DNA from: a virus
Strand: one strand, 5' to 3'
IMG/VR virus record: IMGVR_UViG_3300034105_003474
Coordinates: 1-64,000 of that record
DNA: 64,000 bases
Notes under the pieces: generated by a model
What the model saw: only the letters and a program-made list of their open reading frames with translations
What the model was told of the DNA's origin: nothing
Databases searched by the model: none
Part shown: positions 1 to 64,000 of the stretch, piece by piece
How the letters are laid out: each line of letters starts with the position of its first letter
How positions within the stretch are numbered: the first letter of the stretch is position 1
Made by a program: the position numbers and the translations under genes

Positions 1-23
1 GCTGGGAAAAACAAACGGCTTAA

Positions 24-1019
24 ATGGGACTTGACTCTGGCTACGGTATTGGCTCATTGAAGCCAGGTGTGTGTACTAGTTCCACACGCCCTGCTGCGCC
101 TTATGTCGGACAAACAATATTTGAGACTGATACGAATTTGATGAAAGTGTATTTGTCAAACGGTTGGAGTAATGGCACACAACATCTGCGAGATATCCCT
201 ATTGAATACCTAGTTATTGCTGGTGGTGGTGCTGGTGGTGCTGCCAACACGTCTTCGGGCGCTTCTGGTGGAGGTGGTGGTGCAGGTGGTTACCGCACAA
301 ATGTCTCTGGTGAAACATCAGGTGGTGGTGCTTCTGCCGAAGCAGCGATTTCACTTGCTAATGGCACATACACAGTCACTATTGGAGCGGGTGGCACTGG
401 TGTCACTGATAGGGCTGGTGGTTCAGGAACCAATTCAGTTTTCAGCACAATTACTTCTACGGGTGGTGGCGGTGGTGGTTGCGGTAGCCTGTATGCTCCT
501 GCAACTGGCGGTTCTGGCGGTGGTGGTGACTATATTACTGGTGCGGCTGGAACAACAAGCCAAGGTTATGCGGGTGGTACTGGTTCGGGCAATTCGCAAT
601 ACACCTCTGGAGGTGGTGGTGGCGCTGGAGCAGTAGGTGCTAACTGTGCCGCAGGTAAATCTGGTGATGGTGGAATTGGTGTCCAATCATCTATAAACGG
701 AACAGCAACCTTCCGTGCAGGTGGCGGTGGTGGCGGTTCTTATAGTTCTGGAAGAACTCATGGTACTGGCGGTTCAGGTGGCGGTGGTAATGGGAACGCC
801 AATCAAGCCACGCCTAACGGTACGGCTGGAGGAACCAACACAGGTGGTGGCGGAGGTGCAAACAACACTTCTGGTCAGGCTGGTGGCTCAGGTGTGGTAA
901 TCGTGCGCTACCTTACAGCCGATGCAACTGGAAGAACAATCACTGGTGGTACAGAAACAACTTCTGGCTCATACACAATTCGTACTTTCACCGCATCAGG
1001 AAGTTTGGTTATCGCATGA
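24..1019 (+). CDS. Glycine-rich virion/tail fibre-associated protein
   Basis: N-terminal LKPGVCTSSTRP..P..GQ.I.ETDTN module shared with the next two ORFs; Gly-rich body (EYLVIAGGG...GSGVVIVRY). Confidence 0.6.
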   Translation: MGLDSGYGIGSLKPGVCTSSTRPAAPYVGQTIFETDTNLMKVYLSNGWSNGTQHLRDIPIEYLVIAGGGAGGAANTSSGASGGGGGAGGYRTNVSGETSGGGASAEAAISLANGTYTVTIGAGGTGVTDRAGGSGTNSVFSTITSTGGGGGGCGSLYAPATGGSGGGGDYITGAAGTTSQGYAGGTGSGNSQYTSGGGGGAGAVGANCAAGKSGDGGIGVQSSINGTATFRAGGGGGGSYSSGRTHGTGGSGGGGNGNANQATPNGTAGGTNTGGGGGANNTSGQAGGSGVVIVRYLTADATGRTITGGTETTSGSYTIRTFTASGSLVIA

Positions 1020-1639
1020 CCATTTCTGCTACCACACAAGGACTGAAGCCCGGCGTTTGCACTTCATCTAATCGCCCTGCTAACCCGTTTGATGGCATGA
1101 TGATTTACGAGACAGACACAAACCTTGTGTGCATTTGGAACGGTACAGCGTGGAAAACATTATCGTATTCTGATTACACATCAGGTACTGTTTTGCAGGT
1201 TGTTAATACACGGAAAACTGATGATTGGGTTGCTACAACAGGCACCACCTACACAGATGTAACTGGTTTAAGCGCTTCAATAACTCCTTCAAGTGCCTCA
1301 AATAAAGTACTTATTACCATATCATTATGTGCTTCATCTGATGGTGGTAACTTCGGCTATGCAAGAATGTTGCGAGGAGCAACAGAAGTTGGTGCGAGCG
1401 GAAACCCGGGCTTTGGTGGTTTTGGTTCTGTCTTACATGATGGTGGAACCAGTGGTGGCAACTACTACAAAACAATAAGTACTTCTATCTTGGATAGCCC
1501 ATCTACTACTAGTGCAACTACTTATAAAATACAAATGTGTCACCATGCCGCTGGCGGTATTGTTTCTGTAAACCGCCGTGCTGGTTTTACTGGAATATTT
1601 GGAACTTCAACTATTACATTGCAAGAGATAGCGGGTTAA
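1016..1639 (+). CDS. Virion accessory/fibre protein (shared N-terminal module, beta-rich GTVLQVV...ITLQEIAG C-terminus)
   Basis: ATGA overlap with upstream gene; same PGVCTS..RP module. Confidence 0.55.
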   Translation: MTISATTQGLKPGVCTSSNRPANPFDGMMIYETDTNLVCIWNGTAWKTLSYSDYTSGTVLQVVNTRKTDDWVATTGTTYTDVTGLSASITPSSASNKVLITISLCASSDGGNFGYARMLRGATEVGASGNPGFGGFGSVLHDGGTSGGNYYKTISTSILDSPSTTSATTYKIQMCHHAAGGIVSVNRRAGFTGIFGTSTITLQEIAG

Positions 1640-1641
1640 TT

Positions 1642-2610
1642 ATGCCACTATCTAGCGTTATCGGCGCACAATCCATTATTAGACCTGGTGTCTGCACATC
1701 TACAACTCGCCCTGCTTCACCTTATACAGGGCAAATGATTTATGAGAGTGATACAAACAAGTTGCGTTTGTGGAACGGTACTGCATGGTCAACAGTTACT
1801 CATGGTGTAATCCTTCCAGTTGAATACCTTGTTATTGCTGGAGGTGGAGGCGGTGGATATGACGTTGGCGGTGGTGGTGGAGCAGGTGGATATCGCACAA
1901 ATGTTGCAAGCGCCACTTCAGGCGGTGGCGCTGGTGCTGAAGCATCAATGAACATCACCACCGGAACATACACTGTTACCGTTGGTGCTGGTGGAGCAAA
2001 ATCTTCAAATAATAGTGCAGGTTCAACTGGTGGAGATTCCATATTCAATGCCATTTTTTCGTTTGGTGGCGGTGGTGGAGCATCATGGCCAGGTGGTGGT
2101 GGTGCAGTCGCAGGTGGTTCTGGCGGTTCTGGCGGCGGTGGTCATGGCTATGGCTGGACGAGCGCTGGTGGAACAGGAGTAGCAAACCAAGGTTTTGCTG
2201 GTGGTGCGACTATTGGTATTGGGTCCAACAGTGGGGCATATGTTTCGGGTGGTGGTGGTGGTGCAGGCGCTGTAGGTGTGACTGGAACCAATGTTGGTGA
2301 AACTTCATCTGTGGCTGGTGGTGTTGGAGTTGCATCGGCAATAAATGGGACAAGCACAACACGAGCAGCGGGTGGCAGGGGTGCGGGAAATGGTTACACA
2401 GGGCAAACCACCCCAGCAGCAAATACGGGTAGCGGTGGTGACGGAGGAGGTGCGGGGGATTCTGCAACAAACGGTGGTTCTGGTCTTGTTATTGTCCGAT
2501 ATTTGACTGCTGACGCATCGTTGCTTACAATTACTGGTGGCACTGCAACAACATCAGGCTCATACACCATTCGCACTTTTACTGCTTCAGGAAGTTTGGT
2601 TATCGCATAA
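1642..2610 (+). CDS. Glycine-rich virion/tail fibre-associated protein, paralogue of 24..1019
   Basis: Start reassigned to MPLSSV at 1642; same N-terminal module and identical C-terminus SGSYTIRTFTASGSLVIA. Confidence 0.6.
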   Translation: MPLSSVIGAQSIIRPGVCTSTTRPASPYTGQMIYESDTNKLRLWNGTAWSTVTHGVILPVEYLVIAGGGGGGYDVGGGGGAGGYRTNVASATSGGGAGAEASMNITTGTYTVTVGAGGAKSSNNSAGSTGGDSIFNAIFSFGGGGGASWPGGGGAVAGGSGGSGGGGHGYGWTSAGGTGVANQGFAGGATIGIGSNSGAYVSGGGGGAGAVGVTGTNVGETSSVAGGVGVASAINGTSTTRAAGGRGAGNGYTGQTTPAANTGSGGDGGGAGDSATNGGSGLVIVRYLTADASLLTITGGTATTSGSYTIRTFTASGSLVIA

Positions 2611-2789
2611 TGGCTACTCCAATCAATTTCCCTAACTCTCCATCTTCAGGAGATGAATACAACGCAGGAGGTATGGTTTGGCGTTACCTTGACGGTGTTT
2701 GGAAGCGTTTCCCACAAACAATTTCTGACGGCGGACTTTCCGACACACCGCTCAACGATTATCTTGTTGACGACGGCGGGGGCGCATAA
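2610..2789 (+). CDS. Small virion protein (MATPINFPNSPSSGDEY...W.Y.DGVW), 59 aa
   Basis: Not in ORF track; TAATG overlaps at both ends; FP.SP..G motif typical of fibre-associated proteins. Confidence 0.6.
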   Translation: MATPINFPNSPSSGDEYNAGGMVWRYLDGVWKRFPQTISDGGLSDTPLNDYLVDDGGGA

Positions 2790-3883
2790 TGGCATACCGT
2801 CGCATTCTTATCCGCCGTGACACGGCTGCTAACTGGACAGCAAACAACCCGACTCTTTCCGCTGGTGAGTTCGGGCATGAAACTGATACAGGAAAACTTA
2901 AAATTGGTACAGGATCCACAGCATGGAACAGCCTTCCGTATCAGTCAGGTGTTACTTCTATAAACGGTCAAACTGGTGTGGTAACAGGTCTTGCTCCAAC
3001 CGCTGATCCAACATTCACAGGAACTGTTTCTGGTGTCACCAAAGGGATGGTTGGACTAGGGAATGTGGACAACACAAGTGACGCAAACAAACCAGTTTCC
3101 ACTGCACAGCAAACCGCGCTTGATCTTAAAGCGAACCTTGCTTCACCGACCTTCACTGGAACTCCAACACTCCCAACAGGGACAATCGCCACCACACAAA
3201 CCGCTGGCAATAACACCACAGCACTCGCAACAACAGCATTTGTTACCGCGGCAATTACAACCCCTAAAATCTATGTTGCAAAGTTTACAACTAACGGAAG
3301 CGGAACATGGACTTGTCCTGCTGGTGTTACACAAATAAAACTGACACTCATCGGTGCTGGTGGGGCAGGTGGTAATGCGTCAGCAGAGGCAATACTTCCT
3401 ACTGCTACCAACTATCAAAGTTACGCTAGTCAAACTGATACTGCTGGTTCAACAACATTTGTTGTTGGTGGAACCTCATATACAGCACTTGGTGGGAAAA
3501 AAGGAATTGACCACAACGTTTCCGTAACTGGAGACTCCCATAATGGTGGGTTTAGTAATTCAACTTCTTCTAGTTCTAGTCAAACTGAGTTTCGTGCGGA
3601 AAATAGATACCCTGGTTCTGGTGGCGGTGGGTTTGGAGTGGTTTCAGGTTTGGCATGGACATTTTCTGTTGAGTATGGTGCTGATACTTGGCAACATATC
3701 ATCAGAGCCAGAGCAGAAGCACGTTCTGGTCGTGGGCAAGATGGGGTAACAGAAGTTTTTCAAGTTACCGTTGTTCCGTTAACAGTTTATTCGTTTACCG
3801 TTGGAGCAGGGGCAGGGTATGCAGGTACCACATCTGCAAGCATGGGTTCAAACGGTGCTGTCACCATAGAATACGTGATTTAA
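2789..3883 (+). CDS. Tail fibre protein with Mtd/hyaluronidase N-terminal domain
   Basis: RRDTAANW...NPTL..GE.G.ETDTGKLKIG.G...WNSLPY; ASPTFTGTPT shaft repeats. Confidence 0.8.
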   Translation: MAYRRILIRRDTAANWTANNPTLSAGEFGHETDTGKLKIGTGSTAWNSLPYQSGVTSINGQTGVVTGLAPTADPTFTGTVSGVTKGMVGLGNVDNTSDANKPVSTAQQTALDLKANLASPTFTGTPTLPTGTIATTQTAGNNTTALATTAFVTAAITTPKIYVAKFTTNGSGTWTCPAGVTQIKLTLIGAGGAGGNASAEAILPTATNYQSYASQTDTAGSTTFVVGGTSYTALGGKKGIDHNVSVTGDSHNGGFSNSTSSSSSQTEFRAENRYPGSGGGGFGVVSGLAWTFSVEYGADTWQHIIRARAEARSGRGQDGVTEVFQVTVVPLTVYSFTVGAGAGYAGTTSASMGSNGAVTIEYVI

Positions 3884-3892
3884 GGAGACATC

Positions 3893-4117
3893 ATGGAATA
3901 CACATATGAAGTAAACGATAAAAACGTAGTAACCATTACGTGGACTGGGATAGTTGATAATGTTACTATTACCCGCAAAATAGGTCAACAAAACTTCCCC
4001 CACAACGGTACGCCTTGGACAAAAGAAGAAGCCGAACAATGGGCAGAAACAACCATCCAAGCAATAAAAGACAACAACGACATTTTTCCCACTCTAAACA
4101 ATAATTTGGAAGCATAG
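3893..4117 (+). CDS. Hypothetical protein, possible fibre chaperone
   Basis: AAGGAG RBS; follows fibre gene. Confidence 0.45.
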   Translation: MEYTYEVNDKNVVTITWTGIVDNVTITRKIGQQNFPHNGTPWTKEEAEQWAETTIQAIKDNNDIFPTLNNNLEA

Positions 4118-4200
4118 CCCTGTAGGTTTTGTCAACTTGGCGATTGCAGGATGCAGAACTTGTATACTTGGGTAGAGAAAAACCCTCTGGGAGATGCTGA

Positions 4201-5352
4201 ATGACAACTAGACGAATATTGATTCGTAGGGACACGGCGTCTAATTGGACGGCGTCTAACCCAACTCTTGCGTCTGGCGAACTAGGTGGAGAAACCGACA
4301 CAGGGAAACTTAAACTTGGCAACGGTTCTACCGCATGGAATAGCCTTCCATACCAAGTTGGCGTTACCTCGGTAAACGGCAATACGGGTGTAGTGACTGG
4401 ATTGGCTCCAACGGCTAGCCCAACATTCACAGGCGTACCATTATCCACTACCGCTGCGGTTGATACAAACACCACCCAAATTGCTACTACCGCATATGTT
4501 GTGGGTCAAGGTTACGCAAAATTGGCTTCCCCAACCTTTACGGGAACCCCTACCCTTCCAACCGGCACTATCGCTACGACACAGACTGCTTCAAATAACA
4601 CCACGGCGGTTGCCACAACAGCATATGTTGATACCGCAGACGCATTAAAAGCAAACTTGGCTTCACCAATCACTTCAGTTGCTGATGCCTCATACACCTT
4701 GGTACTCGGTGATGCAAGCAAATATATAAGTTTTACTAATGCTGATGCGATCATATTATCTGTTCCGTTGAATGCAAGCGTTGCTTTTGCGACAAACGAC
4801 TGGATAGATTTCACATCCACCACATCCCCTGTGATAGTTAGCCCTATTTCTGGTGTGACTGTCAACAAGTCGGCAGGACAATGGCTTGTTGTTATGCCAC
4901 ATCAAAAAGCCCGATTGACGAAAACAGGCACAAATGTCTGGCAGTTCACTATAAGTTCGCTTCCTTCGTCTTTCACTGAACAAATTGCTCTCAGCGCAAC
5001 TGGCGCTACAGGAACAATAAACATTGATTTCGCGGTAAATGCTTCAGTTTTGCGTACTGGTAACGCGACAGGTAACTTTGTTCTCAACATTAGAGGGACA
5101 TCAACTGTCGCAATGAATGATATTTTGGCGGTTGGTGAAGTGGCAACCGTAACTTTTATGGCGACAATGGGTGCGACGCCTTATTATGCGACCGCCTATC
5201 AGGTGGATGGTGTGGCAATCACCCCGAAATGGCAAGGAGGCACAGCCGTTTCAGCAGGTCAGGCTTCTTCAATAAACATGTACACCGTCACGCTAACCAA
5301 AACTGCTTCAGCGACATATACGGCGTTTGCAAGCATGACGAAATTCGCATAA
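4201..5352 (+). CDS. Tail fibre protein with Mtd N-terminal domain (second paralogue)
   Basis: Same Mtd_N motif and shaft repeats as 2789..3883, different C-terminus. Confidence 0.8.
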   Translation: MTTRRILIRRDTASNWTASNPTLASGELGGETDTGKLKLGNGSTAWNSLPYQVGVTSVNGNTGVVTGLAPTASPTFTGVPLSTTAAVDTNTTQIATTAYVVGQGYAKLASPTFTGTPTLPTGTIATTQTASNNTTAVATTAYVDTADALKANLASPITSVADASYTLVLGDASKYISFTNADAIILSVPLNASVAFATNDWIDFTSTTSPVIVSPISGVTVNKSAGQWLVVMPHQKARLTKTGTNVWQFTISSLPSSFTEQIALSATGATGTINIDFAVNASVLRTGNATGNFVLNIRGTSTVAMNDILAVGEVATVTFMATMGATPYYATAYQVDGVAITPKWQGGTAVSAGQASSINMYTVTLTKTASATYTAFASMTKFA

Positions 5353-5361
5353 GGATCAATC

Positions 5362-6321
5362 ATGCCATTCCTTAATAGAATTGGGCAAGGAAGTTCTCGT
5401 AGGTTCGGATTTTCAAAGATACTTCGCTTGGGGGCTTTCTTTGATACATTCACTCGGGCTAACAATGCAAGTGTGGTTGGTGGCGATGCTCCTTGGACTG
5501 CTACTAGCGGAACTTGGGGTATATCTAGCAACACCGCCGTTACAAGTACTGCGGCTAGTTCTTACCCGCTGTTAACTTTTGATGCTCTGTCAACGGATGC
5601 TGTTGTGAAAGCAACTCTTCCTGCCGCAAAATCAGCGGGAGCAGGTGTTGCTTTTTGGGTTACAGACAACGACAACTGGTGGGCGGCAATAGCGGAAAAA
5701 ACTGACTATACCGCTGCCCCATTCAACTGTCCTACGAACGGGTCAAACATAGCCGTTGTGAATAACTCAAATGGGAACTGCACTTATAACACGACTGGTG
5801 GTGGACCATATCCTGCGGTTGGTGGCGGACCGTATGCATACTGTGCATGTAGTTATGCAACTGTATTTGGCTGTGATTGTTATAACTATTACGAAAATCC
5901 ACCCAACTGGTGGACAAAGGTTGGCTCGGCAGATATTTGGGGTGTAGCAAATGCGCCATACAACTACTATGTTCAAAGCGCACCGTACAACTACACCGCC
6001 ACAACATATGGGGGTACTCCAACTCCATGGAATCGTTCGCAAATCAAAATCATTAAGAAAACAGCAGGAACGGTTTCAACGGTGAGCACAACTGATTTAT
6101 CTGACTTAACAGCAAACAACTATTTGACTTATATTCAAGCACAGACAACTGCTAACGGAGCAACGGTAACAACAGCCGTGAGTTCAGCGCCAAACACCGT
6201 GGTCACAGCACCAGCAATATCAATAGGGACGCCGATTCCAGCAACGAAGTTTGGGATTGTTTATGCACCTGCAACGAACAACGCAAGTTCAGCCATAGTT
6301 CGTGTTGACTATAGCGAATAA
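5362..6321 (+). CDS. Putative virion protein with central Cys/Tyr/Pro-rich insert
   Basis: DTFTRAN...W....GTW.I lectin-like start; GGGPY repeats, CACS...GCDC. Confidence 0.5.
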   Translation: MPFLNRIGQGSSRRFGFSKILRLGAFFDTFTRANNASVVGGDAPWTATSGTWGISSNTAVTSTAASSYPLLTFDALSTDAVVKATLPAAKSAGAGVAFWVTDNDNWWAAIAEKTDYTAAPFNCPTNGSNIAVVNNSNGNCTYNTTGGGPYPAVGGGPYAYCACSYATVFGCDCYNYYENPPNWWTKVGSADIWGVANAPYNYYVQSAPYNYTATTYGGTPTPWNRSQIKIIKKTAGTVSTVSTTDLSDLTANNYLTYIQAQTTANGATVTTAVSSAPNTVVTAPAISIGTPIPATKFGIVYAPATNNASSAIVRVDYSE

Positions 6322-6330
6322 GGATAGAGT

Positions 6331-6498
6331 GTGCTAAGTAGGGAAAAAATCAATGAGCGACTATCAATATGCAGGGGATGTGAACGGTTTTTTCGTTTCA
6401 CTTCTACCTGTAGAGAGTGTGGATGCTTTATGACAATTAAGACACAAGTCGCATCATCGTCTTGTCCACTAGGAAAATGGGGTAAACATGGCACATAA
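6331..6498 (+). CDS. Small Cys-rich protein (CxxC...CxECGCFM...CPLGKW; DUF6171-like), copy 1
   Basis: Not in ORF track; VLSREKINERLSICRGCERFFRFTSTCRECGCFMTIKTQVASSSCPLGKWGKHGT. Confidence 0.75.
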   Translation: MLSREKINERLSICRGCERFFRFTSTCRECGCFMTIKTQVASSSCPLGKWGKHGT

Positions 6499-6757
6499 CA
6501 GGACAGTAACTTTCAACACCGACTCAGCCGACATTGAAAAAAGGGTTAATTCCGTGCTGTTTTATTTAAATATTGCACACGACCGCATCCTCCAAGATAA
6601 CGAATACCCAGCAAGCAACGAAGCAATATGCACACTTGATGAGGCTAAACAGTTAATTCATGCCATGGTAACAACATTTACGACGCCAGCAGACGATCTC
6701 CCCGAGGATGAAACTGTTGATCTGAACGTGTATATCCACAGGTTTGATGTAGCCTAA
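6488..6757 (+). CDS. Hypothetical protein
   Basis: ORF in operon context. Confidence 0.55.
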   Translation: MAHNRTVTFNTDSADIEKRVNSVLFYLNIAHDRILQDNEYPASNEAICTLDEAKQLIHAMVTTFTTPADDLPEDETVDLNVYIHRFDVA

Positions 6758-6779
6758 ACAGGGACACTGTGGAGGCTTA

Positions 6780-7178
6780 ATGACAACGGAAATTGTACCA
6801 AGTAGTCAAGGACCAGTGGTCGTCCATGAGGGGATGGTTCTTCATCTTTCGGACTTTGAGGGAATGTGTATGGCGATTGACGCACATCCAGAACTATTAC
6901 AAAATCTAGAAGATTCTATTGTGGAGTTCGTAACCACTATAACCGAATACAACCTAGAGATGTTCACCACAAAGCGAGTCCCAAATTCTAAGATCATGAA
7001 AGAATCCGTTCGCTGTATGGATGAGTTCCACAACTTGGCATATGTTGTTTACAAGGGGCATATGGAACAAAAAGTGATTCAGAGTAACCCGAGTTTGCCG
7101 AAAGAAGCAGTGCCAGCAGAAGTTATTAGAAGCAACCATCCAGTGATCAATGCGTTTTACAAGTTTTCATTGGAATGA
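6780..7178 (+). CDS. Hypothetical protein
   Basis: GGAGG RBS; ATGA overlap with next gene. Confidence 0.6.
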   Translation: MTTEIVPSSQGPVVVHEGMVLHLSDFEGMCMAIDAHPELLQNLEDSIVEFVTTITEYNLEMFTTKRVPNSKIMKESVRCMDEFHNLAYVVYKGHMEQKVIQSNPSLPKEAVPAEVIRSNHPVINAFYKFSLE

Positions 7179-7768
7179 GTGATATACGGATAGGACATCC
7201 GGCTGACAATATTTTTTATACTCACGCAACGCTGTCAGAAACCTTCACAGCAGAAGAATGCGATGCAATTATCAGCCTCGGTTTGCAAAAATTAGAGCAA
7301 GCGAAAATAGCCAGCGGTGAGGTGGAGAACAAAACTAGAAGTTCAAAAGTTAACTTCCTGTTCCCTTCAGAAGAAACAAAATGGATTTTTGAAAGAATAA
7401 AAGAAGTAACTGACAATGTTAACGACAGGTTGTTTAACTTTGATTTGGTTTACTTCCCCAATATGCAGTTCACCTCCTACTCTGTTGGTGACTACTATGA
7501 CTGGCATATGGATTTAATCCCCGGTGGGAAAAATCAACCTTTTACGCGAAAGTTGTCCCTATCGGTAGTGCTTTCCGATCCCCTTGAATACGAAGGAGGG
7601 GAGTTGGAGGTAAACAGATATGCTGATGATAGTTGTGAAATTGCACTGAAACCGAAACAAGGAACAGTTGTCTTTTTCCCTTCTTTTATTCAGCATCGTG
7701 TAACCAAAGTAACCAAAGGAAGCAGATACTCATTGGTCATTTGGGTTGAGGGAGATAGGTTCAAATGA
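7175..7768 (+). CDS. 2OG-Fe(II) oxygenase, prolyl-4-hydroxylase/PKHD-like
   Basis: WHMD, RKLS, YEGGEL, FPS...HRV...R..LV.W. Confidence 0.9.
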   Translation: MSDIRIGHPADNIFYTHATLSETFTAEECDAIISLGLQKLEQAKIASGEVENKTRSSKVNFLFPSEETKWIFERIKEVTDNVNDRLFNFDLVYFPNMQFTSYSVGDYYDWHMDLIPGGKNQPFTRKLSLSVVLSDPLEYEGGELEVNRYADDSCEIALKPKQGTVVFFPSFIQHRVTKVTKGSRYSLVIWVEGDRFK

Positions 7769-8523
7769 GTAAAGAGTTGGTGGTTTATTGGGCTCCTTGG
7801 ACAATGAAGGGAGGAACTAAAGCAGGACCAGATCTTTCAGGACCCAGCGAAATAATGTTCTCTCCTCCTATCGGTCTTTGGTCTGAACTTACAGAACAAA
7901 TGTACAACCAAGATGTTTCACGCAACTTTTTTCAATGTCCAGCAGTCAGAGATACCCTTCTGCCCACTTATGTTATTTACAACCCACTTACAAGTTCGGC
8001 AGAAGTAGAAATAAAAGAAACTGGCGAGGTGGGAAGAGTTATCCAAGAAGTGAGCAGGGATTCACAAGTTAAAATCACGATGCCACACGCGCCATCGTTG
8101 ACCAATCAGTTGCTTGTTTGCTATAACCTTCAGCACATATTCTTTGCAGAAGAACCAGTTCTAATGCGATTGACCTCACCATGGTTTCACAAAGCGCCAC
8201 ACATGCAATATGGTTCTTTAATACCCGGGAATTACGATATTGGGCGATGGTTCAGACCTATCAACTTTGAATACAATCTTTGGGACGGAGGAACCAAACT
8301 AGAGATAGAGGCTGGTGAGCCACTTGCTTACATAGAGTTTGGTACTGATCGTAAAATAGTTCTCAAAAGATTTGAAGCAACAGAAAAACTTCACACCATA
8401 GGTGGGGAAATAATCCACGCTCGTTCCAAAAGGTGGAAAACCCTTGCATCACGATACGAATTATTTGACCGCTCGCCAATGAGAAAAATTATTCTAAAAG
8501 AGATTACAGAGAACCTTCTATGA
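7765..8523 (+). CDS. Hypothetical protein of oxygenase clusters (CPA...PG.YDIG.WFRP...GEPL.YI)
   Basis: Coupled within the oxygenase operon; no catalytic triad recognised. Confidence 0.55.
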   Translation: MSKELVVYWAPWTMKGGTKAGPDLSGPSEIMFSPPIGLWSELTEQMYNQDVSRNFFQCPAVRDTLLPTYVIYNPLTSSAEVEIKETGEVGRVIQEVSRDSQVKITMPHAPSLTNQLLVCYNLQHIFFAEEPVLMRLTSPWFHKAPHMQYGSLIPGNYDIGRWFRPINFEYNLWDGGTKLEIEAGEPLAYIEFGTDRKIVLKRFEATEKLHTIGGEIIHARSKRWKTLASRYELFDRSPMRKIILKEITENLL

Positions 8524-9035
8524 TATTCCTAGAGCGTTCAAGCCTGATAGAGAACAACCTTCAAGGATTTGAAGGGATACTTGACTTTGCTCGTTTTAAG
8601 TTTAATGACATTTATGGGCATACCGAATTCACTAAGGCGTACTCTACCTACAATGTTTTCACCCTTACTTCAACAGACAGTCTCATGTATTCGTTGTTTA
8701 AAGAACTTCAATTGAGGGTACGTTCTGTGTTGGGGGATCAACCGCTATGGATGCAATGCTGGATGAACTATCACACACAGCATGATGTTCTTGATTGGCA
8801 TGATCATGAGTGGGCATGGCACGGATATATCACAATAGACCCAAAGAAAACTAATACGGTATTTGACGACTTCACTGTAGAGAATAAACCTGCGCAAATA
8901 TACTTTGGCGAAGGACATAAAAAGCACAAAGTTGAAGTGTTGGAGCCTTACGAAGGTCACCGCATTACGCTCGGCTACGACATTACGAACAGATCAGGGG
9001 AGAGGAGTAAGTATGTCAGTTTTATACCCTTCTAA
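8520..9035 (+). CDS. 2OG-Fe(II) oxygenase-like (cupin) protein
   Basis: W.NY, WHDH, HKV...RITLGYD. Confidence 0.7.
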   Translation: MIFLERSSLIENNLQGFEGILDFARFKFNDIYGHTEFTKAYSTYNVFTLTSTDSLMYSLFKELQLRVRSVLGDQPLWMQCWMNYHTQHDVLDWHDHEWAWHGYITIDPKKTNTVFDDFTVENKPAQIYFGEGHKKHKVEVLEPYEGHRITLGYDITNRSGERSKYVSFIPF

Positions 9036-9651
9036 CACAGGTAAAGAATCTTTTAGTTTGGGCGAACATATCGCCGTTTGGGATAATTTCTTTTCTCCAG
9101 AACTATGCAATAAGTTCATTGCATTTTTTGAGTACCGTTCCAAAATGGCTTTCAAGAGAAACAGCAGCACGAAACAGGACGCTTCGGTAAATTTTGGTAC
9201 GGAAATAGGTTTGAGAGATGAGATTAATACGGAATCAGTATTTATAGATAACTCGGTGAGTGATCAGTGTTTGCCTGAATTTTTGACAAAGTTTTGGGAT
9301 GTTTGTTTCCCTATGTATTTGGAGAAGTATCCGCATCTTGCTTCTAGTACTGCTAAATGTGATTTTTCTGTTATAAAACTACAAAAAACACTTCCCAAAG
9401 AGGGTTATCATGTTTGGCATTGCGAGCAAGGGGATATACCAACGTCAAGGAGAATGGCGTTTATTATTTTGTATCTCAATGACGTCAATTTGGGTGGTGA
9501 AACAGAGTTCATTTACCAGTCGGCACGGGTGCATCCAATGCAGGGACGTTTGGTTTTGGCACCTGCGTCTTACACTCATACTCATCGGGGTAATCCGCCG
9601 TTGGATGGGGTTAAATATATTTTGACTTCTTGGCTGGAGTTTCAGCAATAG
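9013..9651 (+). CDS. 2OG-Fe(II) oxygenase (P4H-like, HxE)
   Basis: Start at MSVLYP after GAGGAG; GYHVWHCE, YLNDV..GGETEF, THRGNPP...KYILT.W. Confidence 0.9.
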   Translation: MSVLYPSNTGKESFSLGEHIAVWDNFFSPELCNKFIAFFEYRSKMAFKRNSSTKQDASVNFGTEIGLRDEINTESVFIDNSVSDQCLPEFLTKFWDVCFPMYLEKYPHLASSTAKCDFSVIKLQKTLPKEGYHVWHCEQGDIPTSRRMAFIILYLNDVNLGGETEFIYQSARVHPMQGRLVLAPASYTHTHRGNPPLDGVKYILTSWLEFQQ

Positions 9652-9667
9652 GGTAGTTGTCTTGTGT

Positions 9668-9823
9668 TTACCATTTGCCTAACGGGCATTCTTGGTCAGG
9701 CATTTTTGTTTTAATTTTCATGAAGCATCCGCATTCTTTGCATTGTGCTGTGATTTTGAAGAAGCGTGGGCATGCTACGCATATTGCGTATCGTTCGTGT
9801 GCTTCAAGTTTTTTGTTGTTCAT
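9668..9823 (-). CDS. Small Cys-rich CPLGKW protein, copy 2
   Basis: Not in ORF track; MNNKKLEAHERYAICVACPRFFKITAQCKECGCFMKIKTKMPDQECPLGKW. Confidence 0.75.
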   Translation of the reverse strand: MNNKKLEAHERYAICVACPRFFKITAQCKECGCFMKIKTKMPDQECPLGKW

Positions 9824-9874
9824 TTAGTTTTTATCCAAAAGTATGAGGTGGCGTATCTGTGTATTTCTCAATAT

Positions 9875-10513
9875 TCAACTTGCATACCCTCCCGCCTTAT
9901 GGTTGGAATCATTGTAGTCAAACATCGTCACAGCACTATATTTGACTCCAGATTTGACGGGTAGTGAAGCATGCGAGTAAATAAATGTTGATGGGAATAC
10001 ACAGATATCTCCGGCTTCTGGTTTGAATGTTATACCCAAATGATTGAACCAAAGTTCACCACCTTCATAGTCGTCGTTAAGATAGGCGGTGGTTGACACC
10101 GTGCATGTGTAAGAAAACCCGTGATCGGCATGAACATCAAAGTGTTCACCTATTCCATATTTCACAAAGTTCACTGCTTCCATGTATGTAATATTCATGT
10201 TGTAGAACTGCGAATAATGTTGCAGGGAAGAACCTACTGACATAACCACTTTCCCGTATGCGTCCCTTAGCCCATTATGTGAATTATCTAATGAAGTAAC
10301 AAAATCTACTGATAATTTACAATCCCAACAGTTTCTATAGTCCGGCATGTATAAGTTACGTCCGACTTTCGCTTGTTCCCATTTTATAAGCGGGTCTGGA
10401 TTAGCGTCTATGGATGAAGTGATCGTTTCTAAAACTTCAGCACAATCGGGTATCGCGTTTTTGTATACACGAACACCCATTTCTTCTACACCCAAATGAT
10501 AATAATCAAGCAT
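9875..10513 (-). CDS. 2OG-Fe(II) oxygenase (P4H-like)
   Basis: HADH, YLNDDYEGGEL, FPS...H...V..G.KY. Confidence 0.9.
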   Translation of the reverse strand: MLDYYHLGVEEMGVRVYKNAIPDCAEVLETITSSIDANPDPLIKWEQAKVGRNLYMPDYRNCWDCKLSVDFVTSLDNSHNGLRDAYGKVVMSVGSSLQHYSQFYNMNITYMEAVNFVKYGIGEHFDVHADHGFSYTCTVSTTAYLNDDYEGGELWFNHLGITFKPEAGDICVFPSTFIYSHASLPVKSGVKYSAVTMFDYNDSNHKAGGYAS

Positions 10514-11371
10514 TTATAACTCCTCTATCGGACCCTTTGACCATTTTGCTGTTTTGAATTCTTCATCTAACCGTTCTTTTTCCATTTCTCCCCATTTTTC
10601 TTTGCCATATTTGTTTTGATTTGCTAGCCATTCTTCACTGCCAGCATATTCGTATCCCCAAAACAATCTGATAAAAACTTTTTCACTAATTTTTGCCGCG
10701 TGAACACCATGATAATACGGTGGATGAGCGGGTAACACGAGAACATCTCCTGCTTTTGGTTTGTAAATAAAGTAATCAAAATCAACATCGTCTTTGGATG
10801 CTTGGAGGGATACTTCACCTCCTTCGTAATCGTCTTTTATTGGTTTATAAATGAAGTGATCAAAATCAACATCGTCTTTGAATACTTTGAAGGCTACTTC
10901 ACCTCCTTCGTAGTCGTCGTTCAGATACACCAAACATGTGACCCAATGCTTGTACCCCGGATTGTGTGTTTGCGCCATAATGAAATCCGTGTGGTAGGTC
11001 ATCGCTGTTTTTTGCGTTGGTTCTTTCGCGTCATGTATTAAAAGGTATGGGGTTCCGTGAGACCAGTTTGGGATAGTGACACCGTATTTTTCTACATATT
11101 GTTTTGTGCAATCGTAAAACAAATCAGATATTCGTTTAGCCAATGGATTTTTGAGACCACCAAACTTCTCATCCCATTGTTCTTGTGTAGGAAAGTTTTC
11201 TGTTTCAATCCATGAGTATTCAGTAAAAAATGTTTCTTTGCCAAGCGAATACCATGGTGTCCATGGGTTTACATATTCCATGTCCACGGTGATGGACTTC
11301 AAAAAATCTTGAGGATTTTCTAAAGCATTTTCAAAAACCATGACTTTGGGGTAAAGTTCTTTTGCTTCCAT
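10514..11371 (-). CDS. 2OG-Fe(II) oxygenase (P4H-like) with internal 28-aa duplication
   Basis: YHTD, YLNDDYEGGEV, YYHGV; DDYEGGEV occurs twice. Confidence 0.85.
   Translation of the reverse strand: MEAKELYPKVMVFENALENPQDFLKSITVDMEYVNPWTPWYSLGKETFFTEYSWIETENFPTQEQWDEKFGGLKNPLAKRISDLFYDCTKQYVEKYGVTIPNWSHGTPYLLIHDAKEPTQKTAMTYHTDFIMAQTHNPGYKHWVTCLVYLNDDYEGGEVAFKVFKDDVDFDHFIYKPIKDDYEGGEVSLQASKDDVDFDYFIYKPKAGDVLVLPAHPPYYHGVHAAKISEKVFIRLFWGYEYAGSEEWLANQNKYGKEKWGEMEKERLDEEFKTAKWSKGPIEEL
10757..10918. repeat. Tandem 84-bp-period duplication inside oxygenase gene
   Basis: Units start at 10757 and 10841; about 9 substitutions in 78 bp. Confidence 0.9.
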
Positions 11372-11372
11372 G

Positions 11373-12143
11373 TCACACTTCTTTGCTTGCCAAGGTGGGG
11401 CATATTAAGCATCGCTCATCATGTGGAAGAAGAAGACACGGAGCAAGGATGTCGTATAATTTGTTGGGAAGCATGTCGTAAACCATGTATTCAAAACTAT
11501 CAGTTGAATCGTATAAATTATTCATCCACCCTTCTGCTTTTATTCTGTTTTCCATAGATGGATACCCCATCCGTTTTATGAAATCTAAATTGCACCACCA
11601 GAAGTTGCCTGCGAAAAATCCGCGATAGCGCTTTATGTTGGGGTGTATGTCCTCGGGTGCTGATTCTTCGGGTTGTTTTACTTTTGGTTCTGGGGAACCT
11701 TTTAGAAAGAACAATCCTGTAGCGGAGAACCCCTTGGACAATAGATCCACGTTTTCTGTCCATCTTCCAATGAGATGTTCGCTCATTGTTCTTCTGTGGG
11801 AATCCCTTACCTTGGTTGGGTAGAACGCACCTTTTGTGTGTGCATAAAGCACATAACCATCGTTGCTTAAGGAAAACTCATATAATTTGTTTAGAGTTAC
11901 TTGCTCCCAGCCGTGATCACTAACTGCGCAAATCTCGTGATCTATACCTTTTGTTTTAAATATTGTTGAAATTTTGTCTGCACTAGTTTCGTCGCCCACA
12001 ACACCTATGTAGGTTTTGTTTAGTTTTGATGAAATACCAGATGACTGCAACATGTTGACATGCTCGTCAACTATTGGTCGCCAAATGTGCTCTTGATTTT
12101 CTTGGGCATACGCATGATAAAAATGCCATAATTTTATTTCCAT
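11373..12143 (-). CDS. Putative glycosyltransferase-like protein (HTKG / GNFWW family)
   Basis: E..TL, YVLYAHTKG, FFAGNFWW, E.W motifs; glycosyltransferase function is inference. Confidence 0.45.
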   Translation of the reverse strand: MEIKLWHFYHAYAQENQEHIWRPIVDEHVNMLQSSGISSKLNKTYIGVVGDETSADKISTIFKTKGIDHEICAVSDHGWEQVTLNKLYEFSLSNDGYVLYAHTKGAFYPTKVRDSHRRTMSEHLIGRWTENVDLLSKGFSATGLFFLKGSPEPKVKQPEESAPEDIHPNIKRYRGFFAGNFWWCNLDFIKRMGYPSMENRIKAEGWMNNLYDSTDSFEYMVYDMLPNKLYDILAPCLLLPHDERCLICPTLASKEV

Positions 12144-12158
12144 ACCGCGTACTGCTAA

Positions 12159-12776
12159 TCACGCAGTCTTTTCGTTCGCCTGTTTAACACAAATGACCTT
12201 CCAAAAAAACGGGATGGTATATCTTTCGCCAGAGGTCACCGTTTTTACGCCGTGTGAATAATTTATGTCACCGGGGAAAAATACAGCCATCCCTGCTTTG
12301 GGTTTTATTTGCAAAGATTGATTTGGAAAATAAAGTTCCCCACCACCAAACTCCGAACCATCGTTTATATAAATCACAGAGGCGATGTCTTGGTCTTGTT
12401 GAGAATTGGGGCGTCCGTCTTGTTCTTGTTTGTCAGCATGAACTGGTTGGGAATCTCCAACTACCCATTTACAGATAGATGACCCATTCGGGATTGCTTC
12501 AACGGGGAAAACTGATTGAATGCTGTTTTTCATTCGGGCAAATAAATCATCAAACAATGGGAGCATTGATTGGTCAATGTTTAAATGTATTTTATCTTTA
12601 TATCTAAAGTTTTCTTGATTGCCAGTCCAATTGGTAATAGACGCTACATAGTCGTTGAGATTTTTTACTTCGTCGGTTGTAGCGAAATTATCCACTATGT
12701 GGATATTTTTTGCATCATTACCCCAATAACTTGGTGGAACCAAATCTGGCAACGCCCTGCGTTCCACTATGTCCAT
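12159..12776 (-). CDS. 2OG-Fe(II) oxygenase (P4H-like)
   Basis: HADK, YIND...GGELYFP, FFPG...HGV..V..GERYT. Confidence 0.9.
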   Translation of the reverse strand: MDIVERRALPDLVPPSYWGNDAKNIHIVDNFATTDEVKNLNDYVASITNWTGNQENFRYKDKIHLNIDQSMLPLFDDLFARMKNSIQSVFPVEAIPNGSSICKWVVGDSQPVHADKQEQDGRPNSQQDQDIASVIYINDGSEFGGGELYFPNQSLQIKPKAGMAVFFPGDINYSHGVKTVTSGERYTIPFFWKVICVKQANEKTA

Positions 12777-12782
12777 AAATGG

Positions 12783-13010
12783 CTACCATTTACCGAGAGG
12801 GCATGTAGCAACTTTTAATTTGACTTTTAGTTTCATGAAACATCCGCACTCTTTGCATTGATGAGTGATGGGGAGCAATCTGTCGCAATCAAGACAAATG
12901 TCGTATCTAGTTTTCTCGTCTTCTATAGATACCCGTGCTGCTTCTTCGGCTAACAAATCCCAAGGTCGCGCTTCACCTAACTTCTTCTTATAATCTTTCC
13001 AAGCACTCAT
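12783..13010 (-). CDS. Small Cys-rich CPLGKW protein, copy 3
   Basis: Start at MSAWKD; ICLDC...CKECGCFMKLK...CPLGKW. Confidence 0.8.
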   Translation of the reverse strand: MSAWKDYKKKLGEARPWDLLAEEAARVSIEDEKTRYDICLDCDRLLPITHQCKECGCFMKLKVKLKVATCPLGKW

Positions 13011-13249
13011 GCTGGTGGACTGAAAACGCCGTCTAGATAAGTCCAACCAATATAATTCGGTCCGTCTTCTGGTGTGACCATTCGGTCTACGTCTTCTTGC
13101 GATACTTCAACGACTACAGGATTTGACCTTAACGCTGCGACGGCTTGTTCGGCGCGGTAATCGTAGCCATGCAACCAGCCAACTTCGCCATCAACGATGA
13201 ACGCAAAGACTGTTGGTTTGGGTGTTTCTTCTGTATCCATATCTGACAT
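13007..13249 (-). CDS. Hypothetical protein (GWTY.DG.F.PP end; fibre-assembly-like)
   Basis: AAGGAG RBS; follows Cys-rich gene. Confidence 0.55.
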   Translation of the reverse strand: MSDMDTEETPKPTVFAFIVDGEVGWLHGYDYRAEQAVAALRSNPVVVEVSQEDVDRMVTPEDGPNYIGWTYLDGVFSPPA

Positions 13250-13269
13250 TTTGTCTCCTTGATTTTATT

Positions 13270-13971
13270 TTAGCAACAAGAACTTGCAACAGTTGAATCT
13301 ACACAGAAACTACTACATGTACGGTAGCGGGTTGTGCCACATGCGTCAACACACGATTGCTGGCTGTAGGTGTAACAGTCCCTGTTCCACCTGCGGTTGC
13401 CAGACCAACATCCCGGACATCCCGAAGCACAGCCACAACAAACGGCTCCTCCACAGGCTGTAGAACCGGAAAGCGTCGCAGCGCCGCATGGTGGCGTACA
13501 GGTGGCGAAACAAGGAGGGAAAGAAGGCGGGAACGACGGTGGGAACGACGGTGGGAACGAAGGAGGGAAAGAAGGTGGGAAGGACGGTGGGAATGAAGGA
13601 GGGACAGGCGTGAAATCTGGTGGGAACGAAGGAGGGACAGGAAACGAAGGAGGGAAGGAAGGAGGGGCAGGGGCAACAGGTGTGACCGCAGTTGAAGCAC
13701 TAGAAACAGTAGTCACCCCATAACCGCTAATCGTAGTAACCGTAAAAGTATAAGCAGTACCATTACTCAAACCAGTAACAGTAATAGGCGAACTAGCCCC
13801 ACTCGCAGTAAAACCACCCGGTGAAGAAGTAGCCACAAAAGTTGCTACACCCTTACCATCGTAAACAGGCAAAGTAAACGAAACAGTTGCCTGACCGTTC
13901 CCCGCAGTAGCCGAAACAGACGTCGGCGGATCTACATACTTTCCTTGGCTAGAAGTATTGCCGGGGATCAT
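13270..13971 (-). CDS. Fibronectin-III protein with PPSF repeats and 16-Cys C-terminal domain
   Basis: PTSVSATAGNGQATVSF...VTGLSNGTAYTFTV FN3 signature; (PPSF)x10; Cys-rich tail. Confidence 0.75.
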   Translation of the reverse strand: MIPGNTSSQGKYVDPPTSVSATAGNGQATVSFTLPVYDGKGVATFVATSSPGGFTASGASSPITVTGLSNGTAYTFTVTTISGYGVTTVSSASTAVTPVAPAPPSFPPSFPVPPSFPPDFTPVPPSFPPSFPPSFPPSFPPSFPPSFPPSFPPCFATCTPPCGAATLSGSTACGGAVCCGCASGCPGCWSGNRRWNRDCYTYSQQSCVDACGTTRYRTCSSFCVDSTVASSCC

Positions 13972-14834
13972 GAAGCACTCAAGTCACCCATCAACATCCA
14001 AGTGTTCGCCGCGGCGCACTTCAGCAAAGTTGCCGATGAATATTGTGCACGTAAGAAAGCGCCCGGAGTTGAATAAAGTATTACCGACCCCGAGGCACCA
14101 ACAATTTGCGTCTTGCCTGTTCCGTATTGAATAATATGAATTTGTGCTCCTTCGGGGAAGGTAACTGTTGAGTCAAGAGGGACGGTGACAGTATTCGCCG
14201 TGCTTGTTATGTTCATTTTAATGAACTTATTTTTGTCTGTTAAGACGAGCGTGTAGTTTGCTGTTTTGATGTCAATAGTTGCATCGGCTAATTTCCCTAG
14301 TGCTATCGCCGCATTGCTCTTAATGTCGGCATCAATGATTGAATCGTTGGCAATCATCGTGCTGGTTATGGTTCCCGTGTCTGCCAAGGTGACTGCGGTA
14401 CCAGAAATCTTTGTTTTATCTATCGCGGCTGAAGCATTAATGTCAGCGTTGACAATAGAAGTGGCAAGATTCAACTTGCTGTAGGCAATCGCAGCAGAAG
14501 CATTAATGTCAATGTTCAGGATGGTTCCGTCAAGAATTTTTGTTGAGGTTACAGCACCGTCAGCAAGTTTGCCTGTAGTTACTTCTAGGTCGTCTATCTG
14601 TGCACCGATTTCTGTCCATTGATTATCGTTGCCGTAAAGGTAAAGTTTGTTGTCAGAAAACAGGTAACAGACTCTCCCTGGGCTTAGCGAAGGTTCGCCA
14701 ATACCACCAAAAGCCTCATCACGAGCAGCGCTGTCTGTGAAGTAGGTGACAACCTGATCCATTAAATAGTCGTTTATTTGCGAAGCCAATAACTGGCTAC
14801 CAGCAGTAAATAACCGAACTCCCGCACCTGCCAT
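13968..14834 (-). CDS. Tail fibre-like/virion protein
   Basis: VTT.KLADGAVTS.KI shaft repeats; YTLVL.D...FP.G.QI..Q.G.G C-domain resembling a segment of 4201..5352. Confidence 0.65.
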   Translation of the reverse strand: MAGAGVRLFTAGSQLLASQINDYLMDQVVTYFTDSAARDEAFGGIGEPSLSPGRVCYLFSDNKLYLYGNDNQWTEIGAQIDDLEVTTGKLADGAVTSTKILDGTILNIDINASAAIAYSKLNLATSIVNADINASAAIDKTKISGTAVTLADTGTITSTMIANDSIIDADIKSNAAIALGKLADATIDIKTANYTLVLTDKNKFIKMNITSTANTVTVPLDSTVTFPEGAQIHIIQYGTGKTQIVGASGSVILYSTPGAFLRAQYSSATLLKCAAANTWMLMGDLSAS

Positions 14835-14938
14835 ATGACCTCATCACAATTTTGTGTTTAGCGTTGTTGAATTATACATCAAAATGGGTTTATTTTAATG
14901 TGACTGCAATGTTGTAAAATTATCGTCGGGGTTCTTCA

Positions 14939-17900
14939 TTGCTTCAACGGTCTAATTTGTCATTTCGGCGCGTGTCAGCGCTCATTGTCTCAGTAGTTCT
15001 GCTCGCCCTTTTTGTCCCTTTGCCCGATACGGCACAGGCTGCTTCTTTCCCTGATGCAGGTTTTGAGGATGGAACTTTCACAGGCTGGTCAAAAGGATCC
15101 CAAACGGGAACATTGGGTAGCACCATCACTGGCAACGGTAGTGGCGTAACCATATTTACTGGTTCTCGGACTTTCACTCACGGTTCTAGGGGTGCTGTTG
15201 GAAGTCCGTCTAGCCCGTATTACGCCTCAGCAGTTGCTTCTGGCAGTTGGACATTCTCCCCTAATAACGGAACAAACGCTGTTCTTCTTCAACCCAAAAG
15301 TGAACAGACTTTTGACCAAGCGGCAAGTGCTTTGAGCCTTTCGGCTGGCTCGGTAACAGAAATTAAAAACATGCTTACATCGCAGGCGCAAGCATCAGGC
15401 AACGGTCAAGGTACACCGACAGACGCAGCATGGATTACTCGTGAGGTAGAACTGACGGCAGGCACGACCTACACAATGGCGTGGAACTATGTCGGAACTG
15501 ACTATGTACCCTTCAACGACGGCTCCATAACTTCACTTGTCCCCGTGACTGTTACTGGCACTCCAGTAGTAACGGTAAACAACTATGTCAAGCAATACGC
15601 ACTTCTTGGATTCACCAATCCCGGCACTGGCGACTACTCAACGAATTCTTATGGCTCTACGGGTTGGCAAACTTCAACATATCAAGTCTCTATAAGCGGT
15701 ACTTATAAACTTGGTTTTGCTTCGTTTAACCTTGATGATTCAGGTTTACCTCCAGCGCTGATGGTTGATAGCGAGGCTGGTTCAACGAACCGTTGCATTT
15801 CAAACAATTGCGCATCATTTGGCGGAGTTGCGTCAAATAGTGAGACTGCCCCAACGGTTCCCCCTACAACTACAACTACAACTACAACTACTGTTGCCCA
15901 AACTACTACTACGAGCACTACGAGCACTACGGTTCCTCAGACAACCACCACGAGCACTACGACTACTACAAGTACCACCACCACTACTACTATTCCCGCT
16001 TCAACATCGCTTGAAGTTACAAGTCTCTTGGATGATGGTTCAAGCGGAACTCTTCGCTGGGCAATCAATCAAGCCAACGCAAATGCTGGTGGGATTTACG
16101 ATGCCATTGACATCACCACAGAAGGGACAATCACCCTTACTTCCGACTTGCCCAATATTACGGCTGGTGTAACAATCACTGGCACGGGAATGACTACGAC
16201 GATTATTGATGGCAATAATTTGTGGCGGGCAATTTACAACAATGGCTCAAGAACAATTGTTATTGAAGACATGACATTCAAGCAAGGTAAAAATGTGTCA
16301 TGGAACGGTGGTCTGATTTACAACGCCTCTGGAACAATGACGTTCAATCGTATAAAGATTTCCAATCATTCATCTTGGGCTTTCTACCAAGGCGGCGGTG
16401 GAGTTACCACATTCAATGATTCCCAATTCACCAATAATGGTTATGCAATTACCTCTGACCACGGCGGAACACCTACAGCCCTGAGCCTTACGGATACTGA
16501 TTACTCAAATCGCATTTATGTCAATGGCTCTACATTTACATCAAATACTTATGGCATTCGTACCGAGCGCTTTGTCAAAATAAATAACAGTCAGTTCACA
16601 GGCAACACACAGTTTGGTGCATACCTAGGAGGGCTCAACCGTCAGCAAGTTCTGAATTCAACATTTACTTCAAACGGTGTTGGCGTGTATTTCTCTTCAT
16701 GGATTCCAACAAGTTGGGCGGTTGGCGCTGGCAACCAAACGGTTTCAGGTAACACATTCAATGGCAACACCACCGCTATCCAGTTTGCAAACAATTGGAA
16801 TAACGGTTCTTCTGTGTACAACGGAGTAAGTGCGAACTCGTTCTCCACAGCCAGTGGAAACACATTTGGCACTACTGCGCAAAACACAAACAATTTCTCG
16901 GGCTCTGGATATGTGGAGTCCAATAACACAATCACTGCGGCTTATCTGAATCCAGTCACAAACTTGACGGCTGTGGCAAACGCAGACGGAAGTGTTGACC
17001 TTGATTGGGATGCATCGGCGGCAAGCAATTGCGTCATCTACGGTTACTCAGTTAGTTTCTACGACCTCACCGTAATCGGTGGAGCACAATCAGGTGGTTG
17101 GGGGGTTTGGACTAATCAAGGAACCAACTACTCGTTAAGCACAGAAATGTTCTCTGGTAGTAATCCTGTCACGACTGGATACGGACCAGTTCGCTTTGGT
17201 ATCAAAGCAATGACGGCTGGGTGTGCCGGAGTTGGAACTGGTAGTTGCACTTATGGTCCTGAAGTAACTGTTGATGCAACCGTTCTTGACCCGACAACTA
17301 CTTCATCTACTACTACAACTACGACCAGTACGACCGTCGTTCCTGTCGTCGTGACTCCCCCAGACGGTACAACAGTGCCACTCCCGCAATACCCAGAGCC
17401 TGAAACAGAATCCACAACGGTGTCGCTTCCCGTAGAAACAGGAACTGGAATTGAATTGCCAACAGAGACAATTCCAGAATATTCAGAACCAATTGAAACA
17501 GATCCAATAGAACTTGGACCAGTTGAAACAGAACCCGAAACGGTAGTAATAATAATTCCACCAGATGATTATACCGTCACAGACATAGAAGACAACGAGC
17601 CAATCACGACAGTCATATTAGACAATATTCTTGAAAATACTTTCACTACCGATATTGAGGCTGACGAGGTTGGTGCTGTTCTTGACACTCTCCTTGGCGC
17701 TGAACTTACCAACACTCAGTTTGACAATGTTCTAGAAGCCGTCTTTACCGAAGATGTTTCGGCAGATGTATTCACCGAAGCACTGACAACGATGCTAGAC
17801 GCAGACATCACCAGCGCACAGTTGACGGCAGTTTTGGATTCAGCGTTCTCAGAAGATACTTCTGCTGAGAATATGGTGTCGGCTTTGGTGTCAATCTTTG

Positions 17901-18994
17901 ATGGTCCGCTTAGTTCTGGCGACCTGAACACAGTTATGGCAGCCGTATTTGACGAGGATATATCGGTTGCGGACACTATGACGGTTCTTGGGGACTTGCT
18001 TGAGACAAACCTGAGCATGTCAGAAACAGAAGCAATCTTTGACAGCGTGTTTGACAGTGACCTCTCGGATGCAGAAACCATTGACCTCATCGTTGATGTG
18101 TTGGAGGACGAACTCACCTCAGAGTTGTTGAACACTGTTCTTGGTGCGGTCTTTGACGAAGAAGTAAGCGACGAGGTTTTGATTGAAACCTTCACCGCTG
18201 TCTTGGGCAATGAACTAGACGCCGAGTCTGTTGGTGTCATCGTGGATGTTCTTGAGTCAGATTCAATTACAAATGATCAGGTTTCACAAGTGGTTGATTT
18301 GATCGTCAACCAAGATGGGGGTGTCTCTGGTGAACAAGCGACGGAATTGGCAACGAGCCCCAAGGTGCTTGAAAGCATTGACGGTGAGCAAGCAACGGAA
18401 GTGTTTGCCGCAATCGTTGTTGCCGAGGTCTCGGAAGAAGCGGGTGCTCAAATTGCCGAGGCACTTGCGGACGCGGGAACAGATGTAAAAGAATCTTTTG
18501 AAGAAGAGATCAATGTGTTCGCGGGCGTGTTTGACACCTATGTCGCTTTGGGTTCAAATATTGATGTTGGCGATCGCAGAACGGTTATTGCTGTTGGGGC
18601 TGCTGTAGCCATAGTTGGCGCAGTTGCGGCTGTTGGAGGCTCTGGTGGCGGTTCTGGTGGTAGTTCTGGTGGCGGTGGTTCACCTAGTTCAGGGAACAAT
18701 GTCACTCGTAAGCCTGAAGAAGAAGAGATGAATGGCGAAATCGCGGGCGATGGCGTGGAGTGGATCAAACAACTTTCTGTTTTCAGGTATAATAATGGTG
18801 TTAAAATTTTAGATTGGGGTCTTTTTATGAAAAAGTTTATTTTAGGATTCATCAACCTTGGTTTCACGATTTCGGGATCCTTGGTTGTTTATCTCACATT
18901 GTCAGGCGACATCCAAACCATTGCTGGCGTGTCTTCGGTTTTGGCTTTGGCTGGAGCCCTTTACTTGCACATGAAAGAACCTGACAACAATTAA
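14939..18994 (+). CDS. Large secreted, membrane-anchored surface protein (signal peptide, Thr linkers, beta-helix, FN3-like, acidic 17-aa repeats, C-terminal TMs)
   Basis: AQA-A signal; GTLRWAI..AN; NS.FT.N repeats; acidic helical repeats; hydrophobic C-terminal segments. Confidence 0.7.
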   Translation: MLQRSNLSFRRVSALIVSVVLLALFVPLPDTAQAASFPDAGFEDGTFTGWSKGSQTGTLGSTITGNGSGVTIFTGSRTFTHGSRGAVGSPSSPYYASAVASGSWTFSPNNGTNAVLLQPKSEQTFDQAASALSLSAGSVTEIKNMLTSQAQASGNGQGTPTDAAWITREVELTAGTTYTMAWNYVGTDYVPFNDGSITSLVPVTVTGTPVVTVNNYVKQYALLGFTNPGTGDYSTNSYGSTGWQTSTYQVSISGTYKLGFASFNLDDSGLPPALMVDSEAGSTNRCISNNCASFGGVASNSETAPTVPPTTTTTTTTTVAQTTTTSTTSTTVPQTTTTSTTTTTSTTTTTTIPASTSLEVTSLLDDGSSGTLRWAINQANANAGGIYDAIDITTEGTITLTSDLPNITAGVTITGTGMTTTIIDGNNLWRAIYNNGSRTIVIEDMTFKQGKNVSWNGGLIYNASGTMTFNRIKISNHSSWAFYQGGGGVTTFNDSQFTNNGYAITSDHGGTPTALSLTDTDYSNRIYVNGSTFTSNTYGIRTERFVKINNSQFTGNTQFGAYLGGLNRQQVLNSTFTSNGVGVYFSSWIPTSWAVGAGNQTVSGNTFNGNTTAIQFANNWNNGSSVYNGVSANSFSTASGNTFGTTAQNTNNFSGSGYVESNNTITAAYLNPVTNLTAVANADGSVDLDWDASAASNCVIYGYSVSFYDLTVIGGAQSGGWGVWTNQGTNYSLSTEMFSGSNPVTTGYGPVRFGIKAMTAGCAGVGTGSCTYGPEVTVDATVLDPTTTSSTTTTTTSTTVVPVVVTPPDGTTVPLPQYPEPETESTTVSLPVETGTGIELPTETIPEYSEPIETDPIELGPVETEPETVVIIIPPDDYTVTDIEDNEPITTVILDNILENTFTTDIEADEVGAVLDTLLGAELTNTQFDNVLEAVFTEDVSADVFTEALTTMLDADITSAQLTAVLDSAFSEDTSAENMVSALVSIFDGPLSSGDLNTVMAAVFDEDISVADTMTVLGDLLETNLSMSETEAIFDSVFDSDLSDAETIDLIVDVLEDELTSELLNTVLGAVFDEEVSDEVLIETFTAVLGNELDAESVGVIVDVLESDSITNDQVSQVVDLIVNQDGGVSGEQATELATSPKVLESIDGEQATEVFAAIVVAEVSEEAGAQIAEALADAGTDVKESFEEEINVFAGVFDTYVALGSNIDVGDRRTVIAVGAAVAIVGAVAAVGGSGGGSGGSSGGGGSPSSGNNVTRKPEEEEMNGEIAGDGVEWIKQLSVFRYNNGVKILDWGLFMKKFILGFINLGFTISGSLVVYLTLSGDIQTIAGVSSVLALAGALYLHMKEPDNN

Positions 18995-19056
18995 TGTAAT
19001 ATATATTATGGTGTACAATATTTAAGTTCTTCACCATAAGATATAAAGGATTTCCA

Positions 19057-19818
19057 ATGTCAAAAGTCGCATGGGATTACATTGTTCCTGTCAAACTGCC
19101 AAAAGATCTAAAAAACGTCACTCCGGGCGAACTGCCTGAAAACCTCCTACGCAACGTAGAAGGCGGAGGGAAACTCCATCACCTCGCCTCCTACGCATGG
19201 GAAGCAATGTGCGTAAAAGCAAAGTCAGAAGGCGTGCAACTAAAACCGACCAGTTCAGGCGACCTATATCGCAGTTACGAAAGCCAGAAAAAAGGCTTCC
19301 TCACTCGCTACCAACTAGAGCCAGTAATCGGAACCAGCACCAAAACTTTTGAAGGAAAAACTTGGTACCTCAAAAAAGGTATGGCGATGCTTGCGACACC
19401 GGGTAAATCGCAACATAACCTCGGCTTGGCTGTTGATGTCGCTAGTGCTTCAGAGGCAAAGCGTCTTAATTGGTTGATTGCCAACGTTAAAGAATTCGGT
19501 TTCTCATGGGAAGTAGTTCCAAGTGAGCCATGGCATCTTCGTTATGTATGCGGAGACGATGTCCCTGCCGCTGTTCTTGCATTCCAAGGTGGGGCAATTC
19601 CAACGCTTTCGGCACCTGCACCTGCACCAACAAGTGGATCCGCTGATCACAAAGAACTACAACAAGCGTTGAAGGCTAAAGGTTTCTACAAAGGCACTAT
19701 TGACGGATTGATGTCAGACGCACTTAAAGAATCAATCAAAGCATTCAAGGTAGCCAACAAACTTAAGGCTGATGACATCGTCGGACCGAAAGTAAAAGAG
19801 TTGCTTGGTCTCAAATGA
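19057..19818 (+). CDS. Endolysin: M15 (VanY-like) peptidase plus peptidoglycan-binding domain
   Basis: YRSY..Q, PGKSQHNLGLAVD, EPWHLRY; LQ.AL...G..IDG...D.IVGP. Confidence 0.9.
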   Translation: MSKVAWDYIVPVKLPKDLKNVTPGELPENLLRNVEGGGKLHHLASYAWEAMCVKAKSEGVQLKPTSSGDLYRSYESQKKGFLTRYQLEPVIGTSTKTFEGKTWYLKKGMAMLATPGKSQHNLGLAVDVASASEAKRLNWLIANVKEFGFSWEVVPSEPWHLRYVCGDDVPAAVLAFQGGAIPTLSAPAPAPTSGSADHKELQQALKAKGFYKGTIDGLMSDALKESIKAFKVANKLKADDIVGPKVKELLGLK

Positions 19819-19973
19819 GCCGTTACGCCTCCTCTGATCAAGCACCAAAAGTTGTTGAGTCACGCAATGAGGAGTTTTTGTCTTCAATTTTGATCTCTGA
19901 GGATAAACCCAAAAATACAAAAACAAAGTCAACTAAAAAGAAAACCACGAAAGCATAAAGGGGTAGTTTTTGT

Positions 19974-20204
19974 ATGGAAATTGTGTGGGCTTCTGCTGTC
20001 ACTGGTGCGTTTGGTGTTTTGATGTTGCTAATTGAAAAAGGGCGACGAGAAAATGTTCGCGATCACGGTTTCGTTAAAGACCGTTTAGATTCAATTAAGG
20101 AAGATATCGCAGACATTGATAGCGATTTGAATGTTATTGAGTTGAAAATAGATGGACACCTTTCAGACCATGCTTCTACCTCTTTGAAAAAAGGAAAAAA
20201 ATGA
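19974..20204 (+). CDS. Small membrane protein (holin-associated/DUF2746-like)
   Basis: N-terminal TM plus coiled coil, downstream of endolysin. Confidence 0.55.
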   Translation: MEIVWASAVTGAFGVLMLLIEKGRRENVRDHGFVKDRLDSIKEDIADIDSDLNVIELKIDGHLSDHASTSLKKGKK

Positions 20205-20428
20205 GCAAGAAACCAGCAAAAAAACCATCTTCTAGTGCTGTCCCACCAACCCCAAAGGTTGATAGTGGTATCAATGTGATGTATATCGGATATAAGGGCG
20301 TAACGCATACTTGCCCTTCGTGTGGAAGTTCTCGCGGCAAAGGAATGGTTCGTGAATACAAATCTGTACTTTACTGTGGTGTTGGTTGTGTACTTTCGCA
20401 TAAGCGGACGAATGAAGTTTCACAATGA
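20201..20428 (+). CDS. Small Zn-ribbon protein
   Basis: CPSC...YC...C; ATGA overlaps. Confidence 0.55.
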   Translation: MSKKPAKKPSSSAVPPTPKVDSGINVMYIGYKGVTHTCPSCGSSRGKGMVREYKSVLYCGVGCVLSHKRTNEVSQ

Positions 20429-20697
20429 AAAAGGATTTAGTAGTTAATGTCTTACTTAGAATTCTTGCTACTTTCGCCGCATCTGGTCTTGGCGTTATCG
20501 GTGCAGGAACTATCGCTGGCGTTCCAGTACTCAAGGCTGTCTTCATGGCTGGAATTGCAGGGGTTGCAGTCGTAATTGAAGGTCTCTCTAGGGCGTTCCT
20601 TGAAGATGGAAAACTTTCAAGTTCAGAAATCAACGATGTTTTCAACAAGGTTGACAAGAAGGCTCCAGTGAAAGCAAAGGCGAATGAAGCGGTTTAG
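20425..20697 (+). CDS. Putative holin
   Basis: Two TM segments, charged C-terminus, in lysis cassette. Confidence 0.6.
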   Translation: MKKDLVVNVLLRILATFAASGLGVIGAGTIAGVPVLKAVFMAGIAGVAVVIEGLSRAFLEDGKLSSSEINDVFNKVDKKAPVKAKANEAV

Positions 20698-20905
20698 TCT
20701 TGTTCTCATATCCATACTTACTCTTGCTTCTTGTGGTTATGACGGAAAGTATCGTTATGCATGTCAAGACCCTGCAAATTGGGGTAAAACAGAATGTGAA
20801 CCACCAGCATGCAAGGTAGATGGCGCATGCACAGAAACACTGCTTGGATGGGATCCAACAGAAACAAGCGTAGAAACAATACCGACAGAGGAGGTAGCAC
20901 CATGA
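20684..20905 (+). CDS. Small lipoprotein
   Basis: Lipobox LASC; four further Cys. Confidence 0.65.
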   Translation: MKRFSLVLISILTLASCGYDGKYRYACQDPANWGKTECEPPACKVDGACTETLLGWDPTETSVETIPTEEVAP

Positions 20906-21189
20906 AAAAGCGTATGACACCAGCAGAACTAGATGCCCGTCTCAAGTTTGTTATCGGTTGCATGCTCGGTTTCGTTCTCATGATCACAACGATCGGTGTT
21001 CTATGGGCTCTCGTATTCGTAACACAGCCAATTGGTGCTCAAGCAGAGAACGACAAAATGTTCTTTGGTGTACTCTCGTCGGTAGCAACATTCATCACAG
21101 GCACTCTTGCAGGGTTGATGATTTCAACAGGACGAAACGCTGAAGACAAAGATGGGAACGGCATCCCCGACCATTTAGAAGGTAAGTAA
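20902..21189 (+). CDS. Two-TM membrane protein
   Basis: Start MKKRMT after GGAGG; ends in DKDGNGIPD. Confidence 0.65.
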   Translation: MKKRMTPAELDARLKFVIGCMLGFVLMITTIGVLWALVFVTQPIGAQAENDKMFFGVLSSVATFITGTLAGLMISTGRNAEDKDGNGIPDHLEGK

Positions 21190-21365
21190 TGAAAGTTTGG
21201 ATTGACCATATGAATCACGACCACTCATCTGTATCTAATTTGATTAGCGAAATGAACGTAATGTGGGCATTGATGGCATTAATGGCTGCTCATCATTTTT
21301 GGATGTGGAAAAAATCAAAAGGTTGTCACTGTCATAAAAACTGTAAATCAAAAAACGCAAGTTAA
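21189..21365 (+). CDS. Small His/Met/Cys-rich membrane peptide beginning with ferredoxin-like codons
   Basis: Not in ORF track; MKVWIDHMNHDHSSVSNLISEMNVMWALMALMAAHHFWMWKKSKGCHCHKNCKSKNAS; TAATG overlaps both sides. Confidence 0.55.
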   Translation: MKVWIDHMNHDHSSVSNLISEMNVMWALMALMAAHHFWMWKKSKGCHCHKNCKSKNAS

Positions 21366-21610
21366 TGAGAGTTTGGATTGACCAAGACCTATGTACTGGG
21401 GATGGACTATGCGCAGAGATAGCACCAGATGTGTTTACGATGATGCCCGATGGTTTAGCATATGTAAAAGAAGGCGACAAGATATTTGCCTCTTCTGTGG
21501 GAAACCCCGAAGGAGCGGCTGGTTTAGCATCTTTTTCAGACGACAGGCTTGATGATGTTATTGAGTCTGCCGAGGAATGCCCGGGAGAATGCATTTTTAT
21601 TGAGCCGTAA
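21365..21610 (+). CDS. fdx: Single-cluster ferredoxin (actinobacterial type), auxiliary metabolic gene
   Basis: CTGDGLC...APDVF...CP.ECI. Confidence 0.9.
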   Translation: MRVWIDQDLCTGDGLCAEIAPDVFTMMPDGLAYVKEGDKIFASSVGNPEGAAGLASFSDDRLDDVIESAEECPGECIFIEP

Positions 21611-21706
21611 ATGGTGGTAAAATAGTTAGGAAAGGTTCCTTCAGCATTTTTTGCGTGGGAGTGCTGAGTCTATTTTTTGTAGTTTGTATAAGGTAGTCTT
21701 AACGCC

Positions 21707-22045
21707 ATGGTAGATACAGACCAAGAAATCAAATGGCACAACGACGGTCATGTCGTTTTGATGCAGTTAAACAAAGCGAATCTTGAAATTGTTGGTGTCA
21801 CCTGCCCAAACAAAGATAAAGAAGATTCATCTTGTTCACATGATGACGCTCCATGCGTAGTTGAATTTTTTTTACAAATGTTTGGTCTTGAATGCAATGT
21901 TGGTGTTGTTGAACCATCAGGGCAAATGCAGATCGCTTGGGCTTTGGTAGGCGACAAACATAAAGACCTTGGTGTTTGTCAAGTGTGGGTGATACCTACA
22001 CAAGATGAGGCTTTCTCTGCTTGGATTTCAACACAAACCGTTTAA
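21707..22045 (+). CDS. Hypothetical protein
   Basis: 112-aa ORF with plausible composition. Confidence 0.55.
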   Translation: MVDTDQEIKWHNDGHVVLMQLNKANLEIVGVTCPNKDKEDSSCSHDDAPCVVEFFLQMFGLECNVGVVEPSGQMQIAWALVGDKHKDLGVCQVWVIPTQDEAFSAWISTQTV

Positions 22046-22146
22046 CGGTTCTTAGTCGTCGTCCTCTACGCCCTTGTCGCCACATTCAGGGTTGCGAGGG
22101 ACTGGTGTTTTGCAAGGACACAAGTAACCTCGTACACCAATAACCG

Positions 22147-22611
22147 TCATTTTTGATTCGCCTTGCATTTTTCGTATCCGAGGGTTTTGCCAAGTGTCGG
22201 ATTTAATGTTTTGAAGTGTCCGTCTTTTTTCATGAGCACACCAGATGCACCACTAATCTCACATGTTTTGATTGACATGCGCTCATACTTGTCAACGATC
22301 GCACCGAACTGTTCTTTATGCTTTGAATGTGATGGCTCGCAGTAGTAGCGGAGAGTCCCAAATTTTTCTTTGATTTGATAAATCTTGTAGTTTTTGTCAA
22401 TGTTTAGTAGTTCGCTGTGGCATTCCGCGATGATGTTGATCCAGCCGTCGTCACACCTGAGCAACTTCTCCCAACCTTTACCGAAGTATGGGTAGATGTT
22501 TTGTTTTATTGGTTCCACACCAAAATCGGTGGCATTGCCGTTCTCAGCCTCCCATGCGAGAGGCGCTTGGTCAACGAAGGCTCGGAAGAATCTTTCAATA
22601 ATCTTAAACAT
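22147..22611 (-). CDS. Conserved phage hypothetical protein (QIKEKFGTLRYY family)
   Basis: GW...I, QIKEKFG.LR.Y, S..TCE..G. Confidence 0.7.
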   Translation of the reverse strand: MFKIIERFFRAFVDQAPLAWEAENGNATDFGVEPIKQNIYPYFGKGWEKLLRCDDGWINIIAECHSELLNIDKNYKIYQIKEKFGTLRYYCEPSHSKHKEQFGAIVDKYERMSIKTCEISGASGVLMKKDGHFKTLNPTLGKTLGYEKCKANQK

Positions 22612-22614
22612 GTT

Positions 22615-23388
22615 TTACATTTCTGTCGTAATGATCATGTGGTCTTTAAAGATCACTTGTGTTTCAGGTGGCATTCTGTCAACAACTAAACATCGCAGAA
22701 CCCATCTGTCTGTGCCATCGTATCTAGGGGAGAATGGTTTTCTGCCGTGGATCGTTTTCCTGTTATCAAGAACAAACAGGTCGCCTGCTTGTAGAACTAT
22801 TTCCCGAGTTTTTTCGGTGATAGCGATTTTCAATTTATCTAAAGCCTCTTGTGCTTGGAATGTTTTCCCGCGCATAAAGAACTCGTCAAAACAAATAGAT
22901 AAACCATGCTCATCTTCTTTGAGTATTGGCATCACAATGGATTTGTTTGGTTCCCCATGAGTCCTGAAACTGTCATCTATTGCTGTGATATATAATGGTT
23001 GTTTAAGTAATGTGACCGTTTCTTCGTCTAACGATTCAACGATCTCGTCAACTATGGCAAATGTTGTTGGGGCTTGGTGATCCCCTCTCAAACACAGAAG
23101 TAGAACATGGGATGGTTTGTATGGGTGGAAAGCGGTTTCTGTGTGTAACTCTAAATTTACTTTTGACGACGACGATATTTGTTGGAATTCTGTTGTGGGG
23201 TTCGGAAGGACGCTGTGGATAAGTCGTCCGTCTTGTTCCTGTTTGTACCCTGTGGGGATGCCGTACTTGTAGGCATGTTTTTTTAACTGCGCACAGGCTT
23301 GAGCCGCGATGCTTGTGTCATAGATGTTTTCCGTCGGTGTCGGCGGTATCAGACCTATGTCAATCTTCTTGGTTAGTGTCCAACTCAT
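22615..23388 (-). CDS. TauD/clavaminate synthase-like Fe(II)/2OG hydroxylase (VioC/AsnO-like)
   Basis: LELHTETAFHP, LLCLR.D, DNR..IHGR.PF.PRYDGTDRW. Confidence 0.85.
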   Translation of the reverse strand: MSWTLTKKIDIGLIPPTPTENIYDTSIAAQACAQLKKHAYKYGIPTGYKQEQDGRLIHSVLPNPTTEFQQISSSSKVNLELHTETAFHPYKPSHVLLLCLRGDHQAPTTFAIVDEIVESLDEETVTLLKQPLYITAIDDSFRTHGEPNKSIVMPILKEDEHGLSICFDEFFMRGKTFQAQEALDKLKIAITEKTREIVLQAGDLFVLDNRKTIHGRKPFSPRYDGTDRWVLRCLVVDRMPPETQVIFKDHMIITTEM

Positions 23389-23830
23389 GGTGCGATATCA
23401 CGCTACTAGATTCAAGCACTGCTGAAATGGTGCGTATCAGTCTCCGAAGATCAGGGTGATATCTCGTGTTATTTAAATTTATACGATATTCATAGCGACC
23501 TTTGGATTTTGTTCTTGCTACGAGTTTGCTTTTGGTCAATAGGGATAAGGCTTTAATAACCGCCGTGCTCGTTACCCCCAATGTGGTTGACAACTCGCGC
23601 ACTGTCAAGCCCGGTGTCTCTATCAGGTAGATAAGTATCCGTCCTGCTGGGGTTAAAAGGTTTACATTGCTTTTTGGGGTGTAGGCGATGATGTTCTGTT
23701 CGTCTAGTTCTTCAAGGATTGATTCAACGAGTTGTTTTGCTGAATGGTTCTTGGATTGGGCTTCTTTGACAACTCTTTCTAGTGGTCCGCGTATTGCGTG
23801 GTCGCGTCTGTTGTCGTGTGCTGATACCAC
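23360..23830 (-). CDS. Winged-helix (MarR-like) DNA-binding protein
   Basis: LIETPGLTVRELSTTLGVTSTAV..AL..L....LV.R. Confidence 0.7.
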   Translation of the reverse strand: MVSAHDNRRDHAIRGPLERVVKEAQSKNHSAKQLVESILEELDEQNIIAYTPKSNVNLLTPAGRILIYLIETPGLTVRELSTTLGVTSTAVIKALSLLTKSKLVARTKSKGRYEYRINLNNTRYHPDLRRLIRTISAVLESSSVISHHELDTNQED

Positions 23831-23984
23831 GGGGACAGGTTAGCACGGTGATATCACGACTGTTTTCAAAGAATATTCATTAATCATTTATTACTTTACT
23901 TTTGTATTTGCTAATACCACGTCAAGTGCTTGACACAACTAAAAATAGGTACAAATATGTCATACTAGAAAGACAGGAGAACAC

Positions 23985-24281
23985 ATGGCTAGTCAAGAGA
24001 AGTCCAAAAGCAACCTGCTCGGCACGCTCGCACAGTTATCCAAAACAGTAAGCGCACCATGCCCTATAGGCAAAATACACAAGCAATTAGAACCCGAAAC
24101 ACAAGTAGCGCTCATCAACGCACTTCAATCACCTGCATCAAACTCTGCAATACACAGAGCACTAATAGATGAAGGTTTCTCAATATCAAGAACAACCATC
24201 AACCAAAAGCGTGAATGTTTCCGTCAAGAAGGACACACAGCATGTTTCTGTTTCCCTAACAATCTAGGAGCAAGTAAATGA
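23985..24281 (+). CDS. Small HTH/Zn-type protein partnering the phosphoesterase
   Basis: AGGAG RBS; I.RAL..EG.SIS..T...R.C motif. Confidence 0.55.
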   Translation: MASQEKSKSNLLGTLAQLSKTVSAPCPIGKIHKQLEPETQVALINALQSPASNSAIHRALIDEGFSISRTTINQKRECFRQEGHTACFCFPNNLGASK

Positions 24282-25486
24282 GCAACCTCGGAAACAAACT
24301 CAACGACATCTCACATGATGCGAACGGCAACCCGAAAGGCGAAACCGCTTGGGCAGAAATCGGCTTAGACGGCGGAGAGTTATCCACAGGGGCAATGCCA
24401 ACAGAAATGGGTGGAGACTGGAATGCGGTACTCCGCGGATTCGGTTTAGATCCCGACATCTTTGAGATAGTTGACGACACAGTCCGAATGTCCAAATGGC
24501 AGTCATCCAAAAGACTAGAAAACGGTGACCGCGATATCATCTGGCTTTACTCATATAAAGCACGCTTCAAACGCAAAAACCTCACTGCGCTACCTGACAC
24601 CGAGATAGACAACATACGAACATATGTTCAAAAATGGAAGTCTGTACCCAAAACCACTGCGCCGATATCAACAGAAAAAGGCTCAACCCTTGTGGTCTGT
24701 TGGGCAGATCAGCAGTTAGGCAAATCCGCTGGCGGTGGAACCGATGCCACAGTTGAAAGAATTATGGATAGTTATCAGGCAACGATCCAACGGGTCAAAG
24801 ACCTACGCAAAATCGGGCGAAACATTGAAAAGATCGCCATCGTCAACATGGGTGACCCTGTTGAAGGATGCGACGGCAACTACGCCAGCCAGTTATTCAC
24901 AGTAGAACTCACACAACGTCAACAATTGTTGTTGGCTATTGACCTTTGGGCGCAAGGAATCCGACAGTTATCTCCTTTAGCCGAAGAGGCAGAGTTCATC
25001 AGCGTTCTTTGCAACCATGGCGAATGGATGCGTAGAGGCGGGAAAGCCGTAACAAGTGACTCCGACAACGCAGGCGGTTTCCTCACCGATGCTGTCAAAC
25101 GAGTATTGGACGGCAGACCAGAAACAGATAAACTTAAATGGAATATTCCTCATGATGAGATGATCACCACCTCAGTCCTGTCAGGTGTCAAAGTGGCGTT
25201 CACCCACGGACACAAGATCAGTGGCAAAGAAGTGGAATGGCTACGAGGGCAGTCAATTAAGATCCTCCGTGAAGAAGGACGCGAACCCGATATTTGGGTT
25301 ACAGCCCACAAACATCACCTCCAAGTCCAAGACTTCGGACCCTGGTACCGTTTCCAATGCCCATCCAATGACGGTGGCTCAAAATGGTATACAGACATGA
25401 GTGGCAACTGGTCAACACCGGGAACACTCACATTCCTTGTAGGCAACCATGACCCTAAAGGTTGGTCAGACATGGCAGTCCTATGA
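24278..25486 (+). CDS. Metallophosphoesterase (Mre11-like, actinophage type)
   Basis: ADQQ.GK, MGD..EG, CNHG, THGH, AHKH. Confidence 0.8.
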   Translation: MSNLGNKLNDISHDANGNPKGETAWAEIGLDGGELSTGAMPTEMGGDWNAVLRGFGLDPDIFEIVDDTVRMSKWQSSKRLENGDRDIIWLYSYKARFKRKNLTALPDTEIDNIRTYVQKWKSVPKTTAPISTEKGSTLVVCWADQQLGKSAGGGTDATVERIMDSYQATIQRVKDLRKIGRNIEKIAIVNMGDPVEGCDGNYASQLFTVELTQRQQLLLAIDLWAQGIRQLSPLAEEAEFISVLCNHGEWMRRGGKAVTSDSDNAGGFLTDAVKRVLDGRPETDKLKWNIPHDEMITTSVLSGVKVAFTHGHKISGKEVEWLRGQSIKILREEGREPDIWVTAHKHHLQVQDFGPWYRFQCPSNDGGSKWYTDMSGNWSTPGTLTFLVGNHDPKGWSDMAVL

Positions 25487-25767
25487 GTTGGCAACCCAAC
25501 TACACACTGGATGACATACAAACCTACCTTGAAGCCATGGATCAAGGCGTGCTCCTAGCAGACGGCTTTGAACATGCGTTCCTCGGAACCACACAACGGA
25601 TGAACGAACCACCATTAGCGGTGTACTCATACCCACTTATGGCAGAAACCCTCATGCTCCGAGACGGAATGTCCTATGAAGAAGCCGAAGAATACATTGA
25701 CTTCAATGTCGCTGGCGCTTGGGTTGGGGAACAAACCCCGATCATTATCCACCCTATGAACCTTTAA
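25483..25767 (+). CDS. Conserved phage hypothetical protein
   Basis: ADGF..A..G...Y...MS.EEA.EYI.FN..GAWVGE.TP. Confidence 0.7.
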   Translation: MSWQPNYTLDDIQTYLEAMDQGVLLADGFEHAFLGTTQRMNEPPLAVYSYPLMAETLMLRDGMSYEEAEEYIDFNVAGAWVGEQTPIIIHPMNL

Positions 25768-25832
25768 CCCTTCTCTGCACCAAAGCCGCACAGTTCAATC
25801 AACGGAATAGCAAGAAAGCCTGAACCCTCTTT

Positions 25833-26456
25833 ATGACAACAATCGTAGGTATCCAAGGAGATGGTTATTGTCTTATAGCGGGGGATACTCGTATTACTTC
25901 TGTGGATAGTAATGGTTCTGCGTATCAGATGAACACGCTCAAGCCTGAGACTTCTAAGATTGCTGTGAACGGAAAGTATCTGATCGGTACAGCAGGAGAT
26001 CTAAGAGCGATCAATCTTCTGACCCATACTCTCACCCCGCCAGTTTGCCCACCTAACCTGAGAGGCAAAAAACTTGATGAGTTTGTCACCAACAAACTGA
26101 TCCCCGCAATCCGACAAATGTTTGAACAAAACGGGTACACCGTAAACGAAGCGAACACAAACAGCAATAAAGCCGAACATGACTCCGAAATGCTCGTAGC
26201 AGTCAACCAAACCATCTATTTGATAGACGGCGACTACTCATGGTTCACAGACACCACAGGAATCTACGCCCTCGGCACAGGATCCGCTTATGCGTTAGGG
26301 GCATTACACAACATGCCACCAGTCAAAAACCCTGCCCAAGCCAAAAAACATGCCATCAAAGCCCTAGCCACAGCCAGCAAATACGACCCCAACACAGGCA
26401 ACCCATACCACACCCACATCCAACAAACACAACAAAAAACGGATAAACCTAAATGA
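25833..26456 (+). CDS. Ntn-hydrolase, HslV/proteasome-beta-like protease
   Basis: N-terminal MTTIVG, AGD, GTAG, ALGTGSAYALGA. Confidence 0.8.
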   Translation: MTTIVGIQGDGYCLIAGDTRITSVDSNGSAYQMNTLKPETSKIAVNGKYLIGTAGDLRAINLLTHTLTPPVCPPNLRGKKLDEFVTNKLIPAIRQMFEQNGYTVNEANTNSNKAEHDSEMLVAVNQTIYLIDGDYSWFTDTTGIYALGTGSAYALGALHNMPPVKNPAQAKKHAIKALATASKYDPNTGNPYHTHIQQTQQKTDKPK

Positions 26457-26767
26457 AACAACAAAACCACAAACCCCAAGACGATACACAAACAAAACGC
26501 TGGCAAAACCACGCAGCCTGCCGAGGAAAAACAAACCTCATGTTCCCCCAACACCACAAAGACATCACCTACATCCTCACCGCAAGAGACATATGCGCAC
26601 ACTGCACAGTACGACCACAATGCCTCAAAGAAGCCTTAGAATATCACCCAATAGACATGCACGGAGTATGGGCAGGCTTAACAAGCAGACAGTTAGCCGC
26701 AGAACAAAAACGCAGAGGCATCAAACCAAAACGCCCATCCATCTCCCAAATGTGGGACCTATCGTAA
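26453..26767 (+). CDS. whiB: WhiB-family transcription factor
   Basis: W...AAC, ICAHCTVRPQC, HGVWAG. Confidence 0.9.
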   Translation: MKQQNHKPQDDTQTKRWQNHAACRGKTNLMFPQHHKDITYILTARDICAHCTVRPQCLKEALEYHPIDMHGVWAGLTSRQLAAEQKRRGIKPKRPSISQMWDLS

Positions 26768-27094
26768 ACAAACCCCACACACATCACAAAAAGTAGACCC
26801 CAAAACCTCCACAGCCTTCTTATCACAAGACGGCAAACCACAAGGCTCCAACCTCCGCTCACCCCGCAAATAAGCCACAACCCCAGACAAAGGCTCAACA
26901 GGATCCGAAACCTCCAACAAAGCCCGACCCTCCGCATCCCGAACACCATTCACAAGCAACAAACCCACCAACTTCTGAAACGACAACTCCCGCAACACAG
27001 CCAAATCCACCAACTGATTCTTCAACCACCCAGGAACAGGAACAGTCACATACACCGAATCCCCATCACGAGCACGCCTAGCCTCAAACCCCAT
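26759..27094 (-). CDS. RHH-like plus C-terminal Zn-ribbon protein
   Basis: Start MGFEARR; VTVPVPGWLK..L; C....C...CDVC. Confidence 0.5.
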   Translation of the reverse strand: MGFEARRARDGDSVYVTVPVPGWLKNQLVDLAVLRELSFQKLVGLLLVNGVRDAEGRALLEVSDPVEPLSGVVAYLRGERRLEPCGLPSCDKKAVEVLGSTFCDVCGVCLR

Positions 27095-27269
27095 CAACAC
27101 CACCCCAATCCCGAACCACCAACATAGACAAATACTCAGACAAAGACAAATCAAAAGCATCCGCCTGATCAACCATCAAATTCTTGATGTCTGCGTCTAT
27201 TTTTATGGTTAGGGTTGTTTTTGTATTTGGTGGTGCTTTGTGTGGTGGTCGTCCGTGTCGTTTTTTCAT
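27084..27269 (-). CDS. Ribbon-helix-helix DNA-binding protein
   Basis: GRPP...TLTIKIDADIK.L...A...LSLSEYL. Confidence 0.65.
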   Translation of the reverse strand: MKKRHGRPPHKAPPNTKTTLTIKIDADIKNLMVDQADAFDLSLSEYLSMLVVRDWGGVDGV

Positions 27270-27383
27270 TTGTGTTTCTTTCCGGCTGGTGGGCGGTTGG
27301 CATTTTTTTTGGCTAGGTATAGTCCGAGTAGGGTGCCGTGTGATAGTCCTATGATGATGCCGTATATGTATTGGATCATTATG

Positions 27384-27815
27384 TTATGCCTTTGTTATAT
27401 GTTGGTTGTATGTTTCTGTGAAGTGTGTTCTGTCTGCGCCTGTGGAGAGGCTTAACCCAACTATCCGCATTACTTGTTGTAGTTTTACAGGAATGTGTGT
27501 GTCGGGGTTTGCGGTACCTGAGTTGACGGTGTCACGGATGTTGCAGTACATGTTCCATGCTTGAGCGGCTGTGGGTTCCGCATTAGGTTGGGTTTGTTGC
27601 CAGTGTTCATACACGGATCCTGGGGTAGGTAGGAACCGTTCAGTTCTGTTTAGTTTAACTAAGACGGCTTCTAGTTGTTCGTACGGGCAATCCTGCAACA
27701 CAAGATGCCAAGCCCTATACACAAGTTTCTTCTGATCAGGATCATTAGACGGCTCCTTATTCCAAAGCGTGTAAGCAAGATCCACCAGTTTCGTTGTATC
27801 GGCTTTACTGCTCAT
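27384..27815 (-). CDS. Helicase loader/inhibitor-like protein
   Basis: AW..VL.D..Y......RFLPTPG motif; downstream of rep-like gene. Confidence 0.5.
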   Translation of the reverse strand: MSSKADTTKLVDLAYTLWNKEPSNDPDQKKLVYRAWHLVLQDCPYEQLEAVLVKLNRTERFLPTPGSVYEHWQQTQPNAEPTAAQAWNMYCNIRDTVNSGTANPDTHIPVKLQQVMRIVGLSLSTGADRTHFTETYNQHITKA

Positions 27816-28221
27816 CTAGAAACTCCTGCCGTGCATCACGCTTCTCTGTCCGTTGAATGAAACCCTCAATCTTGTCAGCATCACGAAATATAAGATCTAT
27901 ACCGTTATATTTCTTTTGTTGCGGATTATTGCCCATATGGAACGGGGAAGACGCACAACCATCTATAGCCCTACAGGATGCTTCTATACCGTAGTCATAG
28001 ATTGATGCGGCGATCTTGACTTTGCGGTCGTGATCTAAGACAGCCAACTTGGAAGCGCCCATAGCGTTAACCCAATAGTCCCAAACGATTTTGACTGCTT
28101 CGTCAGATATTCCTTTGGCTTTTTCGGCTCGTTGTTTGGTGGATATACGAGGACGCTTCTGTTTAGGTTTAACAGGATTGCTATATGCGCCACCGTCATC
28201 GTTGGAAAACAGTTCCATCAT
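27805..28221 (-). CDS. Replication initiator C-terminal-like protein
   Basis: VWDYW...R...AIDGC..SPF..G.N...Y..IDLIFR. Confidence 0.5.
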   Translation of the reverse strand: MMELFSNDDGGAYSNPVKPKQKRPRISTKQRAEKAKGISDEAVKIVWDYWVNAMGASKLAVLDHDRKVKIAASIYDYGIEASCRAIDGCASSPFHMGNNPQQKKYNGIDLIFRDADKIEGFIQRTEKRDARQEFLDEQ

Positions 28222-28963
28222 CTTCCGAAGTCTACACCCTTTTAAGTAAAAGTCAAATACTTTTCCGGACCGGTCCGACGTATATGACGTACAGGATTAT
28301 ATCGTTGGTATCAACGAAAAGCAACAGCAACGTAACACCAGCCAAACAAAACTTTGGAGAGTGTGAGAACCTTTACCAAATCAAAAAAGATGCGCGAGCA
28401 GCACAATCAGGATCCGCGATTTTTGTGAAACGCGAAACAAGAATTTGAAATGGAGATGATCATCAAGGTTGTATCCGCCACCGTGCATCTTAGATGCTTA
28501 CCTGCGCTTACTATTTTTTTCGGCGCAGTCCCGTGTGGTAGTGGTACAAGATAGCAGACCAACAGCCCCGCGCAACACACGTTTCAAAAATAAACCTCTA
28601 GTAACGTAATATTGTGTCCGACAGTCCCGTGTACCCGCGGGTAACCACAACATGTTGGGGTCACCTACCGCGGCAGCGGGGCTATCCCGCGTTCTGCACG
28701 ACAGTGCATGCGGGGCTGATAACTGTTGCTAGGCTAAAAGTTATCGGCGGGGCTCTGAAGACCCCCATCTGAAAGGCTCGTCGTAGTAGTAAGCGGGGCT
28801 ATGAACTTTTCGTCGGGAACAGTTGCATAGTCCCCGCTACTACTTTACTAATCGTAGGTCAGGTTTTTTGTAGGTTGGGTGATCACGCATTGAGCGTGTC
28901 AAGTCGTTGTTTCCGCCACCGTACAGTTTGGAAAGCGCGTTCTTCTTTTTTGTCGGTTTCTTC

Positions 28964-29296
28964 TTAGAACTCTCCGTCGTCATCGCTGTCCTCTGCTTCT
29001 CCTTGGTATGCCATCAGGATGTCAAATGCTTCTGATCGTCTGATGATTGCGTTTGCTGTCATGATCGGCCAGTCCGCTACAGGTGTTGCGAAACCTTCAA
29101 AGTGTTCTTGCATTCCTTCTTCGTTACCGCACGCCGAACATACTTCTATTGGTTTGTGTGCGTCTTGTCCGCGGGTGAGTCGGGAGATTGCCCCAATGTA
29201 TTGTCCGTGTTGCGCGTTTGAAGGGATCAGCCCTTCGCATCGGGGGCAGATGCCCATGTCTACTTGTTTGCCGTGGATTTTGTTCCAAGGTTTCAT
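28964..29296 (-). CDS. Hypothetical Zn-finger protein
   Basis: CPRC...AISR...VCSACG..E; AAGGAG RBS. Confidence 0.65.
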   Translation of the reverse strand: MKPWNKIHGKQVDMGICPRCEGLIPSNAQHGQYIGAISRLTRGQDAHKPIEVCSACGNEEGMQEHFEGFATPVADWPIMTANAIIRRSEAFDILMAYQGEAEDSDDDGEF

Positions 29297-29446
29297 TTGC
29301 TACTCCTTGTTTCTTGTTGGTTTAGTTTTATAGGTTCATGTGGGGAGTTGTTGCCATCCCATCCACAAACTTCTCCATCAGACCATTGGTCTACCCATAT
29401 GACCTGCTTGTTATATCTTATCTCAGTTATTGCCCACCCGCAATAT

Positions 29447-29698
29447 TTACAGGTAAACATCTATATCCGCCACCGTTTGGTTTGGAAGAGATGGTTGTTG
29501 TTCGTAAACCATGTATTCCCCGTCGTTGTCTATCGCGATGCCTGTGACCCAACTGTTGCGGTGCTCTGATCCTGTCGCGCTGTATGGGTCGTCGCCTATG
29601 AGGATGCGCGTCTTGAATACCGCACCTGACATCGCCTCGTTCTCGTTGGGTGCTTCTATATCTGTTGTCACCATTGTGGTAACGCGGTACTTTGCCAT
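29447..29698 (-). CDS. Hypothetical protein
   Basis: Coupled ORF; C-terminus overlaps the 24-bp repeat. Confidence 0.55.
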   Translation of the reverse strand: MAKYRVTTMVTTDIEAPNENEAMSGAVFKTRILIGDDPYSATGSEHRNSWVTGIAIDNDGEYMVYEQQPSLPNQTVADIDVYL

Positions 29699-30069
29699 TA
29701 CTTGTCCTTCCGTTTGTTCATGTATTCGTCTACTGCGTGGATGCCTGTGTTGATGATGAGTGATAGTGGGAGGAACGCTGATGCTTTCTTCCCGTAGGTT
29801 TCACTGTTTTTCTCTACGGACTCTTGGATAAGTTTTTCTAATAGTTCTCCGTTGAATGCCACATAGATTTGTTTGGTGTCTAGTTCTGTTATCAACGGTT
29901 CTAATACATCTTGTTCGGTGAACGCTGATGGGTGTGCTGTGAGGAATGTGATGTGTGTTCCGTCCTCGTGTTCCATGCGGAGAAGGATGTCGTTGTCACC
30001 GTCGTTCATATCTTCAAATTCAAAGTCCATATAGTTTATTTTTTTCTTTCTGATGGCTGTATACGCCAC
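29698..30069 (-). CDS. Hypothetical protein (start may be 30030)
   Basis: Acidic ORF coupled to next gene. Confidence 0.5.
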   Translation of the reverse strand: MAYTAIRKKKINYMDFEFEDMNDGDNDILLRMEHEDGTHITFLTAHPSAFTEQDVLEPLITELDTKQIYVAFNGELLEKLIQESVEKNSETYGKKASAFLPLSLIINTGIHAVDEYMNKRKDK

Positions 30070-30094
30070 CGTTTGGTTTGGAAAGCCACTTCGT

Positions 30095-30622
30095 TTAGAA
30101 GTGGTAGTCCACGATCACGATCCACTGTGAGTCAGGGTCTTTTTCTAGTCGCTTCTTCAACCACTCAGGGTTGGGGGTGTATTCAACCGTGTCGTAGAAC
30201 ATGGTGTCTGATGAGTATTCTCTGTTGAGAACCTTGAATGCTCTTGTGACTCTGAAGACCGCGAGACTTTCTTTCATGCGGTTATCTTTTTCTTCGTCTG
30301 TCATTTCTGTATAAGGTTTTTCACCGTAGTACTCAAAATCGTATTTACGGTTGGTGAGAATGTCCTTTAGGGAAATGTCTCCATACTCGCTGACAACTTT
30401 GTCTATGGTTTCTTGTGTCCACTCGCACGCAACTTCTACAAGTTTATTGAAACCTTCGGGATCATCTTTGTAGTTTGTTGCAACTTTCATGTCTGCGACA
30501 CGATCGTCTTCCACGATTGAACACCAATCTGACCACTCCTGCGACTCTGCGAACTGTAGTGCTCTGCCTTTTGCGTCCACTTCGTCAAACGCTTCTACTG
30601 CTAATCGGTGATATGTATGCAT
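30095..30622 (-). CDS. Hypothetical protein (ends VIVDYHF)
   Basis: Start MHTYHR after GAGG; W.DW and VDYH motifs. Confidence 0.65.
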   Translation of the reverse strand: MHTYHRLAVEAFDEVDAKGRALQFAESQEWSDWCSIVEDDRVADMKVATNYKDDPEGFNKLVEVACEWTQETIDKVVSEYGDISLKDILTNRKYDFEYYGEKPYTEMTDEEKDNRMKESLAVFRVTRAFKVLNREYSSDTMFYDTVEYTPNPEWLKKRLEKDPDSQWIVIVDYHF

Positions 30623-31056
30623 TAGATATTCCTCCCCATGATGTCGCTTGCGTAATTCCTGATACCTGATACGAGTTCCTCGCTGTAAACATTCCACAAG
30701 TAATCAGACGAGAGGATGTATTGTCCCAACTCGTTTAGTTGCTCATCTGTGAGTTCTTTTGCGAACTTGTATTCGTCGCTTGCGTAACCGCTGTCAAGAC
30801 GATCGGTGATTTCTTCACGCAACGCTTTCACACTGAATGCGATTGAGTTCGCATAGGTGAGATCGTTGTCGGTGTATCGGTCTAGTGATACCCCGTACTT
30901 TTCGCCAAGTTCACACGCCGTGCTGTCGTTTCCGCCCTCTTGCCATTCGTGCAAGAGTGCGAGACCTGCCTCGTCCAATGTTTCCGTGTTCATGAGTACT
31001 GTGCCTGCGAGATCGCAGACCGTACCGTCCATAGTGTTGATTAGGAACTTGCCCAT
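30622..31056 (-). CDS. Hypothetical protein
   Basis: Start MGKFLI after GGAG. Confidence 0.65.
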   Translation of the reverse strand: MGKFLINTMDGTVCDLAGTVLMNTETLDEAGLALLHEWQEGGNDSTACELGEKYGVSLDRYTDNDLTYANSIAFSVKALREEITDRLDSGYASDEYKFAKELTDEQLNELGQYILSSDYLWNVYSEELVSGIRNYASDIMGRNI

Positions 31057-31134
31057 TTTTATTACTCCATTTCTAGTAGGTGTATTTATTGTAGCGGTTA
31101 CAAAAATGTTTTGCAACCTGAAGCGGTTGGGTTG

Positions 31135-31488
31135 TTACACCCGAACCGCCCTACTAAGGATTTGTGCCTCAATCTCTTTCACAGGACGAGGACTCCAATG
31201 ACAATCACGCTCTACCGCAGGAACACCGCCAAAGACGCTGACTGCTTCTAGTTCGCTGTACGAGAAGTACCCGTACTCCATCTCAAACCCGTCTACGAGA
31301 CCCCAAAAGGTGTCTACGCCGTCAAACTCAATCGCATACCAAGTCCATTGGGAATACGGTGAGAAGAACTTGACCATTGCGATCGCTTCTTTTTCAGGGT
31401 GCTTCTCGCTGTTGTAGAGAGGGGGGAGAGTGTCCCTGATCTCTTGGGTTACAAGTAGGTGCTTTCGTTTCGCTTTTTGGGTTTCCAT
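31135..31488 (-). CDS. DUF2958 family protein
   Basis: VKFFSP...WTWY..E.DG..F.GLV.G.E.E.GYFS..EL...VERD. Confidence 0.8.
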   Translation of the reverse strand: METQKAKRKHLLVTQEIRDTLPPLYNSEKHPEKEAIAMVKFFSPYSQWTWYAIEFDGVDTFWGLVDGFEMEYGYFSYSELEAVSVFGGVPAVERDCHWSPRPVKEIEAQILSRAVRV

Positions 31489-31743
31489 TACTTGATCTCC
31501 TTGTAGTTTCCGTTTTTGGTTTCTTTTAGGTTTGTATAAATGATTACTTGTCCCTCGTTGTCTACATCCATGTCGCAACTTGGGATAAGTTTTTCTAACT
31601 TTTTACGCAACTTGTCACCGTCAATGTTTTTCATTGCTTCTCCTCGCAATCGTGTCCGTACCAATAATCATTTGCCTGATCTTCGTCACGCATATCAAAC
31701 ACGCGATCGCACTCTGCACATTTCGCTTTCATGATTTCGCTCC

Positions 31744-32079
31744 TTAGTTTTCTAGTGTGACTGTTGTGTCTTTTACGAATGTTGCCCACGCTGAAGTGAA
31801 CTCGTCGCCGTGTTTCGCAAACCCTACGATCTCGCCTTGCGGTTCACGCTCAACAATATGGATGAGTTGCGCCATGCGTGCTGTTGCTTCGGAAAGAACT
31901 TCGTATTCTTCTTCCCAAACATTTGCCACATAGTCGCCCCAAATCAAAACGAACTTGTTGAACATTTCGCTTTCAGGTTCTGTTTCAATGATGAACATTT
32001 CCGAGATGTCTGTACGCAACTCAAATATCACATTTGAGTTTTTGTAATCTTCTATGATCCCTTGTTTTAGTAATGACAT
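31744..32079 (-). CDS. Hypothetical protein
   Basis: AAGGAG RBS and own promoter. Confidence 0.6.
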   Translation of the reverse strand: MSLLKQGIIEDYKNSNVIFELRTDISEMFIIETEPESEMFNKFVLIWGDYVANVWEEEYEVLSEATARMAQLIHIVEREPQGEIVGFAKHGDEFTSAWATFVKDTTVTLEN

Positions 32080-32156
32080 TTCTTGCTCCTTGTTTAGTAG
32101 GTTTAGTTTCGGGTTTCCCCTTCCCCAAATAGTAGGGGAAGGGTGTAACACGGTTA

Positions 32157-32753
32157 TTAGAACGCCTGTACCAAAACTTTGGTAATTTCGTCTAGTTCGC
32201 CAACGACCTTCTCATACTGTGCGTCATAGTCGTCGTCGTCGCCACTCATGCTTGGGTACTCGCACTCAATGTTATTGAGAAGTACGCCTGCCTTGATCGC
32301 TGATCCACCCATGAAACCCATCCCACCTTCTTCGTAGGTGAGAATGAAGTTCAATGTTGGGAACTCCCTAGACACATTGACTATGCCCTGAATGATCGGA
32401 GACCACGCAGACATGAACACAACATCTAATAGACCTGCCTCGTAGGTGTTGATTACGCCTTCGTAGTCAGACCACTTAGAACCGTAGTTCGCACAATTCC
32501 AATCGTACCAATCCTTATATCCGAACTTTGCGATATTCGCTTCGTTCTGTTGTTCCATTGTCTTTTGCTTGTCGCTTTCACCGAAAGAACCTTTAGGTGT
32601 GTTCTGTAGTTCTTCGGGTGTTGGGAGAAGATTGTCAAGAATACGAAACTGTTCGTAATCTTTCATCTCACCTTTTGTGATTGCGTCATGAAAACGCATC
32701 ACTTCTTTGTCGTCTCCTGTTACTTGGAGATAGTTGCTACATAGGTTTGGCAT
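32157..32753 (-). CDS. DUF1281/YubB ferredoxin-like fold protein
   Basis: MPN.C.N, DWYDW...NYGSKW, F.SAWSP, Y.E.G..F.G. Confidence 0.75.
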   Translation of the reverse strand: MPNLCSNYLQVTGDDKEVMRFHDAITKGEMKDYEQFRILDNLLPTPEELQNTPKGSFGESDKQKTMEQQNEANIAKFGYKDWYDWNCANYGSKWSDYEGVINTYEAGLLDVVFMSAWSPIIQGIVNVSREFPTLNFILTYEEGGMGFMGGSAIKAGVLLNNIECEYPSMSGDDDDYDAQYEKVVGELDEITKVLVQAF

Positions 32754-33117
32754 TTCTTTGCTCCTTGATTTAGTAGGTTTAGTTGCTTGCCCAATCAGTA
32801 TGCCTCATGGGTGTAACACGGTTATTTTTTAGTAGGTGTATTTGTTTTGTTATTCATAAATATATCGGATCAGAAACCATTTGTCAAGTCTTTCGTAAAA
32901 CTTATCCGTATAAATCTAAACGATCTTGCTTTGAGGTTGGGTGAGCATCTGTATCCGCCACCGTTCAGGTTGGTAACAAACAAATGATGCTAAATAACAA
33001 CCGTTGCAAACTAGACAGCCCCGCATCTAACCCTGCACCCGCAACAGTCCCGCGATACACGCGAGAGCGCGGGACTACTGTCTGCGAACACCCGTTTGGT
33101 CTACTAATGTCGGGACT

Positions 33118-33504
33118 ATGAGAACTTCACGAACAGACAGATGGCAATACCGTTTCAATGCGCTTCAGCAATACACGAACAGGGCAGGTAGTTCACTTGT
33201 TCCTGCGACCCACATTGAAGTTTATGAGGGGAAGAATGTTGCTGTTGGTGCTTGGGTTGCGTACAACCGTCAGCAGTACAGAATGGGTACATTGCCTGAC
33301 GCACGCAAGCAAGCGTTAGAGACTCTCGCAGGTTGGCATTGGGAGAAACAGAAACCTGGCAGACGCTATGACATTCGCCGTGACGCAGACATTCTTTCAC
33401 GCCACGCAGGTGGAGAGCGAGTAGGTTTGCTCGCAGAACAATTCAATCTCTCTCGTCAACGAGTTCATCAGATCATCAAGAAGAAGTCAATCCCAAATGT
33501 CTAA
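33118..33504 (+). CDS. Helicase-associated (HA) domain plus C-terminal HTH protein
   Basis: W...F..L..Y...G...VP....G.WV...R..Y..G.L...R...LE...W.W; LAEQFNLSRQRVHQI. Confidence 0.75.
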   Translation: MRTSRTDRWQYRFNALQQYTNRAGSSLVPATHIEVYEGKNVAVGAWVAYNRQQYRMGTLPDARKQALETLAGWHWEKQKPGRRYDIRRDADILSRHAGGERVGLLAEQFNLSRQRVHQIIKKKSIPNV

Positions 33505-33853
33505 CTTTCGTAGCGGAGATAACAACGGTAGAGACGCTTGGAAGAAGATGAGCGAGTGGTCTCACAGTGTCCCTGACGACGAACTCAACGAACTATTCAT
33601 AGACCAAGATGAATGGGACGAGTGGGGAGACGCTGATCTATTGCCACCACTAACACGAGGAAAAAAGATGCAAAAGTTTATTGCAGGTTTATTCGGTCTC
33701 GCAATGATCGGAACAATTTTTTCTGTATCCACATACCAACTTGCAAAAGTGTTTGGTGTAGATAACTTCACTTTCCGAGACGCTGTTGTTGTGACTGTGT
33801 GCTTATCTTTGATTCGTTACACGGACGCAGGAGTGATGAAACAGATCCGATAA
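33497..33853 (+). CDS. Membrane protein
   Basis: Acidic N-terminus, two hydrophobic segments. Confidence 0.55.
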   Translation: MSNFRSGDNNGRDAWKKMSEWSHSVPDDELNELFIDQDEWDEWGDADLLPPLTRGKKMQKFIAGLFGLAMIGTIFSVSTYQLAKVFGVDNFTFRDAVVVTVCLSLIRYTDAGVMKQIR

Positions 33854-33985
33854 ACACAACAGGACGCACCCTTGCGAGTGCGCCCTGAGCGGAGAAACAG
33901 AAAGGTGAAAGGAGAAGTCCTTTCTATCTCTCTAGCGAACAGAATAACATATGAGTTATATGTCAATTCTGAAGCGGGTTGGGAG

Positions 33986-35482
33986 TTACCCCAACCGCTT
34001 TCCGTTTAGTTGTTGATAGGTCTGTTGCCACATTCTTGGATACCAACGCTGTGGTTTTTTACCAACCGATAGTTGCTTCAAGAGTGCAAGTCCGTCTTTC
34101 ACATTGTGTGCCATAAACACTTTGTGCTTCAAGACTTCTTTTATGCAGTCCATTGCAAGAATGTCGTGGTATCCACCGTACGCACCTGCTGTTCCAAGTC
34201 CGTGAACCTGACCGTCAGTAATCCACACGATCGGAGTTGACGAACGCTTACGCTGTTTGATTGCCCAACGAATTGCTTCGCCGTCAACACCGTTCCCACC
34301 ATTTCGTTCAGGAAGTTTGTCAACCATTTTTCCGTCTTTCGCAAGAACGAGAAGGTTTGGTTTGACATTGCTTCGGTCTGCCGAATACACCGCAACCGTG
34401 CAACCAGGACTTGCAACAGTGAGATCAAGAATGTCTTTATTGTTTAGAGACATTGAACCCGAACCGTCAATCAAGACGATACCGCCGTTGCCTTTCTTGT
34501 ATCGGTCAAACACTCGCTTCTCGGGGTCAACTAATGCGTTGCCGATTCTGCGTGGGTTACGACCAATGTTGCTTGCTGTGCGCTTGCGACCGAGACCGCC
34601 GTGTGCTTTGCGTGTAAGTGGAAGAGTACCAACAATAAGTTTTCCCCAAGTCGGTACTGCACCACTGCTTCTGCGTGAAGGTTCAGTCGGTTTTACTTTC
34701 TTTGGGTCTGCTTTCGGTTGCTGTGGTTTATCCGTTGCACCGTTGCCATTCTTGGTATCTTTCTTTGCGTTGCCTTCTTGCTTCGCTTCGTTCTCTTGCT
34801 TCGCTTCGCTTTCACCGTCTTCGTTTTCGTTTTCGTCAACAGGTGGATTTGCCAAACGGTCAATCCATTCTGCGATTCGCTCTGTGTGTGCGAACCCCAT
34901 TGGTGCGAGACCTGTGCGCTCATCTACTTCGGTTGAACCGAGAGTGCCTGTCTTGTGTGCCTTGACAAACTCCTTCTCCACTGCTTTCACAATGTCTCGG
35001 AGTGTTGTTCCCCATGCACGATTTACTCTGCGTACACCTGTGAGGAAGTCTTTGCCACCACCGCAAACCGAATAACCGACTGCTGTGTAAACCGCACTCG
35101 TCCAATCGCCTTGCTCTGCGACACGCATACCTGTAGTGAGTTCGCTTCCGTCTGCCAACAGATCAACATCAAATCCTGCTTTCTTGATAAGAAAGTTCAC
35201 ACGAACTTCCTCAACAACGATCAGTGCGTTCTCTGTTGCGATCTTGCGTTCAATCCACTTCGGGAAGTCGTCTGCGGGTGAGAACCGTGCGTGTGCCATT
35301 TCATGCGCACGAATTACACGATCAACTTGTTCGTCACCAACAGGAACAACCATGTGTTTTGTAACAACATTGGTCATTGGTTTGCCACGAACAGGTGCGC
35401 AAGTATCTACTTGCCATGCGCCCGAGTCTTTATCTTTGCGCCCCAACATTTCGGGGAGTGGTCTAATTTCTGTCTTTTGCAT
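33986..35482 (-). CDS. HEXXH metallopeptidase-like plus VWA-domain protein (MoxR partner)
   Basis: HEMAH...EE.RVN; MIDAS IDGSGSM; ITDG. Confidence 0.75.
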   Translation of the reverse strand: MQKTEIRPLPEMLGRKDKDSGAWQVDTCAPVRGKPMTNVVTKHMVVPVGDEQVDRVIRAHEMAHARFSPADDFPKWIERKIATENALIVVEEVRVNFLIKKAGFDVDLLADGSELTTGMRVAEQGDWTSAVYTAVGYSVCGGGKDFLTGVRRVNRAWGTTLRDIVKAVEKEFVKAHKTGTLGSTEVDERTGLAPMGFAHTERIAEWIDRLANPPVDENENEDGESEAKQENEAKQEGNAKKDTKNGNGATDKPQQPKADPKKVKPTEPSRRSSGAVPTWGKLIVGTLPLTRKAHGGLGRKRTASNIGRNPRRIGNALVDPEKRVFDRYKKGNGGIVLIDGSGSMSLNNKDILDLTVASPGCTVAVYSADRSNVKPNLLVLAKDGKMVDKLPERNGGNGVDGEAIRWAIKQRKRSSTPIVWITDGQVHGLGTAGAYGGYHDILAMDCIKEVLKHKVFMAHNVKDGLALLKQLSVGKKPQRWYPRMWQQTYQQLNGKRLG

Positions 35483-35571
35483 ATTTCCAACTTTCGTTTC
35501 TAGGTTTATGTCTCTTGCTTAGGGAGACTTGCTTACACCCCCACCTTACGGCAGGGGTGTCGCAGGGTTAT

Positions 35572-36315
35572 TTAGACCGCAACCTTGTTGATTGCGATTG
35601 CGTCTAGGACGCTTTCCGCTTGCTTTCCGAACACCATTCGTGCCGAGTCTGCGTCACCAAGTGTCTTGCGTAGGTGGTCAAACGCATAGAAGGTGCGGAG
35701 TGAGATTCTGCGCTCACCTGCGTCTGCCATGCGAACCGCATACTCACGCAAGTCTGCGGACAATGCCAACAGTGCGTCAGGATGTGGTTGGTTGATACGG
35801 ATTGCTACAGGGAAACGATCTTTCAACGCTTCAGGTAGTTCTTCCATTGTCTCAATGTTGGTGGTCATAACAACACTGAACCCGTCTTTTGGTGTGATCG
35901 TCCGACCGTTGTCAGGTGATTCCCACTTTGCTGATTCAGGTGAGTCAGTGAATGCGAGGAGTGTTGCGAACACATCTGCGCCTGCTTTGTCAATCTCGTC
36001 AATTACGAGACGACCGCCACGCAAACCGTCACCCTTCCACGCTGATACTGCTTTGCCGTCTGTCCAAGACCAACCGCCTTCGCCGTTCATCTTGTAGTGA
36101 CCTTCTACTTGCGCATTGGACATGTCCTCTGTGCAGATCAAACGCCACGCACCTGCGGTAATGTCACCGTAGTTGAGACCTGCGAAAGTCTTACCTGTTC
36201 CTGGGGGACCGAATAAGATCAAACGGTCAATGCCTGCGTTGAGTGCGTTCTCAACATCTTTCCAACACTGTGGAAGATCGTTGCGCACCTTTCCTTCTAG
36301 AACTTGCTGTGTCAT
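35572..36315 (-). CDS. MoxR/AAA_5-type AAA+ ATPase
   Basis: GPPGTGKT, VIDEIDKA, TTN, LPEALKDRF. Confidence 0.9.
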   Translation of the reverse strand: MTQQVLEGKVRNDLPQCWKDVENALNAGIDRLILFGPPGTGKTFAGLNYGDITAGAWRLICTEDMSNAQVEGHYKMNGEGGWSWTDGKAVSAWKGDGLRGGRLVIDEIDKAGADVFATLLAFTDSPESAKWESPDNGRTITPKDGFSVVMTTNIETMEELPEALKDRFPVAIRINQPHPDALLALSADLREYAVRMADAGERRISLRTFYAFDHLRKTLGDADSARMVFGKQAESVLDAIAINKVAV

Positions 36316-36444
36316 TTTTCTTTCCTTCTCCGAACTCTGTTCGGTCTAATTGTTTATGTCTATTTGTATTACGCACACACTCGCTGAATGTGTGACTTCC
36401 TTGTACACCCACCACATTACATGGTGGGTGTAACACGGTTTGAG

Positions 36445-36852
36445 TTACGCCACCTGCGCTTCTGCGTTGGTGTTGCTCTCGGTCTTTGCGCCTTTGAGTT
36501 CCGTTACACGGATTTGCTCGTATGCGGTGATCGTGGTTACTGCTTGTGCGACATCTGCCTTGATTACACCAACTTCTACTGCGGACTTGAACTTCTTTCC
36601 GTCCACTGCTGATTTGGTGACAGTCTTGAACACCTTGTCGGAAACAAGATCTTTCAACATTTCAACGCTGTAGGAAGGACGCTCGCCCTTGACTACTGCC
36701 ACTTTGATTCCGTCAACCACTGCGTAGTCAACGCCTTCTTTTGCGAGTTCCAACTTGAAACTTGCTTCTGCCTGTGCGAGTTCTTGCTGTGCGATCTCTA
36801 GTGCTTCACGCTTCGCAAGTACTGCTTTTGCTGTTGAGGTTGTTAGTGCCAT
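36445..36852 (-). CDS. Hypothetical protein
   Basis: Own promoter and RBS. Confidence 0.65.
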   Translation of the reverse strand: MALTTSTAKAVLAKREALEIAQQELAQAEASFKLELAKEGVDYAVVDGIKVAVVKGERPSYSVEMLKDLVSDKVFKTVTKSAVDGKKFKSAVEVGVIKADVAQAVTTITAYEQIRVTELKGAKTESNTNAEAQVA

Positions 36853-36993
36853 TTCTATTTCCTTCTTTCGTTTAGTTGTTTAGGTTTATTTGCTTCTTGC
36901 CACCACTGTATATCAGGGGTGTAACACGGTTATTCGTACTGACTTTCTATCTATGATAGATAGTCTAGTACCTGTTTTTGGACTTGTCAAGTC

Positions 36994-37245
36994 TTATGCG
37001 AGAAACCTCGCAATCCCTGCGTCCGTAAGGTCGTCCCCGATCTGACGCTTTGCGTCTAGGTCGTTCAGGTACTCGCTGACGATCTCGCAGATGTCGTCAC
37101 ATTGGTTCTGAATCGCTTCGTGACGCTCACGCTCGTCTGCGTCCTCTAAAGGGTTCATCACGACCGCATACGACCTGAACGCCTGTGCGAACAACGCTTG
37201 CTCAATGCGTTCTAGTTGTGCTTCTGTGAATGTTGTGATCTTCAT
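36994..37245 (-). CDS. Hypothetical protein
   Basis: Start MKITTF after AAGGAG. Confidence 0.6.
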   Translation of the reverse strand: MKITTFTEAQLERIEQALFAQAFRSYAVVMNPLEDADERERHEAIQNQCDDICEIVSEYLNDLDAKRQIGDDLTDAGIARFLA

Positions 37246-37533
37246 TGCTTGCTCCTTGTTTGTTGGTGTACCTGTAATACGCACAGTGACACGGAATGTG
37301 TGACAATCTTTTTTGGACAGAGTCCAAAATAGGTTGTGGATAATTCGTTGAGGTTTATATACGCCACCGTTCAAGTTGGTAGATGGTTGAAGGATCGCCG
37401 ATCCCCGTGCGCCTGCGCCCGAGAGCCCCGCGCTACAAGCATCTTCTCGGACAGCCCCGCGCCACATCTTTGGTGGCGGGACTACGACGAACTTTTCATC
37501 AAACTTTATACACGCTTGCGCTTTGGTGAGGAG

Positions 37534-37908
37534 ATGCACACTCAGTTTATTCGCTTAGGTTTATACGAGTACTTTGTAACACCCATTTATTATTCTGTAT
37601 TTATGACTTACATATTTGAGGAGTGTGAGGCGCAAGTGCGACTTCACCATAACGGCGAGTGGGTGGGATATGTCTCATATGACATTGACCTCATGGAAAC
37701 CGATTACATCACTATTGGTTGGGTCAAATCATTCATTGAAGGCAAGGGATATGCACGGATACTTATGGAGTGGTTGTACAACCGATACCCCGAACACACG
37801 ATTGATTGGGGAGAATGTTTGCACCCTGCGTCATTGGCGTTAGCAGAGGACTTCTACTCTCGGTACTACGACCGTACGGCATATTTAGAACCTATGGAAA
37901 TATCTTAG
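37534..37908 (+). CDS. GNAT-like acetyltransferase (start may be 37603)
   Basis: VGYVSY...I.WV....EGKGYARILM resembles GNAT motif A. Confidence 0.45.
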   Translation: MHTQFIRLGLYEYFVTPIYYSVFMTYIFEECEAQVRLHHNGEWVGYVSYDIDLMETDYITIGWVKSFIEGKGYARILMEWLYNRYPEHTIDWGECLHPASLALAEDFYSRYYDRTAYLEPMEIS

Positions 37909-37988
37909 AAACATCATCACACTTTATATGACTGTGTGCGTTATATGTGTGTAGGCAACAACGCCTACCAAACAGTTAGGAGACGCAG

Positions 37989-38132
37989 TTGGAAATCAAC
38001 TACGGAGCAATAAAAGAAATGACCCGTGCGTTGAAGCAAGAAATTGCACAAAATGGGATAAACGAAAACAATGCACAATGGGTTCACGAACTCAGAGTTG
38101 CGATTGAACTTCGTGAAAGCGGTGTCTACTAA
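37989..38132 (+). CDS. Small hypothetical protein (47 aa)
   Basis: TTG start after AGGAG; followed by terminator. Confidence 0.5.
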   Translation: MEINYGAIKEMTRALKQEIAQNGINENNAQWVHELRVAIELRESGVY

Positions 38133-38142
38133 CACCGCCAAC

Positions 38143-38179
38143 AAGACCCCAACTCGGAAACGGGTTGGGGTTCTTTTTT
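38143..38179 (+). terminator. Intrinsic terminator
   Basis: accccaactc-ggaaac-gggttggggt stem plus T-run. Confidence 0.7.
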
Positions 38180-38276
38180 GCCATAGCCCCGCGATCTGAT
38201 ACGCGACGCGGGACTGAAGCAAAAGAAAACCCGCAGAAGATGGTTGGTCTCCTGCGGGTTCTTGAAGTTTTGATTT

Positions 38277-38516
38277 TTAGTAGACCCCGAACGATATTCC
38301 GTCTGATGTCATTCCGAACAATGCGCCTGCGTCATTGCCCTCTGTGTCCTGCGAAGGGTAGAGGATTGTTCCGCTAGAGAGGACGAGAACCATAGGGATT
38401 TCCCGTTTCCGCCAACCTTCTTTGTTCATTTCTGCTTTTGTCATTGGACGGATGTCAATGATTGTTGATCCGATCATTGAGTCGTCTACGGTTTCTGCTT
38501 CGTATGTTTTACTCAT
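38277..38516 (-). CDS. Hypothetical protein (IRPMT..E...EGW...S.D.EGN..G family)
   Basis: Start MSKTYE; recurrent phage motif. Confidence 0.65.
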   Translation of the reverse strand: MSKTYEAETVDDSMIGSTIIDIRPMTKAEMNKEGWRKREIPMVLVLSSGTILYPSQDTEGNDAGALFGMTSDGISFGVY

Positions 38517-38718
38517 TGTGTGTCCTTTTTCTTTCGTTGTAGTGATGTAGTGGAGACATACCACGCTCCTCCACCACCGAGTATGTATATGTATGCCGAA
38601 CTAGAGTCTTCTTCTGCGTATCCCCAAAACTCGCAATCACTTTCATTGCGGTATTTGACGATTTCGCCGATCTGATATTGCTTCATCTATGTCCTTTCTG
38701 TGGTGAAGCGTCTCGCTG

Positions 38719-38970
38719 TTATGCGGACGCTATTACGGGTGATACGAGGTTTGCTAGTTCACGCTCTAACTCTGCACCTTCGCAGTTGTTCATGAGGTCA
38801 ATCAAATTATCTAACCATGTCGCAACTTTTGCAGGGAGTGGTGTTGTGTTGAGATAGTTGGTGTACTTGTTGAGTACGACATCTATTTCGTTTGCTAGTC
38901 CTGCTCCTTCAACATTGTTTGTGATGTCAAGGATTTCTATGACTAGGTTTAGGTAACTTTGCTTTGCCAT
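38719..38970 (-). CDS. Hypothetical protein with internal repeat (NNVEGAGL / NNCEGAEL)
   Basis: Own promoter. Confidence 0.6.
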   Translation of the reverse strand: MAKQSYLNLVIEILDITNNVEGAGLANEIDVVLNKYTNYLNTTPLPAKVATWLDNLIDLMNNCEGAELERELANLVSPVIASA

Positions 38971-39164
38971 TTCTAGTGCCTTTCGTTTAGGTTTATACAA
39001 CTACTTTACTGAAGCGGTGTAGCAGGGTTATCCCTGCCACCTAAAGTTGCGACACGCCTTCTTGTCGTTCTTTTTCCGCTTGTCCGCTATGCGCTGTGCC
39101 TTCAGGATGTTCCTATCTGCGAACGCCTGACGCTCCTCGGGTGTCCATGATGTATCTATTTTCA

Positions 39165-39647
39165 TTATGCTCGTCTCCTGTTCTTTGTCCACTCGTGACA
39201 ACTATGTTTTGCTTGCTCATCTACTTGCTCTTGTGACATTCCTGCTGTAATCAACGGACGGTATCCGCATGAGTTACACGCAACGCCGAGGTACTCGGTG
39301 ACACCTTGTGCTATCTGATATGCGTGAACTGTTGTGTTGCCGTGCGTGCGCTCATTTAGATAAACCGTGATGAATACTTCGCAGTTTGCGCAACCGATGA
39401 TTTTGACATCTTTGCCGTCTGTCGGTGCTTGCTTTGTAAAGAAGTCAAACTTGAAGTGTTTGCAGGTTTCGCACTTGTCGTCAAGTTTGCGAACCTTTGC
39501 TACTTCTACTGCACCTTCGGTAACGACCTTCCAATGTGTTGGGAGGATGCCTTTCTTTTGTGCTTGCTCAATGAGGTGGTTGCGAACCGCCCATTGTGCA
39601 TAGGGCTTGGCGACTTTTGTTGCCTTTGCCTTTTTGACCTTTGCCAT
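39165..39647 (-). CDS. Cys-rich Zn-binding hypothetical protein
   Basis: Three CxxC pairs; AAGGAG RBS. Confidence 0.65.
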   Translation of the reverse strand: MAKVKKAKATKVAKPYAQWAVRNHLIEQAQKKGILPTHWKVVTEGAVEVAKVRKLDDKCETCKHFKFDFFTKQAPTDGKDVKIIGCANCEVFITVYLNERTHGNTTVHAYQIAQGVTEYLGVACNSCGYRPLITAGMSQEQVDEQAKHSCHEWTKNRRRA

Positions 39648-39783
39648 TTCTAGTATCTCCTTGTTTAGGTTTATCTAACTCGCTACTTACACTATATACG
39701 CACGGTGTCATATAGTTGTGACATTTATAGACGCTAATAATAAATATACTTCTAATATATCAGGGGGCATAATATCCCCACCT

Positions 39784-39804
39784 TTATCCACAGCCTGTGG
39801 ATAA
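39784..39804. promoter_or_regulatory. Inverted pair of perfect DnaA boxes
   Basis: TTATCCACA-gcc-TGTGGATAA; a third perfect box at 37335..37343. Confidence 0.65.
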
Positions 39805-40266
39805 CTAGATCGGGCAACACCATTTAGCACTAAGTCAAACAATCAGCAGGCTATATACGCCACCGTTCAAGTTGGGTGATGTCTTGATGTCTTGATTGCG
39901 GGGATCGCCAAACCCCACAGCCCCGCGCCCGCGCATCGCGTCGCGGGACTCACAAGTCTCAGATTGTTCGTCGGGACTGTCGCCGTCGCATCCGCCGTTT
40001 GTTGGGATAGTGTTGGGATATGGCTCATCCCTTCAGTCGCAAACACTCCACTAACTTGCAGATCAGCAATGTCATTGACGCACTCGCGCAAACTGAGCCC
40101 GAACTATTTGGCGAGGGCAACGCCGTGCTAATGCCCGTCACACACTCCACAAGGCTCACGCTTGCAGACGATCTGCGTTCACACTATGAGCCACTCACCT
40201 ACCCTCATACGCACAAATAGCCCGCCTACCGAACGGCAGACGGGCTACTGAACGCCTAAGAGTGAT

Positions 40267-40515
40267 CTAGGACTGCACCCAACCCCTTGGGGTATTCATC
40301 GCGTAAAGGTGCGGTATGACGCTCACGATGAGATCAGTGAACGCTTGCGCCACCTCATCGCGCGAGGACGATATACCTTGAATGAAGTCATCGTCAATAC
40401 GCCCATGAATGAGATCATCCACGATCGCACCGATAACACCGATACCTATTGCACCTATGCCGAGATAATTCTCCGCAAGTAATTCACGCACTGATAATTC
40501 CATAATTTTCTCCAT
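40267..40515 (-). CDS. Hypothetical protein
   Basis: ORF followed by hairpin at about 40219-40247. Confidence 0.5.
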   Translation of the reverse strand: MEKIMELSVRELLAENYLGIGAIGIGVIGAIVDDLIHGRIDDDFIQGISSSRDEVAQAFTDLIVSVIPHLYAMNTPRGWVQS

Positions 40516-40605
40516 TGTCTAGTTGCTTGGTAATCGGCTTGCGCCTTGTGCCTAGTTGGAATTGAATCCCACGCCGAACGCGCTAGGCGACTCACCTAGT
40601 GAGTG

Positions 40606-41046
40606 TTATGCACCGTGTGTGCCGTCACCGCCCATCGCGATAAGTGTTGCACGATTCCACGCCTCACGCACCGCATCGTTCGCAATGAGTGCCGTGTTGG
40701 TGGTGAGTAGTTCAATGACTTGCGCCTCAAACTGATCTAACGCCTTCGCGCTGTATCGTGCGATCGGTTGCGATGCAACCATGCCGTGTGGGTAGTTCAC
40801 CGTGTCAAAGATCGTGAACTGCACCGACTCATAACCACGCGAACGATCGTAATGCGCGAACTGAATGAACGCTGTGAATCGCTTGCGATCTGCATCGTGC
40901 GAGATACCGAGTGACACCATCCCACCGACTAGTTCGCCTTCAAACTGAATTGACTGCGAAGGACTGTACCAACGGTAAGAGATCTCGCGATCCTTCACCT
41001 TGCGTATTGCTTGTGCGAAGTTCGCACCTTGAGTCATAACTGACAT
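40606..41046 (-). CDS. Hypothetical protein
   Basis: Start MSVMTQ after GGAG; own promoter. Confidence 0.6.
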   Translation of the reverse strand: MSVMTQGANFAQAIRKVKDREISYRWYSPSQSIQFEGELVGGMVSLGISHDADRKRFTAFIQFAHYDRSRGYESVQFTIFDTVNYPHGMVASQPIARYSAKALDQFEAQVIELLTTNTALIANDAVREAWNRATLIAMGGDGTHGA

Positions 41047-41391
41047 ATCTAACTCCATTCCTAGTAGATAAGCGATATTGCTTATACACACACAATACGC
41101 AAGGGGTGTTGCATAGTGTGACATCGCCCGATCAGGCAGATCAGCCACACCGAGATCAGGATTCACGATCTGCGATCCGACTCACGATCTATATCCGCTA
41201 CCGTTCAAGTTGGGGACTCAGATCCGCGATCCGCCCGTGCGACGCGCCCGCCCGCGCACGGCGACGGAGCCCCGCAAGTATTTGTTTACCCGCATCAGTC
41301 CCGCGTGCATCGTCGCACGGCGGGACTCGCAAGTCGTTGGCGACAAACAGTTGCGTTTGAAACGGTTGCGACACTCGGACTTAGAAACAGC

Positions 41392-41721
41392 AAAAGCCCC
41401 CACCCGACAGAAAGGTGAGGGCTCGTGCCGAACCGAAGTTTACTTACTTGCCTCCAAGAGTGCTTGGAAGTTTGCGAACTCCTGCTCGCATGACAAACAA
41501 TGCCACACGGTGGTTGGGTTGGAGTCCGATGCAACTGCGCTATCTGTGTGCTTGTGTCCTTCAATGCACGGATCGTACATATGCCTAGCCTTTCGTTTAG
41601 AGGGGCTGTATCGCCCCTGTGTACTCATTACGCACGCACCATCGCTGATTGTGCCTGAGACGCACCACAAGCCCCCCTAGGAACGCAAAAAGCCCCCACC
41701 CGAAGGGTGAGGGCTCGTGCC
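41392..41721 (-). terminator. Two near-identical terminator hairpins (41392..41429 and 41687..41721)
   Basis: aaagcccccacccga...ggtgagggctcgtgcc duplicated, each downstream of a minus-strand stop. Confidence 0.7.
41440..41580 (-). CDS. Small Zn-ribbon peptide
   Basis: MYDPC..H.H...WHCLSC; between the duplicated terminators. Confidence 0.45.
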   Translation of the reverse strand: MYDPCIEGHKHTDSAVASDSNPTTVWHCLSCEQEFANFQALLEASK

Positions 41722-41731
41722 TGTGAAGGAA

Positions 41732-42154
41732 CTATGCGGAGAGTGCTGACACCTTCGCGCGAACATTCGCAATGTTCGTGAAGTGCTTCACGCCTTCCGC
41801 GGTGGTGAAACCAACCTTGACCACGCCGTAACCGTCCTCCTCGGGTGCGACCCAAAAGACCACGCCGACCGTGCCTTTAGGAACTTTGCGTCCCTTGAAC
41901 ACCTCAACGGTTTGACCCTTGACGACTTCGCCGTCCGCGACCAACTGTGCGAGACGCTCCGCATTGCGACGGACGATCTCCGCCCACCTTGCGACTGCCT
42001 CCTCCGTGTGACGGTGGGGTTGCTTCCAACGACCAACGCCACCCTCGTACTCGCGACCTGCACGCTCCGCGAGATAACGCACACCATTGCGGTTTACATC
42101 AAAGAAAACCTCTTCTCCGCACCCGCCACACCCGAACCTTTTACCGTTTTCCAT
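41732..42154 (-). CDS. Hypothetical protein (SH3/KOW-like GRKVPKGTVG.VFW C-terminus)
   Basis: AGGAGG RBS; own promoter. Confidence 0.65.
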   Translation of the reverse strand: MENGKRFGCGGCGEEVFFDVNRNGVRYLAERAGREYEGGVGRWKQPHRHTEEAVARWAEIVRRNAERLAQLVADGEVVKGQTVEVFKGRKVPKGTVGVVFWVAPEEDGYGVVKVGFTTAEGVKHFTNIANVRAKVSALSA

Positions 42155-42688
42155 AACTCCTCCTTCAGAGGTCTAGTAGTTGTAATCAGAATACGCACAG
42201 GGTGTGACAGAGTGTGACTTGGATAAACCTAAACGAAGGGACGGCGAAGCCGCTTTCTGACAGCGAAGCAGCGTTGCGGGCGAAGCCGCTCGGCATCGCT
42301 GGCTTTCCTGCTCCGCAGCGATGCATCTCATACACAGCCCCGCAAACCGCGTGGCTACGCGGGACTATGGGCGCATCAGAAGAAGAAAGAAGACAAACCC
42401 GGTTGGGAACGTTGGGACAGGACCCGACGCACATTTTTGTAAAAAAGACAACTTTTTACGCGTTTTAGAAAACACCAATTTTTCACTAATTTTATGGTTT
42501 TTGAAAGCCTTATTCCATAAGGGTTTTACGGAACAGGTTTTCAGGAAACTTCTGAGCCAACACAAAAAACATCAAAAAGAACAACTTTTGAAAGATCCGG
42601 CTGCCAGGTCCCACAATTCCGGGCAGGTCCTGCTTCAGGCTTCTCGGAAGCCCCGCTTAGTTACTTGTGCTGAAGCACAGCGCGGGAC

Positions 42689-42889
42689 TCAGAAGAGGGT
42701 TGGCGCATCATCAAATTGGTTGCGTACCTCAGTACAGATTTTGTGGGCATACCCGAGTGGGGCGGAAGGTTTTTTTGGTGTCCCCAAGTATTTTCCATCT
42801 CGGTATTCAACCCATGAAACGATCTTCACACAGTAGGCGTGGTTCGTTGTGTCTATTTCTTGTTCACAGATGGAGCAGTTGACTTTCAT
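42689..42889 (-). CDS. Small Zn-binding protein
   Basis: CSIC...AH..C. Confidence 0.55.
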   Translation of the reverse strand: MKVNCSICEQEIDTTNHAYCVKIVSWVEYRDGKYLGTPKKPSAPLGYAHKICTEVRNQFDDAPTLF

Positions 42890-43114
42890 TTATGCGGTTG
42901 CTTCTGCCTTTAGTGGTGCAACGATCACGGAGAGTAGATCTTCTACAGGGAACTGTAGATCACTATGCGACCTGATGTCAAGGAGTAGATCAACCATTTC
43001 TGATGATGACACGAGTTCGCGACCCGAGATATGTTTGATCGCATTGTCTATGAGGTCGGTGATAGTGCTAATTTGTTGTGCTGTTTCCAAGAGACTTCTT
43101 CTTTCTAGGTGCAA
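42890..43114 (-). CDS. Hypothetical protein (ISGRELVSSSEMVDLLLD motif)
   Basis: Coupled ORF; start uncertain. Confidence 0.5.
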   Translation of the reverse strand: MHLERRSLLETAQQISTITDLIDNAIKHISGRELVSSSEMVDLLLDIRSHSDLQFPVEDLLSVIVAPLKAEATA

Positions 43115-43268
43115 TAGTTGGTAGATAGTTTATCGCATAATCGTAGGTATGACGCAGACAAACGATGTGGTCGTTGTACACCGAGAGTGCTGTAGAGCAC
43201 CCTTCTAGTGCACAACGACGAACGCCGTTGCCATCTGTTTTGGGTTTGAGGACGGTGTTACTCTCCAA
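43068..43268 (-). CDS. Small Cys/His protein (C...GC.T.LS.YN....C..H)
   Basis: Motif and operon position. Confidence 0.55.
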   Translation of the reverse strand: MESNTVLKPKTDGNGVRRCALEGCSTALSVYNDHIVCLRHTYDYAINYLPTIAPRKKKSLGNSTTN

Positions 43269-43707
43269 GTTTCGCCCACTCTTCGTCGCCGATGAGTTCT
43301 GATGCTTGCAGTATTGCTTCCTCTATATCAAAGTGCACGCAGTTCAACCAACCCGCTTCGCCAACTGTGTCGTCGTCTGCGTACAGATCAAACCATGCGT
43401 TGTTGTCAAACTCAATGCGTTCTTCGTCTATTGCTTTCTGCAACTGCTCATCTGTTTCAATGCCTGCTTCTGCGAGACGGTCGGAGTATCTGATCACCTG
43501 ATAGTTCGCATTGTCAATGCGTGCTTCTTTGCTGTCCCAAACATGGAGACGCATTTCGCCATCGCAGTAAACGCTGATGGTGCGGTCTTTGAAGGTAACC
43601 CGTGCCACGAGTTGGTGTGCATTTGCGTCCCAAACATAGAACGCAGGGTCTTTGCAGAACTCTCGCTCATGCGGTGACTGTTCTCGGGTGATAATTAGGT
43701 CTTGCAT
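43258..43707 (-). CDS. Hypothetical protein
   Basis: AAGGAG RBS; own promoter. Confidence 0.65.
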   Translation of the reverse strand: MQDLIITREQSPHEREFCKDPAFYVWDANAHQLVARVTFKDRTISVYCDGEMRLHVWDSKEARIDNANYQVIRYSDRLAEAGIETDEQLQKAIDEERIEFDNNAWFDLYADDDTVGEAGWLNCVHFDIEEAILQASELIGDEEWAKLGE

Positions 43708-43762
43708 TACTTCTCCTTGTTTCTAGTAGTTGTACCAAGAGTAATACGAGGGTGTTGTGCGG

Positions 43763-43966
43763 TTATGCGTTTCCTAACAGCGCCAATGCTTCGTCTATTT
43801 CTATGGTTGTTTTGATGGAGTGGTCGCCGTCGTATGCAACCGTGACATAGTTTGCGCCAACGGACGGGTTCTCTGCGAGATCGCAAATAGACCCGTACGC
43901 CTGTGCTACCGCATCTAGATGGTTATCTGCCTCGTAGACCATTTGCCAAGTGACTAGGTATTGCAT
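43763..43966 (-). CDS. Hypothetical protein
   Basis: Start MQYLVTW, TGATG coupling. Confidence 0.55.
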   Translation of the reverse strand: MQYLVTWQMVYEADNHLDAVAQAYGSICDLAENPSVGANYVTVAYDGDHSIKTTIEIDEALALLGNA

Positions 43967-44178
43967 CAGACGGACAGACTTTCCTGCCACGAGAACATTG
44001 GGGTAACACCGAACTCGTCTTTTACGGAACGGGTGCTGACTTCAACATCAACCTTGTATTGCTCCAACGATGCGAGGATATCTGCAAGTTCCGCCTTGTC
44101 GGTTGCGATACGGTAACGCAACTCGTGCATACGGGTATTTAGGGTCTCAAATGTTTGCTTTTTGTTACGGAGTTTCAT
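43966..44178 (-). CDS. Hypothetical coiled-coil protein
   Basis: Coupled ORF. Confidence 0.55.
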   Translation of the reverse strand: MKLRNKKQTFETLNTRMHELRYRIATDKAELADILASLEQYKVDVEVSTRSVKDEFGVTPMFSWQESLSV

Positions 44179-44564
44179 TATTTATCTGCCTTTCGGTCTG
44201 CTTGTGGGTCTCTTATCTCATACTGACGACTTTCGCGTTTTACGAAGATGTCAGGACGATCTTGAACGATCTTGCGGACGGTTGCTTCTGATATGTCACC
44301 GATTTCTGCAAGTTCTTTTACAGTTATCAACTCAAAGACATGGTTCTTGCACCAAGACAAAATGTCTTGCTTGCCGTCTTGTGCTGTACGCCAACCTTCA
44401 CTTGGTTGTGCCTGTGCCAAGAGTTCTGCCTTGATGTTGTTTGGTACGAGATCACGGACACGCTTAGGTACTTGCGCAACCCAAACAGGTTTCCCATAGG
44501 TGTTGATCGCTTCAGTAACTTCGCGTATCGCGTCGTCTAGTTGTGTGTCTACTTCGTTACTCAT
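44178..44564 (-). CDS. HTH DNA-binding protein, probably leaderless
   Basis: TVKELAEIGDISEATVRK; ATG 7 nt downstream of -10 TATAGT. Confidence 0.6.
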   Translation of the reverse strand: MSNEVDTQLDDAIREVTEAINTYGKPVWVAQVPKRVRDLVPNNIKAELLAQAQPSEGWRTAQDGKQDILSWCKNHVFELITVKELAEIGDISEATVRKIVQDRPDIFVKRESRQYEIRDPQADRKADK

Positions 44565-44608
44565 AGTGTCTACTATACGCAACGGGTGTGACAAAGTGTG
44601 TGACCCCA

Positions 44609-44866
44609 TTAGAACGGTTCTGCTGTTCGCATGGACTCAGGTACTACAAGTGCGCTTTGTGCTTCGTTCAGTACCGTCATTGTCTGAGAAATGATGTTGC
44701 TGGTTTTTAGTACTGCGCCCTTGAACACCGCTGACTGTTCTTGTGTGCCAACTCGTGATAGTTCTTGTTCAAGAACTTCGTAAATGCTGTGTATCGCTTT
44801 CTCAATGCGACTCAAACTTGCTGAGTCTGCATCAAAGATTTGTGCGAGTGTTTGTGTTCTTTCCAT
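44609..44866 (-). CDS. Hypothetical protein
   Basis: ORF with upstream TTGACT/TATAAT promoter. Confidence 0.55.
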   Translation of the reverse strand: MERTQTLAQIFDADSASLSRIEKAIHSIYEVLEQELSRVGTQEQSAVFKGAVLKTSNIISQTMTVLNEAQSALVVPESMRTAEPF

Positions 44867-45154
44867 AATTTGCTTATCACCCTTTCAGGCTTCTAGGTTT
44901 ATCTAACAATACCATTATATATACACCTCAGTCAAATAGCAACCCCCCAAACAAACAAATGTTCGCCTCAAACTTTTATATCCGCCACCGTTCGGTTTGG
45001 TGTATCCCATGTGTATGCCTGCTTGTTGGGTGGGGCTGTCCCACTTCTGAGCCCCGCTCGGATTTCCCCCCTTTCCTTCACGCGGGGCTGAGAAATACTT
45101 GCAAATGTTTGGGGACTCAGATAAACTAAAAGAAAGTACTAGAAAAGAGGCTAA

Positions 45155-45754
45155 ATGGTTCAGGAAGAACTAAAGGTTTTAGAACAAGTCACTAAACAAT
45201 GGGTTTTGTGGCGCAAAAATAACAATATTCAAAAGAACTCGTGCATCTTGGCATGCAACTTTGCGCACCAACTGTTGGTTCGTTTGGGGGTGGAACACGA
45301 AGTCCTTCCCGTCGGAACCACAGTTTTCAACCGTAAAGGTTGGGAGATGTTTGGAACCGCAGTCAACCAACTACCTGATGATGCGTGGACAGTTCATTGT
45401 TCAAGCCAAACAACAGGTTCAGGTTTTGGCGGACACACCGTAATACATACGGAGAACTACTTTCTAGATTTGACGGCGTTACAGTTTTCCCGTCCTGAGC
45501 ACGAAATCTTCATTGGTGAAACTTTGATAGTCCCGTTGGAAAAGATGGAAGTCTTTGAGCGGGGCTCACAACCACATGCGGTGCATCTCGCATTCCGCAC
45601 CAACAAGTTTTGGACTTTCCCGATTGGTTCAGGTTTGTATTCGTACTACCTAGAGAAGTGGAACACGATCTACCGCAAGTCGCCCGATTGGAACATCTCG
45701 GCAAAAGAGTTAGGTATCCCGAGCATCATTGAGGAAATGCGAAAAGGTAGTTGA
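45155..45754 (+). CDS. Papain/transglutaminase-like fold protein (Cys-His-Asp)
   Basis: NSCIL.C, GH.V, LDLTA.QF. Confidence 0.5.
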   Translation: MVQEELKVLEQVTKQWVLWRKNNNIQKNSCILACNFAHQLLVRLGVEHEVLPVGTTVFNRKGWEMFGTAVNQLPDDAWTVHCSSQTTGSGFGGHTVIHTENYFLDLTALQFSRPEHEIFIGETLIVPLEKMEVFERGSQPHAVHLAFRTNKFWTFPIGSGLYSYYLEKWNTIYRKSPDWNISAKELGIPSIIEEMRKGS

Positions 45755-45779
45755 CATTGCTATATATATTGGATACACT
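45751..45779 (+). promoter_or_regulatory. Sigma70/SigA-type promoter
   Basis: TTGACA-17 nt-TACACT. Confidence 0.7.
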
Positions 45780-45812
45780 TTTATTACCTACTAGAAATAC
45801 AAGGAGCAAGAA

Positions 45813-46145
45813 ATGAACGAGAACAGTTACCGAACAGCAAAGACCGTGCTCATCACGGCGACAGTAACTATTGCGTCAGTGTTCGCATTTAGTTTCCTGA
45901 AAGAACAGAACCGACAAGACAACGAGTTCTTTTGCAACGGTGCATCAGTCAACATCAAAGAGGGCGACACCCTGTATTGGATTGCACGCACAAACTGTGA
46001 AGGCAACACCATGAATGTTGTGGACGAACTTGTACGAGTTTATGGAACTGAATTGACGGTTGGTGACACGATCTTCCTACCTACGCACCCGAACTGTGAA
46101 CTACGCATGACGGACGGCGGTCAAGTAATGGAAGATTGCAAGTAA
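45813..46145 (+). CDS. Membrane-anchored LysM-like protein
   Basis: N-terminal TM; IKEGDTLYWIA...L.VG..I.LP. Confidence 0.65.
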   Translation: MNENSYRTAKTVLITATVTIASVFAFSFLKEQNRQDNEFFCNGASVNIKEGDTLYWIARTNCEGNTMNVVDELVRVYGTELTVGDTIFLPTHPNCELRMTDGGQVMEDCK

Positions 46146-46184
46146 TAAACAAAAATATATAACTACTAGACAAGGAGAAAAGTA

Positions 46185-46592
46185 ATGAAAGCAATTTGGA
46201 ACTGGTATAGAAACAGGAGCAGATTTGTAAAGTTGGTAATCATCGTCACTGTTCTTACGATTATCGGAACAGTGATGGACGCAACAGACGGAAAAACTTC
46301 TTACGAAAGTATGAAGCAAGGAGATTGTTACTCTGACACATTCTCTTCTGCAAATAATTTACTTATTTCGGATTTTTCCAAAGTGGATTGTTCGCAGTCA
46401 CACTTAGGAAGAATTGTGTATGTTGAGAGTTTTGAGGGTAGAGAGTTTCCAATTTCGTGGGAACAGTATGCGGAAGACAACTGTCCAGCAATTTCCACAC
46501 ACTTCTACCACTCGGTAGATAAAGCAGTTATGTATGAAGACATATTTATATGCGTAGTAGAGGGCGCAACAGATGGTGGTAGCGATGTCTAA
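46185..46592 (+). CDS. Membrane-anchored Septum_form-like protein
   Basis: TM; GDC...VDC...H, A...C, .C pattern. Confidence 0.55.
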   Translation: MKAIWNWYRNRSRFVKLVIIVTVLTIIGTVMDATDGKTSYESMKQGDCYSDTFSSANNLLISDFSKVDCSQSHLGRIVYVESFEGREFPISWEQYAEDNCPAISTHFYHSVDKAVMYEDIFICVVEGATDGGSDV

Positions 46593-46776
46593 GTACATCA
46601 TTTCACTTGGTTCTGCGAGCGCACTAATTGGTGCGTGGTTTTGGCAGAAAGAGAACGCCTACGCCTCTCTCACGAGTAACGAACTCGCCTCTATCCTTCA
46701 GTGGGTAGGAGTAAGTCAAGTGTTAGTCGGAGTTGCCGTAGCACTAATCGGCTTAGAGATGAGGGGAAAGAAGTGA
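46585..46776 (+). CDS. Small two-TM membrane protein
   Basis: Two hydrophobic helices. Confidence 0.5.
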   Translation: MSKYIISLGSASALIGAWFWQKENAYASLTSNELASILQWVGVSQVLVGVAVALIGLEMRGKK

Positions 46777-47227
46777 ACATAGGCAAACTAGATAACCCAT
46801 ACACAACGGAGTGCCTTGACTGTGGGATAAACCTGTGGTCTCAATACCTGCACTATCTAGGTATGGACAACGACACCGCACAATGCGCAAACTGTCTAAC
46901 AGCAAACCCTACTAAATACGAAAGATGGAGCGACATAGTATGAGCGAACAGAACGGACAACTACCAACCTTTGGCGAATGGTGCGATCTGCATTCATTCA
47001 ACCCTGACAATGACGACAACTTCAATCTTTACCTGAATTGGTTACAGAGAGAAACGAGCAAACAATGAGCGACACCGAACAAGAAATCGTTGAAGTAACC
47101 CTTGACGCATTGGACGAAACCGTGAACGAACTAGAGCGTCTCATGGCGTTACTAGCAGAGCGTCTAGGCGCAACACCCGTCACCCACTACCAAGACAAGT
47201 GACCCTAGATAGGGCTAAACTTACCTA

Positions 47228-49171
47228 GTGTCAGAGAAATACCTGTTCCTAGCCGACGACCATTTGGTCTCAACTTCGCCATACAACCGAGAAGAAGTTG
47301 AACAAATCAAAGCCATCAACGGCGCAAAGTGGGACAAAGTTGCAAAAGCGTGGCGTATCCCAATGTCTTCAGTTGTTGAAGCGCGGGACTTCGCAGAAAG
47401 AAACGGCTTTATCGTTGATCCACAAGTTCTGACATTTGATCTTCCTCAGAAACTAAACCCAACCTTTGGAGTCACCCTAGAAAAAGACTTCATATATATG
47501 TCCTTCGCTTACGACCCTGTGAAAGTCAAAGCAGTAAAGGAAATCCCGAGCGTAACTTGGCACGCAAAAACTATGGCTTGGAGAGCACCCGTAGGTTCAA
47601 TCGCCGAATGCATTGAATGGGCAGAAAAGTTCAACCAACAAGTTCCACCTAACCTGAGTCAGTTGGCTTCCCAACTCAAAGAAACACATGATGCTTCCGT
47701 GCAACAGTCCCGATCCACAGATGCGGATCTAGAAGTCGCGGGACTCCCACTTCTTCCGTACCAGAAAGCCGGGGTGAAATACGCGTCGGCAGCCAAAAGA
47801 TGTTTTATCGCAGATGACATGGGACTCGGAAAAACCTTGCAGGCGATTGCAACTTTAGAAAACACCCCTGATTCTTACCCTGCTGTGGTTGTTTGCCCAC
47901 CGAACTTGGTATTGAATTGGCAAAAAGAATACGGGAAGTGGCTACCCGAAAGGAAAGTGGTGACTGTTAGTGACCGCAAAACATTCCCTGAACATAAAGA
48001 CTTTGATGTCCTTGTTATTGGATACTCTAACATTTCTCATTGGCAAAAGCAAATCACCGAGTTCAAGTCGTTTGTGTTTGACGAATCCCATTACATCAAG
48101 TCGCCGACGTCCCAACGAACGAAAGCAGCCATCAAGATAGCCAGAACAGCCCCGCAAGATGGAATCATTCTCTGCTTGACGGGGACTCCAGTCACCAACC
48201 GACCAGCAGAGTACGCCAGCCAGTTGGACGTCCTGGGCAAACTAAACACATTTGGTGGGCTTTGGGGTTTTTACCGACGGTACTGCGGTGCTTTCCGAGA
48301 CAGATTCGGTCAATGGAACATCAACGGTAACTCAAACCTAGATGAACTCAACGAAAAGTTGCGTGGGAACTGTTATATACGAAGAACAAAAGATCAAGTT
48401 TTGAAGGACCTGCCACCCGTGCGGCATTCAAACATTATTGTTGCTGGTAGCCCGGCGCAGATGGTTGAGTATCGGAAAGCAGAGCGGGACATCGTAGAGT
48501 ATTTGGTGGAACGCGCCAAACAAATTGCGTTGGAACTGGGCGCATCACCCGGCTCAGCAGCGGTGGTCGCCCGGATAAAAGCAGAATCTAATGAACATTT
48601 GGTTCGTATTTCTGTGTTGCGGAAACTGGCAGCGAAAGCAAAAATGGATGCAGTTATTGAGTTTATTGAAAGCCATATAGAAGCAGGGCTAAAAGTTGTC
48701 GTTGCGGCACACCACAGAGAGATTGTTGATGAACTCGCCAACAAGTTTGGGGGGTTGAAGATCCAAGGCGGAATGTTGGTCTCAGATGTGGAAGATGCGA
48801 AGTCCCGCTTCCAAGAAGAATCAACCGCCGACGCACCCGTGATTGTTTTGTCCATCCAAGCCGCCAAAACTGGGCACACTTTGACGGCTGCACAAGATGT
48901 GTTGTTTGTTGAACTTCCTTGGACACCCGCAGATGTTGACCAAACCTATAGTCGTTGCCACCGTTTGGGTCAGCAGGGTTCTGTTACCGCAACCTATTTG
49001 TTGTGTGAAGGAACTGTTGATGAGGAGATTTACAATCTGATTTCCCGGAAGAGGTCCGTCGTTGATGCGGCGACTGATGGCGGGGCTGTGGAGCGAAGAA
49101 GCGAATCGGTTGGTCAGATGATCGTTGGGATGTTCGCTCAGAGGGGAATTGACGGCATAAAACCCTTATAA
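47228..49171 (+). CDS. SNF2-family (SMARCAL1/HARP-like) helicase
   Basis: DDMGLGKT, DESH, LTGTP..N, Q..SRCHRLGQ; two N-terminal W...K.W repeats. Confidence 0.9.
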   Translation: MSEKYLFLADDHLVSTSPYNREEVEQIKAINGAKWDKVAKAWRIPMSSVVEARDFAERNGFIVDPQVLTFDLPQKLNPTFGVTLEKDFIYMSFAYDPVKVKAVKEIPSVTWHAKTMAWRAPVGSIAECIEWAEKFNQQVPPNLSQLASQLKETHDASVQQSRSTDADLEVAGLPLLPYQKAGVKYASAAKRCFIADDMGLGKTLQAIATLENTPDSYPAVVVCPPNLVLNWQKEYGKWLPERKVVTVSDRKTFPEHKDFDVLVIGYSNISHWQKQITEFKSFVFDESHYIKSPTSQRTKAAIKIARTAPQDGIILCLTGTPVTNRPAEYASQLDVLGKLNTFGGLWGFYRRYCGAFRDRFGQWNINGNSNLDELNEKLRGNCYIRRTKDQVLKDLPPVRHSNIIVAGSPAQMVEYRKAERDIVEYLVERAKQIALELGASPGSAAVVARIKAESNEHLVRISVLRKLAAKAKMDAVIEFIESHIEAGLKVVVAAHHREIVDELANKFGGLKIQGGMLVSDVEDAKSRFQEESTADAPVIVLSIQAAKTGHTLTAAQDVLFVELPWTPADVDQTYSRCHRLGQQGSVTATYLLCEGTVDEEIYNLISRKRSVVDAATDGGAVERRSESVGQMIVGMFAQRGIDGIKPL

Positions 49172-49199
49172 CTTAAGGAGTTAACTCAATGTTTGCAGT

Positions 49200-49850
49200 T
49201 TGGTTACTCGGTTTGCTATACTTAGAGATACAAGATTACTTGACATAGACGGGCACAAGAACCCGAAACCTATCCACCAACCGAAGGACAACTTCTTGAT
49301 AACCAAAACAGCAATGATATTGGCGTTTATATATGGGATGATCTTTCTCACCCCGATAGCCGAAGCAAAAGCCCCAATAGAAACAGGGGTAATTGCACTA
49401 GCCCCGCTATCAGTTATGCCTGAAACCCGAGAGGCAAGAGAAGGAACAGCGAATGTTTCTGTGTTCAAACACGGCAACATTGACTGGTTGCCAGAACTCG
49501 CCCTTGCTGCTGGATGGAAACCTGCTCAGTTCAAGAAACTAGGGCATATTATTCTCCGAGAATCAGGTGGTTGCCCGAACCGCATCGGTAGTTCTATCGT
49601 TGATAAGAACTGCAACATCACGGGATATACCAAGGCGACCAACAAGTCGGACTCAGGTTTGCTTCAAATCAACGGTGTTAATTGGGATTTAAGTCGTAAC
49701 AAGAACGCCATTGCTTGCGTCAAACTAGGCTTTTGCACCCAAGAGGATCTGCTTGATCCATTGAATAACCTCAAAGTTGGAAGACTTTTGTTTGAAGCCG
49801 CTGGTTGGCAGCCGTGGAACGCATGTAATTGGGATCCAACGCGCTGTTAA
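49200..49850 (+). CDS. Secreted lysozyme/lytic transglycosylase-like protein (true start probably 49296-49314)
   Basis: Signal-like segment; RESGG, DSGLLQIN, L.DP..N, GW.PW. Confidence 0.75.
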   Translation: MVTRFAILRDTRLLDIDGHKNPKPIHQPKDNFLITKTAMILAFIYGMIFLTPIAEAKAPIETGVIALAPLSVMPETREAREGTANVSVFKHGNIDWLPELALAAGWKPAQFKKLGHIILRESGGCPNRIGSSIVDKNCNITGYTKATNKSDSGLLQINGVNWDLSRNKNAIACVKLGFCTQEDLLDPLNNLKVGRLLFEAAGWQPWNACNWDPTRC

Positions 49851-49955
49851 AGGCTTATTAGCCCCGCTCCCAACAACCTCCGCCACTTCTGCTGGCACTA
49901 AATTTCGCACTAAATTTGGTGCGATGTTGCTGTCAAATATTTCTTTTGAAATGGG

Positions 49956-49984
49956 TTGACGTACAAGGTTTCTTCATATAAACT
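49956..49984 (+). promoter_or_regulatory. SigA-type promoter
   Basis: TTGACG-17 nt-TAAACT upstream of DUF932 gene. Confidence 0.6.
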
Positions 49985-50023
49985 AATCTGCATAAACTAA
50001 ACAGGAACCGAGGAGGTTACCGA

Positions 50024-51049
50024 ATGGCAGCAAACATAGAAGTAAACACAGACGGCAAAGCACGATTTGCGTACGCAGGTACACAAACCCCATGGCACCG
50101 TCTAGGACAGTCAATGCAAGGACTCCAAACTATTGACGCAATGTTGGAAGCATCCCAAGCGGACTACCAAGTACTACTCACCAAGATCGCAGTAGTGGAC
50201 GACGAGGGCAACCTTGTTCGTAACCCTGACGGTTCACCCGTGATCGTTGAGGACAACAAAGCAACAGTCCGAATGAACGACGATGGTTCGTTCTCACCAT
50301 TGGCAACAGTGGGCAACCGTTACGATGTCCGACAGAACCGTGAGGTTCTTGAACGAGCAATGGCAGTGGTTGGTGCATCCAAGGGAGACGCAGTAATTGA
50401 TACTTGTGGCGTCCTCAAGGGCGGTGCACGATTCTTCGCAGGCATTGACCTCGGAACATTAATCATTGATCCAACGGGCGTTAACGACAGGATCGCACGA
50501 TACTTGGTTGTATCTCACGGACATGACGGTTACTGGCCGATTCGGTATGCAAATACCGATGTTCGGGCAGTATGTCAAAACACTGTGATCATGGGTATCA
50601 AGAACGCAGAGCGACTATTCACTGCACGACACACCCGTAATGCGGACGAGTACCTAAACACCGCACAAGAAGCATTGCAAATCTCTACGGATTGGGCAAA
50701 GAACTTCAAAATCATGGCAGAGTCAATGTTGGCGATCCCTGTTCCACAGTCATCACAGCGGGTAGACAAGGTCATCAACACTGTGTTCCCAATCAAAGCA
50801 ACGGAATCAGACACTCAACGACGCAACCGTGAAGAAATCACGGGAACGATCAGAGCACTGTATGCATCACAAAAGAATGCAGGCGGTTACGGTTACAACG
50901 GTTGGAGTATTTATAACTCTGTAGTGGAATACCTTGACCATCATCGCAGGGGCGATGCAAGTGACAGAGCGTTGGCAACCATTGAGGAAAACTCTTGGGT
51001 GAACAAAGCAAAGATCACTGCACAGCACGCAGTACTTCAACTAGTTTAA
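50024..51049 (+). CDS. DUF932 phage/plasmid protein
   Basis: PWH.LG, Y...QN, G.L.GG, HDG, VR.VCQNT, RHT, W..YN.V.EY.DH. Confidence 0.9.
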   Translation: MAANIEVNTDGKARFAYAGTQTPWHRLGQSMQGLQTIDAMLEASQADYQVLLTKIAVVDDEGNLVRNPDGSPVIVEDNKATVRMNDDGSFSPLATVGNRYDVRQNREVLERAMAVVGASKGDAVIDTCGVLKGGARFFAGIDLGTLIIDPTGVNDRIARYLVVSHGHDGYWPIRYANTDVRAVCQNTVIMGIKNAERLFTARHTRNADEYLNTAQEALQISTDWAKNFKIMAESMLAIPVPQSSQRVDKVINTVFPIKATESDTQRRNREEITGTIRALYASQKNAGGYGYNGWSIYNSVVEYLDHHRRGDASDRALATIEENSWVNKAKITAQHAVLQLV

Positions 51050-51070
51050 ACAGTTCCTTAGTAGGGAAGA

Positions 51071-51107
51071 TACCACCACCTGAGCAATCGGGTGGTGGTA
51101 TTATTTT
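51071..51107 (+). terminator. Intrinsic terminator
   Basis: taccaccacc...ggtggtggta plus T-rich tail. Confidence 0.65.
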
Positions 51108-51111
51108 ATGT

Positions 51112-51561
51112 ATGGATACGCCCGAGTGGGACGACTACAAACCTAAAGAAATAGAACTGCCTAAGCCGATCATCCCCGAGAATATCCTCAAAGACTTGAC
51201 AGAGTTCGTACAGAACGCATTAGAGAAGGAAAATAAACTAATGTCAATAACATCAGATGTGTTAGACCAACTGTATACAGAAATCGGTGGCGACGAAGAA
51301 ACAGCGTCCCTAGTTATCTCGTATATTCAACGACGCCACAAGTGGGATGTTGAACTATTGGCTGAACGCCGAGATGTAGACGAAGTGCTTTACCGAGAGC
51401 ACGACCTATTTGACGAACACATGTGGGACAAAGTCATGAATACCAAAGCCATCTCGGACCTGCATCACGAGGTGTGGAAACTATCCCAAAAGTACATTTC
51501 CCGCGCTATCAAAGAAGTGCTTGCTTCCGATAACGGGACTCCCGAGGAGCCAGCGTTCTAA
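51112..51561 (+). CDS. Hypothetical protein
   Basis: Start MDTPEW. Confidence 0.6.
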   Translation: MDTPEWDDYKPKEIELPKPIIPENILKDLTEFVQNALEKENKLMSITSDVLDQLYTEIGGDEETASLVISYIQRRHKWDVELLAERRDVDEVLYREHDLFDEHMWDKVMNTKAISDLHHEVWKLSQKYISRAIKEVLASDNGTPEEPAF

Positions 51562-51812
51562 AGCAGGTCGTCGTCGGCTAAAGGATCGCCGTCAATCATC
51601 TCAAAAGTTGCAGTAAAACGCGTTCCTTCTTCGTTATCAACCGAAGTAACTTGGAACCCAAGCGAATCAAGCATCAAATCTGCCACCCCACCCATATCTT
51701 CCTCAAAGGTTTCAACTTCTGCGTCGGTTGTTTCATCATCAACTGCCAAAGAAACAAGGATTTCCATCAGCAGATCACGAACGTTCAGGCGGACTTCTTC
51801 AGGTGTAAGCAT
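51558..51812 (-). CDS. Acidic hypothetical protein
   Basis: Start MLTPEE. Confidence 0.55.
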   Translation of the reverse strand: MLTPEEVRLNVRDLLMEILVSLAVDDETTDAEVETFEEDMGGVADLMLDSLGFQVTSVDNEEGTRFTATFEMIDGDPLADDDLL

Positions 51813-51893
51813 GTTGCCATAATAGCCCCGCATCCGCTAGATTGGTGACACCTCAGCCAAAAGGGTTGGGGTAAGACACTAGGAGGATCCGAA

Positions 51894-52361
51894 GTGAGTG
51901 CATCACCCGTAACATTGGTTGGAAATCTAACCGCTGACCCAGAACTGAAGTTCTTGCCAACAGGCGTTGGTAAGTTGACTTTCGGTATCGCAGTAAACCA
52001 TTATTGGACAGACCAAGATGGCGAAAAGCAAGAGAAGACTTCGTTCTTCAACATCATTGCATGGCGCAACCTCGCAGAGGACTGTGCGAATGTCCTCACC
52101 AAGGGTGTTCGTGTTGTTGTAACAGGACGCTTGGAACAGCGTTCGTGGGACGACAAGGAAACAGGTGCAAAGCGTTCAACTGTTGAAGTTCTTGCTGACA
52201 ACATTGGTTTGTCTGTTGGGAACATTGAGACATTTGTTCGTAAGCAGAAGCCTGAAGGTCAAGGTTCTTACGCCCCAAAGGCTAAAACCGCATCTGCGCC
52301 TGCACGCCCAGCACCAAAGCAAATTGCTCAGGTACAACTTGAAGAACAAGAGGCTTGGTAG
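51894..52361 (+). CDS. ssb: Single-stranded DNA-binding protein
   Basis: VGNLTADPEL, WR.LAE, KG.RVVV.GRL.QRSW. Confidence 0.95.
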   Translation: MSASPVTLVGNLTADPELKFLPTGVGKLTFGIAVNHYWTDQDGEKQEKTSFFNIIAWRNLAEDCANVLTKGVRVVVTGRLEQRSWDDKETGAKRSTVEVLADNIGLSVGNIETFVRKQKPEGQGSYAPKAKTASAPARPAPKQIAQVQLEEQEAW

Positions 52362-52433
52362 AAGCGGTTAGCCCCGCTATTGAATAACGGATCCTCACCA
52401 ATAATTGTCACCCGTGAGTGCCAGTTGGTGAGG

Positions 52434-52826
52434 TTATTCCGTTGTGATGGTCCATCTCGTATCAACTTTGGATGCGAGATCGGTGAGTGCTTTTTTGCTG
52501 TCTTCGTCGGTGTTGCACTTTTTGTATAGTTCTATTGTCTCTTCGTCTACTGCGAAATCTGTTTCATCTCCGCTTGCTGTTGAACGACTGAGTACTATGT
52601 CTCCTACTAGTAGTTGCCCGAACAGGTATGACATTGCGACATTTGCTTCCTGTCCGAGTAGTAAACCTTCATCATGGACATATGCGTGCATGTCTTTGCG
52701 TGAAGGGTGTCGCACGATATCAAACCATCCACCAACCATGTGGTGAACCATGATGTGTGCGTCTGTTACGGGAAGGTCAATGTGTCGTACTTCGCCGTTC
52801 GCTTTTACTAGTAGTGCCGATGTCAT
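52434..52826 (-). CDS. DUF3846-like protein
   Basis: VGGW....., DEG.L....N..., .GD.V. Confidence 0.65.
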   Translation of the reverse strand: MTSALLVKANGEVRHIDLPVTDAHIMVHHMVGGWFDIVRHPSRKDMHAYVHDEGLLLGQEANVAMSYLFGQLLVGDIVLSRSTASGDETDFAVDEETIELYKKCNTDEDSKKALTDLASKVDTRWTITTE

Positions 52827-53131
52827 TATGACTCCCTGATTGTGTGGTCGTATTCACGGTCTTGGTTTTCAAGACGGATAGGTAGATAGAAGTCATTCAT
52901 TGTGCGCTTGATGTACGGGTTGCGTAGACCCGACCAAGAGACTTTCACTCCGTTGGGTACATATGTTGTGAACCATTCAAATGCTTCTGCGCCGTTCTCA
53001 AACGGTCCATAAAACTTTTGTGTTCTGTCAAATGAAAGTGTTGCGATAAGTGGTGAGTTGAGATAGTAGGTGTCTAGATATTCCTGCATCTCGTCAAGTG
53101 TTTCAAGTATCATCGGATTGCGTTCGCCCAT
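52826..53131 (-). CDS. Hypothetical protein
   Basis: YGPF...EA motif; coupled. Confidence 0.55.
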   Translation of the reverse strand: MGERNPMILETLDEMQEYLDTYYLNSPLIATLSFDRTQKFYGPFENGAEAFEWFTTYVPNGVKVSWSGLRNPYIKRTMNDFYLPIRLENQDREYDHTIRES

Positions 53132-53379
53132 TCTTCTTCTGTTGGTGGTTGTGGTTTTGCTACGACAACTGTTTCGGTTTTAATATTGTGTGCTATTACC
53201 TTGTTGCTTTGAATAAGTAGTGTGATATCACCCGAATACTCGTAGAAGAAGTCACCGAGGTCTACCGCACCGCATTTTGTATCTGCTACAAACTGTGCGT
53301 ATGCGAGTAGACGATCGGCTTCTGTTTCGTATTCGTCCGTAGGGCGTTCAGGGGGCATTTGTTCTTTAGGTTTACGCAT
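53110..53379 (-). CDS. Hypothetical protein
   Basis: Coupled ORF. Confidence 0.55.
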   Translation of the reverse strand: MRKPKEQMPPERPTDEYETEADRLLAYAQFVADTKCGAVDLGDFFYEYSGDITLLIQSNKVIAHNIKTETVVVAKPQPPTEEEWANAIR

Positions 53380-54209
53380 TAGTATGTGTAATTCCCTTCT
53401 AACAAACGATTGAACTCCTCGCCGTAATACTTGAATGAATGTGATGACACACTGTCTGCTAGTTCGTTTTCATCAACGCCTAGTTCAAGGATAAGTACGC
53501 TCTCTGCACCCATGGTGTCACGACCGAGGACGCTTACTTCTGTGTCTGCGTCCATCCAATCCACCCGTGTGTGGTGGTGTCCACAGATGTGAAACTGTGG
53601 TGTCACCTTGTCAAGAATTTCCTTGACGAGATGTCGTTGTGCGATAGACACTTGAATATCGTCCTTGTATGTGATCTTTTCACCATTGTTGTACGGTGCA
53701 TCATGAGTCATGAGGATGTCAACGGGTTCGTCGCTGAGTAGATCAACATCAAACGGGTTGATAAGTTCACCTCTCCACCATGAGTCACCTTCTACACGGT
53801 CTAACCAATCAACTGAGTACGCACCGCCATAACCCATGAAGGTTGTTTCACCGATTTGGAAACGACATCCACGAGGAATGTACTGCAACCATTCGTTAGG
53901 TGTTGGGATCGGGTTGTTCTTTCCGTACTTGTCGGTGAGGTCACGAAGTAGATCATGGTTTTCGTGGTTGCCGTCAATCCAAAGGAACTTGATTTGTGCT
54001 TCCTCTGCGAGTTTCGCTACACGGTTCACGAATTGCTTCCCGAAGGGACGGTGTACCCAATATCCGAAGTCGCCTACAGAGATGATGTGTGTTACTTCGT
54101 TCTTTTGTGCGTGCGAGATTACCCACTCTGCGTGTTGCATGTTCCCGTGAATGTCACCTGCGAACATTACGACCTGTTTGGTCTGTTTAGTGTTTTCTAG
54201 TTGTTTCAT
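53379..54209 (-). CDS. Calcineurin-like metallophosphoesterase
   Basis: GDIHG, GDFG, DGNHE, THDAP, GHHH. Confidence 0.9.
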   Translation of the reverse strand: MKQLENTKQTKQVVMFAGDIHGNMQHAEWVISHAQKNEVTHIISVGDFGYWVHRPFGKQFVNRVAKLAEEAQIKFLWIDGNHENHDLLRDLTDKYGKNNPIPTPNEWLQYIPRGCRFQIGETTFMGYGGAYSVDWLDRVEGDSWWRGELINPFDVDLLSDEPVDILMTHDAPYNNGEKITYKDDIQVSIAQRHLVKEILDKVTPQFHICGHHHTRVDWMDADTEVSVLGRDTMGAESVLILELGVDENELADSVSSHSFKYYGEEFNRLLEGNYTY

Positions 54210-54310
54210 ATATATAAGTATATACCCGTACTGTCATATTGTCAACCCCATAAATGCCCTAATTTACGGGCTTTGATGATATATCTAGATGGATGGGGTA
54301 GTGTAGAGAT

Positions 54311-54739
54311 ATGACCGAAGTACCGACATCCGCTGTAATAGTTGCCCGCCTGCCCGAAGAGATCGTTGATCTAGTTGGGCGTTTCATTGGGGACAGCGAC
54401 ATTGACACAGACTTGGACGAGGTCAAAGTACTGATGCCTGCGAGTCCCGTTGTCTCAGCAATCGCCTCCTACTTGGGCATCTCCCAAGAAAGCCCCAGCG
54501 GGCACATGTTGGATCAGGCAAAAGCGTGGATAGATGAACAACTATTGTGGCAAGACAGAGCATCAGCCGTTCAGCAGAAACTTTCAGCAAAGTTCCCATT
54601 CACAGAAGTAGAAGCATCAAAAGGTGAAATCCCTTCATGGATGCACGCCCCATGGGCTCCAACCCTGCTGTTCCAATGGTCAGAAGCGCTAAGAGACGCA
54701 GTTTTACAAGCAGAAGAATATGTGGAGGAAGTCCTATGA
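54311..54739 (+). CDS. Hypothetical protein
   Basis: ORF coupled to next. Confidence 0.55.
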   Translation: MTEVPTSAVIVARLPEEIVDLVGRFIGDSDIDTDLDEVKVLMPASPVVSAIASYLGISQESPSGHMLDQAKAWIDEQLLWQDRASAVQQKLSAKFPFTEVEASKGEIPSWMHAPWAPTLLFQWSEALRDAVLQAEEYVEEVL

Positions 54740-55113
54740 GTGACGAAACCAACGACAATCTAGAGTTCGCTATGGGAGAAGTAGCGCGAGACCTAGAACC
54801 AACGCGTTCAAGAAGTGTTGCGAAGAAGAAGAAAGACAAAGACGGGACTGATCTGTCTTCCACAGCACAAGAACAGGTCCTGTTCCGTGCAACTGCTGAA
54901 GACAAGCAGAAGTGGGAAGAATGCGCCAAACATTTGGGTATTTCTATGGCTGAGTTCCTTCGTGTTTCCGCTAACGAAAAGGTTGAATCTGCGATGGCAG
55001 GATGCGACCACCCGTTGGCTTTCCGCCGTTCATTTCCGTGGATGGAAGAATGCTTGAAGTGCGGTGTGCGTTTACGAAACGAACAAACTGCAACTTACAC
55101 TAATCGTCGCTAA
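54736..55113 (+). CDS. RHH-like plus Zn-ribbon protein
   Basis: QVLFR....K..W...A...GISMAEFLR; CDHP...CLKCG. Confidence 0.6.
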   Translation: MSDETNDNLEFAMGEVARDLEPTRSRSVAKKKKDKDGTDLSSTAQEQVLFRATAEDKQKWEECAKHLGISMAEFLRVSANEKVESAMAGCDHPLAFRRSFPWMEECLKCGVRLRNEQTATYTNRR

Positions 55114-55116
55114 GCA

Positions 55117-55470
55117 GTGAAGCCCCGCAAACCGATAAAACGGTCGCCACTCAAACGATCAACTAAGCCGATCAAGCAGAAGTCGGCAAAGCGGTTGGTT
55201 GCTGATGTGGATAGGCGCATCTTTGTTGCGATGATGCTGAAGAAACACCCGTATTGTGTTGCGTGTCCTGTGTTCGCTGAACATGATGGGCTTGTCACTT
55301 ATGTGCGTCGCCCGTCGCAGGATATTCACGAACTTATCCGTCGCTCACAGGGTGGTTCTGTGGTGGATGAGGGGAACTGTATTGCTGTGTGCCGTCCGTG
55401 TCATACACGAATCGGGGAGAATCCGCAGTTAGCCTTTGACTTGGGGCTTGCGAAACACTCGTGGGAATGA
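55117..55470 (+). CDS. HNH endonuclease
   Basis: C..C, DIHE...RSQGG....N..AVCRPCH. Confidence 0.8.
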   Translation: MKPRKPIKRSPLKRSTKPIKQKSAKRLVADVDRRIFVAMMLKKHPYCVACPVFAEHDGLVTYVRRPSQDIHELIRRSQGGSVVDEGNCIAVCRPCHTRIGENPQLAFDLGLAKHSWE

Positions 55471-55730
55471 AAGGGGATTTATGTCTATGCTGACATGGTT
55501 TATGAAACTGATGTGGGTTGTATCTATGATTTCGGTAATCGGGTTGCTGTCTGTACTCGCGATGATACTGATAGCAGACTTGAAGGGTTCGTGGTATTGG
55601 AAAAAGCGTGGTTGGTGAACCACCCGTAAGCACTATTTGCGCTTACTGCCATGCCTACGATCGTATTGAACACCTTTACGGTATAGCCACCATCCTGCTA
55701 ATACGAGTAGTAAACCTGTAACGAACTGTG

Positions 55731-56264
55731 TCATTGTGTTTTTCCTTTCTTGCAGAAGTCAATATATTTGGTCATTACGAAGTCTACGAACTCTGATCGT
55801 ATTGTCGCTTCACCATCGTCAATCATAGTGAACTCGGGTAGACCGTTATCGTTATAAACATATTTAGAACACTTACCTGCACTACCTCCTTCATACCCGT
55901 AGGTCGCTACAGTCAATGCTTCTGATACAGGTGTATTGGGGTTGTTCTTATACTCTTTCTCTAGGTCACCTCTCTGATAACCCGTGAGACTGTCTAACTT
56001 TTTGATACGAACATAACTATCTACAACGATACTTACAGTGTCAAACTCATCCAAACCATCGTTGTATGCGTCGCTCAACACATCAGGTAATGACTCAAAG
56101 GGATGACCATCTTTACCGCTTTGTCTGCACTCAAACAGGTCGCCCTTCTGAAACACAACGAATGACTGCATGTCTGTAATACCGTTATCTTCTTTGCATA
56201 CCTCTGTCTTGCGAAGTTGTGCGATCTTTACGATCTTGTCTGCTTCTATGTCTATGTCCATCAT
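55731..56264 (-). CDS. Hypothetical protein
   Basis: Long ORF; start uncertain. Confidence 0.6.
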   Translation of the reverse strand: MMDIDIEADKIVKIAQLRKTEVCKEDNGITDMQSFVVFQKGDLFECRQSGKDGHPFESLPDVLSDAYNDGLDEFDTVSIVVDSYVRIKKLDSLTGYQRGDLEKEYKNNPNTPVSEALTVATYGYEGGSAGKCSKYVYNDNGLPEFTMIDDGEATIRSEFVDFVMTKYIDFCKKGKTQ

Positions 56265-56550
56265 TGTTATACCCGTGTGCTTCTTTTGCGTGTGATTGAA
56301 CGACACGCTGTTAGTGCTTGCTCTCTTGTGTCATGTGTAGACAACGGCATGTTGTTGTTCGCTGTGTCTATTACCAACCATTTAGTGGAAGGGTATCTAT
56401 CAGGTGAGATGTCGTATCTGTAGTTCATTGTGCTCCTATGAGTAGGACGATCATGGCTATTGCCATTGTTGCTATGCCTAGTAATGCGTCTGCTGTCATG
56501 TGTCTAACTATATAACAGTAGTGAGTATATGTCAAGTATCACCCGTAGCA

Positions 56551-56769
56551 CTATTTCTCAACACGCCACCTCAAACCATAAGACCTACGCACCGCATTAG
56601 CCTCCAACCTACGAGACCTCTCAGGCTCAGGTAACGACTCATACAGGGCAATACGCTGACGATTCTTACGCTCACGCTCATACTCCCTACGCCTCTCACG
56701 CTTAGCCCTCGTATCCTCACGATGACAACGATCCCACTCTCTCTTGTCCTCAACATTCTTATAAGGCAC
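56551..56769 (-). CDS. Basic hypothetical protein (MPYK.....RE)
   Basis: Arg/Glu-rich, resembles HNH N-terminal extensions. Confidence 0.45.
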   Translation of the reverse strand: MPYKNVEDKREWDRCHREDTRAKRERRREYERERKNRQRIALYESLPEPERSRRLEANAVRRSYGLRWRVEK

Positions 56770-57005
56770 AACTAACGACCTTTAGCAAACAACTTGAACA
56801 CAAAAAGCACAACAAAAGAAATCACAACAGACGCAACAACCTCCTCAAAATGCACAACAAACACAAAATGCAACAAAAGCAACAACCAATACAAAACAAC
56901 CAACACAAACAACAAAGGAACAAGCACACGCATTACAACAAAACCCTTACAACATAAGGGTTATAGGACATGTTCAGTTGGTTCATAAGCGGGGCTGTCA
57001 ACCTT

Positions 57006-57203
57006 TTAGAGCGGTTCAGGCAGGGTGGGGAGTGATGCGATAATTTTTTGTGTCGCCTTCTTTTTTTTAGGTTTATCTGACACGGGTGTGTTGGTTGTTT
57101 TGGGTTTTGGTTTGTAGGTGTTTTCTAGTTGTTTGATTTCTTTTTCTAGTTGTTTGATTTCTTTGTTTAGTTGGGCGAGTTGTTGGTCTAATGTTTTTTT
57201 CAT
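57006..57203 (-). CDS. Coiled-coil hypothetical protein with KEIKQLE tandem repeat
   Basis: 21-bp tandem repeat; ATGA coupling. Confidence 0.5.
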   Translation of the reverse strand: MKKTLDQQLAQLNKEIKQLEKEIKQLENTYKPKPKTTNTPVSDKPKKKKATQKIIASLPTLPEPL

Positions 57204-57520
57204 TTTGTTTCTGTTTCTGTGTGGTGGTGGATCATGTTGAGGCAGGTGAGGTAGCCGATTGTGTCTAGGAGTGTGTCGTGGTGTAGGTGTCCTTGGTCTA
57301 GGTTGGTTCGTAGTCTTGCGAGTTTGACGGAGACCATGAAGAGTATTGCGTCGTTTATGGTGAGTTGTTTTCCTGTGAGTGTTTGGAAGATGTTGATGAC
57401 TTTTGTGTAGTCGTCTTTTGGGTGTCCGTATGTGTTTTGGCGGTCTTGGTTGACGATTTTGTAGGCTTCTTGGAGGATTTCGGTTCCGGGTGTGGGCGTA
57501 TTTTTTGGTGTGGTGTTCAT
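57200..57520 (-). CDS. DUF6378 family protein
   Basis: IL.EA..IV..DRQ..YG.P, M...KLAR, H.D...D.IGY. Confidence 0.85.
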   Translation of the reverse strand: MNTTPKNTPTPGTEILQEAYKIVNQDRQNTYGHPKDDYTKVINIFQTLTGKQLTINDAILFMVSVKLARLRTNLDQGHLHHDTLLDTIGYLTCLNMIHHHTETETK

Positions 57521-57591
57521 ATCGTTTTAGTTTATCTGTTGTGGGACTGTTGGGGTGGTTTATAAAAAATTTGCGCGGCGGTCAGAGGTTT

Positions 57592-58125
57592 TTAGAGGTG
57601 TACGAGTTGGTGTTCTTTTAGGGTGAGTCGTGGTCCGTAGCCGTAGTCGGTTTTTTGGGCGTTTGTAAAGAAGTTTTGGCGGGTTGTTCCACCGATTATT
57701 TGGAACTGTGTGTTTGTCCCTATGTTTTCCCATTGGGCTTTGGGCTGGTTGCACCATACGACTATGCATTGTTCTGTGTCGGGTTTCCATAAACCGTATT
57801 TGCAGTGTTCAGGGTCGTTGATTATCAGGTCTTTTTGTGATGATGTTTTGATCTCAGTTTTTTTGTTGTTTATGGTGGTGTCAAAGCCGTTGTCTGCACC
57901 TACATAGATTTCCCAATCTATTTGCGTGTTGTAGTAGCGGGAGATGATTACTTCTCCTGCTTTGCCGAGCATGATGATGCCTTTTTCTGTAGCGTTTTTT
58001 GTGTATTTGCGGTCGGTTACTTGGTGTTCGTTTTTGTTTGCTTTACAGATGTCTGTGAATCTGCGTAGTTGTAGTACTTCTCTTGCGGTGAGTTGCATCA
58101 ACGGATATTTTTTGTCGGGTTGCAT
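57592..58125 (-). CDS. PD-(D/E)XK nuclease-like protein
   Basis: G..GE...D.GFD.....EIKT. Confidence 0.5.
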   Translation of the reverse strand: MQPDKKYPLMQLTAREVLQLRRFTDICKANKNEHQVTDRKYTKNATEKGIIMLGKAGEVIISRYYNTQIDWEIYVGADNGFDTTINNKKTEIKTSSQKDLIINDPEHCKYGLWKPDTEQCIVVWCNQPKAQWENIGTNTQFQIIGGTTRQNFFTNAQKTDYGYGPRLTLKEHQLVHL

Positions 58126-58136
58126 GTTGTTTTAGT

Positions 58137-58655
58137 TTATCTAGCGTGGGACTGTTTTTGTTGTCTGTATCTTTTTTGATATTCGCGGTCGTATGCCAAT
58201 ATTTTTTCGCGTTTCTCAGGGTTTGCCCTGTTGGTTTTCCTGCTTATTCTGATGCATTCTCTACAGATCCGTTGTTTTGTGCCGTCGGCGTTTGTTCTTG
58301 AAAATATGTTTTCGGGTGTGAATTCGTGTCCTTTGCGACAGTGTGTTTGTTGACGGTTGGTAGAACCGTGTCTGTCTTTCTTGAACATGTCTTTCATGTT
58401 GTCACTGGAGGTTCCTGCCCATAGGTGGTCTGGGTTGACGCATTGGGGGTTGTCGCAGGTGTGGCAGATGATCAGTCCGTCAGGTATTTCGCCTTTGTGC
58501 AGTATGTAACTGAGTCTGTGGGCGCTGGTGCCTTTGCCGTTGTACGACATTGCTCCGTATCCTTTAGAGTTTTTTGCTCCTGTCCATAGCCAACAGGTGT
58601 CTGTTTTTTCTACTTTTTGGTTGAACCGTTCTAGATATGTCATATGTTTTGCCAT
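58137..58655 (-). CDS. HNH (HNH_3) homing endonuclease
   Basis: [27 protein letters not shown]; THC..GH second Zn module. Confidence 0.9.
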
Positions 58656-58667
58656 GATTTTTTTAGT

Positions 58668-59387
58668 TTATCTAGTTGCGGACTCTTTTGCTATAGCAAT
58701 ATATTTTTCGTCTATATCGTATCCGATATATCGTCTGCCTAGTTTGTGGGCTGTTGTTGTCGTTGTTCCTATACCGTTGAAGGGGTCTAGGACGATGTCA
58801 TCGGGTTGTGTTGTGAGTAGGACACAGTTTTCTACTAGTTGCGCAGGGAATGGTGCGGGATGGATGGTTTGCCGTTGCGGGGAGATGTCCCATATTTCGC
58901 CAAGGTATTTGGGGTCTATGTTCCCACGGAATGTTTTCGGCTTGTCTTTGGACAACCAATAGATGTGTTCTGTGTTTGGTAGCAGATGGTCTTTGCGTAT
59001 GTTCGGACTGTTTTTACGGTTCCAAATGATCAGTTGATATATGTGTGCTTTTGTTTTGTGTATGAATTCTGTTGGTAGTCGTGCTTGGTTGTTGTGTCGG
59101 CGGGGTTTATGGTTGAAAAAGATTGATCCGTCTGGTGTGATGACTCGGTGTAGTTCGTTGATTACTTCTATCATCCACTCTTGATATATTTTTTCTGGCA
59201 TGTTGTCGTGATATTCGTTGTAATCAATATTGTGTTTCTGCCAGATTTGATTGCTGTTTTGTGTTTTGCCGTTTTGGATACCTTTTTTGTTGTATGGCGG
59301 TGAGGTAACAACGGTGTTTATTGTGTTGTCGGGTATTTGTTGGAGTTCTCGTAGGGCGTCCCCACATTTTATAAAGTTGGTCTCCAC
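58668..59387 (-). CDS. Beta-class N4-C/N6-A DNA methyltransferase
   Basis: TSPPY, HPAPFP, VLDPFNGIGTT. Confidence 0.92.
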   Translation of the reverse strand: METNFIKCGDALRELQQIPDNTINTVVTSPPYNKKGIQNGKTQNSNQIWQKHNIDYNEYHDNMPEKIYQEWMIEVINELHRVITPDGSIFFNHKPRRHNNQARLPTEFIHKTKAHIYQLIIWNRKNSPNIRKDHLLPNTEHIYWLSKDKPKTFRGNIDPKYLGEIWDISPQRQTIHPAPFPAQLVENCVLLTTQPDDIVLDPFNGIGTTTTTAHKLGRRYIGYDIDEKYIAIAKESATR

Positions 59388-59428
59388 GCCGTTTAGTTTA
59401 TACAGGCGGGGACTGTCAGGGTGAACGC

Positions 59429-59920
59429 TTACAGGTTTTGGTTTTTGAGTCTGGTTTCCCAGCCGAGCATCCCGTTTTCTCGTAATGTTTTACGCATTTT
59501 TGCTTCTTCTCGTTCACGATTTCTGCGTCCCACGAAAAGCAATGCGTGTGATCCGCTCATCGTGATTGCGTAAATGTTTTTTGTTTGACGGTTGGGAGGA
59601 TTCGGGTGGTCTGACTTTATGAGATATCCAAGTTTTGTCAGGTAGCCAAGTGATTCGTTGATGCGCCCTGAGTCATGTTTTTTGAATAAAAATTCTTGGT
59701 AGTCAGTTACTGAGAAGTCGCGACTTTTTCGGAATTGCGCATAGGTGAGGATGCGGTGCGACAGTGTTCCATATTTAAGATACTTTGAAGGGTTGGTTAA
59801 CGGTGTGTCTTCTATGCCTAATTGCCTCAGTGATTTTCGCCCTTGCGATGCAGGCTTTTTACGATTTTTTCGTGTGTCTATTCTTTTCGGCTTTTGAGGT
59901 GTGTTGTTCATCGCCGTCAA
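59429..59920 (-). CDS. Winged-helix-like hypothetical protein
   Basis: L..L.KLGYL....Y.IT..G. Confidence 0.5.
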   Translation of the reverse strand: MTAMNNTPQKPKRIDTRKNRKKPASQGRKSLRQLGIEDTPLTNPSKYLKYGTLSHRILTYAQFRKSRDFSVTDYQEFLFKKHDSGRINESLGYLTKLGYLIKSDHPNPPNRQTKNIYAITMSGSHALLFVGRRNREREEAKMRKTLRENGMLGWETRLKNQNL

Positions 59921-59948
59921 GTTATCGCGGTGGTAGGGTTTTCGCTAT

Positions 59949-60215
59949 ATGAAACGACAAAAACCTGCACCTAAAAAAATAAATCCGAATAGTGCAAAAT
60001 TGAATCAGGTTCGGTTGTCAGGTGAAATAAAATTTCCTAAAGAATTTGTTCCTTGGCATGTGCGCAGAGGTACGACAGAGTTTGAGTTAAGAGAATTGTT
60101 GTGTGATGCACGAGATCAGTTTTTTGATCGTGATGCAATAATCATTTTAGACTTGTTGGAAAAGCACTCTGTGAACGACCTATTTGTTGAAGGTCTTTTG
60201 GTACTGAAAGATTAA
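59949..60215 (+). CDS. Hypothetical protein
   Basis: ORF only. Confidence 0.4.
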   Translation: MKRQKPAPKKINPNSAKLNQVRLSGEIKFPKEFVPWHVRRGTTEFELRELLCDARDQFFDRDAIIILDLLEKHSVNDLFVEGLLVLKD

Positions 60216-60989
60216 CTAATAGTTGGCGTGTGCGTCAACAAAGTTAAGTACTCGTTCTGCTGTGGTTTCACCGTCTGTGCCGGGGTCAGATTTGAGCCAG
60301 CGGATGAAGTCATACCATTTGCGTTGCTGATCTGCTGAGTCAAACACGAGCGTGTATTGGACGATTGTCTTACTGCCGTTAGAAACCACTGCTGGAGCGC
60401 CCTGTGTGACCGCCTGATGCGTATCCGTGCCTTCTGGTGCGGTGAGTTTTGTTTCACCGTTTTCCATAAGCGTTGATATTGCTGTCGGATTACTCGGCTC
60501 ATCTGATAAGAGTGGGAATATTGGTTGGATAACTGGTGCAACATATGGTGCGTTATCTTCATGCAGATAGTCGCCTTCCATACCTGCGAGTTCTATTTCA
60601 TCCCAACCCAAGGCGTCAATCAGGTCGTCGTATTCTTCGCCTACTTCTTCAAGAAGTTCAAACAACATATCGCTGTCTGTTGTGCCAAGTTCATTTGTTC
60701 GGTTATCTGCCAAAGCGTATGCGATTGCACTAGAAATATCGCCCTCAAATTTTACGCAGGCAATTGTTTCCCAACCAAGTTTTTTAGCGGCTTCATATTG
60801 GTGATTTCCTGCAATGATTGTTGATGTTCCGTCGGCATTGTCTTTGATTACGATCGGTTTCACTTGACCGAATTCACGGTACGAAGCAACGATTGCATCA
60901 ATGTTTCCTTTGCGTGGGTTGTTTTCTAGGTGCACAAGTTTTTCTAGCGGTGTCGCTAGATGTTCTATGCTTTTATGAATACCTGACAT
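60216..60989 (-). CDS. ParB/Srx N-terminal domain protein
   Basis: NPR......I..S..EFG...PIV, IIAGNH...AA..LG, LADNR. Confidence 0.85.
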   Translation of the reverse strand: MSGIHKSIEHLATPLEKLVHLENNPRKGNIDAIVASYREFGQVKPIVIKDNADGTSTIIAGNHQYEAAKKLGWETIACVKFEGDISSAIAYALADNRTNELGTTDSDMLFELLEEVGEEYDDLIDALGWDEIELAGMEGDYLHEDNAPYVAPVIQPIFPLLSDEPSNPTAISTLMENGETKLTAPEGTDTHQAVTQGAPAVVSNGSKTIVQYTLVFDSADQQRKWYDFIRWLKSDPGTDGETTAERVLNFVDAHANY

Positions 60990-61334
60990 TTAGGCTCCTG
61001 TTTGTATGCGAACATTGGCATTCAATGTTCTAAGTGCGTCCAAAGATGTTCGCACGGTGAGCAGTTTCTCTCGTTTAGATTTAACTAACGCTTCGCTGAT
61101 CTTATATGAATATGCTTCGTCGGAAAGTTTGTAGTCCGCCCACGCTTCACGCTCTTTGATGCTTCCTTTGGCGGCTAGATATTCTTTAGCCCAATTGCCT
61201 TTCATGAGTGCATCTTTTTTTGCGGCGTCAACAGCAAGGGTTTCAAAGGCTTCTGTTTCTTCTTCAAGAATGCCAAGCAGGCGCATAATCTCTGATTCAA
61301 TTTCTACTTGAGATATTGGTTGTGACCTACCCAT
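60990..61334 (-). CDS. Hypothetical coiled-coil protein (actinophage recombination-associated)
   Basis: L.A.G...EREA.A...L.ALRT..ANVR. Confidence 0.6.
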   Translation of the reverse strand: MGRSQPISQVEIESEIMRLLGILEEETEAFETLAVDAAKKDALMKGNWAKEYLAAKGSIKEREAWADYKLSDEAYSYKISEALVKSKREKLLTVRTSLDALRTLNANVRIQTGA

Positions 61335-61854
61335 GATGTTCTCCTGTTATCGCTGTGAAATCGCATTTTTTGAGCGCTGAAACTTGGTCTGTATTCCACT
61401 CGTATTGGGATAGTCCTAGGTATGTGAGCGTCATTTGTTCAAGGATCCAAGCGTCACATCTGTCGTTGCCGTCTCCACCTGACCAGATTATCCCCGTTTT
61501 CGCAGAGATTGCTGACATTACTTCTGATTTACCTGAGTTTCCTTTTCCTGTAGCAAATTTGGCTCTACAGGTTGGGGGTATGACCACTACTGGCACGCCT
61601 AGTTCGCGTAACGCGACTCTTACAACGCCTCCGAGTTCTCCTATGGAATGGGCTTGCGAATGTCGCGAGGCATACGAGTAGCCCTCTATCGCGACTATTT
61701 GAACACCAGCCTCTTGGGCTAGAGCCAAGATCTCGTTTCTTATCTCTAGGAGTCGTTCGGATCCTTTGTTTTTGGATCGGATGCTTGTTGTTAGACCGCC
61801 AATACTCACACCCGTGCTGGTCAGGGAAAGGTCTAAACCCATTATTTTTGTCAC
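61327..61854 (-). CDS. ruvC: RuvC-like Holliday junction resolvase
   Basis: GLDLSLTSTG, IEG, EL.G, ATGKGN..K, DA. Confidence 0.85.
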   Translation of the reverse strand: MTKIMGLDLSLTSTGVSIGGLTTSIRSKNKGSERLLEIRNEILALAQEAGVQIVAIEGYSYASRHSQAHSIGELGGVVRVALRELGVPVVVIPPTCRAKFATGKGNSGKSEVMSAISAKTGIIWSGGDGNDRCDAWILEQMTLTYLGLSQYEWNTDQVSALKKCDFTAITGEHHG

Positions 61855-61896
61855 ATTTTTAAGGTTACTACAGTTTATTTGCACTAATATCTGTAT

Positions 61897-62331
61897 GTGG
61901 TAAACAAAAAGTCTGCACCCCAAAAGAATATTGTTTCCATAGAAAAACAAGGTGGCTGGGGAGATGTTTCCTACTACCACAAACTTGAATGCGGTCATAT
62001 AGAAATTAGGAAAAGGGCTTCCACTGCACCTAAGATTGCTTGCACTTGGTGCGTCATTGGCGAGCAAAAAGGAAAAGAACTTAGAGCGTTAACACTTGTA
62101 CAACCACCAACACTTGAGGAGGTGTGGGACTTTTATGATGAAACAACATCAGAGGAGGTTGATGTTGCAAAACTTCGTGCGGGTGTTGCGAATGCCGTAG
62201 GGTGTGCGCAGGAAAGTGTTGAAGTAATTTCTGTCGTTGATGAGGACAATGTGCTTCGTGTCAGTTATGTGACAGTTTTCCTAGATTTTGAAACAGCAAA
62301 AAGAATTGCCGAGAAGAACAAAAATATTTAA
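61897..62331 (+). CDS. Zn-ribbon hypothetical protein
   Basis: LECGH...C.WC. Confidence 0.55.
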   Translation: MVNKKSAPQKNIVSIEKQGGWGDVSYYHKLECGHIEIRKRASTAPKIACTWCVIGEQKGKELRALTLVQPPTLEEVWDFYDETTSEEVDVAKLRAGVANAVGCAQESVEVISVVDEDNVLRVSYVTVFLDFETAKRIAEKNKNI

Positions 62332-62390
62332 CTCTGCGCCGATTTTCCTTGTAGTCTGATGCAGGTTATACACAGTTTGCGAGGGGCAAC

Positions 62391-62762
62391 ATGATTGACG
62401 CAAGTGACATCAAAAATTTTTTTGATACCGAAAAAGCAAATTGCAGGGGCAAAAACATTGTCATGTTTTATCCCAATCATTCACCAACCGATCGTCTTGG
62501 TAGAGAAAACGCTAGCAATGCTATACAGATTTGTTCGGAGTGTGAAGTTGTAGAAGGATGCTTGGATTATGCTTTGCATTATGAACCGCTTGGTTTTTGG
62601 GGCGGTAAGACAGAAGTTGAAAGAGAAGTTTTGAGAAGAGTTAGAGGTATCCATTTACCACCAGAGCGACAACCGTCTGACTCTATTCGTCGTTCCTCTA
62701 GGCGTGGTTTTATTAACAGTCAGGTACGAAAGAGTTTGAGTTCAATAAAAAATGAGCAGTAG
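62391..62762 (+). CDS. whiB: WhiB-family transcription factor (second)
   Basis: ANC, ICSECEVVEGCLDYAL, GFWGG....R. Confidence 0.9.
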   Translation: MIDASDIKNFFDTEKANCRGKNIVMFYPNHSPTDRLGRENASNAIQICSECEVVEGCLDYALHYEPLGFWGGKTEVEREVLRRVRGIHLPPERQPSDSIRRSSRRGFINSQVRKSLSSIKNEQ

Positions 62763-64000
62763 TCACCTTCCGCATGTAGATAATTTTTTGTCTCGCTTGA
62801 AAGGTGTTCGCCCAACAAACAATGGTTGGGATGCACGATGCCCATGTCGGAATGATGACGAAAACCCTTCTCTTTCTGTGGGTATTGGTGCGGAGGACAA
62901 AGTATTAGTTGCGTGTCATCGTGGTCAAGGTTGCTCCGTGGTGGAGATCTGTCAGTCTGTTGGTTTGAAAGTTGTGGACTTGTATCCTCCGCAAAAAGAG
63001 GAACGAAAACTAACTCTGATTGCAACATACGATTACCGTGATGAGAACGGGATTCTATTGTTTCAGAAACAGCGTTTCGTTGACCAAAATGGCAAGAAAA
63101 CTTTTAGACAGAGACGACCTGATCCAAGCGGTAATGGCAAATGGATTTTTTCTTTAGATAACACACCAAAAATTCTTTATCGTCTTCCGCAGGTTCTTGA
63201 AGCGAAGCGCAATGGTGAAGTGATTTGGCTGGTTGAGGGCGAGAAAGACGCTGACGCAGTTTTCGCTCAAGGCATGGTTGCTACAACCCCACCGAACGGC
63301 GCTGGGAAATGGCTTGACATTCATTCTCGCGCACTTGAGGGTGCAACAGTTTTCATTGTTGCAGATAATGACGAAGTTGGCAGAGAACACGCGATAAGCG
63401 TTGGCGATGTTCTTTCTAGGCATGGTTGTGTTATCAACACATTCGTTCCACCTACGGGCTTTAAAGATGTCTCAGACATGATCAATGCTGGTAGGTCGCT
63501 TGATGATTTGCTTGAACTAGACAGAACGCAACCATCGGCACAAGCAACGGTACATGAAGATGAAGAAGAAGAAATTGAAGCAGTTGTGCAGGCAACTTCA
63601 CCTATTGAATCTTTGACTGAGCAACTTGTAAAAGTTTTATCAAATGAAGATTTGAGTGAGTCAACAAGAATCAACAGGGCATCCATGCTCGTAAATTCTT
63701 TCGGCGTGGAAGATAGAACCGACAAGGGAAGGCTTGTTAATTGGGCTCAACTTGTTTTAGAAGAAGTAGATGATTCGTATGATTGGGTTATTCCGAATGT
63801 TTTAGAACGTGGAGAGCGCGTAATCGTTGTCGCTGCCGAAGGTGTTGGTAAGACAATGCTTGCGAGACAGATCGCTATTTGTAGCGCCTATGGGATACAT
63901 CCTTTTACTATGTCTCGGATGAAGCCAATCAGAACTTTAACGATTGACTTGGAAAACCCTGAAAAGATTATTAAGCGAACATCAGCCAGCATCCATGGAG
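62752..64000 (+). CDS. Primase-helicase (Zn finger, TOPRIM, RecA/AAA_25), truncated at window end
   Basis: Not in ORF track; ARCPC.ND..PSLS, CH, VEGEKDAD, DND..G, KD.SD, AAEGVGKT, IDLEN. Confidence 0.9.
   Translation, partial: MSSSHLPHVDNFLSRLKGVRPTNNGWDARCPCRNDDENPSLSVGIGAEDKVLVACHRGQGCSVVEICQSVGLKVVDLYPPQKEERKLTLIATYDYRDENGILLFQKQRFVDQNGKKTFRQRRPDPSGNGKWIFSLDNTPKILYRLPQVLEAKRNGEVIWLVEGEKDADAVFAQGMVATTPPNGAGKWLDIHSRALEGATVFIVADNDEVGREHAISVGDVLSRHGCVINTFVPPTGFKDVSDMINAGRSLDDLLELDRTQPSAQATVHEDEEEEIEAVVQATSPIESLTEQLVKVLSNEDLSESTRINRASMLVNSFGVEDRTDKGRLVNWAQLVLEEVDDSYDWVIPNVLERGERVIVVAAEGVGKTMLARQIAICSAYGIHPFTMSRMKPIRTLTIDLENPEKIIKRTSASIHG

Follow-up and report, generated by a model that had tools for sequence, protein, structure and literature searches.

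Why should one stretch of a phage genome lack short words that are present in the rest of it? The question is raised by an uncultured freshwater phage with a genome of 144,873 bp (IMGVR_UViG_3300034105_003474), of which the first 64,000 nucleotides form the window considered here. The first-pass annotation, based on manual reading, had described positions 30090-39600 as free of AGCT, GGCC and GGCT, with AGCC confined to the motif AGCCCCGC, and had proposed that an RGCY-specific host nuclease or methylase meets a first-entering or unprotected segment. Machine counts agree with the reading for all four words (0, 0, 0 and 4) and place the AGCC copies at 33017, 37424, 37453 and 38185. These 4 AGCC/GGCT sites compare with 64.1 expected from the density in the rest of the genome (Poisson P = 1e-22), with 36±5 after resampling from the codon usage of outside genes, and with 19.5±3.4 after shuffling synonymous codons within each gene (minimum 11 in 300 shuffles). 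Codon usage alone thus fails to explain the gap, and the depletion is uneven along the genome, with AGCC at normal levels in a control region at 62-82 kb. Two further stretches had been thought similar: 42649-44888 is indeed free of AGCC/GGCT, and so is 40536-41143, although the latter is too short to be significant alone. The suggestion that AGCCCCGC is under strong selection is supported by its marked over-representation (AGYCCCGC, 36 copies against 1.8 expected) and by its holding every AGCC left in 30090-39600.

The idea of a regional RGCY purge survives only for AGCC/GGCT. AGCT and TCGA are absent from the whole genome and GGCC occurs just 10 times, so among the RGCY words only the loss of AGCC/GGCT is regional. 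AGCT and GGCC are likewise missing genome-wide in every relative of at least 69% identity, and the four RGCY words do not co-vary along the genome or among lineages: lineages L004 and L012 both avoid AGCT and GGCC, yet L004 has no purge of AGCC/GGCT and L012 only a weak one. A single CviJI-like nuclease or methylase acting on an unprotected segment would suit the disappearance of all four words from 30090-39600 outside AGCCCCGC, as well as the drop in GCC and GCT together from 48% of alanine codons outside the block to 5% within it. We nevertheless regard this explanation as improbable, because AGCT and GGCC were lost genome-wide rather than regionally, because L004 and largely L012 retain AGCC/GGCT, and because five other words (TTAA, CCGG, ACGT, GCNGC and CCAG/CTGG) are gone from the block too, a loss beyond the reach of any single CviJI-like enzyme. 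To our knowledge, no CviJI-like RGCY enzyme has been described for the presumed actinobacterial hosts.

Other words are missing from the stretch as well. Against a codon-preserving shuffle, 30090-39600 contains no TTAA (21.0±3.3 expected), no CCGG (5.2), no ACGT (26.2) and 3 CCAG/CTGG (28.2±3.7), the last word being depleted about six-fold regionally. Words are therefore under-represented relative to a null that keeps protein sequence and codon usage, as in Type II-like avoidance, and the purge is not specific to RGCY. Across all words of 3 to 6 nt, no other gap in the genome is as long as that of TTAA (n = 374, log10 P about -21), with one TTAA observed against 45 or 74 expected, and no CCGG, ACGT or GCNGC lies between about 28.7 and 42.25 kb. 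ACGT and CCWGG are also largely removed genome-wide; lost from the block only are TTAA, CCGG, GCNGC, the remaining ACGT, CCAG/CTGG and AGCC/GGCT. Broader forms of the CCAG purge, CYRG and CCWG, were rejected since CTAG and CCTG/CAGG are undepleted.

Mapping these block-only words gene by gene extended the purge from the 9.5 kb first described to 28.8-47.2 kb, plus a tail of weaker depletion as far as about 58 kb (Table 1). The block, at about 18-20 kb, represents 13-20% of the genome. Each called gene in 28840-47202 holds at most 0.33 of its expected sites and most hold none; outside 28.8-59 kb, a ratio as low as 0.15 is reached by no gene with at least 4 expected sites, and the rest of the genome has nothing like it. 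The make-up resembles that of an early region, with small orphan proteins nearly throughout, many of them acidic, many short cassettes and sigma-70-like leftward promoters. Annotation of about 30 block genes with PHROGs and Pfam returned AAA_5, DUF1281_C, an HA domain, SNF2 and, beyond these, only a few uncharacterised families; it recognised no anti-restriction family, which counts against a restriction reading. No deposited phage genome matched the block in a DNA search for near-identity. In the patchy zone beyond the SNF2 gene, minus-strand genes at 52434-54209, 55731-56306 and 57006-57203 have zero sites and plus-strand genes (DUF932, SSB and others) are partially depleted.

Table 1. Coordinates of the purged region and its associated features in the window
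Feature	Position	Strand	Description
Strictly polar 24- to 30-nt element, ten copies	28182..45006	minus	Core ACGGTGGCG on minus strand
Non-coding hub, left purge boundary	28222..28840		Several polar 24-mers and AGCCCCGC copies; sites of purged words present
TTAA-free block, 20.9 kb	28242..49173		From non-coding hub to SNF2 helicase stop codon
Unbroken purged gene run	28840..47202		From per-gene observed/expected and annotation; 33 to ~37 called genes, depending on boundary
Core stretch	30090..39600		0 AGCT, 0 GGCC, 0 GGCT; 4 AGCC, all inside AGCCCCGC
Gene for 498-aa partner	33986-35482		Inside purged run
AAA_5 ATPase gene	35572-36315		Inside purged run
Sub-block with AGCC/GGCT	39604..42248	minus	Still without TTAA, CCGG, ACGT, GCNGC, CCAG/CTGG
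Site-rich non-coding island inside block	42249..42650		CCGG x3, ACGT x1, GCNGC x5, about ten AGCC/GGCT, TTAA 0
SNF2-family helicase gene and next gene	47228..49850	plus	Unpurged, ratio ~0.8; SNF2 helicase gene still without TTAA
Second, patchy zone	50024..58125		From per-gene observed/expected

Causes other than defence were weighed against the kinds of word that are lost. Skewed codon or amino-acid usage, avoidance of AT-rich DNA (for instance under an Lsr2-like silencer) or mRNA-cleaving toxins might be suspected, given that the block is somewhat richer in GC and has fewer A-tracts, most of all in relative G002. Such causes are scarcely credible, being largely refuted by the shuffle, palindrome and orientation results. 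Codon-preserving shuffles reject codon and amino-acid usage. The avoided words are mostly short palindromes, with CCAG/CTGG and AGCC/GGCT as exceptions, and these asymmetric words were lost in both orientations on the sense strand, which indicates recognition on double-stranded DNA, not RNA, and speaks against mRNA-cleaving toxins. As for AT avoidance, only palindromic AT words disappear, and the GC-rich CCGG and GCNGC are purged too. In the G002 block, palindromes account for 6 of the 7 most depleted 4-mers and 35 kb hold only 0, 2, 2 and 13 copies of the four AT-only palindromes; AT-only words that are not palindromic stand at or above local Markov expectation. AT avoidance was therefore rejected as the source of the TTAA, AATT, ATAT and TATA losses.

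The homologous block of the relatives has the same left boundary but is purged of other words, namely AATT, CGCG, GTAC, ATAT, TATA or GATC depending on the lineage. Over a homologous 12-kb core, L011 lacks AATT and CGCG, L015 and L004 lack GTAC, and ATAT, TATA and AATT are purged in L012; L004 retains TTAA, CCAG and CCGG. Among relatives at 34% identity, L017 purges nothing and its sister L018 avoids ACGT, CGCG and GCGC. Purged sets thus differ across the eight lineages compared, a variability that restriction avoidance would produce. GATC is kept in this phage and absent in G002; no C5 or Dam-class methyltransferase that could explain the difference was found in three genomes, all of which carry the same two N6/N4 methyltransferases.

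Such a block might instead have been imported from a lineage adapted to more restriction systems and have inherited its purged state. Its slightly higher GC content (47.7% versus 45.5%) can be counted for import, and cassettes that cannot be aligned between this phage (G000) and its close relative G001 differ in purge state: 40138-42333, which belongs to the sub-block at 39604-42248 and is evidently a swapped cassette given its failure to align, contains AGCC/GGCT, and 37484-38968 is also swapped. We give this mosaic history little credence, as the homologous block, identically bounded, has lost different words in at least five lineages, and as nucleotide identity between G000 and G001 in the block (82-88%) equals or exceeds that in the rest of the genome. 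AGCT and TCGA are missing from block and rest alike, so the two parts share a history of exposure to the same hosts. In eight lineages, the gaps of different words all end in the homologous 24-mer hub, which favours position-dependent selection over a one-off import.

Repeats and non-coding islands punctuate the block. The polar elements mark cassette boundaries within it, and sigma-70-like leftward promoters at 32887 and 44942 lie just downstream of element copies at 32950 and 44977, although such promoters show no overall enrichment. The site-rich island is kept in relatives, and AGCCCCGC...GCGGGACT dyads stand at its 5' end and just past its 3' edge. Neither Rfam nor tRNA scans, run on 27-52 kb and on the window, gave a match, so the island is not a known RNA. 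The sites in the 42.25-42.65 kb island and the unpurged SNF2 gene count against the notion that any cut in an entering segment is lethal; these exceptions would need protection, a segment boundary or recent acquisition.

What probably underlies the purge, in our judgement, is restriction-site avoidance concentrated on an early, host-takeover region, from which the target words of several host nucleases have been removed. The depletion is regional and falls in an early-type gene block, as host restriction of early-exposed DNA would predict, and to that extent the original proposal stands. Avoidance would operate in two layers, some targets being removed genome-wide and others from the early block only. 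We infer restriction enzymes as the agent and a block that is early and enters first: its DNA would be in the cell, and would have to be expressed, before phage counter-measures act, making a site there lethal, while sites in later-entering or later-needed DNA would be shielded by then. The logic would be like that of T5 first-step-transfer DNA and of the leading region of T7-like phages.

Alternatively, the genome might enter whole, with the purge following expression class rather than entry order, so that only units firing before anti-restriction functions accumulate are purged. This would fit the patchwork of genes and operons, with the SNF2 gene and its neighbour unpurged in the middle of the zone, fully purged minus-strand operons alternating with partly purged plus-strand ones at 50-58 kb, and surviving sites in non-coding islands between cassettes. 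We consider it unlikely, since if all sites were exposed at once, losing about 60 of 374 TTAA would barely lower the risk of a cut and a complete local purge would not be expected. The complete regional loss suggests that other sites are unexposed at the critical time.

Restriction avoidance in an early region would take a more specific form if these phages, as a new group, delivered or exposed a fixed leading segment of 19-39 kb first, with two-step entry like that of T5 or transcription-coupled entry like that of T7; we put this forward tentatively, as a possibility with the odds against it. IMG/VR lists the entry as linear and without end repeats. Its first and last 521 nt were rejected as a terminal repeat because they are only 88% identical and lie among tail-fibre paralogues; they resemble an assembly break and give no terminus at which to place the block. 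In four relative lineages, contigs stop at the equivalent of 25.3-26.7 kb, which is a hint only. Most block genes are transcribed leftwards, towards the sharp boundary, and a leading end on the right therefore fits better than one on the left. The closest relatives of the terminase, in psiM2, Gordonia and FelixO1-like phages, do not distinguish the packaging mode, and a search for a T7-type RNA polymerase gave no match in this genome or in control genomes and is hence uninformative.

The host is probably actinobacterial; a 1351-aa protein gave a single marginal tblastn match, to an Actinomycetia phage. Sequence alone may suffice to locate early or leading regions in uncultured phages, and the restriction specificities of uncultured freshwater hosts can be predicted and put to the test. 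Should the leading-segment reading be true, the lineage purge sets would report, from sequence alone, which restriction specificities uncultured hosts possess, including some without a known enzyme, namely the asymmetric CCAG and AGCC and the palindromes ATAT and TATA. It counts against restriction as the agent that we know of no cognate enzymes in the hosts and, besides RGCY, of no restriction enzyme specific for the asymmetric 4-mers CCAG or AGCC.

CviJI, from chlorella virus IL-3A, recognises RGCY, that is AGCT, GGCC, AGCC and GGCT. The core stretch resembles a CviJI-avoiding one in lacking all four words bar AGCC in AGCCCCGC; it differs in that the words vary separately by lineage and genome position. 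In T5, the first-step-transfer segment makes up 8% of the genome within a known terminal repeat, and experiments have shown the transfer to take two steps. This pre-early DNA is EcoRI-free and sites elsewhere are tolerated, presumably through protection by early products, according to the passages on T5 in PMC12455610. As in T5, a sub-genomic segment of small pre-early or host-takeover genes lacks sites found elsewhere in the genome, although no homologues of T5 pre-early genes were identified in the block; unlike in T5, the segment takes up 13-20% of the genome, at least six words, mostly of 4 bp, are purged together, and the case is known from sequence alone. In Murciavirus (Autographiviridae), Type I restriction acts only on the first-injected region, and the motifs missing from the leading region differ among natural isolates (Martinez-Cazorla et al., NAR 2025, PMC12455610). 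Restriction selection is concentrated on one region in both cases, being first-injected DNA there, whereas entry order is inferred here. The Murciavirus case is experimental, the phage being a T7-like podovirus of about 40 kb and the target a single bipartite Type I motif; ours is computational and concerns many short, mostly palindromic (Type II-like) words and a 20-kb word-free stretch in a 145-kb phage.

Whole-genome avoidance of restriction sites (palindromes) in phages was described by Rusinov et al. 2018 (PMC6286503), and the genome-wide loss of AGCT, TCGA and GGCC is a textbook case of such under-represented Type II-like palindromes. That study scores whole genomes, and we found no terms on early genes, injection or genome regions in its text (PMC6286503); the present genome differs in having a second avoidance layer confined to one block, and genome-wide statistics can miss the strongest selection. 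The first-entering leading regions of conjugative plasmids are GC-richer and carry anti-defence genes (Shaw et al., NAR 2026, PMC13478746), and the zone described here likewise encodes SSB, DUF932, a ParB-like protein and an N6/N4 methyltransferase. Plasmid leading regions show no systematic depletion of restriction targets, 4-bp palindromes being no different (PMC13478746), whereas depletion here is near-total. The literature index searched contained no previous account of this purge. Sub-genomic restriction avoidance has been shown in T5 for single sites and in T7-like phages for one Type I motif; here the signal is near-total and multi-site, and it varies among close relatives around one fixed boundary.

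Across 30090-39600, machine counts returned no AGCT, GGCC or GGCT and just four AGCC, each within AGCCCCGC, as the first-pass annotation had described when proposing a regional purge of RGCY words (AGCT, GGCC, AGCC and GGCT). From the density elsewhere in the genome, 64 AGCC/GGCT would be expected in this stretch (P ~1e-22), and 62-82 kb, taken as a control, has a normal count (114 versus 112). Starting from crude gene calls (191 genes), we built two nulls in which all protein sequences stay fixed. When synonymous codons were shuffled within genes, 30090-39600 held 19.5±3.4 AGCC/GGCT (minimum 11 in 300 shuffles) versus the four observed, a depletion that codon usage alone does not produce; when codons were instead drawn anew according to the codon usage of genes beyond the block (~28.8-47.2 kb), the figure was 36±5. 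On the basis of these nulls, about half of the AGCC/GGCT loss comes from a shift in codon usage and the rest from codon context. GCC and GCT make up 5% (2% and 3%) of all alanine codons in the coding sequence of the block (28840-47202) compared to 48% (16% and 32%) outside, being replaced by GCA and GCG. As they are nearly abolished, the codon usage of the block is a part or consequence of the purge and not an alternative explanation for it.

The purge is regional for AGCC/GGCT, but AGCT (0 copies) and GGCC (10) are missing genome-wide, as is TCGA (0), and CCWGG (24) and ACGT (106) are strongly reduced throughout the genome. In an unbiased longest-gap scan of all 3- to 6-mers TTAA ranks first, with zero copies at 28242-49173 (374 genome-wide; log10 P ~-21), followed by CCAG/CTGG and AGCC/GGCT words, and all top gaps fall within 25-58 kb. 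All called genes in 28840-47202 hold at most 0.33 of the expected word-set sites, most of them none, while genes beyond 28.8-59 kb for which 4 or more sites are expected all stay above 0.15 of expectation. Furthermore, asymmetric words are lost from the sense strand in both orientations (AGCC 3, GGCT 7, CCAG 3, CTGG 4; 17-29 expected each), which argues that double-stranded DNA, not mRNA, is recognised. The only three CCAG/CTGG remaining in 29069-42299 (33355, 34404 and 36200) all lie within CCWGG, a context that holds ~3% (24/794) of these words genome-wide; this leaves two readings, protection of CCWGG (Dcm-type methylation from the previous host being one example) or avoidance limited to CCAG without a following G.

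Features of the record, and words purged from the homologous 12-kb core in this genome and its relatives
Feature or locus	Position	Words
Tail-fibre and structural genes	103-145 kb, on into 1-20 kb	
Exonuclease and replication-initiator-like gene	24-28 kb	
Small orphan genes (block)	28.8-47.2 kb	
SNF2 helicase, DUF932, SSB, phosphoesterase, N6/N4 methyltransferase, ParB-like gene	47-61 kb	
Primase, second methyltransferase, ribonucleotide reductase	62-72 kb	
Head operon	74-99 kb	
Terminase large subunit	99.4 kb	
CCGG-free interval	28270-42399	
ACGT-free interval	28604-42409	
GCNGC-free interval	28673-42249	
AGCC/GGCT-bearing stretch	39.6-42.25 kb	Other purged words absent
Non-coding island, 400 bp	42.25-42.65 kb	CCGG, ACGT, GCNGC and many AGCC/GGCT present; TTAA absent
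G000 (this genome), L010 (from the G001 record), L009		ACGT, CCGG, TTAA, CCAG; AGCT, GGCC, TCGA absent also in flank past boundary (genome-wide loss)
L001		Additionally GATC (3 versus 31), CGCG (9 versus 61); TCGA retained
L015		GTAC (0 versus 30); TTAA retained
L011		AATT (0 versus 35), CGCG (1 versus 59), GATC; TCGA and CCAG retained
L004		Just AGCT, GGCC, GTAC, most ACGT; TTAA, CCAG, CCGG retained
L012 (G002)		AATT, ATAT, TATA, TTAA, GATC, ACGT, CCGG, CCAG

A query with a 498-aa protein yielded 18 IMG/VR loci, and two near-complete relatives were retrieved whole; lineages were compared over a homologous 12-kb core. Every relative with 69% identity or more avoids AGCT and GGCC; L004 and L012 do so, yet L004 has no purge of AGCC/GGCT and L012 just a weak one. 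Since the two pairs differ among lineages, the four RGCY words are not one target, and the single RGCY-specific host nuclease or methylase initially envisaged is not supported. The avoidance of AGCT and GGCC resembles what AluI- and HaeIII-type specificities, which are common, would leave; for the AGCC/GGCT purge, a possible cause is an RGCY enzyme present in certain hosts. No purge is seen in the homologous core of L017, a relative at 34% identity, and the words avoided by its sister L018 are instead ACGT, CGCG and GCGC. In the whole genome of G002, a relative at 69-74% identity (L019-L025; reverse-complement coordinates), the zone spans ~27-66 kb, 39 kb without TTAA, and the 35 kb from 31 to 66 kb hold no TTAA, almost no ATAT or TATA (two each), and strongly reduced AATT (13) and TGCA (29). 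Non-palindromic AT-only words stand at or above local Markov expectation in this zone, ruling out plain avoidance of AT-rich sequence. Neither ATAT nor TATA is, to our knowledge, the site of a Type II enzyme. Over the same 31-66 kb, CGCG and GCGC are enriched three- to five-fold, and GATC is absent from G002 genome-wide.

In every lineage, gaps of differing words terminate in the same hub of polar 24-mers (28.2-30.1 kb in our window), and past this left boundary the purged words return at expected density in the core comparison of relatives. Position-specific selection would produce just such a fixed boundary with words that vary by lineage, whereas a block imported once in its purged state would not be expected to show this. 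In the equivalent of 25300-26700, a 1.4-kb interval lying 1.5-3 kb left of the purge boundary, seven contigs from four lineages end (L002, L003, L006, L007, L008, L013 and L015), a hint of either assembly fragility or a physical end or special site nearby.

In composition the block resembles an early region devoted to host takeover: nearly all its genes lack a family match, many products are small and acidic, and the short cassettes are punctuated by promoter-like repeats, AGYCCCGC dyads (36 copies versus 1.8 expected) and ten strictly polar 24-mers. These polar elements (24-30 nt, minus strand, 28182-45006; core ACGGTGGCG) lie in several cases within coding sequence, in differing reading frames, and their positions are kept in all relatives (e.g., ~8.1 and 12.5 kb in locus coordinates); its polarity could fit a role in promotion of transcription, a Chi-like function or translocation signalling. 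Good sigma-70-like leftward promoters are predicted at 32887 and 44942, and transcription diverges from ~45.0 kb.

The window covers the opening 64 kb of a 144,873-bp record, which is rated 100% complete by CheckV and entered in IMG/VR as a linear molecule with no end repeats. Its ends (1-521 and 144353-144873) are 88% identical over 521 nt, amid several tail-fibre paralogues, and the contig was probably broken in this variable, repeated region of a circular assembly path. The host is probably actinobacterial, judging from a weak match to an Actinomycetia phage and from relatives of the terminase in phages of Gordonia and Arthrobacter. A strongly skewed C/A-rich stretch (26760-27170, plus strand; ccaaaacctccac...), in which ORFs are only doubtful, sits between the hub and the genes of replication type. 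The partly purged zone brings together DUF932, SSB, a small N6/N4 DNA methyltransferase and a ParB-like protein (50024-52361 and 58668-60989), a set that we take to recall the leading regions of conjugative plasmids. All three full genomes encode the same two N6/N4 methyltransferases and are undepleted in GANTC (381, 366 and 552 copies); one of the two may be a CcrM-like GANTC methylase shielding the phage's own DNA.

The purge is probably explained by block DNA being inside the cell, and needing expression, ahead of the phage counter-measures; a target within it would be lethal, and targets elsewhere would be shielded by that time. Dropping ~60 of 374 TTAA would barely reduce the total risk of cleavage if all were exposed together, and their complete loss from the block therefore suggests that those outside it are not exposed when it is critical. 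A T7-like geometry, with the leading end on the right (~42-47 kb) and the early region finishing at the hub, would be suited because leftward transcription runs towards the sharp boundary; a T5-like geometry would instead place the terminus at the hub. The site-rich island fits poorly with a simple entering segment, as does the SNF2 gene, which together with its neighbour is unpurged save for having zero TTAA itself, and these exceptions lend some weight to a variant of the explanation based on expression class. Within the block, 40138-42333, part of the AGCC/GGCT-bearing stretch, cannot be aligned with the close relative G001 and is therefore a swapped cassette. The 50-58 kb zone is a patchwork in which minus-strand operons, fully purged, are interspersed with plus-strand genes that are purged in part. 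The initial observation stands and is much extended, and the interpretation given with it was right in part.

The principle of early exposure finds support in Murciavirus, where sensitivity to a Type I system comes only from motifs in the region injected first, and in the EcoRI-free first-step-transfer DNA of T5 as cited by the same authors, who argue that selection by restriction works at the sub-genomic level (PMC12455610). In the leading regions of plasmids, a survey saw targets not systematically depleted, 4-bp palindromes being no different (PMC13478746), and a text search of the main survey of site avoidance in phages turned up no terms relating to early genes, injection or regions of the genome (PMC6286503). 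The underlying principle is already known, and the present case is a stark new form of it, from which a testable prediction follows for genome ends and host restriction repertoires.

What the first reader, a model, noticed from the sequence alone, without database searches (positions are those of the whole stretch)
32950..45117. Repeated composite DNA element: oriented 24-mer plus helically phased AGYCCCGC half-sites
Seen: at 32950, 37356, 39852, 41190 and 44977 the 24-mer TRTATMCGCCACCGTTCRRKTTGG is followed by AGCCCCGC 44, 45, 44, 55 and 50 bp after its end. Inverted pairs AGYCCCGC-N15-GCGGGACT have a start-to-start spacing of 23 bp (33046, 37453, 38185, 41297, 42336; 24 bp at 39919). Other pairs are at 32-33 bp, about one helical turn more (42649, 45050, and variants at 47706, 48148). 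A direct copy lies exactly 29 bp upstream in three cases (33017, 37424, 41268). Spacer sequence varies while spacer length holds, and the C/A mismatch in the pair is tolerated. Inference: a protein-bound architecture rather than an RNA hairpin. At least three copies sit at divergent junctions just upstream of plus-strand genes. Possible roles are an enhancer/operator complex, a centromere-like or DNA-entry scaffold, or cassette-exchange sites. I do not recognise it as a described element.
Basis: partly seen in the sequence, partly recalled or inferred. Interest (0 to 1): 0.85.

Follow-up and report, generated by a model that had tools for sequence, protein, structure and literature searches.

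The report
Oriented box plus octamer arrays
An uncultured 145-kb lake phage marks the gaps between its early gene units with two kinds of conserved DNA sites, a one-way 24-base box and paired 8-base sites at fixed spacings, which most likely bind regulatory proteins; similar repeat systems are known in other phages, so this is a new variant, not a new principle.

Summary
The 24-mer has 10 copies in the whole 144,873-bp genome, not 5. All lie on the + strand between 28182 and 45000, where none is expected by chance. The octamer AGYCCCGC has 36 copies against 1.8 expected, all between 27 and 58 kb. Relatives keep both motifs, including phages whose neighbouring regulator gene is only 52-58% identical. 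They keep the inverted-pair spacing (22-24 or 30-33 bp, never between), the direct copy 27-29 bp upstream, and a strictly convergent order.

- The distance from 24-mer to octamer is not fixed (40-68 bp).
- Only a 10-base core of the 24-mer is deeply conserved.
- The neighbouring genes run mostly leftward and have their own promoters.
- Five 24-mers sit at junctions of small leftward genes without octamers.

Best reading (about 0.5): double-stranded DNA sites for two sequence-specific proteins, which regulate or insulate early transcription units. Hairpin RNA is unlikely, because loop lengths are quantised, lone octamers are conserved even inside genes, and the arms never extend beyond 8 bp.

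The elements also bound swapped gene cassettes. The closest analogues are SAS/ESAS repeats, stoperators and T4 PeSLs. The binding proteins and the function are untested. The same stretch was noted several times in this scan.

The parts
28182..28205 (+). 24-mer copy (class I, 5 mismatches to consensus), inside the N-terminal coding part of minus gene 27805-28221
28470..28493 (+). 24-mer copy at the edge of the 500-bp non-coding hub; an AGTCCCG site follows 33 nt later
28527..28840 (.). Non-coding hub. Three forward octamer-like sites (28527, 28564, 28613) are followed by four reverse ones (28676, 28710, 28747, 28793), roughly symmetric about 28645. A long hairpin at about 28770-28845 shows compensatory changes in relatives.
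28908..28931 (+). 24-mer copy (class I), 32 nt beyond the stop of minus gene 28964-29296
29462..29485 (+). 24-mer copy (class I) at a gene junction. It overlaps the 3' end of minus gene 29447-29698 and lies 1 nt before the ATG of minus ORF 29293-29460. It is read in different frames in relatives.
30058..30081 (+). 24-mer copy (class I), 13 nt beyond the stop of minus gene 30095-30697 and 27 nt before the next minus start codon
32950..32973 (+). 24-mer A (class II), 62 bp beyond the -35 of the leftward promoter at 32887-32859
33017..33076 (.). Octamer array A: F 33017, F 33046, R 33069 (spacings 29 and 23)
33118..33504 (+). HA + HTH (Mor/resolvase-HTH-like) protein, a candidate binder. Its start is leaderless-type, with the -10 TAATGT 7 nt before the ATG; this layout is conserved in distant relatives.
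37356..37379 (+). 24-mer B (class II); a TGTGGATAA box lies 12 bp upstream
37424..37483 (.). Octamer array B: F 37424, F 37453, R 37476. Homology with five relatives breaks exactly at 37483.
38185..38215 (.). Lone inverted pair between convergent intrinsic terminators (38145-38172 on + and 38262-38226 on -)
39852..39875 (+). 24-mer C (class II)
39919..39979 (.). Octamer array C: F 39919, R 39943 (24 bp), and a further CGGGACT at 39973
41190..41213 (+). 24-mer D (class II, 1 mismatch) inside a GATC-rich stretch
41268..41327 (.). Octamer array D: F 41268, F 41297, R 41320; left border of a swapped gene cassette
42336..42366 (.). Inverted pair (23 bp); right border of the cassette that holds gene 41732-42154
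42649..42689 (.). Inverted pair of the long class (33 bp)
44977..45000 (+). 24-mer E (class II) at the main divergent junction, 34 bp beyond the -35 of the leftward promoter at 44942-44914
45050..45089 (.). Inverted pair of the long class (32 bp), ending 10 bp before the -35 of the rightward promoter at 45099-45127
45559..56996 (.). Scattered single or loosely paired octamers. Several lie inside the SNF2 gene (47383, 47738, 48148, 48801, 49080). Four lie 8-10 nt after stop codons in sense orientation (49860, 52370, 55121, 56989). They are conserved in relatives beyond their flanks.

Best explanation
The 24-mer and the octamers are two separate classes of double-stranded DNA binding site for sequence-specific proteins, most likely phage-encoded regulators made from this same early region. 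They organise transcription of the early gene block.

The box is asymmetric and always points one way relative to the leftward genes. It has a 10-base invariant core with a T-rich flank. It would be read by a monomer or a two-domain protein. It sits either at junctions between small leftward genes or 23-62 bp upstream of the strong leftward promoters.

The octamers would be read by a protein that pairs head-to-head across 23 or about 33 bp, one helical turn apart, and adds further copies 27-29 bp away. This builds convergent arrays in the spacers between transcription units and next to the promoters of the few rightward genes.

Together the two site classes would act as operators or insulators that time or shut off early units. 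They would work like stoperators or global phage repressor sites.

Shown: the motifs, their polarity, their quantised spacing, their placement and their deep conservation. Inferred: that proteins bind them, which proteins these are (candidates: HA-HTH 33118-33504, HTH protein 44178-44609, RHH 54637-55113, ParB-like 60216-60989), and the regulatory outcome.
For: - Motif counts are far above chance and confined to 27-58 kb.
- Conservation holds in 38 related viral loci and in distant relatives, with full turnover of the intervening sequence.
- F->R spacing is 22-24 or 30-33 bp with none between, F->F is 27-29 bp, and divergent pairs are almost absent.
- Spacers add little folding energy over shuffles, and the flanks of the arms are not complementary.
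- Lone octamers are conserved inside the SNF2 coding sequence.
- Pair 38185 lies between convergent terminators.
- Class II boxes lie upstream of near-consensus leftward promoters, so they are outside those transcripts.
- Neither strand of the box carries a usable -10/-35 (direct reading of the sequences).
- No sigma region 2, T7-type RNA polymerase or NusG gene is present.
- The box is read in different frames where it overlaps genes.
- Small DNA-binding proteins are encoded beside the sites.
Against: - No binding data exist and no cognate protein has been identified.
- Motif and protein do not co-vary within the sampled lineage, so no pairing could be inferred (one search gave no useful distant homologues).
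- Class II boxes sit at variable distances from promoters, which is unusual for a classical activator or repressor.
- Some stems next to octamers show compensatory changes (hub hairpin), so some hairpin formation is selected.
- A 23-bp centre-to-centre spacing is about 2.2 helical turns, not an integer.
- Sites inside genes are unusual for ordinary operators.
Confidence: 0.5

Rival explanations
1. The 24-mer is a phage-specific promoter read by host RNA polymerase with an unrecognised phage factor, and the octamer hairpins are leader or terminator structures in its transcripts. It could fire rightward, expressing the few + genes and antisense RNAs against the small leftward genes. Or it could fire leftward, as one promoter per cassette in the manner of T4 PeSLs.
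For: - There is one box per leftward unit and one per small gene.
- Real + genes start 145-158 nt after four class II boxes.
- In near relatives a G-rich stretch follows the box.
- By prior, conserved oriented 20-30-mers in phage early regions are usually promoters (general knowledge).
Against: - Neither strand has a -10 with the invariant A and T, or a -35 at usable spacing.
- No phage sigma or RNA polymerase was found.
- The + genes and the leftward genes each have their own recognisable promoters.
- Rightward firing would be antisense to nearly all neighbours.
- Leftward firing would start after the start codon in several copies.
- The putative initiation region is not conserved in distant relatives.
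Confidence: 0.15
2. The sites belong to replication or segregation. The octamer arrays would be iteron-like or centromere-like sites for an initiator, ParB-like or RHH protein, and the polar box would be a replication-direction signal.
For: - The octamers reach into the replication gene block and into the SNF2 gene.
- ParB_N and RHH proteins are encoded nearby.
- DnaA-box-like palindromes and a GATC cluster lie beside boxes B, C and D.
- The hub at 28.5-28.9 kb has a symmetric array.
- The cumulative GC skew reaches its minimum at 42-46 kb.
Against: - More than ten arrays are spread over 30 kb, unlike a single origin or centromere.
- The half-sites are split by 15 or 24 bp, unlike the contiguous palindromes of parS.
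- The phage shows no integrase or plasmid-prophage features.
- The placement tracks transcription-unit borders closely.
Confidence: 0.12
3. The primary role is recombination. The conserved elements would be exchange points that shuffle promoter-gene cassettes between related phages, by short-homology recombination as at T4 PeSLs or by an unknown site-specific enzyme.
For: - BLAST homology blocks begin or end at 32952, 37379, 37483, 41260, 42333, 42649 and 45081.
- Alternative cassettes, each bounded by inverted pairs, occupy one position in different relatives: a 140-aa gene or a gene of about 165 aa, with an extra + gene in two relatives.
- This genome has a GNAT gene where relatives have a minus-strand gene, directly after array B.
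Against: - No resolvase or tyrosine recombinase was found.
- Eight-base arms are too short for efficient homologous exchange.
- Conserved islands in fast-diverging spacers will create such block ends without any exchange role.
- Quantised spacing and in-gene copies are not explained.
Confidence: 0.1
4. The elements act in RNA. The octamer pairs would be hairpins (processing, stability or U-less terminators) and the box a linear RNA signal at cistron junctions, perhaps for the phage RNase E-like protein.
For: - On the minus strand the common C/A arm combination becomes a G-U pair.
- In two site families the pair follows a minus-strand terminator within 0-6 nt.
- Class I boxes lie at cistron junctions in sense orientation.
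- A protein matching a PHROG labelled RNase E is encoded at 64502-65149.
- The hub hairpin shows compensatory changes.
Against: - The loops would be 15-16 or 24-25 nt with nothing between.
- Lone octamers occur in both orientations relative to genes.
- Class II boxes and several arrays lie outside predicted transcripts.
- Only 13 of 54 hairpins have an adjacent terminator.
- There are no Rfam matches.
- The same arm sequence recurs in all paralogues instead of co-varying.
Confidence: 0.08

Closest known systems
SAS / ESAS repeats of Cluster K mycobacteriophages (Pope et al. 2011, PMC3203893; PMC12699233)
   Same: An asymmetric repeat is restricted to the non-structural half of the genome, with nearly all copies in one orientation. 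About half of the copies are accompanied by an imperfect inverted repeat with a variable spacer. The repeats are conserved across subclusters next to unrelated genes. Their function is still untested.
   Different: - SAS is a 13-mer that contains a Shine-Dalgarno-like core 3-8 bp before start codons. Here the box has no fixed relation to start codons.
- ESAS arms are 17 bp with mostly 4-13 bp spacers, directly next to the SAS. Here the arms are 8 bp, the spacers are 15/16 or 24/25 bp, and the pair lies 40-68 bp from the box.
- There is no sequence similarity.
Operators and stoperators of Cluster A mycobacteriophages (L5 gp71; PMC9283540)
   Same: Many copies of an asymmetric site lie in promoter regions and in short intergenic spaces near stop codons, with polarity tied to the direction of transcription. 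A two-domain monomer is a plausible reader.
   Different: - Stoperators are 13-mers spread over both genome arms of temperate phages and are bound by the immunity repressor.
- Here there are 10 copies, in the leftward early block only.
- The phage has no integrase.
- No homologue of the repressor was sought or found.
- Class II copies lie upstream of promoters and do not overlap them.
PeSL promoter-terminator cassettes of T4-like phages (PMC2839356, PMC4122927)
   Same: Composite conserved elements (an oriented box plus a stem-loop) sit between small early genes in variable regions and coincide with indels and gene replacements between relatives.
   Different: PeSLs are a recognisable sigma-70 early promoter plus a terminator stem-loop. 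Here the box has no promoter hexamers, the pairs lack a U-tract and have long, fixed-length spacers, and separate promoters and terminators are present.
Dispersed operators of global regulators on plasmids and phages, such as KorB OB sites of RK2 and C1 operators of P1 (from memory, not checked here)
   Same: One regulator is served by a dozen or more sites scattered at promoters, at a distance from promoters and inside genes.
   Different: Those sites are contiguous palindromes (KorB) or single 17-mers (C1). No quantised split half-sites or convergent arrays are described for them, as far as I know.

Membership tests
Stoperator/operator system (Cluster A mycobacteriophages) | Asymmetric short site in many copies, in promoter regions and short intergenic spaces | tested here: met
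   There are 10 asymmetric copies. Five lie at gene junctions and five near promoters.
Stoperator/operator system (Cluster A mycobacteriophages) | Orientation correlated with the direction of transcription over the whole genome | tested here: inconclusive
   All copies share one polarity relative to the leftward block. None occurs in rightward or late genes, so the correlation cannot be tested in both directions.
Stoperator/operator system (Cluster A mycobacteriophages) | Bound by a monomeric immunity repressor that blocks elongation | not testable with these tools
No integrase was found, so an immunity repressor is not expected.
SAS/ESAS (Cluster K) | 13-bp GGGATAGGAGCCC-type site 3-8 bp upstream of start codons | tested here: not met
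   The sequence is different. The distance to start codons runs from inside the gene to more than 200 nt upstream.
SAS/ESAS (Cluster K) | About half of the sites carry an adjacent imperfect inverted repeat with a variable spacer | tested here: inconclusive
   Five (perhaps six) of 10 boxes are followed by inverted pairs. The pairs lie 40-68 bp away and their spacer length is quantised, not freely variable.
PeSL (T4-like phages) | Contains a sigma-70 early promoter | tested here: not met
   Neither strand of the box has -10/-35 hexamers. Separate promoters are present.
PeSL (T4-like phages) | Flanks indels and replacements in variable regions | tested here: met
Intrinsic terminator | G+C-rich stem, short loop, U-tract | tested here: not met
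   The loops are 15-25 nt and no T-run follows on either strand. True terminators are present elsewhere in the region.
Site-specific recombination site (res/hix/att type) | A cognate serine or tyrosine recombinase is encoded | tested here: not met
   PF00239 and PF00589 are absent from a genome that CheckV rates as complete. The HA-HTH protein resembles only the small HTH of resolvases, and weakly.
Known RNA family (Rfam) | Match to a curated covariance model | tested here: not met
   No match with E up to 1 in 26-60 kb.

The most novel reading that the evidence does not exclude
A lytic phage uses a protein-dependent, polar insulator system. One protein on the oriented box and a second on the quantised octamer arrays would wall off each early gene cassette. 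They would switch the cassettes off in a programmed order by blocking elongating or initiating polymerase. The same conserved walls would serve as joints at which cassettes are exchanged between phages. This would be a stoperator-like mechanism outside lysogeny, combined with a PeSL-like evolutionary role.
Probability: 0.2. Interest if true: 0.7.

Novelty: new variant of a known kind. Interest (0 to 1): 0.45.

Why it matters
Repeat systems of this kind (SAS/ESAS, stoperators, PeSLs) are among the few handles on how large phages with many unknown early genes time their expression and swap genes, and most remain untested. It is conserved across a diverse lineage of uncultured freshwater phages. 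That makes it a tractable target for DAP-seq or EMSA with four or five small candidate proteins, and a marker for delimiting early cassettes in metagenomic phage genomes. It is not a new principle of regulation unless the insulator reading is shown.

Tried and rejected
- Sigma-70, ECF or sigma-54 promoter readings of the box on either strand: the hexamers or spacings do not fit (inspection).
- A phage RNA polymerase, sigma or NusG-like factor that could read a private promoter or an ops-like signal: none found. Only weak region-4-like HTHs were found.
- The box as a Shine-Dalgarno or translational signal: it has a variable position and sometimes lies after the start codon.
- The box as a coding motif: it is read in different frames.
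- 'CGGGACT directly before ATG' as a start-associated octamer: in distant relatives the -10 is kept and the octamer-like stretch is not, so this is a promoter discriminator of a leaderless gene.
- A general terminator-hairpin tandem: present in only 13 of 54 cases.
- Strand assignment from G-U against C-A: inconsistent between sites.
- Rfam and tRNA scans: nothing found.
- Near-identical phages in GenBank: none found.
- The box in 185,579 prokaryote genomes: none found.
- Distant HA-HTH homologues for a protein-site covariation test: the search was swamped by long multi-HA-repeat proteins.
- Structure search with the HA-HTH model: only weak HTH-class hits.

Full report
**Setting**

The window is the first 64 kb of a single 144,873-bp viral contig with 45.8% G+C, rated complete by CheckV. 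It is a myovirus. Tail fibre genes lie at 0-6 kb. Portal, protease, capsid, sheath, baseplate and large terminase genes lie beyond 69 kb. No close relative is in GenBank phages.

A crude gene call, checked by codon-position substitution patterns against relatives, shows that 27.4-44.9 kb is a block of mostly leftward (minus-strand) small genes with a few rightward islands. From 45 to 68 kb the genes are mostly rightward and serve replication: SNF2 helicase, DUF932, SSB, an RHH protein, a ParB_N protein and primase-helicase.

**The observation**

The box has 10 copies in the whole genome, all on the + strand and all between 28182 and 45000. The octamer has 36 copies against 1.8 expected, and all extended forms lie within 27-58 kb. 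Dinucleotide shuffles give no inverted pair, against 8 observed. Random re-placement of the 36 octamers never reaches the 8 pairs seen at 22-24 or 31-33 bp.

**Conservation**

A pattern scan of IMG/VR returned 38 loci from related freshwater-type viral contigs, holding 57 further distinct copies of the box. These relatives are syntenic at 67-90% nucleotide identity.

Homologues of the adjacent HA-HTH protein at 52-58% identity led to more distant relatives. These keep the gene order and the architecture. Of the box they retain only the 10-base core with a T-rich 5' flank. They keep the octamers with the same 15/16-base spacers and the direct copy 29 bp upstream, although all intervening sequence is different.

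Over all unique contexts:
- forward-to-reverse spacing is 22-24 bp (45 cases) or 30-33 bp (21 cases), with none at 25-29 bp
- forward-to-forward spacing is 27-29 bp (20 cases)
- a reverse site followed by a forward site within 70 bp occurs once

The arrays are therefore always convergent.

Two details need correction. The box-to-octamer distance is 40-68 bp and varies even between orthologous sites. The C/A arm combination (30 of 37 in close relatives) gives way to perfect arms in distant ones.

**Placement**

The boxes fall into two classes.
- Class I (28182-30081) lies at junctions of the small leftward genes. These copies overlap gene ends or starts in different reading frames in different phages, so they are nucleotide-level elements.
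- Class II (32950, 37356, 39852, 41190, 44977) is followed by octamer arrays.

The leftward genes have their own promoters.
- Near-consensus sigma-70/sigma-A promoters lie 23-62 bp beyond the class II box. They are at 32887-32859 and 44942-44914 here, and take the form TTGACW-17-TATTAT or TAGTGT in distant relatives.
- A second class, GTGTTACAC-N8-TANNNT, has six copies, all on the minus strand.

Classical intrinsic terminators close the leftward units.

The rightward genes after the arrays are real but also have their own promoters downstream of the octamers. The HA-HTH gene has a -10 seven bases before its ATG, and this is conserved in distant relatives while the octamer-like stretch there is not. 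ORF 40020 is similar. The 45155 gene has TTGCAA-17-TAAACT and a ribosome-binding site.

The composite therefore sits in the untranscribed or weakly transcribed spacers between units. At A and E it lies between divergent promoters. The pair at 38185 lies between convergent terminators.

Further octamers lie inside the SNF2 gene, and in four cases 8-10 nt after stop codons. They are conserved beyond their flanks.

**RNA or DNA**

Against hairpin RNA:
- The loops would be 15-16 or 24-25 nt and nothing else.
- The spacers add little stability over shuffles.
- The arms end sharply at 8 bp.
- All paralogues share one arm sequence and do not co-vary.
- Lone octamers occur in both orientations.
- Rfam finds nothing.
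- Only 13 of 54 unique pairs have a terminator next to them.

For some structure: the long hairpin in the 28.5-28.9 kb hub shows compensatory changes.

I conclude that the octamer is recognised by sequence, most simply on duplex DNA, with partners that must lie on compatible faces of the helix.

**Is the box a promoter?**

Neither strand carries a -10 with the invariant positions or a -35 at usable spacing. No sigma region 2, T7-type polymerase or NusG paralogue is encoded. The flank where initiation would occur is not conserved in distant relatives. Other promoters account for the genes. I keep the promoter reading as a rival at 0.15, because oriented conserved boxes in phage early regions usually turn out to be promoters.

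**Candidate binders**

The HA-HTH protein is encoded directly after array A and is conserved with it. It has weak Mor, resolvase-HTH and sigma-region-4 matches. Its confident two-domain helical model (pLDDT 86.6) has only weak structural neighbours, all of them DNA-binding HTH proteins, several of them bipartite. Other candidates are listed under the next steps. None is tested.

**Cassettes**

Homology blocks with relatives start or stop at the elements. Between array D and the pair at 42336, different relatives carry different genes, each bounded by inverted pairs. One alternative brings its own box. After array B this genome has a rightward GNAT gene where relatives have a leftward gene and terminator. 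No resolvase or integrase is encoded. I read this as a PeSL-like evolutionary by-product and not the primary function, but it is not excluded.

**Comparison with known systems**

- The nearest published architecture is SAS/ESAS of Cluster K mycobacteriophages (PMC3203893). Its function is still unverified (PMC12699233).
- In placement and polarity the box resembles stoperators (PMC9283540).
- In evolutionary behaviour the composite resembles PeSLs (PMC2839356, PMC4122927).

The defining features of each were tested where possible, and at least one fails for each. I therefore file the finding as a new variant of a known kind and not as a member of any of them.

**Verdict**

The protein-site reading is favoured at about 0.5, and the function is unproven. 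Interest is moderate.

Noticed in passing
window 28450-28960: A conserved 500-bp non-coding hub. Three forward octamer-like sites are followed by four reverse ones, roughly symmetric about 28645. A long hairpin at about 28770-28845 has stems that show compensatory changes in relatives.
   Followed up: partly
window 39784-39804 and 37335-37343: DnaA-box-like TTATCCACA sequences: an inverted pair at 39784-39804 and a single box 12 bp before 24-mer B. They are conserved next to the box in relatives.
   Followed up: partly
window 41100-41235: A GATC cluster: 23 GATC in 40-42 kb against about 6 per 2 kb elsewhere. GGATC-N3-GATCC mini-palindromes lie between several boxes and their octamers. The same 2 kb is 54% G+C.
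   Followed up: partly
window 32147, 36432, 36923, 39021, 42206, 44590 (minus strand): A promoter-like class GTGTTACAC-N8-TANNNT has six copies, all leftward. The layout recalls the actinobacterial RecA-independent damage promoter; that comparison is from memory and was not checked.
   Followed up: partly
window 33098-33120; L047, L049, L051 equivalents: The HA-HTH gene appears to be leaderless. A TANNNT hexamer lies 7 nt before the ATG in all relatives and there is no ribosome-binding site. This fits a host in which leaderless mRNAs are common.
   Followed up: partly
window 30600-32753 and 50024-61000: The early block carries genes typical of plasmid leading regions and anti-restriction islands: DUF1281/Api92-like, DUF2958, DUF932, DUF3846, SSB and ParB_N.
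   Followed up: no
window 37537-37908: A rightward GNAT acetyltransferase-like gene is present only in this genome. Relatives have an unrelated leftward gene and terminator at the same place.
   Followed up: partly
window 42222-42240 (minus), 28206-28225 and upstream of boxes in relatives: A further repeat of the type CGTTTAGGTTTAT occurs in both orientations, next to boxes and next to a cassette promoter.
   Followed up: no
window 49860, 52370, 55121, 56989: AGCCCCGC lies 8-10 nt after the stop codon of a gene, in sense orientation, four times. Two of these are conserved in the one relative that covers them.
   Followed up: partly
G000 64502-65149 (L039:502-1149): A 215-aa protein matches a PHROG labelled RNase E and has a weak sigma-region-4-like HTH.
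   Followed up: no
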